Shown here: positions 1-64,000 of the stretch, piece by piece
How the letters are laid out: each line of letters starts with the position of its first letter
How positions within the stretch are numbered: position 1 is the stretch's first letter
Assembly (NCBI GenBank): GCA_031282625.1
Contig: JAITDI010000009.1
Coordinates: 988 to 64,987, forward strand
Length of the DNA: 64,000 bases
Source of the DNA: Candidatus Endomicrobiellum meruensis
GTDB taxonomy: Bacteria > Elusimicrobiota > Endomicrobiia > Endomicrobiales > Endomicrobiaceae
Direction: 5' to 3'
Program-made: the position numbers and the translations under genes
The notes under the pieces: model-generated
What the model saw: only the letters and a program-made list of their open reading frames with translations
The model's database searches: none
What the model was told of the DNA's origin: nothing

Positions 1-162
1 TGCCTCTTGCGTTAATGCCAATCCATTCTTACGGTAAAACAACACCTTTTTTCGCGCTTTTTGGCTATCCATCCTATCTATTTCCGTTTTTCTAATCGCC
101 CTTTCTAACGCATTGCTTACTTTTGTTCTTTGCAATTTGTAAAACTTATTCAAATACTGCAT
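1..162 (-). CDS. hypothetical protein, N-terminal part only (gene runs off the left edge)
   Basis: Own translation of the minus strand from ATG at 162-160 gives MQYLNKFYKLQRTKVSNALERAIRKTEIDRMDSQKARKKVLFYRKNGLALTQEA. The 54 codons stay open to the window edge. It is absent from the ORF track because there is no stop in the window. No clear RBS. Confidence 0.3.
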   Translation of the reverse strand, partial: MQYLNKFYKLQRTKVSNALERAIRKTEIDRMDSQKARKKVLFYRKNGLALTQEA

Positions 163-189
163 ATTGGCTACTCTGATTTTTACTAAAAG

Positions 190-214
190 AAAAAAAGGGC
201 GAACGCCCTTTTTC
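190..214. terminator. bidirectional rho-independent terminator
   Basis: A-run, GGGCG (197-201), aa, CGCCC (204-208), then a T-run. It lies downstream of the minus-strand genes that end at 352. Confidence 0.6.
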
Positions 215-351
215 TGGGTAGCTTATTCTTTCACATCAGTCCAATATAATATCTTTGAACTTTTACAGCTTTTTAAACTATTTGTTACTTCAAAATTAAA
301 AGCCCTACAGTCAGAATATTTAAGTTTGTTTACTCTAAATATCGCCTTACA

Positions 352-686
352 TCATAGTCCTTTTTCTTCGTTACATATAGCTTCTGCTGCATCTGCAGCA
401 GCATCTTTTTCAGAACAAGTTCTATCTAGTGTTCCGTCATGACAGATTTCGTTGGCAGTGTCACAGATAATATCTACATCACGACAAAGCCATTCTGCAT
501 GGGTTTTATCTGCTTCTTTTTTTGCTCTTTCACAGGTATCTCTAGCAGGATAACATCTATTATGCATAATGTCGCTACACTTGTTCATAAGAGCAAGACA
601 TTTATCGTTGGCAACTCTCCATGAAGCCCATGCTGCATCACACCAAAGACATAACTTAACGTAAATACTAAAATCAACTTTTTCAT
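352..686 (-). pseudogene. small secreted cysteine-rich protein split by a frameshift
   Basis: ATG at 686-684 behind RBS ggaggg gives the signal-peptide-like MKKLILVFTLSYVFGV..., but this frame stops at 585. The 78-aa Cys-rich ORF 352..588 is open upstream to 687 in another frame (..CLWCDAAWASWRVANDKCLAL-MNKCSD..) with no start codon there. Confidence 0.4.
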
Positions 687-687
687 T

Positions 688-1329
688 TCAGCCCTCCATT
701 TTTCCCCTATTTTGTTTATAGATTTTTGTTCTTTTTTTTACTCTTGTAAAAATATTATCCCCCTCTCTAATAATTTGCATTTTAGGCACATAAATATCAT
801 ATGCGGCTTTACGTTGCGTATATGCGACCTCCCTGCGTTTTTTCATCTTCTTAAGGCATTCGCGAGCTTTGGCTATCTTTTTATCAGAACCGGTTTTACT
901 AATCTTACAGTTTCTATCCGCTTTAGCTACGTTATAAATCGCACAATGTTCTGCTTCAACTGCCTTTTGGTCTGCCTTTATCGCTCTTATGTAAGCTCTG
1001 TATGCAGATTCTATATCTTTTCTTTGCACTTTAGACATTTCTGGATAATAATCTTCTTTGAAACCTTCAAAACGTTTTTCTTCGACTAGGATGTTTGTTC
1101 TATTAGAAGTTTTAACAGCCTTTTTATATGTTTTATAGGCTTCGCACACTTCTTTTATTTCTATGTCTTTATCTTGACATTTGGAGGAAAACTCATAAAA
1201 AGCCTCATGAGCTATTCGCGATTGTTCGTTTGCCCTTATAGCGTATCCCGATTCGCTTGCAGCTACATGTAACGTTACAATTGAAATCAAACAAAAAACT
1301 ATCAGCAAATTTAATTTTATGTTGAACAT
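688..1329 (-). CDS. exported Lys/Glu/Ala-rich protein of unknown function
   Basis: 213-aa ORF with signal peptide MFNIKLNLLIVFCLISIVTLHVAAS. The body is helical-looking with recurring C..AY..Y motifs. Its stop lies 1 nt before the next ATG. Confidence 0.7.
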   Translation of the reverse strand: MFNIKLNLLIVFCLISIVTLHVAASESGYAIRANEQSRIAHEAFYEFSSKCQDKDIEIKEVCEAYKTYKKAVKTSNRTNILVEEKRFEGFKEDYYPEMSKVQRKDIESAYRAYIRAIKADQKAVEAEHCAIYNVAKADRNCKISKTGSDKKIAKARECLKKMKKRREVAYTQRKAAYDIYVPKMQIIREGDNIFTRVKKRTKIYKQNRGKMEG

Positions 1330-1784
1330 AAAGTTGTCCTTTTTTCCATCTGTTCCGTAGCGGCAAACTTAATATCTACTTCTTCAAACTTGTCTCATGT
1401 TAAGCAGAGTTTGCTAACAGATGGATTATATATAAGTACGCTGATATTGTCAAAGTAAGTTATTATATGCCTGATTTTTTGTTGTTTTTGCTTCTTTCTT
1501 TCCTACAAACCCTTTGTAATGCCTTTTAAACAATGTAGAGGTTCATAGCATGATAATACTATGAAACTAAGCAATGAAATTGTATAGGATAACAAAAACG
1601 TTGCACTTTTAATAAGAGCAATGTTTACCATACAATAAACCTAGGGTCTCTAAAATGTGAAATTTTTGCTAAACTTTAGAGTCATGAACTCTCAGCAAAA
1701 AATTGTACAAGTTATTATTTATTGTGTATCATTATGGCATCAAAAGACAATAAGAAACGCAAATAAACACACAAGGAGAATATC

Positions 1785-2594
1785 GTGAATTTCTCTATAA
1801 GGCAATCTTTGCAAACCTCTTTCCAAGTTTTTTGCCAAAACATTTTTAAAGTTATCTTTTTGTCGGCATTGTCTGTTTTATTTCTTACGCTAATTCAAGT
1901 TTTGTCGGCATTTATAACAGTAACGGGCTTTAAAGATTTTTCAGTAGCTCAATTTTCGTCAGTTCCACCTGTCTCAAAAGGTAGTCTTTTTCTGTTCATT
2001 TTATTTAGAGATGCGTTGTTTTCGCTGCAAGCGCTGGTATTGTTGTTTTTAACAAATGCTTTTTTGCCTGCGTTTAAAGGTCATAAAGTTAAATTAAAAA
2101 ATTATTTCCCAGGGTTTAAAAAGATATGTTTATTTATTGTAGGAGTGGCTTTACTTCTTGTTATCCCTACGGTAGGTTCTCTATTGTCCACGTTTGTCCC
2201 TAATTATGAAGCGCTTCAGTTAACTCTTTCAGCTATAACTGTGGTTTTTTCTATTATGCTGTTTAGATATTTCTTTTTCTATATTGAATTATTGGCTGGC
2301 TGCCCTCTTTTTACGTCGTTTAAAAGCAGCTCAATGGCTACAAAAGGTAACTTCTTCAGGATAGCATTTGTAATTATTGCGGCAATGCTTATAAATTTGC
2401 TCATTCTACTTTCAGTAAATTTCTTCGGAATTATAATAAGCATATTCATATTGTTTACTTTGCCTATGACTGTGTTAATTTTTGCAAATGTTTACAGCCA
2501 GTTAACAAAAAGTACTTCTGAAGATTTTTCTCAGAGAAAAGCCTTGCGTATTGAAGATGAAATTATGGAAGGTACGGAAAAAGAACTGATATAA
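1785..2594 (+). CDS. multi-pass integral membrane protein, unknown function
   Basis: 269-aa ORF with a GTG start 5 nt after the aaggaga RBS. Several long hydrophobic segments run throughout. Confidence 0.7.
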   Translation: MNFSIRQSLQTSFQVFCQNIFKVIFLSALSVLFLTLIQVLSAFITVTGFKDFSVAQFSSVPPVSKGSLFLFILFRDALFSLQALVLLFLTNAFLPAFKGHKVKLKNYFPGFKKICLFIVGVALLLVIPTVGSLLSTFVPNYEALQLTLSAITVVFSIMLFRYFFFYIELLAGCPLFTSFKSSSMATKGNFFRIAFVIIAAMLINLLILLSVNFFGIIISIFILFTLPMTVLIFANVYSQLTKSTSEDFSQRKALRIEDEIMEGTEKELI

Positions 2595-2606
2595 CGGAGG
2601 GACAAT

Positions 2607-3374
2607 ATGGACGAGAATAAACTTATTGCCGTAGTTGGAGTTTCTGAAAATCCGGACAAGTTCGGCTATAAAATTTTCAACGATTTGCTTGGCGCAGGAT
2701 TTAAAGCCTTAGCAGTCGGTATTAGAGGAGGAAGTGTCGCCGGGCAAACAATATATAAATCTTTAAAAGATTTGCCGTCAAAGCCCGACATAGTTTTAAC
2801 TGTTGTTCCTCCGATAGGCACAGACAAAACAGTTGATGACGCTATAGAGCTTGGAATAAAAGAAGTTTGGATGCAGCCGGGATCTGTGTCTGAGACAGCG
2901 GTAAAAAAAGCAAAAACTGTAGGAATGAAAGTTATAGACCATGGATGTTTTATGGTTGCCCACGGAGTTTGGCAGAGTATTAACATGCAGATAAAGAAAA
3001 AACTGTACGTAATAGACAGTGTGGAAACGAATAATTTTAACGACTCACAAATAATGCTGAAAATAGGCGGACTTTGGCAAAAAGTGACGAACGCTTTACC
3101 TAAAGATTATGTCAAATACGGAGTATATCATAATTACGAGAGTGATTTTAAAGGAAAGTATACTCTAAGTGTAGCAATAGAAGAAGGTAATGGAAGTGTG
3201 CCATTAGAAATTGATGGGGAGTATAAGGTTTTTGACGTTGACACGACTGTTAAAAATTCTATTGCTAAAACTTGGGAAAAAATTTGGAAGATGCCCATAA
3301 GAAGGGCATACTCTTTTGATTTTGAACAGTATAATCCAGACGGAACAATTCAAATATATATTGCGGTCAAATAA
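2607..3374 (+). CDS. CoA-binding domain protein fused to a GyrI-like/effector-binding domain
   Basis: The N-terminal ~125 aa match the CoA-binding (YccU-like) pattern: IAVVGVSENPDKFGY..DIVLTVVPP..IKEVWMQPG. The C-terminal ~125 aa match the GyrI-like/Cass2 pattern: YGVYHNYE..YKVFDV..WEKIW..DFEQY..IQIYIAV. RBS ggaggg. Confidence 0.75.
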   Translation: MDENKLIAVVGVSENPDKFGYKIFNDLLGAGFKALAVGIRGGSVAGQTIYKSLKDLPSKPDIVLTVVPPIGTDKTVDDAIELGIKEVWMQPGSVSETAVKKAKTVGMKVIDHGCFMVAHGVWQSINMQIKKKLYVIDSVETNNFNDSQIMLKIGGLWQKVTNALPKDYVKYGVYHNYESDFKGKYTLSVAIEEGNGSVPLEIDGEYKVFDVDTTVKNSIAKTWEKIWKMPIRRAYSFDFEQYNPDGTIQIYIAVK

Positions 3375-3396
3375 AATAAATGTTATTAGAGAAAGT

Positions 3397-4065
3397 ATGT
3401 TTAACGGATTTAAAGCAGTATTTTTTGATATGGATGGAATTATTATAGACTCTATGCCGTATCATTGTATCTCTTGGTTTGAGGCATTGAGAAAGTATGG
3501 CGTACACTTAAGTCCTATGCTTATTTTTCAAATGGAAGGCGCCAAATGGATTGAAATTGTAAATCCTGCTTTTATTCAATCAAATAAAAAGCTAACTCCA
3601 GAAATTATAAAAGCAATACCTTATGAAAGAGAGGAATTGTTAAAGAAATATTTCAAAAGATATATTTTTGATGGGATACCTGAATTTATAAAATTATTGA
3701 AAAATAAAGGAGTTTTAGTTGGTCTTGTGACAGGTTCTTATTACAGGGAAGCTCAGAACATCTTGCCTAAAGAAGTGTTTGATTTATTTGGTACTGTTGT
3801 TGCTGGGGATTGCGTAACAAGAGGAAAACCAGACCCTGAACCATACTTAACTGCAGCAAAAAGTTTAAAAGTTGATCCTAAAGAATGTTTAGTTATAGAA
3901 AATGCTCCTTATGGTATCAAATCCGCAAAATTTGCTGGAATGACGTGCTATGCCGTAGCAACGAGCTTGTCAAAAGAATATCTTCGCCAAGCTGATAAAA
4001 TTTTTGAAACCCATGAAGAATTATATAAAAAGGTATGTACAATAATAGATAACGTTAAAAAATAA
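3397..4065 (+). CDS. HAD-superfamily hydrolase (beta-phosphoglucomutase-like, subfamily IA)
   Basis: DMDGIIIDS motif I, GLVTGS motif II and ENAPYGIKSAKFAGM motif III/IV. I chose the ATG at 3397 (MFNGFKAVFFDMDG) because the track start at 3316 overlaps the previous gene. Confidence 0.85.
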   Translation: MFNGFKAVFFDMDGIIIDSMPYHCISWFEALRKYGVHLSPMLIFQMEGAKWIEIVNPAFIQSNKKLTPEIIKAIPYEREELLKKYFKRYIFDGIPEFIKLLKNKGVLVGLVTGSYYREAQNILPKEVFDLFGTVVAGDCVTRGKPDPEPYLTAAKSLKVDPKECLVIENAPYGIKSAKFAGMTCYAVATSLSKEYLRQADKIFETHEELYKKVCTIIDNVKK

Positions 4066-4162
4066 TTATGAATAAAATTAAGATTTTTATTTTATTGCTA
4101 TGAATTCTTTTTATGCAATGTAATAGTTAGAAAATATTTTGTTGATATTGTATTGAGGGCAT

Positions 4163-5029
4163 ATGAACTTATGGAATAATGATGAGGAACTGAAGTTTTT
4201 TAAGACTGCTTTAGCAAACTACGCTGCTCCAGAAAAATTATTTTACCAATTGGATTCAGGTTATTATGCTTACATTCCAAAAAACTATAATACACAAAAT
4301 CAAACTTTGCAATCAAGAAATTCTTTGATAGGACGATTTACTGAAAAATGGGCAAGAAATATTTTTGAACCAATAGCTAAGAAAAATGGATTATATGCTG
4401 TCAATGGAGTTGAATGCGCAGAAATAGGTCTTTCTAAAAAATCTGAGGCAGATTTAGCATTTTGTACTACCAGTTCTAATAAGCAAACAGCTAATAATGT
4501 AAAGCTTATTTTTGAAATAAAGATGAGTATAGTTTCAAACTATAAATATGTTACTTCTGGCGACATAAAATTTGTTGGTGATTATAAAACACATAAAGGC
4601 ACTCCGTCGCTTTTACGATCTGATTCAATGTTAAAAGCTATTGGAAAGGCTATAAATATCAGAGTTTCAAGTATGAGTTCTGCAAACATTCCAATCATTG
4701 TGTTGGGAAATAGCCCAATTACTAAAAATTATGAACATAAAGTTGATTTTCTTAAAACAAGAGGGGTAGTACAGGGATTTTGGTCATTGAATCCTCTTCC
4801 AACTGATGATAGAGATTATATTGATAAGACCATAAATAGGGGTTTTGTGACAATAAAAAGTTATAGCATTTTACAAAATTATGTTGGAGAATTATTAAGA
4901 AATGAAATGAATTATTTTTCGTCCATGCTCTCAAAATCAAAGCTCGGAGACTGTATCCGTATTGCTGATCAAGAAAGTTCCAATGAAGCAAAAGCTGAAA
5001 AGTTTTTAGAGTTAATAAGAGGTTTATAA
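4163..5029 (+). CDS. putative type II restriction endonuclease (PD-(D/E)xK)
   Basis: 288-aa ORF ending on the start of a DNA methyltransferase gene (1-nt overlap). Candidate catalytic motif SEADLAF...(20 aa)...IFEIKMS. RBS gaggg. Confidence 0.6.
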   Translation: MNLWNNDEELKFFKTALANYAAPEKLFYQLDSGYYAYIPKNYNTQNQTLQSRNSLIGRFTEKWARNIFEPIAKKNGLYAVNGVECAEIGLSKKSEADLAFCTTSSNKQTANNVKLIFEIKMSIVSNYKYVTSGDIKFVGDYKTHKGTPSLLRSDSMLKAIGKAINIRVSSMSSANIPIIVLGNSPITKNYEHKVDFLKTRGVVQGFWSLNPLPTDDRDYIDKTINRGFVTIKSYSILQNYVGELLRNEMNYFSSMLSKSKLGDCIRIADQESSNEAKAEKFLELIRGL

Positions 5030-5922
5030 TGCGGAGATATAAGACAGAAGGAACAAAAACTAGCTCTTTTGGAACTAATGGCAGAATTAATCACGACTCA
5101 TCTAAGTTTTACAATTCAAGACTTTATAAAGATTTAAACTGTAACAGAAAACCTCTAAAAGAAACAAATAGTTTCCCTAAAAATTATTTGAACAAGATAA
5201 TTCTTGGTTCGTGTACCAATATGAAAAAGATTCCAGGCAATTCCTTACATTTAATGATAACATCGCCTCCGTACAATGTCTCAAAAGAATATGATGAAGA
5301 TTTATCATTAAAGGAATATCTGGAACTTTTGAAAGAGTCATTTACGGAAGTTTATAGGGTACTAGTGAACGGTGGTAGAGCTTGCATTAATGTTGCAAAT
5401 CTTGGAAGAAAACCATATATACCACTTTCTGATTATGTATCTAAGATTATGATAGATATTGGGTTTAACATGAGAGGGGAAATAATATGGGATAAAGCTT
5501 CAAGTGCTAGTCCTTCAACCGCGTGGGGAAGCTGGTTAAGCGCTGCTAATCCTATTCTAAGAGATGTCCACGAGTATATTTTGATATTTTCAAAAGGCGA
5601 ATATAAAAGAGACAGAACAAAAAAGGAACTACAATTTAAAGACAATACAATGACGAAGGATCAATTTATGGAGTGGACAAAATCAATTTGGGTTATGAAA
5701 GCTGAAAGTGCTAAGCGCGTTGGTCACCCAGCGCCATTTCCTTTAGAATTGCCAAGCAGACTAATACATCTTTATTCATTTACTGGCGATATTATTTTAG
5801 ACCCATTCATGGGCAGCGGAACAACTGCTATTGCCGCCATTAAAGCAAAAAGAAATTTTGTAGGATATGAGATTAATGAAAAATATGTAAATCTAGCAAA
5901 TAAAAGAATATCAGCTCTATAG
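5029..5922 (+). CDS. DNA methyltransferase, beta-class N4/N6 family (SPPY type)
   Basis: Motif IV is TSPPYN. It precedes the C-terminal motif I, DPFMGSGTT, and the HPAPFPLELP segment. This is the beta-class order typical of the N6_N4 MTase family. Confidence 0.9.
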   Translation: MRRYKTEGTKTSSFGTNGRINHDSSKFYNSRLYKDLNCNRKPLKETNSFPKNYLNKIILGSCTNMKKIPGNSLHLMITSPPYNVSKEYDEDLSLKEYLELLKESFTEVYRVLVNGGRACINVANLGRKPYIPLSDYVSKIMIDIGFNMRGEIIWDKASSASPSTAWGSWLSAANPILRDVHEYILIFSKGEYKRDRTKKELQFKDNTMTKDQFMEWTKSIWVMKAESAKRVGHPAPFPLELPSRLIHLYSFTGDIILDPFMGSGTTAIAAIKAKRNFVGYEINEKYVNLANKRISAL

Positions 5923-5989
5923 TTTTTTGTAATTGTTTTGCTATGCAAAAAGAATATAGCATTAAATACCAAAAGTGAGCGGGTGGCTT

Positions 5990-7342
5990 ATGAAAAAAAT
6001 TAGCAGAGGATTTGTTTATTTTTTTGGAGCTTTGGGCGGACTTCTTTTTGGATATGACACGGGGGTTATATCGGGAGCGATACTGTTCATCAAAAATGAT
6101 ATGTCATTGAGTTCTTTCTCTCAAGGAGTTGTAGTAAGTGCTATACTGTTAGGAGCTATTATTGGCGCAGCAGTTATAGGTTTGTTGTCGGATAAATATG
6201 GACGCAGAAGCATGGTTCTGCTTTCAGCCGTAATCTTTGCATTGGGTTCAATTTGTTCATCCTTAGCAAACAATGTAGTAATATTAACAATTTCAAGAAT
6301 AGTTCTCGGAACTGCTGTTGGGGGTGCTTCTGCATTGGTGCCTTTATATTTGGCAGAAATGGCTCCTGCTAAGTATAGAGGGACTCTTTCAACTTTAAAT
6401 CAATTAATGATCACAATAGGTATTTTGTCGGCATATATTGTTAATTTGGCATTTGCAAATTATCCGTATGGATGGCGTATAATGCTCGGGTTTGCAGTTC
6501 TTCCTGCCGTGCTATTGTTTATAGGTACTTTGTATTTGCCGGAAAGCCCCAGATGGCTTATAAGTAAAAATTTAGAAGACAAAGCCTATGAGATTTTAAA
6601 AGCTGTCAGAAGTAACTCTGAACCTAACGAAATAGACGAAGAAATATCTGAAATTAAAGAAGCAAATGTTAAAGAAAACGGCGGGTTTAAGGATTTAATG
6701 CAAAAGTGGGTTAGACCTGCGCTGATTATAGGTATAGGACTTGCCGTGTTTCAACAGCTTATAGGAATAAACACCGTTATTTATTATGCTCCGACGATTT
6801 TTTCAAATATAGGTCTTGGCGAAATTTCTGCAATTTTAAGTACTGTTGGAATAGGTGTTTTAAATGTTCTAGTTACTATACTTGCTTTGTTTATTATGGA
6901 TAAAATTGACCGCAAAAAAATGCTCATTATGGGAAGTTTAGGTATGGCTGTCTCTTTGTTTCTATTATGCATAGTTTCGCAGTTTCATATAGCAAATAAC
7001 AATATTTTGGGCTATATTACGTTGGCTTTTCTGTGCATATATATTTTTTTCTTTGCCCTTACTTGGGGTCATGTTATGTGGATAATGATAGGTGAAGTTT
7101 TTCCTCTTAAAGTGAGAGGGTTTGGCGCAGGTGTTAGCAGTGTTGCCAACTGGACAGCAAACTTGGCAGTTGCTTTAGTATTCCCGTTTTTCTTTGAAAA
7201 GATAGGTAATATATTGTTTCTTTTCTTTGCAATCATGGCTGCTTTGTCAATATTATTCATAAAGAATAAAGTTTTTGAAACACGAGGGAAATCATTGGAA
7301 GCTATAGAAATAATGCTGTATAAAAAATCAAAAGCTATTTAA
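5990..7342 (+). CDS. MFS sugar porter family transporter
   Basis: Twelve hydrophobic helices; GRR-type loop (DKYGRRSM), PESPRWL motif and a C-terminal ETRGKSLE motif. ATG at 5990 (MKKISRGF) preferred over the GTG at 5975. Confidence 0.9.
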   Translation: MKKISRGFVYFFGALGGLLFGYDTGVISGAILFIKNDMSLSSFSQGVVVSAILLGAIIGAAVIGLLSDKYGRRSMVLLSAVIFALGSICSSLANNVVILTISRIVLGTAVGGASALVPLYLAEMAPAKYRGTLSTLNQLMITIGILSAYIVNLAFANYPYGWRIMLGFAVLPAVLLFIGTLYLPESPRWLISKNLEDKAYEILKAVRSNSEPNEIDEEISEIKEANVKENGGFKDLMQKWVRPALIIGIGLAVFQQLIGINTVIYYAPTIFSNIGLGEISAILSTVGIGVLNVLVTILALFIMDKIDRKKMLIMGSLGMAVSLFLLCIVSQFHIANNNILGYITLAFLCIYIFFFALTWGHVMWIMIGEVFPLKVRGFGAGVSSVANWTANLAVALVFPFFFEKIGNILFLFFAIMAALSILFIKNKVFETRGKSLEAIEIMLYKKSKAI

Positions 7343-7367
7343 TTCAATCAAGTTTGAAGGATTTTAA

Positions 7368-8075
7368 ATGAGTAAAGCTACCGTAGACGAAATAAGAACA
7401 AGATTTGATAATGATGTTGAGAGATTTTCAAATTTTAATATTGGGCAGGATTCATTGGTAGATGCGAAACTTTCTTTGGAAATTGTTACGGAATCTGCAA
7501 AAAGACTTGTTCCTAATGCTGTGAATTTGCTTGATGTTGGCAGTGGAGCGGGAAACTATACGCTGAAAATGCTTTCTAAAGTTCCAAATTTAAATTGTAC
7601 GCTTGTAGATTTAAGCAAGCCAATGTTAGATAAGGCTTTTGAAAGAATTTCTAAGCAAACGAAAGGAAAAATTACAGCTATACAATCTGATATTAGAACT
7701 GTAAACTTAGAGAAAGGCTTTTTTGATATTGTTTTGTCAGGCGCAGCATTACATCATTTGAGAGATAAGTCCGACTGGGAAAACGTATTTGGCAAGATGT
7801 ACAGAACGCTAAAGCCAAAGGGGTGTTTGATAATTTCGGATTTGATTTTTCAAAACAGTAAGCTGTTGACGGAGTACATGTTTGAAATGTACTCCAATTA
7901 TTTGAATAGAGTTGGTGGAGAAAAATTTTACCAAGATGTTCTTGATAAGATTGAAAAAGAAGATACACCAAGAGCATTAGATTATCAATTAGATTTGATG
8001 AAAAAGGTTGGGTTTAGCACTGTAGAAGTATTGCATAAGAACATGTGCTTTGCAGTTTTTGGAGCAATTAAATAA
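7368..8075 (+). CDS. class I SAM-dependent methyltransferase
   Basis: SAM-binding motif LLDVGSGAGNYT, plus LSGAALHHL and LKPKGCLIISD. Confidence 0.8.
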   Translation: MSKATVDEIRTRFDNDVERFSNFNIGQDSLVDAKLSLEIVTESAKRLVPNAVNLLDVGSGAGNYTLKMLSKVPNLNCTLVDLSKPMLDKAFERISKQTKGKITAIQSDIRTVNLEKGFFDIVLSGAALHHLRDKSDWENVFGKMYRTLKPKGCLIISDLIFQNSKLLTEYMFEMYSNYLNRVGGEKFYQDVLDKIEKEDTPRALDYQLDLMKKVGFSTVEVLHKNMCFAVFGAIK

Positions 8076-8084
8076 TTCACTATG

Positions 8085-8100
8085 TGTTTCACGTGAAACA
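8085..8100. promoter_or_regulatory. parS centromere-like site (perfect palindrome)
   Basis: TGTTTCACGTGAAACA equals the canonical ParB-binding parS consensus. Confidence 0.85.
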
Positions 8101-8324
8101 CACAGAAGTAAGACTGAATTTGAAAATATTTACGTAAGTCTCCACCAGTGGAGTAGTGAGTAAAACCTTTTATTTCCCCGGTAATCTTAGGTTCTATAAA
8201 CATTGAACCTGAACGTTTAAGCACTGTTTTTATAGAAATGTAAAATCGCTTTAAGGTTTAACTCAGGTGCTATTTGAGTTTAGGTAGTAATTTTTCGTAA
8301 GAAAAAAGAAAAGGGGAGAGTTTT

Positions 8325-8741
8325 ATGAACAGTAAAAGATTTACAGCAAGATTGTTTTCAGTTGTAATGACAATTTGTTTAGTATCAGGACTTTCCTTTG
8401 GGTTAGGTAAAGAAGTTCAGAGTCTTTCAAACAGTACGCATATATGTCATGAATCAATTATTAACAGAATTATGTGTCCTTTTCCTTTTGCCGCTTTCCA
8501 CGAAATGCCAGTCAAAAAGGCATTTATAGGAACAGGCGCTTGGCTTTTCGCAAACAGAAAACCAGTACATGGTGTTATCAGCGTATTTGTTGGTTGGGGT
8601 CTTGGCACAGTTCAAAAGATAGGGTATGGTATTTTAAAAGAAGAGTATGGCAAACAGTATAGTCAATGGGTAGACAAAAATTTTCCTCGTTATTATTACA
8701 CAAAGAGAACAAATATTAGTTCTAGTGAAACTGAGTTGTAG
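8325..8741 (+). CDS. small exported protein, unknown function
   Basis: 138-aa ORF behind RBS aggggag, with an N-terminal signal/anchor (FSVVMTICLVSGLSFGLG). The overlapping 62-aa ORF 8474..8662 is treated as spurious. Confidence 0.6.
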   Translation: MNSKRFTARLFSVVMTICLVSGLSFGLGKEVQSLSNSTHICHESIINRIMCPFPFAAFHEMPVKKAFIGTGAWLFANRKPVHGVISVFVGWGLGTVQKIGYGILKEEYGKQYSQWVDKNFPRYYYTKRTNISSSETEL

Positions 8742-8771
8742 TCTATTTTATATATAAAATTTTGTATTTTA

Positions 8772-8802
8772 CTTAGGTGCATATTAAAAATATGCGACTA
8801 AG
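8772..8802. repeat. imperfect hairpin CTTAGGTGCATATT-aaa-AATATGCGACTAAG
   Basis: 14-nt arms: 12 Watson-Crick pairs, 1 G-U and 1 mismatch by hand pairing. It lies 30 nt after the stop at 8741 and shares the cttagg...ctaag stem base with the hairpin at 9481. Confidence 0.6.
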
Positions 8803-9066
8803 GGATGCTTAAAAGATTTTGTATCTTAAATTTTATATACCCAAGCATTTCAACACTTCAATCAAAAAATATCCAGTATTAAATCCATTATATTGAGAAA
8901 CTTTCCAAAAAATTCCTTAAATTGATCTCAGGATGTATATAAATATCTTTTCAGATTTCACAAAAAAATAACATTAGGATAATATGTTTTGTCTTTTAGA
9001 ATCTATACTATTATAAAGCAAGCATATTTATTTAATATAAAATAGAAAAAAATTATTTCTGTAGTA

Positions 9067-9450
9067 ATGAGTATAGTACTGTTGTCGTCAGTATCTTTTG
9101 CTCAAGCCAACATTTGGGGCGATGGTGAAAATTTTTTTTCAGCTAATGTTCCGTCTCAAAAAAGTTCTATCTCATTAAAAAAAGTCGCAGGCTTTTTAAC
9201 TGGAGGTCTAGTTATTTCTGCAATAGCTGCGTATTCATATATTACCAGGAATCAACCTGTTCCTATGTATAATTACTTGACTAACAAAATGATGCCTGAA
9301 GGATGTATCGCTCGTTCTATTATTGGCGGATATTCTGATTGGACATGGACTAGACGTTATGACGAAGATTATCAAGTCAATGATGCCATGGTTGCTCGAT
9401 TTGTTGATACTATTCAAAAACTTCAGGCAGCTGGACAACCTATTAGGTAG
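9067..9450 (+). CDS. small exported/membrane-anchored protein, unknown function
   Basis: 127-aa ORF with a short signal-like N-terminus (MSIVLLSSVSFAQA) and one internal TM (GFLTGGLVISAIAAYSYI). The RBS is weak, and the in-frame upstream KKIISVV has no start codon. Confidence 0.5.
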   Translation: MSIVLLSSVSFAQANIWGDGENFFSANVPSQKSSISLKKVAGFLTGGLVISAIAAYSYITRNQPVPMYNYLTNKMMPEGCIARSIIGGYSDWTWTRRYDEDYQVNDAMVARFVDTIQKLQAAGQPIR

Positions 9451-9480
9451 CACCTGAATCAAAAAATATACCTGTTAAAA

Positions 9481-9530
9481 TACTTAGGTCGGACATTATA
9501 AGTCAATCCTTATAATGTCCGACCTAAGTA
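9481..9530. repeat. perfect 22-bp inverted repeat (hairpin)
   Basis: tacttaggtcggacattataag (9481-9502), tcaatc loop, cttataatgtccgacctaagta (9509-9530). The arms are exact reverse complements. No T-run follows, so it is not a classical terminator. Confidence 0.85.
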
Positions 9531-10396
9531 TTTCGGAAAGGGAGTTAGAATAGATCGAGAACAAAGGATATTGAGATCACGAGCAATGCAAGAAGAAGTA
9601 AACAAAAGGTTAGCAGAAGTTTTTGAGTCTTTTAGACCTACTTAAGACTAGTATGTCTGGAAATTTTACTTGTGTTGCGATATTTTTGGCATGGAGAGTT
9701 ACTTTCGCAATAGTTCTTGGCTTAAGTAAGTATATTCATGAAAACTTTTCGAAGGATTTTGAGGTAGTATGTGTAACCATGTTCTGACCACGAACGCTTA
9801 CGTCAGTAGTTTTACCTTACGGAACACACGAATAGGACTATGTAACTGTGTTTATCTAAGAATAAGTGCTTAGTAATCAGTTTTACGGAAAGCTGCCAGT
9901 TGTACAAAAATAAGATCTGAGTCTAAACCCATGTTCTCGGATAAAGAGTATGGGGTTTTTTGTCCTTCCCTTGAGTTTATTATTTAGATTTTATGAATTA
10001 CTTTGATTTTTTGTTCATAATCACACCTCTGTGTGTCGCTGCGTTGCGGACGCCTATCCACAATCTATCCCACCTCCTATTTGTTATCTGAGGTGTTGAT
10101 CAAGTTCAGCATTGTTTCTTAAAAATAAGTATAATTTAATTGTCCCATAATGCTAGAAGTATATTTATTTGCAAAGAACTTTTTCTTATGCTTAAGTATA
10201 TTTTTCACCTTCTTTCATAAGTTGATAACGGATAACGTGGTTATCATATAGCATAAAAAGGTATTTCAAGACTAAAAATTCTATCAAAAGGGAACTTTTG
10301 TTAAAAAGGGAAGATACATAGGATATGAAAAAAACTTAAATATCAAATAAAGTTTAGGTTTTAGAGTTGCATATTATAATAAAATATAGTATAATC

Positions 10397-10412
10397 TGTT
10401 TCACGTGAAACA
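10397..10412. promoter_or_regulatory. parS site (perfect) just upstream of parA
   Basis: TGTTTCACGTGAAACA, 26 nt before the parA start. Confidence 0.9.
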
Positions 10413-10438
10413 AGAGCAGAGATAGAATGGAGCGTTAA

Positions 10439-11209
10439 ATGAGCAAGGTAATTGCAATAGCCAATCAAAAAGGTGGCGTTGGTAAAACTACAACTGCGAT
10501 TAATTTAGCAGCTAGTTTGGCGAGCTTAGGGCAAGAATGTTTGCTGATTGATATGGACCCGCAAGGGAACTCTACAAGTGGTTTGGGCATAAATAAAAAC
10601 GCTTTGGAAAAAACTTTATATGATGTGTTAATTGACGGCGTCTATCTTGAAGAAGTTCTTAAAGACACGGCTATGGATTGGCTTGACATCGCACCTTCAA
10701 ATACCAACCTTAGCGGAGGAGAAATAGATTTGGTTACTATGGAAAGTAGAGATAAAAGGCTTATGATGGCTTTGGAAAAGTTTCAGAAAGTATATAAATA
10801 TATTATTATAGATTGTCCGCCATCTCTTGGGTTGCTTACCATAAATTCTCTTGTTACCGCTGATACAGTTTTAATACCAATGCAATGCGAATTCTTTGCG
10901 CTTGAAGGGCTTGGGCAACTTTCAAAAACTATTTTTACTTTGATGCAAGAATATAAGCTGGATTTGGAAGGCGTTTTGTTTACCATGTTTGACGCGAGAA
11001 CTAATCTTGCGGCGCAAGTAGTTGAAGAAGTAAAAAAGTTTTTTAACGATAAAGTCTATGAAACAAAAATTCCAAGAACTATAAAACTCGCTGAAGCTCC
11101 AAGTTTTGGCAAACCTGTCATATTATACGAGCCAAACGGCAAAGGCGCTCAAGCATACTTAGATTTAGCAAAAGAATTCCTTTTAAAGCAAAAAGATAAG
11201 CATAATTGA
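10439..11209 (+). CDS. parA: chromosome partitioning ATPase ParA/Soj
   Basis: Deviant Walker A (KGGVGKTTTAINLAA), then DMDPQGN and DCPPSLG. Confidence 0.95.
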   Translation: MSKVIAIANQKGGVGKTTTAINLAASLASLGQECLLIDMDPQGNSTSGLGINKNALEKTLYDVLIDGVYLEEVLKDTAMDWLDIAPSNTNLSGGEIDLVTMESRDKRLMMALEKFQKVYKYIIIDCPPSLGLLTINSLVTADTVLIPMQCEFFALEGLGQLSKTIFTLMQEYKLDLEGVLFTMFDARTNLAAQVVEEVKKFFNDKVYETKIPRTIKLAEAPSFGKPVILYEPNGKGAQAYLDLAKEFLLKQKDKHN

Positions 11210-11210
11210 A

Positions 11211-11226
11211 AGTTTCACGTGAAACA
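11211..11226. promoter_or_regulatory. parS site (15/16 match) between parA and parB
   Basis: AGTTTCACGTGAAACA, which differs from the consensus only at the first base. Confidence 0.8.
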
Positions 11227-11261
11227 ACACACATATAAAAAATATTCGGGAGAAATGTAAT

Positions 11262-12116
11262 ATGAAAAAGAAAGCATTAGGTAGAGGTCTTGAGTCTCTA
11301 ATACCGTCAATAAACAAATCTCATGGAGTGGATGCTGTTGTAACAATACCATTAAATAAGATTAAACCTAACAGATTTCAGCCAAGAAAAAAGTTTAACG
11401 AAGAAAAACTTAAAGATCTTGCAGATTCAATAAAAAAGCATGGACTTGCGCAACCTATTTTAGTTACCGCTTCTATAGTTCCAGGTGAATATGAAATTAT
11501 TGCAGGGGAAAGAAGATTCAGAGCTTCAAAACTTGCTGGAAAGAAAGATATAAAAGCCATAGTTAAACAATCTGCCGATGACAAACAAAGGTTTGCGTTG
11601 GCATTGATTGAAAACATTCAAAGAGAAAATTTAGACCCTATAGAAGAAGCAAAAGCTTTTAAAAGGCTTATAGAAGAATTTGAACATACTCATGATCAAA
11701 TAGCTGAAGTTGTAGGAAAAGAGAGGTCTGTAATATCAAACACGTTAAGGCTGCTTTCTTTGTCTGATGATGTTCAGTCTTTAATATCAGAGGGAAAAAT
11801 TACTCCCGGACATGGCAGAATGCTTGCAGGGATAGAAAGCTCAGATGAGGTGACCCGCATAGTAAACCGTATATTAAACGAGAATCTTTCTGTAAGGACT
11901 GTTGAAAAGTTGACTTCTGAGCTAAAATCTGAAAAAAAGGTTGTTAAACAAAAAAAACAAGAAATAGAACTTGTGCACTTAAAGGAAACCCTTCAAAGAA
12001 AATTCGGATCTAAAGTAAATATTACAGGTAATAGTAAGAAAGGGAAAATAGAAATTTATTATTATTCTTTGGCAGATTTAGAAAGAATAATAAATGAGCT
12101 TAAAATAACTTTTTAA
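11262..12116 (+). CDS. parB: chromosome partitioning protein ParB/Spo0J
   Basis: ParB box (EIIAGERRFRASKLAG) and LIENIQRENLDPIEEA, followed by an HTH region. Confidence 0.95.
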   Translation: MKKKALGRGLESLIPSINKSHGVDAVVTIPLNKIKPNRFQPRKKFNEEKLKDLADSIKKHGLAQPILVTASIVPGEYEIIAGERRFRASKLAGKKDIKAIVKQSADDKQRFALALIENIQRENLDPIEEAKAFKRLIEEFEHTHDQIAEVVGKERSVISNTLRLLSLSDDVQSLISEGKITPGHGRMLAGIESSDEVTRIVNRILNENLSVRTVEKLTSELKSEKKVVKQKKQEIELVHLKETLQRKFGSKVNITGNSKKGKIEIYYYSLADLERIINELKITF

Positions 12117-12324
12117 CTTAGAGTTTCAAAAATGTCAAAACTCTTGCCAAAGGCGTTTCTTTTGAAATGGCGTGCTTTAGGTATCTTTTCATAAATGTTT
12201 ATATGTGTGTTGATAAATGAAGATAAAAGGTTCTATGTGAAAATTATGTGAATATATTTGGAAAATGATATTTTCAAAAATATATTGAAAAATCAACTGA
12301 TAATCAAAAATACATATTGTTATG

Positions 12325-13242
12325 TTAAGTAGAAGTAGGATTTAATATTGTTTGTGGATAACTTGTTAGTAAGTTTTCAATAAAAACCGAGGTACATTGA
12401 TTTTTGCGTATGTTTTTAGAGGTAGAGTTCTTTTTTATTTTACTGTGATAGAAAAATATTGAATGCTTAATGCCATGTTCTTGGCAGTATCTTACAATTT
12501 CTCTTTCAAGCCATTTCCAATAACTCATGTTTTTAGCTATGCATATATCTTGGTACAGATCTTTTAGTTGAGGGTATTTAATATCTATGTATCTCAATAT
12601 TTTGTTTTTGCAAGATGGATACAAATTTAAATTTTCAAACCAAAAGCTCTGAGAATAGTTTTTTAAAGTTCTTATTATAGCCTTAAAATCCGTTATTCCG
12701 GGGAACATAGGCGATAAAAATATACTTGTCTTTATACCGTTTTTAATTAATATTTTTAATGCTTCAATCCTTTCGTTAATACTTGCTGCAAAAGGCTCCA
12801 TATCTTTTCTAAAATTATCATCAAGCGTGTTCATAGAGAATGTTATTTCTACGTTTGTCATCTTTTTAAACAAATCTATATCTCTTGTAACTAAATTAGA
12901 TTTAGTCAAAATAGAAATTTCAGAATTTACATATACTAAAGATTCCAGAATTTTTCTTGTTATGCGATACTTTTCTTCATATTTATTGTATGCGTCTGTA
13001 ACTGTCCCGATAACAACTCTTTTTCCCATCAGTTTTTTTACATTTAGCGGTTGTGAGCAAATTTTTACGTCAAGAAAATCTCCCCAAGATTCGGCGTGGT
13101 TAGTAAACGTTTTCATAAACTCAGCGTAACAATATATGCATTTATGCGGGCAGCCGATATATGGGTTTATAACATAATCTGCATCAGGGATTTTAGTTTT
13201 GGAAATATAATTATTAGTTAAAACTTTTTTAATTTTTATCAT
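12325..13242 (-). CDS. radical SAM protein, SPL/SplB-like (DNA-photolyase-like COG1533 type)
   Basis: CxxxCxxC cluster at the N-terminus (NPYIGCPHKCIYCYA); 305 aa. Confidence 0.8.
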   Translation of the reverse strand: MIKIKKVLTNNYISKTKIPDADYVINPYIGCPHKCIYCYAEFMKTFTNHAESWGDFLDVKICSQPLNVKKLMGKRVVIGTVTDAYNKYEEKYRITRKILESLVYVNSEISILTKSNLVTRDIDLFKKMTNVEITFSMNTLDDNFRKDMEPFAASINERIEALKILIKNGIKTSIFLSPMFPGITDFKAIIRTLKNYSQSFWFENLNLYPSCKNKILRYIDIKYPQLKDLYQDICIAKNMSYWKWLEREIVRYCQEHGIKHSIFFYHSKIKKNSTSKNIRKNQCTSVFIENLLTSYPQTILNPTST

Positions 13243-13352
13243 AGGAAAGTATTATATAAAACTTTATGATTTAGAAATATGTTGCTACATAAAATTTTCA
13301 ACAAAAATTTATTTATCTAAAACTTAACGCTTAAAATGATATAATCACCAAA

Positions 13353-14627
13353 ATGACAAACAAATTAGAAATAAATAATAAATTTAAAGAAGCTTTTGAC
13401 TTAATAGATAAAACGCATAATTGTGTTTTTGTAACTGGGAATGCTGGTACTGGCAAAACCACATTTTTGCGTTACTATATGATGTACGCAAAAAAAAGGA
13501 CTATAGTTCTTGCTCCTACTGGCGTAGCCGCTCTCAATTGCGGTGGAGAAACAATCCATTCTTTTTTTAATTTTAAGACAGACGTAACTCTTTCTAAAAT
13601 CAAAAATAAAAAACTTTCTGACAAATCAATATATAGAAAAGTTGAAACAATTATTATTGATGAAGCATCAATGCTACGTTGTGATTTACTGGATTGCGTT
13701 GATAAATTTTTGAGAATAAACAGGGAAAAACATAAAGAGCCGTTTGGCGGTGTTCAAATGGTTTTTATTGGAGATTTAAAGCAGCTCCCCCCTGTCGTAA
13801 AAAGAGAAGAAAAACATATTTTTTCTTCCGTATACAAATCGCCTTATTTTTTAAGTGCGTATTCTTTAAACGAATGTATGCTTCACACAGTTGAGCTTAC
13901 AAAAGTATATAGACAGCAAGAGCTTAATTTTGTAGCTTTATTAAATGCGGTTCGCAACAATACAATTAGCGATGCTGAACTCACTGAGCTTAATAAAAAG
14001 GTTTCTCCAGACATTTTTAGCAAACCTATAAGCGTGTACTTAACTACAACAAATAATAAAGCTGCGTATATAAATCATAAATACCTTTCAAAGATAAATT
14101 CAGACCGTGCTATATTTGTAGCGGAAACTGAAAATATAGAAGAAGATTCTAAAATGCTCCCTGCAGAATACGATTTGGTAATTAAAAAAGGTGCTCAAGT
14201 GATGATGTTAAACAACGATGCCAAAGGCAGATGGGTAAATGGCAGTATAGGAATTGTTGAAGATATAAAAAATAGTATGCGCTCTGATAAAACTCTTATA
14301 TCCGTTAAATTTTCAAACGGAAGAACGGAATATGTTGAACCTTTTAAATGGGAACTATTTAAATATAAGTGGAATGAAAAACAGGAACAAATAGAAACAG
14401 AAAGCATGGGATTTTTTAAACAATATCCATTAAAATTGTCTTGGGCTGTAACTATACATAAAAGTCAGGGGAAAACATTTGACAATATTATAATAGATAT
14501 GGAATATGGAGCATTTGCTCCGGGACAGCTTTATGTAGCATTAAGCAGATGCACATCTTTTGATGGAATAAGTTTATCCAGACCTATTACTAAAAAAGAT
14601 ATATTAGTTCCAATTTATAAATTTTAG
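13353..14627 (+). CDS. PIF1/RecD-like superfamily 1 DNA helicase
   Basis: Walker A (GNAGTGKTT), Walker B (IIIDEASM), GDLKQLPPV, and the C-terminal TIHKSQGKTF...LYVALSRC motif. Confidence 0.85.
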   Translation: MTNKLEINNKFKEAFDLIDKTHNCVFVTGNAGTGKTTFLRYYMMYAKKRTIVLAPTGVAALNCGGETIHSFFNFKTDVTLSKIKNKKLSDKSIYRKVETIIIDEASMLRCDLLDCVDKFLRINREKHKEPFGGVQMVFIGDLKQLPPVVKREEKHIFSSVYKSPYFLSAYSLNECMLHTVELTKVYRQQELNFVALLNAVRNNTISDAELTELNKKVSPDIFSKPISVYLTTTNNKAAYINHKYLSKINSDRAIFVAETENIEEDSKMLPAEYDLVIKKGAQVMMLNNDAKGRWVNGSIGIVEDIKNSMRSDKTLISVKFSNGRTEYVEPFKWELFKYKWNEKQEQIETESMGFFKQYPLKLSWAVTIHKSQGKTFDNIIIDMEYGAFAPGQLYVALSRCTSFDGISLSRPITKKDILVPIYKF

Positions 14628-14835
14628 AGTTATAGGAATTTAAGATTAATCTTATCTTAAGGTATTTATACCTGACTTTATCATTCGTAGGGTCTTCTTT
14701 TGACTGTTAAATCCTATCTTTAATTTGCCTTTCCTGCATGCTTTCTGCTTTATGAACTTTTATATATTGATGATAACAAAAAAATAATGTAATATTAAAC
14801 ATATATGTAATATATGTGTTATTTTTGGAGGAAAA

Positions 14836-15771
14836 GTGTCAAAAATTTACAATAGTATAACAGATTTAATCGGCAAAACTCCTTTGTTAAGATTGAGTAA
14901 TTACGAGAAGAGAAATAATCTCAAGGCTGAAATCGTTGCCAAATTAGAATATTTTAATCCTGCTGGAAGTATTAAAGACAGAGTTGCAAAAGCTATGATA
15001 GAAGAAGCGGAAACAAAACGTTTAATTAAAAAAGGTTCAGTTATAATAGAGCCTACGAGTGGAAATACAGGCATAGGTCTTGCTTTTACGGCAGCTTCAA
15101 AAGGGTACAAAGTTATCCTCACAATGCCAGAAACTATGAGTGTTGAACGTCGCACACTTTTAAAAGCTTATGGAGCGGAAATTGTTCTTACCGACGGTTC
15201 TAAAGGAATGAAAGGAGCTATAGAAAAAGCAGAAGAATTGGCAAGAGAGACTTCTGGTTCGTTTATTCCAGGACAATTTACAAATGTTGCAAATCCTTCT
15301 GCGCATAAAACAAGCACCGGTCCTGAAATATGGGAAGATTGCGATGGGATTGTTGATGTTTTTGTTGCAGGTGTAGGTACAGGAGGAACAATAAGCGGCG
15401 CAGGAGAGTATTTAAAATCTAAAAATCCCAATATAAAAATAGTAGCGGTAGAACCTGAGGATTCTCCAGTTTTATCTAAAGGATTTCCGGGTCCTCATCA
15501 AATTCAAGGTTTAGGTGCGGGATTTGTTCCTAAGACGCTAAATACAAAAATTTATGATGAAATTATTGCGGTTTCAAGCAAAGATGCTTTTAATAAAGGA
15601 AGAGAAGTGGCAAAATTTGAAGGATTGCTCGTTGGAATTTCCTCAGGTGCAGCTCTTGCCGCAGCTACAGAGGTTGCAAAAAGGGCTAAAATTTCTGGGA
15701 AAAGAATAGTTGTAATTTTGCCTGATACAGGTGAAAGGTATTTATCAACGCCTCAGTTTTTTGAAGATTAA
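14836..15771 (+). CDS. cysK: cysteine synthase A (O-acetylserine sulfhydrylase)
   Basis: PLP-lysine region (NPAGSIKDR), [10 protein letters not shown] and [13 protein letters not shown] start behind the ggagg RBS. Confidence 0.93.
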
Positions 15772-15857
15772 AATATTTCTTGCAGAGATTTGTAAAACTT
15801 TAGCAGTATTGATGATATATTCAAATTTGTCCTTACAAACGGCAGTACTAATATTTT

Positions 15858-16289
15858 TTACTTTTCTCCCTTCTTATTTTTTAATTTTTCAATTATTAAG
15901 TCCAACTTTACAGTATGGATTTCTAACTTGTTTTCTATTTTTTCTAACCGTGAACCCAAAATGGTGCAGTATGTTTCAAGCTGATTATTAGTTGTAACAT
16001 TCTTCTTATTATTATGTTCAACTATATTTTGACCTTGCCCTAATTTTTGGTTGGTGTTTGTTGAATATGAAGCTGAGTCTTCTGTAAAATATGACAGAGG
16101 TTTTCCTGTTGCTTCCGCAATTTTCTTTAAAGATTTTAATGATGGGTTACTGTATCCATTCACCCAATTTTTAACCTGCTCTTTAATTACTCCAATTTTT
16201 TTACCAAACGCCTCCTGCGTTAAATCCAAATCTTTAACAGCTTTCCTAATTTTTTTTCCAACAGTAATGTTTTCCATATCATTCTCCAA
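15858..16289 (-). CDS. XRE-family HTH regulator with C-terminal coiled-coil tail
   Basis: HTH segment LTQEAFGKKIGVIKEQVKNWVNGYSNPSLKSLKKIA. The C-terminus is heptad-like (LEKIENKLEIHTVKLDLIIEKLK). Confidence 0.8.
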   Translation of the reverse strand: MENDMENITVGKKIRKAVKDLDLTQEAFGKKIGVIKEQVKNWVNGYSNPSLKSLKKIAEATGKPLSYFTEDSASYSTNTNQKLGQGQNIVEHNNKKNVTTNNQLETYCTILGSRLEKIENKLEIHTVKLDLIIEKLKNKKGEK

Positions 16290-16336
16290 AATACTTTTTT
16301 AGTATTAAACAATGCCATTACGACGAGAAAAAACTC

Positions 16337-16365
16337 TTGACAAAAGCATTACATAATGCTATTAT
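16337..16365 (+). promoter_or_regulatory. near-consensus sigma70 promoter with an embedded palindromic operator, divergent from the XRE gene
   Basis: TTGACA (16337-42), 17-nt spacer, then TGc-TATTAT (extended -10). The spacer contains the inverted repeat agcatt-acat-aatgct. Confidence 0.55.
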
Positions 16366-16680
16366 AGTATTGCAAGATACTAATCCCCACGTCCAAAAGT
16401 TGAAACGAAAATTAAGAATAAAAAAAATAGGAAGCTATCTCTTCCTAACCGAAAAGAGACTGTAACTAGGTGCATGGGGAAATCACAAGTTGCAGTCTCT
16501 TTTATTCTATAAAAAAAGGCAAAAAAATGAAAATTGAATTTCCAGAAAAATAGTTAAACGAAATAATTACAAAAGTGGCAAACTGGTCTCTTTGCAATTT
16601 GAAAAGAGAGAAGGGGAACTTTGGTCCCAAAAAAAAGACAGAAAGCGACAAGGTGGACAAATTAAAGTAAAGGGGAAACA

Positions 16681-16773
16681 ATGCACAACGACGAAAGGTA
16701 TTATCTAAACTGCTCTATTTGCAATGGAACTAGAACTTATGAATTTATTGAACATGTTGCTGTTGATGATTAA
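16681..16773 (+). CDS. micro-ORF (30 aa), CxxC-containing
   Basis: RBS aaggggaaaca then ATG. It encodes MHNDERYYLNCSICNGTRTYEFIEHVAVDD. It is below the ORF-track cutoff. Confidence 0.35.
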   Translation: MHNDERYYLNCSICNGTRTYEFIEHVAVDD

Positions 16774-16795
16774 TAAACAAGCGAGGAGAATTTAA

Positions 16796-16969
16796 ATGTA
16801 CATAATTGAAAGCCCTTTTGCTGAAACAATTAGATTGAATAAAAATGACATTCTTTATTTTGATTTATACGACGATTGTACGAAAATGAAAGTTGTTTTA
16901 AAAAATCAAAAAATCATTTTTCCAGAAAAAATTATTAAAACAGAAGTTATTTTTGAAAAAGGAAAATAA
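16796..16969 (+). CDS. micro-ORF (57 aa), unknown function
   Basis: RBS gaggag, 8 nt, then ATG. It encodes MYIIESPFAETIRLNKNDILYFDLYDDCTKMKVVLKNQKIIFPEKIIKTEVIFEKGK. Confidence 0.4.
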   Translation: MYIIESPFAETIRLNKNDILYFDLYDDCTKMKVVLKNQKIIFPEKIIKTEVIFEKGK

Positions 16970-17003
16970 AAGGATTTATTTTTCAGCAGAAACATAACAT
17001 CAT

Positions 17004-17356
17004 TTTTTTGCAATTTTAGGGAAGAATTAAAAAAAATAAAAGACAATGCCTAGGGCATTAAATTGCAACCTGAATTTCAAAAATTTTATGTTGATGATGA
17101 AAGAACGTTTCAGCTTTACGAAGAGATACAAAAACAAAAGCTACCTATTTTGCTGCATTGTGGAGCTGAAATAAGTTCGCAAGGAGAAATTTGTGTTACT
17201 CCTGAAAGAGTTTTGAAAGTTATGGGGAAATTCCCTGAACTTAAAATTCTAGGCGTCCACATAGGAGGGTTTTTAATGTGGGAAGAAGTTTTAGAAAAGT
17301 TATCGGGCAAAAATATATATTTTGACACTTCAGATAGTATAAAAATAATGAAATAA
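17004..17356 (+). pseudogene. truncated duplicate of the amidohydrolase gene at 24764..25552
   Basis: Nucleotide and protein similarity to the 25025-25380 region (QKFYVDDER..LLHCGAEISSQGEI..TPER..KFPELKI..GGFLMW..GKNIY.DTSDSI.IMK). An in-frame TAG lies upstream (cct agg gca region), and both the N- and C-terminal parts of the parent gene are missing. Confidence 0.85.
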
Positions 17357-17486
17357 GTGTATAAATGTTCACTTTGAAAATCGTTAATACCCAAAAACTT
17401 CATCATATATATTTTTTTATTATATAAAAAAAGACTGTGGAAAAATAAATTTTCTCGCAGCCTTTTTCTATATGAAGAAATAGGAA

Positions 17487-18086
17487 CTAAATTTTGAATT
17501 TATAACCAAAATTTAAACTATTTTTTGCATAAGACATATCTACATGTTTCCTTTCAGATTGGTATAAATTGCCTGCTTCCCCTAAAGCGTTGTATTCGCT
17601 ATGAGTAAATTCTACTATAAAATCAAAATAGAATTTATATCCAATTCCTACGGCATAATACTGCCCGCCGGATATATTTTTAAGAACTTTCTCGTCAACA
17701 TTGCAATAAGCGCTTTGTCCGAAATTCCCTTTTATAAATAACCCTTCTATAAAAGGGTTTATTTGAGCTGTTACATAAATAGAACAAAACGAAAAAATTT
17801 CAGCATAATCTTTATCAATCTTTCTAGGTAAAAGATATTCTGATCCTGCGCCAAATTTTAAAAAGTTTAGTATGGGAAAATTAGCAAGATATTCTACGGA
17901 AACCGAATATCCTTTCCCTGTGTATCCTGATCCATTTTTATATATATTGCTCTTGCTTGAAAAATCCCAGCTAAATTTTGCGTTTAACTCGCCAAGATTT
18001 GCTAAAACACTTCCCGAAACACATAATACTATCAATAAACTCAAAAATATTTTTTTCATGGTATTCCTTTTATTGTTTATTTCCAA
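17487..18086 (-). CDS. small outer-membrane beta-barrel protein
   Basis: Signal peptide (MKKIFLSLLIVLCVSGSVLA), alternating aromatic/hydrophilic strands, and a C-terminal ..GYKFKI. Confidence 0.75.
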   Translation of the reverse strand: MEINNKRNTMKKIFLSLLIVLCVSGSVLANLGELNAKFSWDFSSKSNIYKNGSGYTGKGYSVSVEYLANFPILNFLKFGAGSEYLLPRKIDKDYAEIFSFCSIYVTAQINPFIEGLFIKGNFGQSAYCNVDEKVLKNISGGQYYAVGIGYKFYFDFIVEFTHSEYNALGEAGNLYQSERKHVDMSYAKNSLNFGYKFKI

Positions 18087-18160
18087 CTTTATACAAAATT
18101 GTCTTTAGATTGTAAATGTAATATAATTAATGTCTGAAATCATAAATTGGAGGGTTGGCA

Positions 18161-18907
18161 ATGTATAAAATTGTTTTAATCAGACACGGAGAAAGTACTT
18201 GGAACAAGGAAAATAAATTTACAGGTTGGACTGACGTTGATTTATCCGAAAAAGGTGTAGAAGAAGCATTAAAAGCTGGAGAACAGTTAAAAAAAGACGG
18301 ATTTACTTTTGATTTGGCATATACTTCAGTTCTTAAAAGAGCTATAAAGACTCTTTGGAATGTACTTAATACTATGGACCAGGTATGGATTCCAGTTATT
18401 AAAAGTTGGAAGTTAAATGAAAGACATTATGGTGCCTTGCAGGGGCTAAATAAAGCTGAAACAGCAACAAAATATGGTGAAGAGCAGGTAAAAATTTGGA
18501 GAAGAAGTTATGATACACCTCCCATGTCTTTGGAAGAAAGTGACACTAGGTATCCTGGCAAAGACATAAGATACGCTGGTCTTACAAAAAAAGAGCTTCC
18601 TTTGACAGAATGCTTAAAAGACACGGTAGAAAGAGTAGTGCCTTACTGGGAAAATGAAATATGTCCTCAGATAAAGGCAGGCAAAAAGATTATTATAGCT
18701 GCTCATGGGAACAGTTTGAGAGCTTTAGTCAAATATCTTGATAACATAAGTGACAATGAAATAGTAAGTTTAAACATACCTACGGCTATGCCGCTTGTGT
18801 ATGAGCTTGACGAGAATATAAAACCTATAAAGAGTTACTATTTGGGAGATCCTGATGCTGTTAAAAAAGCTATGGAATCAGTTGCAAATCAAGGCAAAGC
18901 AAAATAA
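18161..18907 (+). CDS. gpmA: 2,3-bisphosphoglycerate-dependent phosphoglycerate mutase
   Basis: [24 protein letters not shown] catalytic His motif, plus [13 protein letters not shown] at 18161 behind the ggagg RBS. Confidence 0.95.
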
Positions 18908-18945
18908 ATTTATATCAATCACATAAGATAACTAAGGGAGTGTAA

Positions 18946-20586
18946 ATGATACGCAAGTTCAAAATTTATGTTAAGAATAACAAAATTTGGTTTATTATTG
19001 GCAGTATAGTAGTTGGTCTTTTGGGTACTACAATATATGGATTAAGCCAGATGGAGTCTTTCTACAGAGTTATGACTCTTGCTCAGTTGCCCATGCAGCT
19101 CCTGTTTGCGTTTGTATCTGCCGCTGCTTTTGTGTTTATGTATATGTCGTTTTTTCAAAGAGGCGGCTTCTCTAGTTTAAAGAAGAAGAAAATAAAAGCA
19201 AAAGACATAAAAGTTTCGTTTAAAGACGTTATAGGTCTTGATAGCGCAAAGAAAGAAGCTTTAGAGGTAGTACAGCTTATTAAAGATAGAACACAGCTTC
19301 AAAAAATAGGCGGCAAAATTATAAAAGGCATTCTTCTTATGGGTCCTCCCGGATGCGGAAAAACTTTGCTTGCAAAAGCTATAGCCACAGAATGCAATAT
19401 TCCTTTCATTTCAATGGCAGGTAGCGAGTTTGTTGAGATGTTTGTAGGGGTAGGAGCAGGAAGAGTAAGGAGCCTATTTAAAAAAGCTAGAGACTATGCC
19501 TATACCGACGGTGCCTGTATAGTTTTTATAGATGAAATAGAAGTTATAGGAAGAGGAAGAACCTTTTCTATGGGTGCTGGAGAGGAAACCAACAGCACTC
19601 AAAATCAGTTGCTTGTAGAGATGGACGGACTTGATAACAAAAAAAGTAATGTTATAGTTATCGCAGCTACAAACGCCGACGAAGATGTTTTAGATAAAGC
19701 TTTGCTTAGACCCGGACGTTTTGACAGAAAAATTTCTATAACGCTTCCGAATTTAAAAGAAAGAAAAAGTTTATTTGAGTTTTATTTAAAAAGCGTTAAA
19801 GTCTCTCCAGACGTAAAAATAGACAGGTTAGCAAAGAAATCTGTATATAAGTCTCCTGCCGACATTGAAAACATGATAAAAGAAGCGGCTTTAATTGCTA
19901 CAAGAAAAAAGAAAGAACAAATTGACATGAAAGATTTGTCTGAGGCTATGGATAGAATAGATTTGGGTATGGAGACAAATCTTGACATGACTCCTAGAGA
20001 ACTTGAAATGACTGCCTATCACGAGGCTGGTCATGCTATAGCAATATATTTAATGCATCCTACTGACGATGTATTTAAAGTTACTGTAAAATCCCATCAG
20101 GGATCGCTTGGACTTGTAGCTCATCTTCCTAAAGAAGAGTTGCATAGTGCAGACAGAGAAAAATTGACTGCTGATATTATAGTTTCTTTGGCAGGCTATA
20201 CAGCTGAAAAAATTAAATATAATACTTCTACAATTGGTGTTTCTGCGGATTTTAACCAAGCTATGAGAATAGCAAACGCTATGGTTTGGAAAGTTGGCAT
20301 GGGTGAAACCGGCTTTGTAGGAGATTTTTCAGCTATACCAAAAGAAGAAATTTCCCAGAGCTTAAAAGAAAAATTGAACAACGAGACTTTGGCGATATTA
20401 AAGGCATGCAAGTCTAAAGCTGACAAATTTTTAAGAGACAATTGGGACGCTGTTGACGCTGTAGCAAAAAGGTTAGTCAAAGATAAAGAACTAGATTTTG
20501 ATGAACTAGAAGAAACAATGGCATTAGTCGGAAAAAGAAAACCCGAAACAACTGGTTCAGATGATGCAAATAATAATAAGGAATAG
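18946..20586 (+). CDS. FtsH-family AAA+ zinc metalloprotease (short form without a large periplasmic domain)
   Basis: Two N-terminal TM helices, Walker A (GPPGCGKT), Walker B (VFIDEIE), SRH ([11 protein letters not shown]) and HEAGHAI zinc motif. Confidence 0.9.
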
Positions 20587-20608
20587 ATTAAGCTGTAAAA
20601 AAATAATC

Positions 20609-21352
20609 GTGAAGACAATAAAATACTTAGTATTGCTTTTATTTACGGTTATTCTGTTAAATTCTTGCGGGGTGACCTACAAGAAAGAAAATCTTACTCA
20701 AGATTTAGAGAAATTAGTAAAGAAAGAAGCAGGACAAGAATCAAAAGCATATATTGTAGGCAGAACTTTGTATTTAGATATGCAAGTTAAGGGGCTTACC
20801 CCACTTGCTGAACGCGAAACGTTTGCTAAGGCTTTGCGTAAGGTGAAGATAGCAGGTGAAGATATATCAAGAGTTGTTTTAAGTAGTGATTCTGATGTTA
20901 AGTTTATGGTAGTTAATGCTTATGACCCTATGTATATTGTTCTTATCAGATTAGTACAAAATGTATACGATACAAAGAGTTACTTTTATATGCGCATATC
21001 AAAGTCTGATTATGAATCAAGAATCCTTGTGGAAAAATTTGTATATTCAATAGCAGACATTATAAGAGATAAGCACGATATTTCGCAGGATGAGTTTATC
21101 GGAAGGCTTATAGTATCAAAGTTAAATGCTCTTCAAATTGGTGGTGTGTTTCAATATGTAGACGTTAGAAGCAAAACTTTATTTTTGGTCTTACTTGAAA
21201 AACTCAATGTTAAGAATATATCGTTGATTGAAGATTTTTTGAAAGAACAGCTTAAAGATTATTCAAAAAAATATAATAACCCTTTTAACTTGATAGAACT
21301 TCTTAATGTAAATGGAATAAGGATAACGTCGGTCTCTTTAGATGCTAAATAA
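20609..21352 (+). CDS. lipoprotein, unknown function
   Basis: A GTG start at 20609 gives VKTIKYLVLLLFTVILLNSCGV, a lipobox-like LNSC. The track start at 20561 would overlap the ftsH-like gene. Confidence 0.6.
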   Translation: MKTIKYLVLLLFTVILLNSCGVTYKKENLTQDLEKLVKKEAGQESKAYIVGRTLYLDMQVKGLTPLAERETFAKALRKVKIAGEDISRVVLSSDSDVKFMVVNAYDPMYIVLIRLVQNVYDTKSYFYMRISKSDYESRILVEKFVYSIADIIRDKHDISQDEFIGRLIVSKLNALQIGGVFQYVDVRSKTLFLVLLEKLNVKNISLIEDFLKEQLKDYSKKYNNPFNLIELLNVNGIRITSVSLDAK

Positions 21353-21401
21353 GTTTGCAAAAATTTTTCTAGTGGATAATATTTGCGAATTTGGAGGAAA
21401 A

Positions 21402-21956
21402 ATGTCAAAGGAGTTAGAGCAGACGGGACTACGTATAAAAGCCATAAGAGAATCTTTAGGAATTTCAGCTCAGGATTTTTCAAAAAGTATAAAGATGAAT
21501 GAAAATGTTTATTTGGATTATGAAAACGGACTTAAAGAAATTCCATTAAATATTCTTCATGCAATTTCAAGTAAATACAATGTTGAAATGACAGCTCTCA
21601 TTACAGGAGAAGCGCCTCATCTTAAACAAATAGAGATTGTAAGAAAAGATAAAGGTCTTGTAATAGAAAGAAGAAAAGAGTATAAATATCAGGATTTAGC
21701 GGCGTGTTTTGTACATAAAAAAGCCGAAATATTTCTTGTAACTGTTGAGCCTAAAAAAGAGAATTCAAAACACACGTACTCGCATCCGGGTCAAGAGTTT
21801 AATTATATTCTGGAGGGGACTCTTAAAATTGTATTTGAAGGTAAAGAATATATTTTGGATCGGGGAGACTCTGTTTATTTTAACTGTGGATATAATCATA
21901 CTATGATTGCCGTAGGTGGCAATCCTGCAAAGTTTTTAGCCGTTGTGTTTAATTAA
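21402..21956 (+). CDS. XRE-family HTH regulator with C-terminal cupin sensor domain
   Basis: HTH (LRIKAIRESLGISAQDFSKSI) and cupin segment (HPGQEFNYILEGTL...GDSVYF....H). ATG at 21402 behind the ggagg RBS. Confidence 0.85.
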   Translation: MSKELEQTGLRIKAIRESLGISAQDFSKSIKMNENVYLDYENGLKEIPLNILHAISSKYNVEMTALITGEAPHLKQIEIVRKDKGLVIERRKEYKYQDLAACFVHKKAEIFLVTVEPKKENSKHTYSHPGQEFNYILEGTLKIVFEGKEYILDRGDSVYFNCGYNHTMIAVGGNPAKFLAVVFN

Positions 21957-22048
21957 AAGAAAGGGACAAAGGCTCTTCTTAAGTCCTGTCAGGTATTAAA
22001 TTATACACATCTTGAAAATCCTAAAATTTAAATAAAAAGAGAGAATAA

Positions 22049-23710
22049 ATGTTAGCTGAAAAGTACGTAAAAGTTGATTTTGATTCATATGAAGATTTTT
22101 TAAAAAACTGCAAAATAAAAGTTCCCAAAGATTTTAACTTTGGTTTTGACGTTGTGGATGAAATGGCGAGAATTGAGCCTGATAAAAAGGCTATGGTTTG
22201 GTGTAATCCCGAAGGATACGAGGAAACGTTTACTTTCGGCGATATAAAGGCTGAAAGCAACAAAACGGCGAATTTTCTTAAATCGTTGGGTTTAAAGAAA
22301 GGCGATGCGGTAATGATAATGGCAAAAAGGCGTTATGAATATTGGCATTTTGCAGTCGCTTTTCATAAATTAGGAATTTTGATGATTCCCGCGACGCATC
22401 TTTTAACTGTAAAAGATATAAAGTATAGAGTTGAAGCTGCCGACATAAAAGCTATAGTTGCTGCGGCGGATAAAAGAATTACAGACGTTATAGACGAAGC
22501 AAAAAAAGATCTGCCCGTCTTAAAACATTTGATTTCCGTGAACGGACATGTGGACGGATGGATTGATTATTCAAAAGAATTAAATAAGTTTTCTGGCATT
22601 TTTGATAGACCCGTAGGAGAAGAGGCAACTACTGTTTCGGATAAATTTTTGCTGTATTTTACATCGGGAACTACGGGTATGCCTAAGATGACGTACCACG
22701 ACAACTCATATCCTTTAGGTCATATTATGACTGCAAGATTTTGGCAAAACTTAGATGACAACAGTTTGCATCTTACGGTGGCAGACACTGGGTGGGGAAA
22801 AGCGTCTTGGGGGAAAATATACGGTCAGTGGCTTTGCGGAGCGTGTATTTTTGTTTATGATTACGAAAGATTTGACGCCAAAGATTTGCTTGAAAAAATA
22901 GCCAAATACGAACTTACTTCTTTTTGCGCTCCGCCGACAGTTTACAGACATATGATAAGAGAAGATTTCTCAAAATATAATTTGTCTAAATTAAAATATG
23001 CGGAAACTGCGGGAGAGCCTTTAAATCCTGAAGTTTTTTATCAGTTTAAAAAATATACGGGTCTTGAAATAAGAGAAGGTTTTGGTCAGACAGAAACAGT
23101 AGTTTTAGCTGCAATGTTCCCTTGGATAAAAGTAAGACCAGGTTCAATAGGAAAGCCTTCTGCATGCTGGGACGTGGATATTGTTGACAGCGAAAATAAG
23201 TCTTGCAAGCCGGGAGAAGAGGGGCGTCTTATAATAAGAACTGACAAAGGAAGACCAACAGGTTTGTTCTTAGGTTATTATAAAGACGAATCAATGACTA
23301 AAAATGTTTGGAAAGACGGCATATACGACACCGGCGATATGGTTTACAAAGACGAAGACGGATACATTTGGTTTGTAGGTCGCTCTGACGACGTTATAAA
23401 AAGCTCGGGTTATAGAGTGGGACCTTTTGAAGTTGAAAGCGCTTTAATGGAACATCCTTGTGTGTTAGAGTGTGCCGTAACCGGAGTTCCAGACGAATTA
23501 AGAGGAGCAATTGTAAAAGCCACAGTCGTTCTTGCCAAAGGTTATAATGCAAGCGAAGAGCTTATTATAGAACTTCAAACCCATGTTAAAAAGGTTACGG
23601 CGCCTTACAAATATCCAAGAATTATAGAGTTTGTTGATGAGTTGCCAAAAACAATAAGCGGTAAAATTAAAAGAAAAGAAATAAGGGAAAGGTCCAAATC
23701 TAATAAATAA
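22049..23710 (+). CDS. AMP-forming acyl-CoA synthetase (medium-chain/acetyl-CoA synthetase-like)
   Basis: AMP-binding motif [12 protein letters not shown], plus [35 protein letters not shown] and the C-terminal SGKIKR. Confidence 0.9.
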
Positions 23711-23750
23711 AATTTGAGAAAATTGTTACATACTAAAGAAGGAGAAGTAT

Positions 23751-24752
23751 ATGGACATCAGAGAACACATTTTAGAATTAGCCAAGAAAGTCAAAGGTAA
23801 AGTAATTTTGCCGGAAAGTTTTGATACTAGAGTTTTAAAAGCAGCAGAAATGCTTACAAAAAACGGAGTTGCTTCGGTAGTATTGCCTAGTGATAATATT
23901 GAAGAAGTTAAAAAGATTGCTGCCAATGCAAGTATAGATTTAAGCGGAATAGAAATTATAAATATGGACCAATCTCTTTTGGACAATAGCAAAGTTAAAG
24001 AGTTTGTTGCTGCAAGAACTAAGAAAGGCATGACGGAACAAGATGCGTTAGCTTTGCTAAAGAAACCTTTATACTTCTCAATGATGTATTTAAAAAATGG
24101 CAAGTGTGACGCTTGCGTAGGCGGAGCGGTTTACGATACAGCTGACGTTTTAAGAGCAAGCATTCATGTTATAGGTACGGCTGAAGGCATAAAGATTATT
24201 TCTTCATATTTTCTTATGATACCTCCGTCAAATCATCCTATTATAAAAGAACCTGTTATGTTTACTGACTGTGGCGTAAATCCGGACCCTCAGGCTTTGG
24301 GGTTAAAAGACATAGCTGTTTCAACCGTAGCAAACTTCAAAAAGCTTTTCCCCGGCAAAACGGCTAATGTAGCTATGCTTTCGTTCTCAACTAAAGGAAG
24401 CGCCAACAATAAAGTTTTGGAAAAAGTTATAGAAGCAACAAAGCTTACAAAAGAACATTTTAAAGAGCAAAATGAAGTTAATGTTGATGGAGAGCTTCAG
24501 TTTGACGCTTCTGTAGTTCCAACTGTTGGAGAAAGAAAAGCTCCGGGCTCGGCTGTTGCAGGAAAAGCAAATATATTGGTATTTCCTGATTTAAATGCAG
24601 GAAATATCGGCTATAAAATTGCAGAAAGATTTGGCGGATTCCAAGCACTAGGACCAATTATACAAGGACTTTCTCTTCCAGTAAGCGACTTAAGCAGAGG
24701 TTCAAGTGCGGAAGATATATATTTAATAAGCGCAATAATGCTTTTAAAATAA
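23751..24752 (+). CDS. pta: phosphate acetyltransferase
   Basis: ILPESFDTRVLKAA N-terminus, FPDLNAGNIGYKIAER and GPIIQGLSLPVSDLSRG. Confidence 0.9.
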   Translation: MDIREHILELAKKVKGKVILPESFDTRVLKAAEMLTKNGVASVVLPSDNIEEVKKIAANASIDLSGIEIINMDQSLLDNSKVKEFVAARTKKGMTEQDALALLKKPLYFSMMYLKNGKCDACVGGAVYDTADVLRASIHVIGTAEGIKIISSYFLMIPPSNHPIIKEPVMFTDCGVNPDPQALGLKDIAVSTVANFKKLFPGKTANVAMLSFSTKGSANNKVLEKVIEATKLTKEHFKEQNEVNVDGELQFDASVVPTVGERKAPGSAVAGKANILVFPDLNAGNIGYKIAERFGGFQALGPIIQGLSLPVSDLSRGSSAEDIYLISAIMLLK

Positions 24753-24763
24753 GAAAAAGCAAA

Positions 24764-25552
24764 ATGGAAATCATAGATACGCATAATCATATATGGCCAG
24801 AGAAAGTTGTCTCTAAAGCCAAAGATTATCTTGAAAGTTTTACTAAACGTAAACTGATAACTTTGCCTACGGCAGACAACCTGCTTAAGGTCATGGATGA
24901 GGCAGGCATCTCAAAAAGTATCGTCTCCTCAGTTGCTTCTTATCCTCGTCAAGTTGTATCAATAAACAATTGGCTTTTCTCTATTAAGCAGAAAAGACTT
25001 ATCCCTTTTGCTTCAATACACCCTTTTTTTGATGGTTTTAAGGAAGAATTAAAAAGAATACAAGACAATACCTTTGGCATTAAATTGCATCCTGAAATTC
25101 AAAAATTTTATGTTGATGATGAAAGGGTATTTCCTCTCTACGAAGAGATTCAAAAACTGAAGCTAACTATTTTGCTGCATTGTGGAGCTGAGATAAGTTC
25201 CCAAGGGGAAATTCGTTCTACTCCTGAAAGAATTTTGAAAGTTATAGAGAAGTTCCCCGAACTTAAAATTATCGGCGCCCACATGGGCGGTTTTTTAATG
25301 TGGAAAAAAGTTTTAGAAAAGTTAGCTGGCAAAAATATATATCTTGATACCTCTGATAGTATTAGAATAATGAAAAAAGAATTGCTTGAACAATTCTTTG
25401 AAAAACACGGTTTTGACAAAATGATCTACGGATCGGACTTTCCAATTCAAGATCCAAAAGAAGAAATTGAATTTATTAAAACATTAAACATATCCGAAGA
25501 AAATAAACAAAAAATCTTATCTTGGAACATAAAAAATCTAATTAATCTTTAA
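24764..25552 (+). CDS. amidohydrolase-family (TIM-barrel metal-dependent) hydrolase
   Basis: N-terminal IIDTHNHIW metal motif and LLHCGAE. It is the parent copy of the fragment at 17004-17356. Confidence 0.8.
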   Translation: MEIIDTHNHIWPEKVVSKAKDYLESFTKRKLITLPTADNLLKVMDEAGISKSIVSSVASYPRQVVSINNWLFSIKQKRLIPFASIHPFFDGFKEELKRIQDNTFGIKLHPEIQKFYVDDERVFPLYEEIQKLKLTILLHCGAEISSQGEIRSTPERILKVIEKFPELKIIGAHMGGFLMWKKVLEKLAGKNIYLDTSDSIRIMKKELLEQFFEKHGFDKMIYGSDFPIQDPKEEIEFIKTLNISEENKQKILSWNIKNLINL

Positions 25553-26116
25553 ATAATCCAAAAGAACGAAACAATTCCGCCGAGAACTTCTAAAAGAAAC
25601 ACATCACAAAAATTTTAAAAAGTACGGTCTATAGGACGCTTATTCAAATTTCACAATAATTTCACAAATAAATATATTATTTAAGATTTTAAAATATATC
25701 ATCAAATTGGGACCAACCCTGTCGCATAAAAGCAAAAAAGATAAACGATTATATCTATCTATAAGTGAACACAGAACACAAATCGGCAAACCATATGTAG
25801 CATCATAGGCGACATACGGGAAGTGGGTAAGATGCTTTATGTAGGCGATTTACAGTAAGAAACTATACCCCCTGAAAAGAAAAAGTAATCAAAAGCCTCA
25901 ACGGGTATAAAATGGCAGACAACGTCCAGATAAGACTAGAGCTTGCAAAAGAATGCAGAGAAAACTTATGATAGGCAAAAGAGAAATCATGTCAAATTTA
26001 CCATTGGGAACAATGAAAACGGACAAAGTAATTTAAGAAGAATGGGAACTGAGAAAAATAAGGAGAGATATTTTCGTAATTAGTATCAAGAAAATAGAGA
26101 GAAGAGGTATGAGTCA

Positions 26117-27181
26117 ATGATTAAAAAATTATTTAAGAAGTTGAGTTCGTTTGTTCTATCGTTATTTTTGTGTTGTATGATCGCACTTGTTAGCAACGCT
26201 AACAAAGAAGTCTCAAAAGAGTTGTATCTAGGCATAGACATAGGCGGACAAAGTGTGAAATTAGGAGTTGTTGACTCTGATGGAAAGTTGCTAGAAGAAT
26301 CTAAAATTCCAACTGATATTAACGCTACACCCGAACAAGTTGTAGAATCCATAGTTAATGCAGCTAGTAAATTTAATGCTTATTCTAAAATCAAGCATGT
26401 AGGGGTTGGGATGCCTGGCGATATAGATCTTGACAATGGAATTGTTCGTTTTGTTCCACAATTATCTAAGTGGAAGAACGTTCCTTTAAAGAAGTTGTTG
26501 GAAAAAGAAATGGATAGGTCGTCTAATAAAATCTACATTAACAATGATGCAAATACAGCTGCCATTGGAGCATTTTGGGTTGATGCGGAAGGGAAGGCTA
26601 CAAACCTAGTGTCTATTACGCTTGGAACCGGTGTCGGCGCAGGTCTTATTTTAAACAAAAAACTTTATGTAGGCTCAAGCGGAAGTGCAGGAGAATTAGG
26701 ACATATTATGATTGACCCTGATAGAAACGCGCCAAAATGTAATTGCGGGAGCAAAGGATGCCTAGAAGCTTTTCTAGGAGAACAATATTTTTTGGTTTAT
26801 GCTAAGAACTACTTGACCGTTCATCCTTCGGCGATAATAAATGAACTTTCAGAAGGAGATACATCTCGGATAAATGGAAAGATCTTGTTTGATGCTGCCA
26901 AAAAAGGAGATAAAACTGCAAAAGAGCTGTGGAATTATTATGGAGAAAAACTTGGGATTTTACTTGCTGACACTATAAATGTTCTAACCCCAGATGTCAT
27001 TGTTCTTTGCGGAGGAATGTCTCAATCGAGCAAATATTTTATGTCGTCTGCATTAAGTGAAGCTAAGAAGAGATCGTACTCCTCAGCATTTGCTACTTGC
27101 AAGATTAAGACTACGGTAGCTACAAGTAAACTTGGCGTTATAGGCGCTGCAATGTTTGCTAAACAAAATGAGTTAGAATAA
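26117..27181 (+). CDS. ROK-family sugar kinase (glucokinase-like)
   Basis: LGIDIGGQSVKLGVVD ATP motif, NDANTAAIGA, and the ROK zinc motif GHIMIDP....CNCGSKGCLE. The start is uncertain. ATG at 26117 adds a hydrophobic N-terminal segment. The in-frame TTG at 26222 would give the canonical MYLGIDIGG start. Confidence 0.88.
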   Translation: MIKKLFKKLSSFVLSLFLCCMIALVSNANKEVSKELYLGIDIGGQSVKLGVVDSDGKLLEESKIPTDINATPEQVVESIVNAASKFNAYSKIKHVGVGMPGDIDLDNGIVRFVPQLSKWKNVPLKKLLEKEMDRSSNKIYINNDANTAAIGAFWVDAEGKATNLVSITLGTGVGAGLILNKKLYVGSSGSAGELGHIMIDPDRNAPKCNCGSKGCLEAFLGEQYFLVYAKNYLTVHPSAIINELSEGDTSRINGKILFDAAKKGDKTAKELWNYYGEKLGILLADTINVLTPDVIVLCGGMSQSSKYFMSSALSEAKKRSYSSAFATCKIKTTVATSKLGVIGAAMFAKQNELE

Positions 27182-27207
27182 AGAAGTTGTTGTTTTGTCT
27201 CTCGCAG

Positions 27208-27417
27208 TTACAACTCTTTGGCAATTTCTTGTAGGCTTAGTTTAAATTGTTCTTGAGAGGCGTATATTCTTTTGTCATATGGCGGAGATATTCCTGAAAT
27301 ATCAAGATTTTCAGTAAGGACATTTAGAGATGTAGCCTAAATCAACCAAAATAGCGGGTTTGTCAGTCCAAATAACGGAACAATTTCCGCTCGATCCGCT
27401 TGAAAGAATGCAGAAGT
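27208..27417 (-). pseudogene. remnant of an MBL-fold metallo-hydrolase gene
   Basis: Own minus-strand translation gives ..NFCILSSGSSGNCSVIWTDKPAILVDLGYISKCPY*, the typical MBL N-terminus GSGSSGN...ILVD.G. A second frame follows (..ISPPYDKRIYASQEQFKLSLQEIAKEL*). There is no start codon, and only about 70 codons are left. Confidence 0.6.
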
Positions 27418-27423
27418 TTAAGC

Positions 27424-28473
27424 TTAAAGTTTTTTAACCACTTTTTGTATTGTTGCAACTGCCAATTTAACAGCAGATTCTATATCTTTTATATTGAATA
27501 CAGACGAAGGAGCGTGAATATATCTTGTTGGAATACTCAATATCCCTGTAAGAATCCCTTCTCTATTTGTGTAAATTGCTGCTCCGTCTGTCATTCCGCC
27601 GTCAATAATGTCTATTTGATGTGCAATATTATTTTTTAGTGCAGCTTCTAACATAATTTTACGCACTTTATGAGGAACTATTGTTCCTCTTCCTGAAGCT
27701 TCCATCATTGTTATAGCAACGCCTTTGCCAAGTTTTAATGCTGAAACTTTTTCTTCTATTCCGGGCATGTCGCCAGCTATTGTAGTGTCTATTATAAGAG
27801 CAAAATCAGGATTTACTTTAAATGAAGAAGTTTTTCCACCTTTAAGACCTACCTCTTCTTGAGCTGTGGCGCAGGCGTAAATTTCTGCATTTAAATCTTT
27901 TATTTTGGAAAGAGACTCCATAACCTTAACCATAGCGTAGCAACTTATTCTGTTGTCTGCAGCTTTGCCATAAAAAAAGTTTTCATGCAAAATTCCAGCA
28001 TTAGGTTCAAATATTATTTGATCGCCGATATCCAAAACTTTTAATACTTCTTGTCTTGATGAAAGGCCAATGTCTATAAACATATCTTTGTGTTTAATGG
28101 GTTGTTTTGCTTCCTCTACAGTCATCAAATGAGGAGGCTTTGTTCCTATTATACCTTTTATATGCTCGCCTTTTTTATTTATAACTTCTACAAGTTTGCC
28201 AGGTAGAATGGAGTCGTTTATTCCTCCTACTTTGATAAAATATATATATCCTTTTTCATTTACATGTTTTACAACCATGCCGATTTCGTCCATGTGTGCG
28301 GCTATCTGTATTTTTTTCTTGCCGTTGCCTAATTTCCCTATAATGTTTCCAAAATTGTCCGTTTCAACGGAGCTGCACATTTTTGATAGAGCGTTGGTCA
28401 TTATTTTTGCAACATTTTCTTCATAGCCCGAGATTCCGTCAGACATTAGCAAATCTTTTAAAAGTTTTTCCAT
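27424..28473 (-). CDS. M42 family metallopeptidase (FrvX/YpdE-like aminopeptidase)
   Basis: IAAHMDEIGMVVKHV, ADNRISC and ATAQEEVGLKG motifs. Confidence 0.88.
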   Translation of the reverse strand: MEKLLKDLLMSDGISGYEENVAKIMTNALSKMCSSVETDNFGNIIGKLGNGKKKIQIAAHMDEIGMVVKHVNEKGYIYFIKVGGINDSILPGKLVEVINKKGEHIKGIIGTKPPHLMTVEEAKQPIKHKDMFIDIGLSSRQEVLKVLDIGDQIIFEPNAGILHENFFYGKAADNRISCYAMVKVMESLSKIKDLNAEIYACATAQEEVGLKGGKTSSFKVNPDFALIIDTTIAGDMPGIEEKVSALKLGKGVAITMMEASGRGTIVPHKVRKIMLEAALKNNIAHQIDIIDGGMTDGAAIYTNREGILTGILSIPTRYIHAPSSVFNIKDIESAVKLAVATIQKVVKKL

Positions 28474-29715
28474 TTATTTCTCCGAGATATTTTTTATCGC
28501 ATTTATTCTATCAAGAACAGGAGGGTGCGAGTATTCTAAAAATACTTTCAATTTATGAGGAGCAAGATTAGAAAGATTGTCCACTGAAAGTTTCTTTAAA
28601 GCGTTTATCATATCTTGAGGGTGTTTGTAAGTTGTCACAGCATAAGTGTCGGCTTCATACTCGTATTTCCTTGATAAACAGCTTGATATAGTTGACAACA
28701 CAAATGACATAGGCGTATATAAGAAAGCAAAAAATATCACGCCTGCATATATTGGCTGTGTGTCCATAAGAAAAGCTTTGTAGAGCCAAGGTTCTTTTAT
28801 AAAAATAGAAAGTATAAACAGCATAGTTCCCATGGAAACAAAAGAAAAAATCATCTGCTTTATTATATGTCCAAGTTTAAAATGACCCATTTCATGAGCC
28901 AAAACGCTTGTCAATTCTTCCACTGTGTGTTTTTGTATAAGCGTATCAAACAAAACTATTCTTCTTGACTTGCCAAAACCTGTAAAAAAAGCGTTTGACT
29001 TAGTTGAGCGCTTAGAATTGTCCATTTTAAACAAGCCCCTCATTTTAAAGTTTTCTTTTTTAGCGTATTCTTCAACAGACTTTTTAAGTTCGCCGTTTTC
29101 TAATGGGGTATATTTATTAAACAAAGGCATTATAACTATTGGATATATAAAAGTTACAAAAAGCTCAAAAGCTGTTATTGCAACAAAAGCGTACAACCAC
29201 GCATAATGCTCAATACTTGAAAATAGCCATACTATTACAGAAAACATTACGCCGTATAGTATTCCTTTTATAATGAAAGATTTTATAAAGTCTGTTATAA
29301 AGATTTTTCCGTTCATTTTGTTAAAACCAAATTTTTCCTCTATTACAAACGTTGAATAAGCAGAAAATGGCAAATCTACAATTTCATAAATCAAATATAA
29401 AATGCCCGCAAATATCAAGCCTGTCAAAACTGTTCCAGCACCAAAAGAAGAAGCCAAAGAATTTACATAGCTAAATCCGCCTGCAAGTATAAAAGTAATC
29501 TGTAAAACCAGTGAGAATGTAGAAGAAAAAATGGTAAATTTTGTATTGTCTTTAAGGTAACTTTGAGCTTTAGCATATTTTTCTTTATCAAAAAAATTTT
29601 CAAATTCCTGCGGGATAGTATTTGAAATATTTTTTAAATTTAGTAAGTCTGAGATGGTCTCAATAATATATACTGTAACTACAAAAGACAACACCAAATA
29701 AGTAAAATGGTTCAT
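28474..29715 (-). CDS. M48 family zinc metalloprotease (Ste24/HtpX-like), integral membrane
   Basis: Multiple TM helices and the HEMGHFKLGH zinc motif. Contiguous with the M42 gene. Confidence 0.88.
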   Translation of the reverse strand: MNHFTYLVLSFVVTVYIIETISDLLNLKNISNTIPQEFENFFDKEKYAKAQSYLKDNTKFTIFSSTFSLVLQITFILAGGFSYVNSLASSFGAGTVLTGLIFAGILYLIYEIVDLPFSAYSTFVIEEKFGFNKMNGKIFITDFIKSFIIKGILYGVMFSVIVWLFSSIEHYAWLYAFVAITAFELFVTFIYPIVIMPLFNKYTPLENGELKKSVEEYAKKENFKMRGLFKMDNSKRSTKSNAFFTGFGKSRRIVLFDTLIQKHTVEELTSVLAHEMGHFKLGHIIKQMIFSFVSMGTMLFILSIFIKEPWLYKAFLMDTQPIYAGVIFFAFLYTPMSFVLSTISSCLSRKYEYEADTYAVTTYKHPQDMINALKKLSVDNLSNLAPHKLKVFLEYSHPPVLDRINAIKNISEK

Positions 29716-29746
29716 TAGCTTTCTCCAGAAAAAAGTTGACTTAATT

Positions 29747-29775
29747 ATACTATTTTTACTTTAAAATGATATAAT
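29747..29775 (+). promoter_or_regulatory. candidate extended -10 promoter for the 30005 operon
   Basis: TGa-TATAAT at 29767-29775 with a weak -35. It would give a ~220-nt leader. Confidence 0.35.
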
Positions 29776-30004
29776 TCCAAGACAAAATTTGTTGATTCTA
29801 CGACTTTGGGACTTTGTCCTTTAGCGCAGAATCCATTAACTTTTCAATAAGGTGAGTATAACATAACCAAGTTACAGTTTAGAAACTACGCTCTTCGTGT
29901 TGGGTGTTCCCAATAGTTTTGAGAGAAAGAATTTGGACTAAGTCGTAGCTTTCCTCGTTTTTACAAATTTTTATAAACTCTCTCTAAAAATGTAAGAGGA
30001 ATAT

Positions 30005-31030
30005 ATGAATAAATTAGTTGTTACTTTTTACAATGTTGGTCATGGAAATTGTACTCATATAATAACTCCAACCAATCAGCATATATTAGTTGATATTGGC
30101 AGCTTGGAGGAATATAGTATAAGTGAATTTCTCAGGACCATATCAGGACAGATAGATATGTTGCACCTGACGCGTCCCCACAAAGACCATTTGTATGATT
30201 TAGCGAGATTGAAAGAAGTTGGATTGTCGCCAAGAATTTTGAGTATATATAGACGTGCTTTCCCTGTTAAACATTTATATAATCAACGTCTCTATAATAG
30301 TAGTAATAACCAAAGACAAATAACAAAATGGCAATTACAACAAAGTCTAGATAAAAAAATACAGCAAACAGCAAATGATTTTTACAATATTTACACAATG
30401 CCTGTTTCATGGAATTCTAATCCTCTCAATCCAGAATACAACAGCGGGGTTACGATAAAAATAGATTTTCCTCCTAACAAATATATAAATCCAGATGACC
30501 AAAATTCATACTCTTCGCTTATATCTATAGAATATTATGATGTTAAAATATTGCTCACAGGAGATAATAACAGAGATATGCTAAAAGAAAGGATATTAGA
30601 CGATACGTCGGATCTTTATAGTCTATCACAATATAATTTATTTGAAAATTCTTTGCGGGCGAGAAATTGGGATGTAAACTTGGATCACTATCGGTTAGGG
30701 GTAAAAAAGAATTCATTTACAGATTTCATAATGAATCACCATGTCCTTCTAGCGCCGCATCATGGCAGGACTACAGATTTCTGCAAAGAATTTTTTGATT
30801 TAGTCAATCCAAATCTTACAATAGTATCTGATAAGAGCATAGAATATGATAGTCAGGATACAACAAGTGATGTTTATAACAATAATAACAAAAAAGGACT
30901 GGTGGTGAATAAAATGGAAAGAAAAGTTTTAACAACTCGCAAAGATGGAACAATTAAATTAATGATATATGAAAATGAAGAATACGAAATCAACACTGGA
31001 ATAAAAGGCTCTTTTTATGGTTATGACTAA
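30005..31030 (+). CDS. standalone MBL-fold hydrolase of the ComEC C-terminal-domain type
   Basis: FYNVGHGNCTHI...ILVDIGS, LHLTRPHKDH (HxHxDH motif with the first His replaced by Arg), SSLISIEYYDVKILLTGDNN, LLAPHHGR, and VLTTRKDGTIKLMI. Confidence 0.75.
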   Translation: MNKLVVTFYNVGHGNCTHIITPTNQHILVDIGSLEEYSISEFLRTISGQIDMLHLTRPHKDHLYDLARLKEVGLSPRILSIYRRAFPVKHLYNQRLYNSSNNQRQITKWQLQQSLDKKIQQTANDFYNIYTMPVSWNSNPLNPEYNSGVTIKIDFPPNKYINPDDQNSYSSLISIEYYDVKILLTGDNNRDMLKERILDDTSDLYSLSQYNLFENSLRARNWDVNLDHYRLGVKKNSFTDFIMNHHVLLAPHHGRTTDFCKEFFDLVNPNLTIVSDKSIEYDSQDTTSDVYNNNNKKGLVVNKMERKVLTTRKDGTIKLMIYENEEYEINTGIKGSFYGYD

Positions 31031-31089
31031 TTAATCAAAGCTGTAATGCATAAACGGTGTTTTTAGTTAACATCAAAAAGGTGGATACA

Positions 31090-31578
31090 ATGGCAGGTGA
31101 TACATCGTTCAAGATACCATTCTACGAGGTAGTTAATAGATTTGTTATAGGAGTAGTTTTTGTAATATTCTTTTTACTCGTGTTCTATGGACAAAGTATT
31201 GATTTTATTCAACCATATCATGTCTTGCTATCTACAGCCTCTGATTTTGTTTTGTTAAGTTCCTTAATGGTAATTGTAATAATTTACATGACAGGATTGA
31301 TAATCAACAGATTTTCTTCTGTATTTATAGAAGAAGTCTTAATTAAACTTGGATTAATTCAAGTTTACGAAAAAAACTACAAAGATTTTAATAAGTGTCG
31401 CAAAAAAGATCTATTTCTTTATACTCTTTCAAGAGAATATGCTCTCTCAAGAGGAAATTTTGCATTATGGATTTTACTGACATTTTTATGTTTATTTTCT
31501 GGACACTGGTTACCTACATTGACTAAGTTGCATTATAGCAATTGTCTTTTTTTTATCTATGAAAAAGCATTCAGGTAA
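31090..31578 (+). CDS. three-TM membrane protein, unknown function
   Basis: ATG at 31090 behind aaggtgga. The alternative is a GTG at 31057. TM segments are FVIGVVFVIFFLLVFY, FVLLSSLMVIVIIYMTGLII and FALWILLTFLCLFSGHW. The 3-prime end may be affected by a T8 tract (see findings). Confidence 0.6.
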   Translation: MAGDTSFKIPFYEVVNRFVIGVVFVIFFLLVFYGQSIDFIQPYHVLLSTASDFVLLSSLMVIVIIYMTGLIINRFSSVFIEEVLIKLGLIQVYEKNYKDFNKCRKKDLFLYTLSREYALSRGNFALWILLTFLCLFSGHWLPTLTKLHYSNCLFFIYEKAFR

Positions 31579-31667
31579 GATAGATAAGATTATTAAAGAT
31601 TTTAAATCTCAACAAGAATGTAGCAGCGAAAAGGTAAAAACAATTTCTAAATAAGTTGAGGAATAAA

Positions 31668-32300
31668 ATGCATGAAATAGAATATGGTATAAAATTGTTG
31701 GCAGATAAATATTCAGATGCCCTTGCTCAACAAATAAAGTTAAGGACAGATGAAATGCGAAATGACGACAAATCTCACTATTTAATATATGAGGTCTTAG
31801 GGATAGATAGAAAAGAAGGCGAATTAATAGATTTATATCAAAACAAAGGTCGTTTCCTATACAAATATGCGGGTTCTTTTTTAGAAGAAGCCACAATTTT
31901 GTGTTTTAAAAATAAATTTTCATATGCGCGGGAAAAAGTTAGAATAAAAAACAGTATTACGCAAAGACCTAAGACAATTGAGATTGATTGTTTGATTAAT
32001 AATAATGCTTTTGAGATTAAATGGAGAGATGCGACGACAGATGGATACCACATAACAAAAGAACATACACGCATCAAAGTTATTCAGAAATATGGATATA
32101 AACCAATAAGACTAATGTTTTATGAACCTAATAGGGGGCAAGCTATTAAAGTTCAAGAAACACTGAAGACAATGTATCTTGGAGTAAACGGAAAGTATTA
32201 TTCTGGAAATACAGCTTGGGAATATGTTAAAGAATATACGAATATTGATTTAAAACAGATTCTGAACAATATCGTCAAGAGTAAACATAGAGGAGGATAG
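31668..32300 (+). CDS. putative type II restriction endonuclease (PD-(D/E)xK)
   Basis: ATG at 31668, 5 nt after the gagga RBS. Motif KTIEIDCLINNNAFEIKWRD (D...ExK). It ends 3 nt before the methyltransferase gene. Confidence 0.6.
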   Translation: MHEIEYGIKLLADKYSDALAQQIKLRTDEMRNDDKSHYLIYEVLGIDRKEGELIDLYQNKGRFLYKYAGSFLEEATILCFKNKFSYAREKVRIKNSITQRPKTIEIDCLINNNAFEIKWRDATTDGYHITKEHTRIKVIQKYGYKPIRLMFYEPNRGQAIKVQETLKTMYLGVNGKYYSGNTAWEYVKEYTNIDLKQILNNIVKSKHRGG

Positions 32301-32303
32301 AAA

Positions 32304-33524
32304 ATGACTCTATTATTAGGCGATTGTAGAGATAAATTAAAGAAAATAAGCAGTAATTCGGTAGATATAATTTATTTAGATCCACCGTTTTATACCCAAA
32401 AGATACATGTTTTAAAAAATAGGAACAGTTCTAAGAAGTACAGTTTCAATGACATTTGGGAAAATTTAGAAGACTATTTAGCTTTTATAAAACAGGTTTT
32501 GTTTCAATTGCGGCGTGTTCTAAAAGAAACTGGGAGCATATTTCTTCACTGTGATAGGTATGCCTGTCATCACCTGCGAATACTATTGGATGAAGCCTTT
32601 GGAATAGATAATTTCCAGAGCGAAATAATCTGGAGTTACAAAAGATGGTCAAACTCAAAAAAAGGCTTGCTCAATAGTCATCAAAATATTCTTTTTTATA
32701 GCAAAACCAAAAATTTTAAATTCAATGGGATATATACTGAATACTCGCCAACAACTAACGTAGATCAAATCTTACAAGAAAGAGAAAGAGATTCTGATGG
32801 TAAATCAATTTATAGAAAAGATAGAATAGGCAACGCAGTTTTACGTAATAAAAACGGCGTTCCTTTATCTGATGTTTGGGAAATCCCTCTTTTGAATCCT
32901 AAAGCAAAGGAGCGTTATGGCTATCCCACTCAAAAACCAGTAATGTTGCTTGAACAGATAATCAAAATATCTTCTGATAAAAATGATGTTATATTGGATC
33001 CATTTTGTGGTAGTGGAACTACTTTGGTTGCCGCAAAAATGAATAATAGAAAATTTATTGGTATAGATATTTCTAAAGATGCTATTTGTTTAAGTAAACG
33101 GCGACTAAACGAGTTAATAAAAACAGAATCGGCTCTATTAGAGAAGGGTGTATATAGTTATATTAACAAAACAGAAAAAGAATTGAGTATACTCAAGATT
33201 ATGGATGCTATTCCTGTCCAGAGAAATGCTGGCGTAGATGGATTTCTGAAAAAACAATATGGTGACAAACCAATTCCAATCAAAATACAAAAAAATACCG
33301 AAACATTAAGTGAAGCAAAAGTAAAATTATTAAAAGTTTGTAAAAACAAAAAGTTTAATTGCTGTATTTTGGTAAGGACTAATAATTTTGAAAGTCCCTT
33401 TCTATTTGAACAAGAAGAGAAGTGCCATATTTTAGTCGTTGATTCCTACGAGTTGACAATTAGAAATTGGTTTAAGCTAAATATTAAAAAACACAATGTT
33501 ATAGAACAGTTGGAGGTCATGTGA
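32304..33524 (+). CDS. DNA methyltransferase, beta-class N6/N4 family (DPPF type) with extra C-terminal Mrr-like domain
   Basis: IIYLDPPFYTQK (motif IV), GSIFLHCD, EIIWSYKRW, YPTQKPVMLLEQII and DPFCGSGTT (motif I). About 130 extra C-terminal residues contain NAGVDGFLK....IPIKIQKN. Confidence 0.9.
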   Translation: MTLLLGDCRDKLKKISSNSVDIIYLDPPFYTQKIHVLKNRNSSKKYSFNDIWENLEDYLAFIKQVLFQLRRVLKETGSIFLHCDRYACHHLRILLDEAFGIDNFQSEIIWSYKRWSNSKKGLLNSHQNILFYSKTKNFKFNGIYTEYSPTTNVDQILQERERDSDGKSIYRKDRIGNAVLRNKNGVPLSDVWEIPLLNPKAKERYGYPTQKPVMLLEQIIKISSDKNDVILDPFCGSGTTLVAAKMNNRKFIGIDISKDAICLSKRRLNELIKTESALLEKGVYSYINKTEKELSILKIMDAIPVQRNAGVDGFLKKQYGDKPIPIKIQKNTETLSEAKVKLLKVCKNKKFNCCILVRTNNFESPFLFEQEEKCHILVVDSYELTIRNWFKLNIKKHNVIEQLEVM

Positions 33525-33934
33525 CTTATAAAGCATTATTATTTCATCATATAGGCATTCCTATTGAAAAATCAAAAATAGGCAAAAATGCTAAGTATTC
33601 GCCACTCTATAAAATGTACACGCAAGGCGGCGTTAATAATTTGGGTCTTCATATACAGTACCATGCTTTTGACTCGGGATCCAGTCTTGACGAAAAAATA
33701 AGAAGTAAAGTTCATGTCGCATTTAAAACGGACAATAATATAGAAGAAATTATTAAAGGGCATGAAATAATAATGCCGCTTTACGAACCTTTTAAAGGAT
33801 ACAAATGCACGATGATAATTGTAAACGATATGCCTATAGAAATAATAGAAACAACTTTGTCTGAAGAAGAAGTTTGGAATGACGAAGAAATTTTAAATAA
33901 TGGCGTTTTATATGGAAAAAATGAAAAAGAATAA
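33521..33934 (+). CDS. VOC/glyoxalase-fold family protein (tentative)
   Basis: 137-aa ORF whose GTG start overlaps the MTase stop (GTGA). It shows the FHHIGIPI and HVAFKTDN beta-alpha-beta-like motifs, and its 3-prime end overlaps the tmk start. Confidence 0.5.
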   Translation: MTYKALLFHHIGIPIEKSKIGKNAKYSPLYKMYTQGGVNNLGLHIQYHAFDSGSSLDEKIRSKVHVAFKTDNNIEEIIKGHEIIMPLYEPFKGYKCTMIIVNDMPIEIIETTLSEEEVWNDEEILNNGVLYGKNEKE

Positions 33935-34562
33935 AGGTATTTTTATAACTATTGAAGGTGGCGAAGGCTCTGGCAAAACTACTCAGTCGCGTTTGTTAAA
34001 AGAGTATTTAGAGAAACTTGGACGTAAAGTTTTGCTCACTCGGGAACCGGGTGGAACTCTTTTTGCCGAATCTATACGCAAGATTTTGTTGAGTCCAGAT
34101 TCGCGACTTGTTCCTCTAAGCGAGCTATTTTTGTATGAGGCGGCAAGATCTCAGCATATGGAAGAATTTATTATTCCTGCATTAAAAGCAGGAAAAGTTG
34201 TTATATGCGATAGATTTACAGACGCTACGGTCGCTTATCAGGGATATGGTAGAAAGCTGGATATAAAACTCATAAATCGGCTTAATAAAGAGGCGACCTT
34301 TGGCATATCGCCAAATTTAACTATATATCTTGATATTGATTCTAAGAAAGGCTTAAACAAAGCAAAATTTTTAGATAAAGAGTCTTACGGGTCAGATGGT
34401 GACAGAATAGAAAGAGAATCTGTTCTATTCCATAACAATGTTAGAAAAGGATATTTAAATCAGGCAAAAAAATGTCATAAAAGAATAAAGGTTATAAAGA
34501 CTCAAAGTACGCCATTAAAAACGCACATGCTTATAAGAAAATATTTGGATGCGGTATTATAA
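33900..34562 (+). CDS. tmk: thymidylate kinase
   Basis: FITIEGGEGSGKTT P-loop, TREPGGT and DRFTDATVAYQG. The start could also be 33912 or 33921. Confidence 0.93.
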   Translation: MAFYMEKMKKNKGIFITIEGGEGSGKTTQSRLLKEYLEKLGRKVLLTREPGGTLFAESIRKILLSPDSRLVPLSELFLYEAARSQHMEEFIIPALKAGKVVICDRFTDATVAYQGYGRKLDIKLINRLNKEATFGISPNLTIYLDIDSKKGLNKAKFLDKESYGSDGDRIERESVLFHNNVRKGYLNQAKKCHKRIKVIKTQSTPLKTHMLIRKYLDAVL

Positions 34563-35524
34563 TGTTTGAAAATATACTTGGTCAACAAAAAGTTAAAGAA
34601 ATACTTTCAAGTCAAATAAAAAGTGGGAAAATAGCCCATGCTTATATATTCATGGGTCAAGATGGCGTAGGTAAGCGCTTGATGGCATCGGAATTAGCTA
34701 AAATTCTTAATTGTACAACAAGTAATTTTCTCAAAGGTGAAGCTGGCTCTTGTGGGGTATGCTCTTCGTGTGACAAGATAACTAAAAATATACACCCAGA
34801 CGTGCATTTTGTAGATTTTGTAAAGCAAGCCCAGCTTGAATGTGGCGATTTAGATAAACAAAAAATAATCAAAATAGAAACTATACGTTATATGCAAAAA
34901 GAAGTATCCACAAAGGTACGTGAAGGCAAGTGGAAAGTTTTTGTAATAGAGCCTGCCGAGAAAATGAATGCAGCGGCAGCTAATTCTTTATTGAAAACTC
35001 TTGAAGAGCCTCCAGAAAATACAATTATAATTTTGCTTGCAAGACATAAAGAAACAATACCTAAGACGATAATTTCCAGATCTCAGACCTTATTTTTTCA
35101 ACCTCTAAGTGCAGATATAGTGTCAACTTGGCTTATGTTAAATTGTTCGCTAGATTCAAACAGAGCAAAAGAAATAGCCGAATTAAGCGAAGGCTCTCTT
35201 GAAACCGCAAAAAAATTAATAGATGAGAAAGAAGCCAAAAGTCTCTCTTTGTGGCGTAAATTAAGAACTCAAAAACTTTGTATTTCTGATATTCTTGAAT
35301 TGTCAAAAAATACAGCAAAATTTGGAGCTCTAGAATGCGTGGACGCAATAACGGCAGAAGCAAAAAAAGAATTTAGAATTTATCCTAGAGAAACCGCTCC
35401 TGCTTTAGATATGTTAAATAATTCAAGAGCATTGCTTTTAAAAAATGTAAATGCTCAAACAGTCTTAGATAACTTATTTTTTGATTTGCAGGGTTTAAAA
35501 ATTTGTGACTTTTTTAATTTTTAG
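34562..35524 (+). CDS. holB: DNA polymerase III subunit delta-prime
   Basis: HAYIFMGQDGVGKRLMA, zinc-module cysteines (CGVCSSCDKI), LKTLEEPP and SRSQ. Confidence 0.88.
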   Translation: MFENILGQQKVKEILSSQIKSGKIAHAYIFMGQDGVGKRLMASELAKILNCTTSNFLKGEAGSCGVCSSCDKITKNIHPDVHFVDFVKQAQLECGDLDKQKIIKIETIRYMQKEVSTKVREGKWKVFVIEPAEKMNAAAANSLLKTLEEPPENTIIILLARHKETIPKTIISRSQTLFFQPLSADIVSTWLMLNCSLDSNRAKEIAELSEGSLETAKKLIDEKEAKSLSLWRKLRTQKLCISDILELSKNTAKFGALECVDAITAEAKKEFRIYPRETAPALDMLNNSRALLLKNVNAQTVLDNLFFDLQGLKICDFFNF

Positions 35525-35631
35525 AAGCGTTTATTGTGTCAAGATATCTTTGCGTAAATTTGTTCCCTATATTCATCAGTTGCTTGCTTAAGGATTCAAA
35601 AATCTAATATCTTCTGAACGCGGACAAAGGT

Positions 35632-35660
35632 TTGACTATTCGGTAAAAATTTGGTACAAA
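35632..35660 (+). promoter_or_regulatory. candidate promoter of rpmE
   Basis: TTGACT, 17-nt spacer, then TGg-TACAAA (extended -10). Confidence 0.4.
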
Positions 35661-35703
35661 TAAAAATGTGTTGGGCGGTAACAAATAAAAGGAGACGTTA
35701 AAA

Positions 35704-36039
35704 ATGAAAGAAGGAATACACCCAAAATATGAAGAAAGCGTAGTTTCTTGCGCTTGTGGTTATACTTTTAAGACTCGTTCAACAAAACCTTCCATTAAAT
35801 TAGAAATATGCTCAAACTGTCATCCTTTCTTTACAGGCAAGCAGAAGCTTATAGATACAGCTGGAAGAGTTGAAAAGTTTCAGAAACGTTTTGCTAAAAC
35901 TGAAGGCAAAACTTTGGTAAGAAAGAAAGCCGAAAGAAAAGTTGTAAAACCAAGAAAAACTACTGGAAAAATACTTACCACTTCTCCAAAAAAGGCAAAA
36001 TCCGCTCCAAAAAAAGATAAAGAAGCTAAGGGTAAGTAA
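35704..36039 (+). CDS. rpmE: 50S ribosomal protein L31 with Lys-rich C-terminal extension
   Basis: MKEGIHPKY...[26 protein letters not shown], followed by a ~45-aa K-rich tail. RBS aaggaga. Confidence 0.93.
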
Positions 36040-36112
36040 TTTTATAAGATAATTTTATGGCAGAATCTTGTCTAGAAAGAGGTTCTGTCATATTTTTTGT
36101 GGACAACAAATT

Positions 36113-37183
36113 ATGTTTTTAGAAAAATTAAAAGCGTTGAGCAATCAATTTAAAGAAGTTGAACAGCAGCTAGGAGATTCTTCTATTGTTTCTAATCAGG
36201 AAAAATATAGAGAATTGACTAAGCAGTACTCTTATTTGCGTCCTATTGCTGAGAAATATACTCAATATTGCAAACTTTTAAATGATATAAAAGATGCTGG
36301 AGAGCTAAAGAAATCTGACGATTCCGAAATACGAGAAATGGCTTTTGCAGAATATGATGATTTAATAAGTAAAAAAGAAAAGTTTGAGTCTGAAATAAAA
36401 GTTTTACTTATACCTCCAGATCCTAATAAAAATAAAAATATTATCGTTGAAATCCGTGCTGGAACCGGTGGAGACGAGGCTGCTTTGTTTGTAGGCGATT
36501 TGTACAGAATGTATACAAGGTTTGCCGATAGAAACGGTTGGAAACATGAAGTTATAGATTCTAACCCCACAGGTCTTGGCGGTTATAAAGAAATTGTATT
36601 TGAAATAAATGGCAATAAAGTGTGGAGTTACTTTAAATTTGAAAGAGGTGCTCATAGAGTTCAAAGAGTTCCAGCTACAGAAGTATCGGGAAGAGTGCAT
36701 ACGTCAGCTGTTACTGTGGCTGTTCTTCCTGAAGCTGAAGAAGTGGACTGTGAAGTAAAGATGGAAGATTTGAGAATAGATACGTATAGAGCTTCAGGTG
36801 CGGGCGGTCAGCACGTAAATAAAACTGATTCGGCTATAAGAATCACGCATTTCCCTACAGGACTTGTAGTTGCCTGTCAAGACGAAAGAAGCCAAATAAA
36901 AAACAGAGCCAAAGCTTTTAAAGTTTTAAGAGCTAAACTTTACGAACAAAAAGTTTTGGAACAGGAAAAGCAGCTTTCGAGTGAACGCAAACAGCAGGTA
37001 GGATCTGGCGACAGATCTGAAAAAATTAGAACATATAATTTTCCTCAGAATAGAATAACTGACCATAGAATTGGCTATAGTGTCTACAACATTACAGAAG
37101 TTATGGACGGAGATCTGTCTGAACTTGTAAACAAATTGATAGAAGCTGATGTAGAATCTAAACTCAAGGAAAACAATATTTAA
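36113..37183 (+). CDS. prfA: peptide chain release factor 1
   Basis: PAT-type decoding region (RVQRVPATE) and SGAGGQHVNKTDSAIRITH. ATG at 36113 (MFLEKLKAL) preferred over the track TTG start. Confidence 0.95.
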   Translation: MFLEKLKALSNQFKEVEQQLGDSSIVSNQEKYRELTKQYSYLRPIAEKYTQYCKLLNDIKDAGELKKSDDSEIREMAFAEYDDLISKKEKFESEIKVLLIPPDPNKNKNIIVEIRAGTGGDEAALFVGDLYRMYTRFADRNGWKHEVIDSNPTGLGGYKEIVFEINGNKVWSYFKFERGAHRVQRVPATEVSGRVHTSAVTVAVLPEAEEVDCEVKMEDLRIDTYRASGAGGQHVNKTDSAIRITHFPTGLVVACQDERSQIKNRAKAFKVLRAKLYEQKVLEQEKQLSSERKQQVGSGDRSEKIRTYNFPQNRITDHRIGYSVYNITEVMDGDLSELVNKLIEADVESKLKENNI

Positions 37184-38035
37184 ATGTTAGACGGCGAAAA
37201 CGTTTATACATTATTAAAAACAGCTACAACGTTTTTAAAATCTAAAGGTTTGTCTGAATCTAAATCTGATGCAGAAGTTTTATTGAGTTTTGTATTGCAA
37301 ACAAAGCGTTCCAAACTGCCTTTATTAAGAAGTCAAAAACCAACCGATAAACAAATGTTGCAATATGAAAATTATGTGTTAAAACGTTCAAATCGCGAAC
37401 CATTGGCATATATAACAGGGTTTGCCAATTTTATGGGTTTTGAATTTAAAGTAGATAAAGATGTTCTTATACCAAGACCAGAAACGGAAATTTTGGTTGA
37501 AGTTGCGTTAAAGATTGCCAAAGAAAAGAATAAAAAATCTGTTTTAGATTTGTGTACAGGTTCAGGCTGTATAGCTATAAGTTTGGCTAAACTTGGAGTT
37601 TTTGAAGATATTGTAGCTTCAGACATAAGCGTTAATGCTTTGGCGATTGCAAAAGAAAATGTACTAATTAACAATGCTTCCAATATCAAATTTATTGAAA
37701 GCGATATTTTTGAAAAAATACCAGATTGCAAATTTGATATGATAGTTTCCAATCCTCCATATGTTACAGAATATGAATACGCTGATTTGGAGACTGAACT
37801 TAAGTTTGAGCCGAAAAAGGCTCTAACAGCGCAAGATGATGGTTTGTTTTTTTATAAAGAGATAGCGACAAATATAACCAAATATTTAACCGTCAATGGG
37901 TATATTATTCTTGAATTAAATTCAAATAAAGCAGAAGATATACGACAAATATTTTCAGATAACAAATACGCAAATATTGAAATAATAAATGACTATTGTG
38001 GACTTCCTAGAGTATTAAAAGCTGTAAAATCTTGA
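37184..38035 (+). CDS. prmC: release factor glutamine N5-methyltransferase
   Basis: LDLCTGSGCIAISLA SAM motif and the IVSNPPYV catalytic motif. It lies immediately after prfA. Confidence 0.92.
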   Translation: MLDGENVYTLLKTATTFLKSKGLSESKSDAEVLLSFVLQTKRSKLPLLRSQKPTDKQMLQYENYVLKRSNREPLAYITGFANFMGFEFKVDKDVLIPRPETEILVEVALKIAKEKNKKSVLDLCTGSGCIAISLAKLGVFEDIVASDISVNALAIAKENVLINNASNIKFIESDIFEKIPDCKFDMIVSNPPYVTEYEYADLETELKFEPKKALTAQDDGLFFYKEIATNITKYLTVNGYIILELNSNKAEDIRQIFSDNKYANIEIINDYCGLPRVLKAVKS

Positions 38036-38151
38036 GATTACAATCCTCCTGCAGGAATGCACGAAGTCGCAGAAAATGTACTTTCTTTAAGATTGCTAAT
38101 ACAAGCTTTATTTTGTATAGATATTTTTATATATAAATTATTGGAGTTAAA

Positions 38152-39408
38152 ATGGATAAAATAATAATACACGGCGGCAAAAAATTGAAAGGGGAAGTTA
38201 TTATTTCTGGATCAAAGAATTCTACTTTGCCTATTTTGTTTGCAACTTTACTTAGTGACGAGCCTTCAATAATAAAAAATGTTCCTTCTCTTGCAGATAT
38301 AGACACGACTGTGGAATTTTTAAATTTTATAGGTAAAAAAACTGTTAAAAAAGGGAATACTATAAGAACTTATTCTTCTTGTAAATATAAACATATAGCT
38401 CCTTACGATTTGGTCAGAAAAATGCGGGCAAGCGTTTTAATAATGGGACCGTTGCTTGCAAGACTTAACCGTGTTGACGTTTCTTTGCCAGGAGGCTGTA
38501 CTATAGGGGCAAGACCTATAGACATGCACTTAGATGCTTTTAGAAAACTTGGAGCCGAAATTTCTATTGAAGGCGGATATATTAAAACCTTATCAAAAGA
38601 TGGGCTTAAAGGTGCTGTTATAGATTTAAAGTTTCCAAGCGTTGGAGCCACTGAAAATATTTTGCTTAGCGCAGTTTTAGCTAAAGGTAAAACTACCATA
38701 ATTAATGTAGCTAAAGAACCTGAAATAGAAGATTTGGTTGATGTTTTAAATAAGATGGGGGCTAAAATAAGTGGTGCGGGTACAGAAAAAATAATTATTG
38801 ATGGTGTTGACAGTTTACGAGGATTTACACATGAAGTAATTCCCGATAGAATAGAGGCTGCGACATATATGATAGCTGCAGCTATTACAAAGGGTGACGT
38901 TGTTCTTAAAAATGTTACTCCAAAGCATATTGAAGTGGTAAGTAATAAATTGAAAAAAAGCGGGTTATGTGTTAAGGAAAATAAAACGAGTATTAGAGTT
39001 AAATGGGTTAGAAATTTAAAGCCTCAAAATATTAAAACAGAAGTCTATCCAGGATTTCCGACCGATGCTCAAGCTCAGTGGGTGGCTTTGATGTGTCTTT
39101 TAAAAGGACATTCAAAAGTAGAAGAAACCATATTTGAAAACAGATTTATGTATGTTGCGGAATTACAAAGGTTTGGAGCCAATATAATGGTAAACTCTAA
39201 GGTAGCCAATATAACTGGAGTCGATAAATTCTCAGGAGCCCCCGTGATGGTTTCAGATTTAAGAGCAGGAGCGGCTCTTGTATTGGCTGGTCTTGCGGCA
39301 GAAGGCAAGACTGTAGTATCAAGAGTTTATCATCTTGATAGGGGTTATGAACTGCTTGAAAAGAAACTTAAAAAACTCGGAGCAGATATAAAAAGAGTGC
39401 ATTCCTAA
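38152..39408 (+). CDS. murA: UDP-N-acetylglucosamine 1-carboxyvinyltransferase
   Basis: ISGSKNSTLPILFA, and LPGGCTIGARPIDMHL containing the catalytic Cys. Confidence 0.95.
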   Translation: MDKIIIHGGKKLKGEVIISGSKNSTLPILFATLLSDEPSIIKNVPSLADIDTTVEFLNFIGKKTVKKGNTIRTYSSCKYKHIAPYDLVRKMRASVLIMGPLLARLNRVDVSLPGGCTIGARPIDMHLDAFRKLGAEISIEGGYIKTLSKDGLKGAVIDLKFPSVGATENILLSAVLAKGKTTIINVAKEPEIEDLVDVLNKMGAKISGAGTEKIIIDGVDSLRGFTHEVIPDRIEAATYMIAAAITKGDVVLKNVTPKHIEVVSNKLKKSGLCVKENKTSIRVKWVRNLKPQNIKTEVYPGFPTDAQAQWVALMCLLKGHSKVEETIFENRFMYVAELQRFGANIMVNSKVANITGVDKFSGAPVMVSDLRAGAALVLAGLAAEGKTVVSRVYHLDRGYELLEKKLKKLGADIKRVHS

Positions 39409-39480
39409 AAAAACATATAAAATTTTCTTAATTTGAATGAAATCAGTATTAATATTAACAATAATAGAAACTGCTAGCTC

Positions 39481-39509
39481 TTGAAAACAATTATAGGTTT
39501 TGATAAAAT
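39481..39509 (+). promoter_or_regulatory. candidate promoter of the rpsB-tsf operon
   Basis: TTGAAA, 17-nt spacer, then TGa-TAAAAT. This implies a ~165-nt leader. Confidence 0.4.
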
Positions 39510-39678
39510 AACATAGTCTTTTAGGGTACTAACTCTAAATAATCACACAATCGGATTTGCCAAACGGTCTCAGAGAAAAACTTTGAGGTTTTGGAGATGG
39601 AAGATTGTGGAAGCCGTGAGACGAAAACACGTCTTGAAACGGAAACCGCTACTGCGGTTAAAACCAAAGGAGAAAAGT

Positions 39679-40485
39679 ATGGCAAACATTACAATGAAGG
39701 CTTTGCTGGAAGCCGGTGTCCATTTCGGACATCAAACCAGAAGATGGAATCCAAAAATGGGGAAGTTTATTTTTGGAACAAGGAATAAAATTCACATCAT
39801 AGATCTTCAAAAAACCCTTAAAGAATTGAAAAAAAACTACAAACTAGTAAGAGATTTTGTTGCCGAGGGTAAGGAAATAATTTTTGTAGGAACAAAGAAA
39901 CAAGCTCAGGTTCCCGTAAAAGAAGAATCTCAGCGCTGCGGAGCTTTTTTTGTAGCTGAAAGATGGCTTGGCGGGACCCTTACAAATTTTGAAACCTTAA
40001 AGAAATCTATTGCAAGATACAGAGAAATAGGAAAAATGAAAGAAGACGGTGTTTTCCAGATTCTTTCAAAAAAAGAACAGTCTCAGATTGAAAGAGAGAG
40101 GACTAAGCTTGAAAAGTCTTTGGAAGGACTAAAGAATATGACAAAACTTCCAGGTCTCATGTTTGTGGTTGATTCTAACGAAGAATCTACAGCTGTTTCA
40201 GAAGCAAGAAAACTCAACATTCCTATTGTCGCTATTTGCGATACTAACTGCGATCCTGATTTGGTTGATTATCCTATTCCAGGAAATGATGATGCTATAA
40301 GAGCAGTAAAGCTTTTCTGTTCAATTATAGCTGATGCTGTTTTAGAAGGAAAAGGCGTAACTGAAAAGAAAGAAGGCGAAGGAGCAGATGTTATTGCCGC
40401 AGAACCTGCAAAAGAAGAGGAAGAAAAGAGAGAAGAAGCTTCTTCAGAAGTTTCTAAGGAAGGAAAAGAAGATAATGTCAACTGA
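39679..40485 (+). CDS. rpsB: 30S ribosomal protein S2
   Basis: [30 protein letters not shown] at 39679 behind the aaggag RBS. The track N-terminal extension from 39583 is rejected. The C-terminal tail is acidic. Confidence 0.95.
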
Positions 40486-41071
40486 ACTTATAACAAAACT
40501 CAGAGAGATGACAGGCGCGGGAATAATGGATTGTCGCAATGCTCTCAAAGAATCAAATAATGATGTGGAAAAGTCTTGCAAGTGGCTTAAAGAAAAAGGT
40601 ATGGCTTCTGCTGTTAAAAAAGCGGGAAGATCTGCAAAGCAAGGCTTAGTGCATTCTTACATACACGGAAACGGAACCCTTGGGGTTTTAGTTGAAGTAA
40701 ACTGCGAAACGGATTTCGTAACAAAAACTGAAGACTTTCAGTCTTTAGTTAAAGAAATAGCTATGCAAATTGCAGCTGTTTCCCCAACATATATTTCCCG
40801 CGAGCAAGTGCCTGAAAGTATTTTGAATGCGGAAAAAGAAATTTTCAAAGCTCAGCTTAAGGAAGAAGGAAAGCCGGAAAAAGTTTGGGATAAAATCATT
40901 GAAGGTAAGATTGAAAAATTTTACAGTCAGATATGCTTGTACGACCAGATTTATATGAGAGACACAAGCGGTAAAGAAACCATAAAAGATTTGGTGACGA
41001 AAGCTATAGCTAAAATAGGCGAGAATATAGTAATAAAGAGATTTGCAAGATTTAAACTTGGAGAAGAATAG
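40475..41071 (+). CDS. tsf: elongation factor Ts (short form)
   Basis: [20 protein letters not shown]-like N-terminus and [11 protein letters not shown]. The ATG at 40475 overlaps the rpsB end by 11 nt. Confidence 0.93.
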
Positions 41072-41073
41072 CA

Positions 41074-41772
41074 ATGAATTCAAAGAGAGTTCTGTTGAAA
41101 CTTTCAGGAGAATCTCTTTCGGATACTTCTTCGTTAATAAGCGAGAAAAGTCTCTCAAAAGTTACAAGAGAGATTAAATTTGTTCTTGACAAAGGAAATG
41201 TTCAGTTGGCGGTTGTTATAGGAGCGGGCAATATCTGGAGAGGTGAAGGAAAGTTTATAGAAAGAGTAACGGCTGATAAGATGGGAATGCTTGCTACTGT
41301 AATGAACTCTCTTGCTTTAAACGATTCTTTGATAAAAGCTGGCGTAAAATCGACAGTTTTTTCAGCAAGCGGTGTAAGTGGTTTTGTTGAAAAATTTAAT
41401 AGAGAAAAAGCTGTAAAGCGTCTTGAAAAAGGATATGTTGTTATTTTTGCCGGTGGTACGGGAAATCCTTTCTTTACCACTGACACAGCCTCGGCATTAA
41501 GAGCCGCTGAAATAAAGGCTGATATTTTGTTAAAAGCTACACAGGTAGATGGTGTTTACAATGCTGATCCTAAAAAAGATGAGAATGCTGTTAAATATGG
41601 TGTTCTAACTTTCCAAGAAGCTTTGGATAAACATTTGGCAATTATGGACGCGGAAGCTTTTTCTTTGTGTATGCAGTCTGGTATATCAATTATAGTATTT
41701 GACTTTTATAAAGAAGGCAATTTACAAAAGGTTATAAGCGGCGAGAAAATAGGTACGAGAGTGGAGGAGTAA
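41074..41772 (+). CDS. pyrH: UMP kinase
   Basis: RVLLKLSGESL, VVIGAGNIWRG and FAGGTGNPFFTTDTA. Confidence 0.95.
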   Translation: MNSKRVLLKLSGESLSDTSSLISEKSLSKVTREIKFVLDKGNVQLAVVIGAGNIWRGEGKFIERVTADKMGMLATVMNSLALNDSLIKAGVKSTVFSASGVSGFVEKFNREKAVKRLEKGYVVIFAGGTGNPFFTTDTASALRAAEIKADILLKATQVDGVYNADPKKDENAVKYGVLTFQEALDKHLAIMDAEAFSLCMQSGISIIVFDFYKEGNLQKVISGEKIGTRVEE

Positions 41773-42333
41773 ATGCAAATTCAAAGTTTTTTTTCTAAGT
41801 CGGAAGAGGCTATGAAAAAAACTATAGATATATTAAAAAGTGAGTTGGCTTCTATTAGAACCGGCAGAGCTTCAAGTGCTGTGATAGAAGGAATAAAAGT
41901 TGAGAGCTACGGTTCTTTGATGCCGATAAATCAGCTCGCAGGTGTCAGTATTCCTGATGCCAAAACAATAGAAATAAGACCTTGGGACGCGTCTCAGCTT
42001 GGCGCTATAGAGAAAGCTATACTTAAGGCTGATATAGGAATGATGCCAGTAAATGATGGCAAAATTATACGTATATCAGTTCCTCCTCTCACGGAAGAAA
42101 GAAGAAAAGAAATAGCGAAATCCATAAGCAGAATGGCTGAAAATTTTAGAGTAGCAGTAAGAAATGAAAGAAGAGTTTTGGTTGAGAATATAAAGAAGCT
42201 TGAGAAAGATAAAGTTATAACCGAAGATGGTAGAAAGAAGTTTGAGAGTGACGCTCAAAAAGTGACTGACGACTATATTAAGAAAATTGACGAAAGTATT
42301 GCTCTGAAAGAAAAAGAAGTGATACAAATATAA
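41773..42333 (+). CDS. frr: ribosome recycling factor
   Basis: LASIRTGRAS, IPPLTEERRKE and VRNERR. Confidence 0.95.
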   Translation: MQIQSFFSKSEEAMKKTIDILKSELASIRTGRASSAVIEGIKVESYGSLMPINQLAGVSIPDAKTIEIRPWDASQLGAIEKAILKADIGMMPVNDGKIIRISVPPLTEERRKEIAKSISRMAENFRVAVRNERRVLVENIKKLEKDKVITEDGRKKFESDAQKVTDDYIKKIDESIALKEKEVIQI

Positions 42334-42348
42334 CGCAGAAAAGAAAAA

Positions 42349-42537
42349 ATGGAGGATAAAAAAATGGCTTATCAAATTGATAGAAATATATGTACAGGTT
42401 GCGGAGCATGTGCGGGCAATTGTCCAGTTTCAGCTATTGAGCAGAAAGACGATAAGTATGAAATAAATGCCAGCGTATGCATAAGCTGCGGAGCATGTGA
42501 ATCTACCTGTCCTGTAAGTGCAATTTCTCAAAAGTAA
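42349..42537 (+). CDS. 2x[4Fe-4S] ferredoxin
   Basis: Two CxxCxxCxxxCP clusters: CTGCGACAGNCP and CISCGACESTCP. Confidence 0.9.
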   Translation: MEDKKMAYQIDRNICTGCGACAGNCPVSAIEQKDDKYEINASVCISCGACESTCPVSAISQK

Positions 42538-43225
42538 GGAAGACTTTTTGATACCCGAACATATAGCGATTATAATGGACGGGAATGGCAGATGGGCTAA
42601 GAAAAGATCATTACCCAGAGTTTTTGGTCATAGGCAAGGGGTCAAAACCGTAAAAAAGATTGTTAAGTCTGTCAGCAGGCTTGGAGTCAAGGTTTTGACC
42701 CTTTATGCTTTTTCTACTGAAAATTGGAAAAGACCTAAAACCGAAGTTGATGCACTTTTTTCTTTGCTTTCGCGATTTATAAAGAAAGATTTGAAAGAGT
42801 TAAGTGATGCTGGTATCAAACTTAGAATACTTGGCGACTTGTCAAAATTCCCGCAAGACTTGAAATCCGAGATTCTTTCTGTTTGCAAAGACACGGAAAA
42901 TAATACGGATTTAGAGTTGAATATAGCTTTAAATTACGGAGCAAGGCAAGAAATTATAAAAGTCTTTGAAGAGATGTTAAAACAAGGTATAAAAAAGCCG
43001 ACGGAAGAAATTGTGTCGTCTTTTTTGTATACTGCTGGTCAACCGGATCCTGACTTGCTTATCCGTACATCGGGAGAATTTAGAATATCAAATTTTCTTT
43101 TGTGGCAAATAGCATACTCCGAGATTTATGTAACCGATAAACTTTGGCCTGATTTTACTCCTAAAGATTTAGAAGCTGCAATTTCTGAATTTCAAAAGAG
43201 AGATAGGCGTTTTGGGGGGATTTAA
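42518..43225 (+). CDS. uppS: undecaprenyl diphosphate synthase
   Basis: HIAIIMDGNGRWA, LYAFSTENWKRP and IRTSGEFRISNFLLWQ. The start is uncertain, either the GTG at 42518 or the TTG at 42548 behind aaggaag. Confidence 0.93.
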   Translation: MQFLKSKEDFLIPEHIAIIMDGNGRWAKKRSLPRVFGHRQGVKTVKKIVKSVSRLGVKVLTLYAFSTENWKRPKTEVDALFSLLSRFIKKDLKELSDAGIKLRILGDLSKFPQDLKSEILSVCKDTENNTDLELNIALNYGARQEIIKVFEEMLKQGIKKPTEEIVSSFLYTAGQPDPDLLIRTSGEFRISNFLLWQIAYSEIYVTDKLWPDFTPKDLEAAISEFQKRDRRFGGI

Positions 43226-44041
43226 GTGCTTAGTACCAGAATACTTACCGCTGTTATTGGTATGCCTTTAATTTTTTTGTGCATATACTTTGGTGGCATT
43301 TCGTTCTACGCAATGATGTTTTTTGTTTCCGTGCTTTCAGTGTATGAGTATCTGCTGATAGTAAAAAAATATAAACCCCACGCAGTTGTGTCTTTAATTA
43401 TGGCAGCAGGATTTTTTCTTTTTCTGTGCTTTTGCAAAATATGCTACGGTTGTGGCTGCTGCTGTATGGACAAATCTTCAATTTCAGCGATTTTAATTCT
43501 TCTTATTTTCTTTGTGGTGGAAGTTTTTAAAGGGAAGGCAAAGCTCAGCGTTGAGAGAATTGCAACGTCTTTTCTCGGGGCTTTTTTTATTCCGTTGGCT
43601 CTCGCACATATGGTTTATATCCGTGATTTAAATGGCGGAATGCAATTGATATTTTTTATTTTTATTGAAGTTTGGGTTTTGGATACTGCGGCTTATACTT
43701 TTGGATATATGTTTGGTAAACATAAACTTGCCAAAAAAGTTAGCCCTAAAAAGACTATTGAAGGAGCTATAGCGGGAGTTGTTTTTGGTGTTTTTATGGC
43801 TGTTGTGTGTAGGTATTTGTTTATAAGCAGTATTTTAACTTTATACGAAGCTGTGGTATTAGGTTTGGTTATATCCGTTGTCGGGCAGTTTTCAGACCTT
43901 GCAGAATCTCTGATTAAGAGGGATGGAGATGTTAAAGATTCCGGTAAAATTATTCCTGGACATGGCGGCGTTTTTGACAGGTTTGATTCTTATATTTTTG
44001 CGGCTCCTGCCGTATATTACGTTTTAATGTTTATAAAATGA
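43226..44041 (+). CDS. cdsA: phosphatidate cytidylyltransferase
   Basis: Multi-TM protein with the C-terminal signature SLIKRDGDVKDSGKIIPGHGGVFDRFDS. GTG start. Confidence 0.92.
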   Translation: MLSTRILTAVIGMPLIFLCIYFGGISFYAMMFFVSVLSVYEYLLIVKKYKPHAVVSLIMAAGFFLFLCFCKICYGCGCCCMDKSSISAILILLIFFVVEVFKGKAKLSVERIATSFLGAFFIPLALAHMVYIRDLNGGMQLIFFIFIEVWVLDTAAYTFGYMFGKHKLAKKVSPKKTIEGAIAGVVFGVFMAVVCRYLFISSILTLYEAVVLGLVISVVGQFSDLAESLIKRDGDVKDSGKIIPGHGGVFDRFDSYIFAAPAVYYVLMFIK

Positions 44042-45204
44042 AAAGAATAGCAATTTTAGGTTCATCAGGTTCTATCGGCAAGCAGGCAATTGATTTAGCG
44101 TCAAAAATGAAAGAAAAAGTTTATGTTGAGGCGCTTGCCGTTGGTTCTAATTTAAAAGTTTTGAAAGCCCAGCTTAAAAAATTTAATCCTTCCGCAGTGT
44201 CTATTGCAAATGATTTGGATGCCATAGAACTGAAGAAATGGTGCATTTCAAACAAAATAAAAACTAATGTTTACAGTGGGCAGAGTGGTCTTGAAAAACT
44301 CGCAACTATGCCTAAAGTTGACACGGTTTTAGCCGCAATTGTTGGTTCCGTCGGCTTGAAATCAATAATAGCAGCAATAAAAGCAAAAAAAAATGTTGCC
44401 CTTGCTAATAAAGAGTCCCTTGTTATGGCTGGAGATCACATAATAAAACTTGCTGAGAGAAATGGCGTTTCTGTGCTTCCTGTAGATAGTGAACATTCGG
44501 CGATATTCCAATGCTGCGTTGGGGAGAAAAAAAGTCAAATAAAAAAAATAATACTTACGGCTTCCGGAGGTCCCTTTTATAAATATGCTGGCGATTTTTC
44601 TAAGATAACTGTAGATCAGGCTTTAGCTCACCCTACTTGGAAAATGGGGAAAAAGATAACAATAGACAGCGCTACGCTTATGAATAAAGGGCTTGAAGCC
44701 ATAGAAGTTTCCATACTTTTTGGCGTTCCAATAGACAAAGTTGAAATAGTTATACATCCTCAGTCTATAGTTCATTCTATGGTGGAGTATATTGACGGTT
44801 CTATTATAGCTCAGCTCTCAACTCCTGATATGAGACTGCCAATACAGTATGCGTTGACCTTCCCCGAGAGATTAAAATCTAATATAAAGTTTTTGAATCT
44901 TGTGGAAGTTGGCAGGTTAGAATTTTATAAACCTGATTTTAATAAGTTTCCGTGTTTAAAGTTGGCATATTTGGCGGCTGAAAAAGGAGGAACGCTACCT
45001 ACTGTTATGAATGCGTCTAATGAAATTGCAGTAAAGAGTTTTTTAGACAAAGAAATAAAATTTACAGATATTGCAAAAATAGTTGATAAAACAATAAAGG
45101 CTCATAAAATTTCAAAAAATATGTTTTTAGAAAATTTTTTTGAATCAGACTCTTGGGCAAGAGTTTATGCGCGTAATTTAATAGAAAAGGAATTCAAATT
45201 ATGA
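44038..45204 (+). CDS. dxr: 1-deoxy-D-xylulose 5-phosphate reductoisomerase
   Basis: ILGSSGSIGKQA NADPH motif, LANKESLV, and PVDSEHSAIFQC. Confidence 0.95.
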   Translation: MKRIAILGSSGSIGKQAIDLASKMKEKVYVEALAVGSNLKVLKAQLKKFNPSAVSIANDLDAIELKKWCISNKIKTNVYSGQSGLEKLATMPKVDTVLAAIVGSVGLKSIIAAIKAKKNVALANKESLVMAGDHIIKLAERNGVSVLPVDSEHSAIFQCCVGEKKSQIKKIILTASGGPFYKYAGDFSKITVDQALAHPTWKMGKKITIDSATLMNKGLEAIEVSILFGVPIDKVEIVIHPQSIVHSMVEYIDGSIIAQLSTPDMRLPIQYALTFPERLKSNIKFLNLVEVGRLEFYKPDFNKFPCLKLAYLAAEKGGTLPTVMNASNEIAVKSFLDKEIKFTDIAKIVDKTIKAHKISKNMFLENFFESDSWARVYARNLIEKEFKL

Positions 45205-46256
45205 CAATAATTATCCAGATACTTGGAGTTGCTATAGGATTTGGTTTTTTAGTTTTTATACACGAACTTGGGCATTTTCTTGCTGCGAGAGCATGCAAGG
45301 TTAGAATATTAACTTTTGCTTTTGGTTTTGGTCCAGACTTGATAAAATATACTTACAAAAATACTAAGTACTGTATAAAAGCTATCCCTTTCGGCGGGTT
45401 TGTTTCTATGGCAGGAGAAAATCCTGAAGAAGCAACAGGAGCAGAAGGCGAGTATTTGTCTCTAGAATGGTATAAGAAAGTATTTATATCTTTTATGGGA
45501 CCATTCTCAAACTATATTTTGGCAGTTTTTTTGTTTGTCTTTGTCTTTAACATATGGGGTGTCACTACTATTTCAAAAACATCTTTAGTAGGAAGTGTCA
45601 TAAAAAATAAGCCTGCGGATCAAGTTGGACTTCTAAGCGGAGACAGAATAAAATCCATTGATGGGGCAGAAGTAAGTACATGGAATGAATTGATGGAAAA
45701 TTTAAAAAATAAAGCTGATAACCGGACTATTTTTGTAGTTGAGAGAGGCACCTATACTTTTGATGCGACCTTAACTGTAGATAAAAATCCTGCTACTGGC
45801 AGAGGCGTTATTGGCATAGCTCCTTTTATAGAGAAATCAAAAACAGGTTTTTTTGAGTCTATTTATTTGGGCATAAAAGCGCCTCTTTCCCAAACTTTTA
45901 TGACACTTGAATACCTTTTTGTCAAACTGATTTCGTTTGAAAAACCTGACATTTCAGGACCTATAGGCATAATGCAGTTGATGGGCGATGCTACTAAATC
46001 TGGGATGGCTGATTATTTGAAATTTCTTGCTGTTATATCGGTGGCTTTAGGCATGTTTAATTTATTTCCTATACCTATGGTTGACGGCGGTATGATAGTT
46101 TTGTTTGTTATAGAAGGAATAATTAGAAGACGGATAAGTACAAAAGTCGTGCAAGTTTATAATACCATTGGTTTGATTTTTGTTATTGGAATTTTTATCT
46201 TTGCAACGTATAGCGACTTTTTGAGATTAGGCATAGACAAACTATTCGGCAAGTAA
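45201..46256 (+). CDS. rseP: RIP site-2 zinc metalloprotease RseP
   Basis: HELGHFLAAR, a central PDZ segment, and C-terminal NLFPIPMVDGG. Confidence 0.93.
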   Translation: MTIIIQILGVAIGFGFLVFIHELGHFLAARACKVRILTFAFGFGPDLIKYTYKNTKYCIKAIPFGGFVSMAGENPEEATGAEGEYLSLEWYKKVFISFMGPFSNYILAVFLFVFVFNIWGVTTISKTSLVGSVIKNKPADQVGLLSGDRIKSIDGAEVSTWNELMENLKNKADNRTIFVVERGTYTFDATLTVDKNPATGRGVIGIAPFIEKSKTGFFESIYLGIKAPLSQTFMTLEYLFVKLISFEKPDISGPIGIMQLMGDATKSGMADYLKFLAVISVALGMFNLFPIPMVDGGMIVLFVIEGIIRRRISTKVVQVYNTIGLIFVIGIFIFATYSDFLRLGIDKLFGK

Positions 46257-46354
46257 TAGAGCTTGGTTTTTGAGTTTATGTTTCCTTATGTTCCAACTTG
46301 CGTACATAACAGCGTACGCTTCATTGTAGCAAGCGTCGTCTAAGTTCAAAACTC

Positions 46355-46680
46355 ATGAAAAAGTTCATAAGTTCAATGCCCGAACTAAAAGAATCGTTTC
46401 ATCTTGTTCATTATGCTGCTAAACTTCATAAGAGAATTGCGACTACCCACCCTTTTAGCGACGGTAATGGCAGAACTGCAAGGCTTGTTATGAATCTTGC
46501 TTTGCTCCAAGCAGGGTATCCTATAACCATTGTCCCGCCGATATTAAGGAACGGTATATATCGTCCATAAGATTGGCTAATAAAGGTATAATTGAACCTT
46601 TTTACAATTTTATACCAAATGTTGAATACGAAAGCGACAGAGATTACATTAGATTGTTAAAACATTATTTTGGTAAGTGA
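46355..46680 (+). pseudogene. Fic/DOC family protein, N-terminally truncated and frameshifted
   Basis: Fic motif HPFSDGNGRTARLVMN is present. The ORF stops at 46570, but a neighbouring frame continues with ..YISSIRLANKGIIEPFYNFIPNVEYESDRDYIRLLKHYFGK* to 46680. Only ~45 residues precede the motif. Confidence 0.8.
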
Positions 46681-46681
46681 A

Positions 46682-47779
46682 ATGAAATTTTATAAGAGAA
46701 GTCAAACAAGAAAAGTTAATATCGGCGGTGTTATAATAGGCGGCGGCGCGCCTATTGTTGTACAGTCTATGACTAACACAAATACAAAAGATTGGAAAGC
46801 GACCGTAAAACAAATAAAGCAGCTTGAAAAAGTTGGTTGCGAAATAGTAAGAGTTTCTCTACCCGACATGGAGTCTGCTTATAACGTAAGCAGAATAAAA
46901 AAGAATATAAAAATTCCATTGGTGGCGGACATTCATTTTGATTACAAAATAGCTTTAGAAGCAATAAAACAAGGCGTAGATAAATTGAGAATAAACCCTG
47001 GAAATATAGGCTCAAAAGACAAAGTTGAAATCTTAGTAAAAGAAGCTAAAAAAGCTCATATTCCCATAAGAATTGGAGTCAATGCAGGGTCGCTAAAAGA
47101 AGTTCATAATTTCCTTGACAACACTTTACGTGCTAAAGCTCTTGCCAACGCAGCAATAGAGCATGCAAAGATTTTAGAAAAGCATGATTTTTTTGATATA
47201 GTTGTTTCGCTAAAAGCTTCAAATATTGATACAACAGTACAAGCGTATAAAATTTTTGCTTCAAAAAGAAATTATCCGTTGCATTTAGGCATAACGGAAT
47301 CAGGCACAATTTTTAGCGGCACTATAAAGTCTTCAGCAGGTCTTGGAATTATGCTTTACGATGGAATAGGCGACACAGTAAGAGTATCTTTAACTGCAGA
47401 TCCTGTTGAAGAGGTAAAAGTTGCGTATTCTCTCTTACAATCTTTAGAACTTAGAAGTTCTGGAATAGAAATAATTTCGTGTCCCACTTGTTCAAGAACT
47501 CAAGTTGATTTGATAAAAATAGTTTCAGATATGGAAAATAGAGTGGCAACAATAAAAGATTTAAGAAAACTTTCTAAGCCTATAAAGGTCGCGATGATGG
47601 GTTGCGTCGTCAATGGTCCCGGAGAAGCAAAAGATGCAGATTTTGGAATAGCTGGCGGCAAAGATGGCGGAATATTGTTCAAAAATGGTGAAATTATCGG
47701 AAAAGTAAAGCCTGATAAATGGGTTTCAAAGCTTGTTTCTATGATAAAAGACCGCCTAACTAACAGTTCGGAGGACTAA
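46682..47779 (+). CDS. ispG: 4-hydroxy-3-methylbut-2-enyl diphosphate synthase
   Basis: PIVVQSMTNT, RINPGNIG, and the CPTCSRT...GCVVNGPGE cluster ligands. Confidence 0.95.
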   Translation: MKFYKRSQTRKVNIGGVIIGGGAPIVVQSMTNTNTKDWKATVKQIKQLEKVGCEIVRVSLPDMESAYNVSRIKKNIKIPLVADIHFDYKIALEAIKQGVDKLRINPGNIGSKDKVEILVKEAKKAHIPIRIGVNAGSLKEVHNFLDNTLRAKALANAAIEHAKILEKHDFFDIVVSLKASNIDTTVQAYKIFASKRNYPLHLGITESGTIFSGTIKSSAGLGIMLYDGIGDTVRVSLTADPVEEVKVAYSLLQSLELRSSGIEIISCPTCSRTQVDLIKIVSDMENRVATIKDLRKLSKPIKVAMMGCVVNGPGEAKDADFGIAGGKDGGILFKNGEIIGKVKPDKWVSKLVSMIKDRLTNSSED

Positions 47780-47782
47780 AAA

Positions 47783-48247
47783 ATGGCAGAGATTTATTTG
47801 ACAAGAGACGGCAGAGAAAAACTTATTAAAGAATTGGAAGAGCTGCAAAAAAGAAAGCCTTTAATTCAAGACGAAATAGCAAGAGCTAGAGAACACGGCG
47901 ATTTAAGGGAAAATGCGGAATACCATGCCGCAAAAGAAGCTCTTACAAATCTTATGCGAAGAATAATGGAGTTAGACTCAAAAATTGCCAGAGCAAAAAT
48001 TATAGAAGATCAAAATATAGAAGCCGATAAAGTATTTATAGGAGTTACAGTCACCATACAAGATGAAGATGGTGATAAGTATGAATATACCGTCGTAGAT
48101 TTAGAAGAGGCTGATCCTTCTACAAATAAAATATCTGTTCAATCTCCTCTTGTGCAAGGACTGCTTGGACATAAAGCTGGAGAAACTGTTGAAGTTGAGC
48201 TGCCTGCAGGCAAAACAAAGTTTAAAATATTAAAAATTTCAAGATAG
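47783..48247 (+). CDS. greA: transcription elongation factor GreA
   Basis: ARAREHGDLRENAEYHAAKE coiled-coil tip, plus SPLVQGLLGHKAGE. Confidence 0.95.
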   Translation: MAEIYLTRDGREKLIKELEELQKRKPLIQDEIARAREHGDLRENAEYHAAKEALTNLMRRIMELDSKIARAKIIEDQNIEADKVFIGVTVTIQDEDGDKYEYTVVDLEEADPSTNKISVQSPLVQGLLGHKAGETVEVELPAGKTKFKILKISR

Positions 48248-48388
48248 CTTTATGGTTTTACGCGTCATTGCAGGCTTGACCCGCAATATTAAATGGCATA
48301 GGGATTCTCAAGTTTTTGCTGGAATGACAATGACAAGTGTAGCATAACTATTTTATAAGTATAACGAGAATAATAGACAGAGGTATTT

Positions 48389-50095
48389 ATGTTTTTTACT
48401 AAGATGTTAATCCCGACTTTAAGAGAAGCTCCTTCAGATGCAGATATTATATCTGCAAAACTGATGATTAGAGCGGGAATGATACGCAAGTTGGCTTCGG
48501 GATTTTATGAATTTTTGCCTTTAGGTTTAAAAGTTTTAAGAAAGATTGAAAATATAATAAGAGAAGAAATGAATGCTGCAGGTGGTCAAGAGGTAAGTCT
48601 TCCTTTGATATTTCCAAAAGATTTGTGGGTTGAGACTGGACGGTGGAATATTTACGGTAAAGAGCTTTTTAGACTTAAAGATAGAAAAGATGCTGAATTT
48701 TGTTTGTCTCCTACGGCAGAAGAAGCTGTAACAGATTTAGTAAGAAGAGAAATCAAGTCTTACAAGCAGCTTCCTTTGATGTTGTATCAGTTTGGCGCAA
48801 AGTTTAGAGATGAAATTCGTCCGCGTTTTGGCGTTATGCGTGCTAAAGAATTTTTGATGAAAGATGCATATTCATTTCATACTGACGAAGCTGATTTGGA
48901 AAGATATTATAAAATTATGTTTGACGCTTATACAAATGTCTGCAAAAAGTGTGGATTTAAGTTTCGTGCAGTTGAGGCTGCTTCAGGTGCTATAGGCGGA
49001 TCTTTTTCCCACGAATTTATGATTTTGGCAGATACTGGTGAGGAAGAAATTGCATGGTGCGATTGTGGGTATGGAGCAAATAGTGAAAAAGCCGAATGTT
49101 TACCCATATCTCAGCCAAAAGAAGAATCTTTATCTTTTGCCGAAGTTTTAACTCCTAACGTCGGAGCCGTTGAAGACGTTGCAAAGTTTTTAGAGACTTC
49201 TCCAGAAAAGTTTATTAAAACTATGATCTATAAAGCCGACGGCAATCCTGTTGTTGTTTTGGTGAGAGGCGATCATGAAATAAACGAAATAAAACTTCAA
49301 ACCTTGCTTGGCGCAGCTGACATTGTGCTTGCCGATGAGCAGACAGTCGTTTCTATAACTAATTCTCCTTTGGGCTTTGCTGGTCCTGTGGGGCTTAGAG
49401 GCGTTAAAATTATTGCAGATTTGTCTGTAGTTAAGATTTCAAATGCAGTTGCTGGAGCAAATAAAAAAGATTATCATCTTAAAAATGTAAATTATAATAG
49501 AGATTACAATGCAGATATTGTCGCTGATATAAGAAAAATTATGCATGGAGACACCTGTCCGAAATGTAAGAAAGAAAATTTAAGATTTTCGAGAGGCATT
49601 GAAGTAGGACATGTTTTTAAATTGGGGACAAAATACTCTAAATCTATGAATGCGACCTATTTGGACACAAATGGCAAAGAAAATCTTATAGTTATGGGTT
49701 GTTACGGTATAGGCGTTACAAGAATTCTTGCCGCTACTATAGAACAATCTCACGACGATAATGGAATAATATGGACTGACAATATGTCTCCTTTTAACGT
49801 CGTACTAATACCTGTAAATTACGCCGATACGAAAATCAAAGAAACAACAGATAAACTTTATAAAGAGTTAACTTCAAAAGGCATAGACGTTTTGGTTGAT
49901 GACAGAGATGAAAGAGCTGGTATCAAGTTTAAAGATGCCGACTTGATAGGTATTCCATACAGAATAACTATTGGAGAAAAAAATCTTGAAAAAGGGCAAG
50001 TTGAATTAAAAGCAAGAAGAGATGGCAAAGAAGGTATTAAACTTTTAAGCCCACAAGAAGCTTCGTCTGAAATAATAAAAATATTTAACAAGTAA
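48389..50095 (+). CDS. proS: prolyl-tRNA synthetase (bacterial type with INS editing domain)
   Basis: LMIRAGMIRK, FRDEIRPRFGVMRAKEF (motif 2), and GCYGIGVTRILAA (motif 3). Confidence 0.95.
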   Translation: MFFTKMLIPTLREAPSDADIISAKLMIRAGMIRKLASGFYEFLPLGLKVLRKIENIIREEMNAAGGQEVSLPLIFPKDLWVETGRWNIYGKELFRLKDRKDAEFCLSPTAEEAVTDLVRREIKSYKQLPLMLYQFGAKFRDEIRPRFGVMRAKEFLMKDAYSFHTDEADLERYYKIMFDAYTNVCKKCGFKFRAVEAASGAIGGSFSHEFMILADTGEEEIAWCDCGYGANSEKAECLPISQPKEESLSFAEVLTPNVGAVEDVAKFLETSPEKFIKTMIYKADGNPVVVLVRGDHEINEIKLQTLLGAADIVLADEQTVVSITNSPLGFAGPVGLRGVKIIADLSVVKISNAVAGANKKDYHLKNVNYNRDYNADIVADIRKIMHGDTCPKCKKENLRFSRGIEVGHVFKLGTKYSKSMNATYLDTNGKENLIVMGCYGIGVTRILAATIEQSHDDNGIIWTDNMSPFNVVLIPVNYADTKIKETTDKLYKELTSKGIDVLVDDRDERAGIKFKDADLIGIPYRITIGEKNLEKGQVELKARRDGKEGIKLLSPQEASSEIIKIFNK

Positions 50096-50202
50096 TTTTT
50101 ATAATACATTGTTGTAAATGTGAGGCGAATTTGTTAAGTAGCGAGCAATTTCTTTTTATTCTAAATAAAACTTCAAAAATTTATTTTAAAATGTTTTATA
50201 AA

Positions 50203-50243
50203 GGCGGTTTTTCCTAAATAGGAAAGACCGCTTCTCTTTTTTT
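50203..50243 (+). terminator. rho-independent terminator after proS
   Basis: ggcggtttttcc-taaata-ggaaagaccgc stem (one mismatch) followed by ttctcttttttt. Confidence 0.65.

Positions 50244-64000: not shown

What the first reader, a model, noticed from the sequence alone, without database searches (positions are those of the whole stretch)
30005..33934. Candidate composite or novel defence island: ComEC-like MBL hydrolase, 3-TM protein, PD-ExK nuclease, MTase with Mrr-like tail and VOC protein
Five same-strand genes are packed with tiny gaps or overlaps. There are 3 nt between the nuclease and the MTase, a GTGA overlap between the MTase and the VOC gene, and the VOC gene overlaps tmk. They sit between a protease gene and the tmk-holB housekeeping block. 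The nuclease/MTase pair explains a classical type II R-M system, but the first two genes are unexplained. One is a standalone MBL-fold protein of the ComEC C-terminal type. Its metal motif is altered to LTRPHKDH, with the first His of HxHxDH replaced by Arg. The other is a small protein with three TM helices. MBL-fold ComEC-type domains are nucleases. A nuclease or hydrolase paired with a small membrane protein is a recurring logic in abortive-infection systems. From memory, a two-gene hydrolase plus 3-TM defence pair has been catalogued from phage-satellite hotspots. I cannot tell from here whether this pair is homologous to it. The physical coupling of such a pair to an R-M module whose MTase carries an extra nuclease-like domain is not an arrangement I know as described.
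Basis: partly seen in the sequence, partly recalled or inferred. Interest (0 to 1): 0.75.

Follow-up and report, generated by a model that had tools for sequence, protein, structure and literature searches.

The report
Eroded candidate defence pair beside R-M
A 3.8-kb insert in an Endomicrobium-like genome holds an ordinary ApaLI-type restriction-modification system next to a nuclease-plus-membrane-protein pair that is already listed as an untested phage-defence candidate (PADLOC PDC-M48), and this copy of the pair looks broken.

Summary
The five ORFs, their spacing and the LTRPHKDH motif are real. The island is four genes, not five.

- **Island limits.** An island-free relative joins the M48 protease gene directly to ORF5-tmk-holB. 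The insert is therefore about 29722-33509, and the "VOC" gene is native.
- **MBL + membrane pair.** It matches PADLOC's untested candidate PDC-M48 (B 4.9e-31, A 4.2e-11). That candidate was found because it sits embedded in type I R-M operons.
- **Pair elsewhere.** The two genes are adjacent in every relative with sequence on both sides, across four phyla. Neighbours include type I and type II R-M, Mrr, a STAND NTPase, a Schlafen-like protein, an E1-E2-JAB fusion and integrases.
- **MBL fold.** The closest solved structure is the ComEC nuclease domain.
- **R-M module.** The REase is ApaLI-family. The MTase's REase-like C-terminal tail is typical of its family.
- **Erosion here.** Arg replaces the first metal-binding His, which is His in all 116 other homologues where the motif is found. 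The membrane gene is frameshifted and loses its last helix and conserved C-terminus. dN/dS is 0.4-0.5 against about 0.1 for flanking genes. Related strains carry a stop codon or an IS insertion in the pair.

Verdict: a composite island of known kinds, holding a degenerate copy of a catalogued but uncharacterised candidate. Low to moderate interest.

The parts
28474..29715 (-). M48 (Ste24/HtpX-type) metalloprotease gene. Native left flank of the insertion hotspot.
   Evidence: ORF. Relatives carry Peptidase_M48_N and Peptidase_M48 here. Homology to the island-free contig L092 ends at window 29721.
29722..33509 (.). Inserted island of about 3.8 kb (four genes) at a strain-variable hotspot.
   Evidence: L092 matches window 28490-29721 and 33510-35487 with only 68 bp between them. 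L094 carries a 198-aa SPASM-like gene at the same place.
30005..31030 (+). Standalone ComEC-type MBL-fold phosphodiesterase (PDC-M48B-like), 341 aa. It has two lineage-specific insertions.
   Evidence: PADLOC PDC-M48B 4.9e-31 and 1.6e-20. At least 176 homologues, median 282 aa. AF2 model pLDDT 84.7. Foldseek top hit is the ComEC BLACT domain 9ic4, E = 2.4e-13.
30173..30175 (+). Codon 57, CGT = Arg, replacing the first His of the HxHxDH metal-binding motif.
   Evidence: All 116 other homologues in which the motif is found have His. Only the window protein has Arg. The related strain L097 keeps THTHKDH.
31090..31578 (+). Membrane partner gene (PDC-M48A-like) as the open frame reads: 162 aa from ATG 31090. 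The GTG at 31057 gives the 173-aa ORF listed. The last 17-18 residues are out of frame.
   Evidence: PADLOC PDC-M48A 4.2e-11 and 7.6e-10. Alignment A3 shows homologues starting at the position of window residue 19, and conserved KIPFYN, IYEIGLIINRxGS and LSREYALSR motifs.
31523..31654 (+). Out-of-frame (+1) remnant encoding the conserved C-terminus of the membrane partner (LSCIIAIVFFLSMKKHSGKIDKIIKDF...). The ancestral stop is at 31652-31654, 1 nt before the REase start.
   Evidence: Translations. Similarity to homologues' ...LFFFSMRKFDSKIQNILKDY. The reconstructed protein covers PDC-M48A profile positions 7-161 of 164, against 7-117 for the ORF as read. A fourth hydrophobic segment is restored.
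31656..32300 (+). ApaLI-family type II restriction endonuclease, 214 aa from TTG (alternative ATG at 31668).
   Evidence: Pfam RE_ApaLI 3.7e-91, profile positions 3-188 of 189. PADLOC REase_II 4.4e-84.
32304..33524 (+). Beta-class N6/N4 amino-DNA methyltransferase (DPPF motif), 406 aa. Cognate MTase of the R-M.
   Evidence: Pfam N6_N4_Mtase 1.2e-57. PADLOC MTase_II PDLC03339 5.4e-174 over 5-393 of 399. PDB relatives are CcrM, M.MboIIA and M.RsrI.
33084..33521 (+). C-terminal domain of the MTase. It has an alpha-beta-beta-beta-alpha-beta core with conserved D...Q (GIDG...IKIQK), so it is REase-like or Mrr-like. It is typical of the family.
   Evidence: 167 representative proteins carry it. Invariant D52 and Q69. 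Four of 31 homologues give weak Mrr_cat hits. AF2 model pLDDT 89.9. Foldseek gives only non-significant hits, all to REase-like folds.
33521..33934 (+). ORF5: a native small conserved protein, possibly VOC/glyoxalase-fold. It is the first gene of the ORF5-tmk-holB block and not part of the island.
   Evidence: Homologues of 74-98% identity lie directly upstream of tmk in L092, L094 and L096. dN/dS is 0.10-0.11, like tmk and holB. Profile against PDB: Glyoxalase-I, E = 0.042.
33900..35524 (+). tmk and holB. Native right flank.
   Evidence: ORFs. Relatives carry Thymidylate_kin and DNA_pol3_delta2 here.

Best explanation
Window 29.72-33.51 kb is a 3.8-kb insertion at a strain-variable hotspot. 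The hotspot lies between an M48 protease gene and the conserved ORF5-tmk-holB block of an Endomicrobium-like (Elusimicrobiota) genome. The insert carries two modules that are each of a known kind.

**Module 1** is a two-gene cassette: a cytoplasmic ComEC-type metallo-beta-lactamase-fold phosphodiesterase and a polytopic membrane protein. It belongs to PADLOC's untested phage defence candidate PDC-M48.

**Module 2** is an ApaLI-family type II restriction-modification system. Its methyltransferase carries the C-terminal REase-like domain that is usual for that family.

The fifth gene is native. In this genome module 1 is eroded:
- the first metal ligand is changed from His to Arg;
- the MBL has lineage-specific insertions;
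- a frameshift removes the partner's last helix and conserved C-terminus;
- purifying selection is relaxed.

The working part is therefore most likely the R-M alone, acting by methylation of self DNA and cleavage of unmethylated incoming DNA. Its site is presumably GTGCAC-like, which is inferred and not shown.

For intact relatives of module 1 the most likely mechanism is also inferred. The MBL would be a two-metal (Mn/Zn) DNase like the ComEC domain. The membrane partner would hold or regulate it at the inner face of the membrane. It would degrade invading DNA, or cellular DNA once triggered.
For: **Insertion and limits.** Island-free L092 joins the protease gene to ORF5 with a 68-bp gap. L094 has a different gene at the same place. 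L096 is 99% identical from 31574 onward.

**PDC-M48 identity.** PADLOC hits to both genes. Payne et al. list cassette CAS_00157, 63 occurrences, "Assign as candidate PDC-M48". PDCs are untested candidates found embedded in BREX, DISARM or type I R-M.

**Conserved pairing.** The partner is immediately adjacent in L001-L007, L011, L082, L083, L087 and L090. The order is reversed in Bacteroidota L008, L009 and L012.

**Defence contexts.**
- Embedded in type I R-M: L001, L002, L082, L087.
- Type I R-M directly upstream: L009.
- AlwI R-M plus Mrr nearby: L083, L006.
- Mrr_cat-NB-ARC-TPR: L012.
- Schlafen AlbA_2: L003.
- E2-ThiF-JAB: L010.
- RelA_SpoT: L008.
- Integrases and a Rep protein: L090.

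**ComEC-type fold.** Foldseek 9ic4, E = 2.4e-13. The ComEC domain is a Mn-dependent two-metal DNase (PMC12455585).

**Erosion.**
- R57 is unique among the 117 homologues in which the motif is found.
- The partner gene is frameshifted.
- dN/dS is 0.39-0.51 for the pair, against 0.09-0.16 for flanking genes.
- L097 has an in-frame stop in the MBL gene.
- L096 has an IS200/IS605 end and a 64-bp deletion in the partner gene.
- Rapid decay of defence systems is documented for Endomicrobium endosymbionts (PMC5174739).

**R-M.**
Against: - The MBL ORF is still open over 341 aa and folds confidently (pLDDT 84.7). The other metal ligands (H59, D61, H62, D187, H252/H253) are kept. No experiment shows that R57 kills activity.
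- The frameshift and the Arg codon rest on a single assembled contig, so an assembly or sequencing error is possible.
- The dN/dS comparison uses different strain pairs at different divergence (dS 0.2-0.3 against 0.8-1.8), which inflates omega for the closer pair.
- The ancestral stop of the partner gene lies 1 nt before the REase start. The pair also recurs next to R-M in about 7 of 15 distinct loci. A functional link with R-M therefore cannot be excluded.
- No member of PDC-M48 has been shown to defend against phage. A full-text search for "PDC-M48" found no paper.
Confidence: 0.7

Rival explanations
1. The PDC-M48-like pair here still works as an independent second defence system beside the R-M. 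Arg57 would be tolerated or would retune metal binding. The frameshift would be an assembly error, or the truncated partner would suffice.
For: The MBL ORF is open and folds confidently. All other invariant family residues are kept. The frameshift rests on one contig only. dN/dS of 0.4-0.5 is still below 1.
Against: His at this position is found in all 116 other homologues with the motif. ComEC domains that lack metal ligands are regarded as inactive (PMC12455585). The conserved C-terminus of the partner is clearly out of frame. Two related strains carry independent disabling lesions.
Confidence: 0.18
2. The four (or five) genes form one integrated, novel defence system. The MBL/membrane pair would be functionally coupled to the R-M, for example as a guard that fires when restriction is inhibited, in the way PrrC works with EcoprrI.
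For: Genes are tightly packed. The ancestral partner stop at 31652-31654 abuts the REase start. The pair recurs embedded in or next to R-M of several types.
Against: The partner R-M type varies: type I, AlwI type IIS, ApaLI type IIP. About half of the loci have no R-M nearby but hold other defence genes or mobile-element genes. ORF5 is native. In related strains the pair decays, and in L096 this happens while the MTase stays intact. Nothing in the proteins suggests an interface with the R-M.
Confidence: 0.07
3. The MBL is not a DNase but a phosphodiesterase for a small molecule, such as a cyclic-nucleotide signal (Apyc1-like) or a phosphocholine ester (Pce-like). It would work with the membrane protein in signalling or envelope modification.
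For: Many family members have weak precomputed PF23023 Anti-Pycsar_Apyc1 hits. A 451-455-aa MBL protein lies next to the pair in L090 and L004, and the L004 copy carries an AGS_C nucleotide-sensor domain. The second-best structural match is the Pce/CbpE phosphorylcholine esterase, E = 1.3e-08.
Against: The best structural and sequence matches are ComEC nuclease domains. The Apyc1 hits are flagged weak, and no Apyc1 structure appears among the top 50 PDB matches. MBL nuclease effectors are common in defence: other MBL proteins at these loci also hit the LmuA, RTasMBL and Avs1a models.
Confidence: 0.1
4. The pair has nothing to do with defence. It would be a mobile-element cargo or a DNA-uptake or turnover function that merely hitch-hikes in variable regions.
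For: No PDC-M48 member has been tested. ComEC relatives act in DNA uptake.
Against: There is no OB-fold or competence channel domain (TIGR00361 scores 14.5 bits against a cut-off of 190). Neighbours are overwhelmingly defence genes in unrelated phyla. No competence genes are nearby.
Confidence: 0.1

Closest known systems
PADLOC phage defence candidate PDC-M48 (Payne et al. 2024, bioRxiv 10.1101/2024.01.29.577857; cassette CAS_00157)
   Same: Both proteins hit the PDC-M48B and PDC-M48A HMMs. The genes are adjacent on the same strand and lie next to an R-M system. Relatives are embedded in type I R-M, as in the discovery set.
   Different: This copy sits beside a type II (ApaLI-like) R-M, not inside a type I operon. 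Its MBL is 60 aa longer through two insertions, and Arg replaces the first metal-binding His. Its membrane partner is frameshifted. The family itself has no demonstrated function.
ComEC/Rec2 C-terminal beta-lactamase-like nuclease domain (e.g. Moorella glycerini, PDB 9ic4)
   Same: It is the best structural match (E = 2.4e-13, TM-score 0.73 on the target). The N-terminal DVGxG-type motif, HxHxDH and a later His-containing motif are shared. Association with the membrane is likely.
   Different: The window protein is standalone, with no OB fold and no competence channel. It has no signal peptide, so it is presumably cytoplasmic. The membrane component is a separate small protein unrelated to the competence domain. 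Sequence identity is about 17%.
ApaLI type II restriction-modification system
   Same: The REase matches Pfam RE_ApaLI over the full profile (304 bits). The MTase matches one PADLOC type II MTase model end to end. The REase and MTase genes lie 3 nt apart.
   Different: Recognition site and methylated base were not determined here. No controller (C) protein gene was seen.
Rousset et al. 2022 HAD-like hydrolase + transmembrane protein system from P4 satellite hotspots
   Same: The logic is the same: a two-gene system of a hydrolase plus a small membrane protein.
   Different: The hydrolase there is HAD-like, not MBL-fold (PMC9122126). The PADLOC scan gave no hits for either protein other than the PDC-M48 models. 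The resemblance is by analogy only.
PrrC/EcoprrI (effector embedded in a type I R-M and guarded by it)
   Same: In both cases a non-R-M gene is embedded within R-M operons, as seen here for relatives of the pair.
   Different: There is no ABC-ATPase or anticodon-nuclease domain. The pair also occurs without any R-M. No evidence of regulation by the R-M exists.

Membership tests
PADLOC PDC-M48 (candidate system) | Protein matching a PDC-M48B HMM (MBL-fold) | tested here: met
   PDLC04675 4.9e-31 and PDLC04674 1.6e-20.
PADLOC PDC-M48 (candidate system) | Protein matching a PDC-M48A HMM (small membrane protein) | tested here: met
   PDLC04671 4.2e-11 and PDLC04670 7.6e-10. After frameshift correction the match covers profile positions 7-161 of 164.
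PADLOC PDC-M48 (candidate system) | The two genes are adjacent on one strand | tested here: met
   26-nt gap to the GTG start, or 59 nt to the ATG at 31090. The same arrangement holds in 12 or more other loci.
PADLOC PDC-M48 (candidate system) | Both genes intact, with the family's invariant residues | tested here: not met
   R57 replaces the His found in all 116 other homologues with the motif. The partner gene is frameshifted near 31521-31525.
PADLOC PDC-M48 (candidate system) | Anti-phage activity | not testable with these tools
   PDCs are explicitly untested candidates. No paper mentions PDC-M48.
ComEC/Rec2 competence protein | Three-domain architecture: OB fold, competence transmembrane channel, MBL domain | tested here: not met
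   TIGR00361 scores 14.5 bits against a cut-off of 190 and matches only 32 residues. The protein is a 341-aa MBL domain only.
ComEC/Rec2 competence protein | MBL domain of ComEC type (fold and motifs) | tested here: met
   Foldseek 9ic4, E = 2.4e-13. phmmer against PDB finds ComEC chains only.
Type II R-M, ApaLI family | REase of the RE_ApaLI family | tested here: met
   PF09499 3.7e-91, profile 3-188 of 189.
Type II R-M, ApaLI family | Adjacent DNA methyltransferase with catalytic (DPPF) and SAM-binding motifs | tested here: met
   PF01555 1.2e-57. PDLC03339 5.4e-174 over the full length. The gap to the REase is 3 nt.
Type II R-M, ApaLI family | Recognition of GTGCAC and matching methylation | not testable with these tools
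   This needs methylome or cleavage data.
Rst hydrolase + 3-TM system (Rousset 2022) | HAD-like hydrolase partner | tested here: not met
   The hydrolase here is MBL-fold. The published system uses a HAD-like hydrolase.
Mrr_cat / PD-(D/E)xK nuclease domain (MTase tail) | Significant match to Mrr_cat or a solved REase-fold structure, with the catalytic D...(D/E/Q)xK | tested here: inconclusive
   The window tail has no Pfam hit, and 4 of 31 homologues hit Mrr_cat weakly, best 0.019. The model has an alpha-beta-beta-beta-alpha-beta core. The best Foldseek hits are REase-like folds but at E of 0.025 or worse. D52 and Q69 are invariant, while the residue two positions after Q69, where Mrr has its catalytic Lys, varies.
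VOC / glyoxalase superfamily (ORF5) | Paired beta-alpha-beta-beta-beta modules with His/Glu metal ligands, and a significant profile match | tested here: inconclusive
   No Pfam or NCBIfam hit. Profile against PDB: Glyoxalase-I 3hdp at E = 0.042 and 2qh0 at 0.082. Invariant FHHIG, H48, H65 and E107 fit the pattern.

The most novel reading that the evidence does not exclude
The PDC-M48 family is a real anti-phage system. In it a ComEC-type DNase works at the membrane with its small polytopic partner and cooperates functionally with R-M systems of several types, for example as a backup that fires when restriction fails. The window copy, despite Arg57, would retain such activity next to a type II R-M.
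Probability: 0.08. Interest if true: 0.65.

Novelty: new member of a known kind. Interest (0 to 1): 0.28.

Why it matters
As found, it matters little. An ApaLI-type R-M and a degenerate copy of a catalogued candidate add one more example of strain-variable, decaying defence content in Endomicrobium-like symbionts, a pattern already described.

The useful by-products are these:
- An independent neighbourhood survey, across four phyla, shows that the PDC-M48 pair is strictly co-localised and lives in defence islands.
- The MBL component is structurally a ComEC-type nuclease domain.
- There are variants with extra MBL paralogues, and one with an AGS_C sensor domain.

Together these make PDC-M48 a reasonable target for experimental validation. 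That work should use an intact homologue, not this locus.

Tried and rejected
- **Rfam gathering scan** of the whole window: no RNA families, so no taxon marker or regulatory RNA.
- **Promoter and terminator scan** of 29600-34100: counts equal the shuffled expectation, so it says nothing about operon structure.
- **Word-indexed homology search with the MTase tail alone**: only 3 hits. It was replaced by the exhaustive representative search.
- **Sequence searches of PDB** with the REase, ORF5 and the MTase tail: nothing significant.
- **Exact-pattern scan of metagenome contigs** for the 3' end of the partner gene, to find strains with an intact frame: no matches.
- **Foldseek against viral structures** for the MBL: two unnamed hits only, which does not help the Apyc1 rival.
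- **"One five-gene system"**: rejected because ORF5 is native.
- **Homology to the Rousset hydrolase + 3-TM system**: rejected because that hydrolase is HAD-like.
- **"It is a ComEC"**: rejected because the OB and channel domains are absent.

Full report
**1. Observation**

The five + strand ORFs exist at the stated coordinates: 30005-31030 (341 aa), 31057-31578 (173 aa), 31656-32300 (214 aa), 32304-33524 (406 aa) and 33521-33934 (137 aa). The spacing is as described. An M48 protease gene lies on the minus strand upstream (28474-29715). tmk (33900-34562) and holB (34562-35524) lie downstream. The motif LTRPHKDH is present, and codon 57 is CGT. None of these is a chance ORF, because each has clear homologues.

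**2. What the genes are**

- **ORF3** matches Pfam RE_ApaLI over the whole profile (3.7e-91).
- **ORF4** is a beta-class N6/N4 amino-methyltransferase (PF01555, 1.2e-57). It matches a single PADLOC type II MTase model end to end (PDLC03339, positions 5-393 of 399, 5.4e-174). Its solved relatives are CcrM, M.MboIIA and M.RsrI. ORF3 and ORF4 form an ordinary ApaLI-family type II R-M.
- **ORF1 and ORF2** hit PADLOC PDC-M48B (4.9e-31) and PDC-M48A (4.2e-11) and no other defence model. PDCs are 145 untested "phage defence candidates" that Payne et al. derived from genes embedded in BREX, DISARM and type I R-M operons. Their supplementary file 8 lists the two-family cassette CAS_00157, with 63 occurrences, as "Assign as candidate PDC-M48". 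A full-text search finds no paper that mentions PDC-M48.

**3. The MBL protein**

It belongs to a large family of standalone proteins of about 280 aa (at least 176 hits, median length 282 aa). The family motifs are DVGHGSCTHI, THPH[EK]DH, GDN, LLAPHHGR and SDK (alignment A1). An AlphaFold model built on A1 is confident (pLDDT 84.7).

The best solved match is the ComEC beta-lactamase-like nuclease domain of Moorella glycerini (9ic4, E = 2.4e-13). Next is the Pce phosphorylcholine esterase. A sequence search of PDB finds only ComEC chains. That ComEC domain is a Mn-dependent two-metal endo- and exonuclease (PMC12455585). The window protein is not a ComEC: TIGR00361 scores 14.5 bits against a cut-off of 190, and there is no OB fold or channel domain.

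**4. Do the two genes travel together?**

Yes. In every close relative with flanking sequence, the partner of about 160-175 aa is immediately downstream of the MBL gene. This holds for L001-L007, L011, L082, L083, L087 and L090. In a Bacteroidota subfamily (L008, L009, L012) the order is reversed. The taxa include Elusimicrobiales, Prevotellaceae, Flavobacteriia, Acutalibacteraceae, Cytobacillus and Alphaproteobacteria.

The contexts are as follows:

| Context | Loci |
|---|---|
| Embedded in a type I R-M operon | L001, L002, L082, L087 |
| Directly after type I hsdMS-hsdR | L009 |
| 1.6 kb from an AlwI R-M plus Mrr | L083, L006 |
| Mrr_cat-NB-ARC-TPR STAND protein | L012 |
| Schlafen/AlbA_2 protein | L003 |
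| E2-ThiF-JAB fusion | L010 |
| RelA_SpoT protein | L008 |
| Integrase/Rep element | L090 |
| Extra MBL paralogues | L003, L004, L005, L029 |
| 451-455-aa MBL protein, with an AGS_C domain in the L004 copy | L004, L090 |

No competence or metabolic context was seen. The association with R-M is, however, the known basis of the candidate and not a new arrangement. The R-M type varies, and roughly half of the distinct loci have no R-M nearby. This fits co-residence in defence islands better than an obligate partnership.

**5. Limits of the island**

ORF5 has homologues of 74-98% identity in Endomicrobium-labelled and termite-type metagenome contigs.

- In L092 the order is M48 protease (-), ORF5, tmk, holB. 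blastn matches window 28490-29721 and 33510-35487 with only 68 bp between them.
- In L094 the same gap holds a 198-aa SPASM-like gene.
- L096 is 99% identical to window 31574-41830.

The insert is therefore about 29722-33509 and has four genes. ORF5 is the first gene of a native ORF5-tmk-holB block. Its dN/dS of 0.10-0.11 matches its neighbours. The GTGA overlap with the MTase is a by-product of insertion immediately upstream of ORF5. ORF5 has no Pfam or NCBIfam hit. A profile of 18 homologues finds Glyoxalase-I as the best PDB match at E = 0.042, so "VOC" is plausible but unproven. Its Desulforamulus homologue sits in an unrelated context.

**6. State of the PDC-M48 copy**

- **Metal ligand.** Among the 120 best homologues, all 116 others in which the motif is found have His at the first position of HxHxDH. 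Only the window protein has Arg. The related strain L097 keeps THTHKDH.
- **Insertions.** The window MBL has two lineage-specific insertions. At 341 aa it is the longest standalone member among these 120.
- **Frameshift in the partner.** In frame +1, 31523-31654 encodes LSCIIAIVFFLSMKKHSGKIDKIIKDF... This aligns with the conserved ...LFFFSMRKFDSKIQNILKDY of homologues. The open frame instead ends in 17-18 unrelated residues. The reconstructed protein regains a fourth hydrophobic segment. It covers PDC-M48A profile positions 7-161 of 164, against 7-117 before. The ancestral stop (31652-31654) lies 1 nt before the REase start codon.
- **Relaxed selection.** Against L097, dN/dS is 0.39-0.44 for the MBL and 0.51 for the partner. 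Flanking native genes give 0.09-0.16 against L094 or L092. The strain pairs differ in divergence, so this is only indicative.
- **Lesions in related strains.** L097 has an in-frame stop that splits the MBL gene into 104 and 278 aa. In L096 the end of an IS200/IS605-type element, with its hairpin, abuts a 36-bp remnant of the partner gene (window 31478-31513), and 31514-31577 is deleted. L096 also has a +1 T after window 31694, at codon 13 of the REase, while its MTase is intact.

This matches the published picture of rapid, strain-specific decay of defence systems in Endomicrobium endosymbionts (PMC5174739). ComEC domains that lack metal ligands are regarded as inactive (PMC12455585). The window sequence comes from one contig, so an assembly error at the frameshift cannot be excluded.

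**7. The MTase tail**

Residues 261-406 form a domain found in 167 representative proteins, mostly fragments of the same MTase family. D52 and Q69 are invariant (GIDG...IKIQK), and several other positions are nearly so. Four of 31 homologues give weak Mrr_cat hits (best 0.019). The AlphaFold model (pLDDT 89.9) has an alpha-beta-beta-beta-alpha-beta core. Foldseek finds nothing significant. The best weak hits (the RPB5 subunit, which by my own knowledge has an REase-like N-terminal domain, and Bax1, DdmD and BamHI, E = 0.025-0.08) all have restriction-endonuclease-like folds. The tail is therefore probably an REase-like domain. It is family-typical, and the residue where Mrr has its catalytic Lys is not conserved. 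It adds no novelty to this locus.

**8. The remembered "hydrolase + 3-TM" system**

Rousset et al. describe a HAD-like hydrolase with a transmembrane protein from the P4 hotspot (PMC9122126). That is a different fold from MBL, so the resemblance is one of logic only.

**9. Mechanism**

Shown: gene identities, conserved pairing, defence-island residence, ComEC-type fold, the island limits and the lesions.

Inferred:
- The R-M is the only module likely to work here, through self-methylation and cleavage of unmodified DNA.
- In intact relatives the MBL would be a two-metal DNase effector, tethered or gated by the membrane partner.

Rivals are given in the Rival explanations section with what would refute each. 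They are a still-active pair, an integrated R-M-guard system, a small-molecule phosphodiesterase, and a non-defence function.

**10. Verdict**

This is a composite island of known kinds: a new member of the ApaLI R-M family, plus a degenerate member of a catalogued but uncharacterised candidate family. Interest is low to moderate. PDC-M48 as a family remains worth testing, but with intact homologues and not with this copy.

Noticed in passing
L096:1-420 (window 31478-31700): In a strain 99% identical to the window, the end of an IS200/IS605-type element (a Y1 transposase C-terminus plus an ACGGGCGTAAGCCCGT hairpin) abuts a 36-bp remnant of the membrane-partner gene. Window 31514-31577 is deleted. 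The REase has a +1 T after window 31694 (codon 13), while the MTase is intact.
   Followed up: partly
L097:397-1605 (window 30005-31030): A strain 78-87% identical has the MBL gene split by an in-frame stop inside the first lineage-specific insertion. Its second insertion is even longer. These loop insertions look like expanding low-complexity segments.
   Followed up: partly
L094:4179-5224 against window 27424-28473: The M42 peptidase gene, intact in the window (349 aa), is split into three fragments (142, 74 and 79 aa) in relative L094. This suggests ongoing pseudogenisation in the lineage. L094 also has window 22112-25552 inverted and placed beside the holB region.
   Followed up: no
window 33521-33934 (ORF5) and homologues P0121-P0155: A small family of about 130 aa with no Pfam model and with invariant FHHIG, H48, H65, MPLYEPF and E107. 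It is 62% identical between this Elusimicrobiota genome and Desulforamulus ruminis (Bacillota), where it sits in an unrelated context. It may be an unclassified VOC-fold enzyme.
   Followed up: partly
L090:5617-6972, L004:7951-9318, L004:5326-6516, L005:7092-7985, L003:849-1817: Some PDC-M48 loci carry one or two further MBL paralogues. One is a 451-455-aa MBL protein that, in the L004 copy, carries an AGS_C nucleotide-sensor domain. This hints at a larger three-gene variant that may sense a nucleotide signal.
   Followed up: partly
L008, L009, L012 (Bacteroidota): A divergent subfamily (27-29% identity) has the reverse gene order, membrane protein then MBL. It sits next to a RelA_SpoT protein, a type I R-M and an Mrr_cat-NB-ARC-TPR STAND protein respectively.
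   Followed up: partly
window 1-64000: No Rfam family reaches its gathering score anywhere in the 64-kb window, so no tRNA, rRNA or riboswitch was detected.
   Followed up: no
window 33510-33524: Homology to the island-free relative L092 resumes at 33510, 11 nt upstream of the ORF5 start. The last few codons of the MTase therefore run into native sequence, and the MTase C-terminus may have been remodelled at the insertion junction.
   Followed up: no
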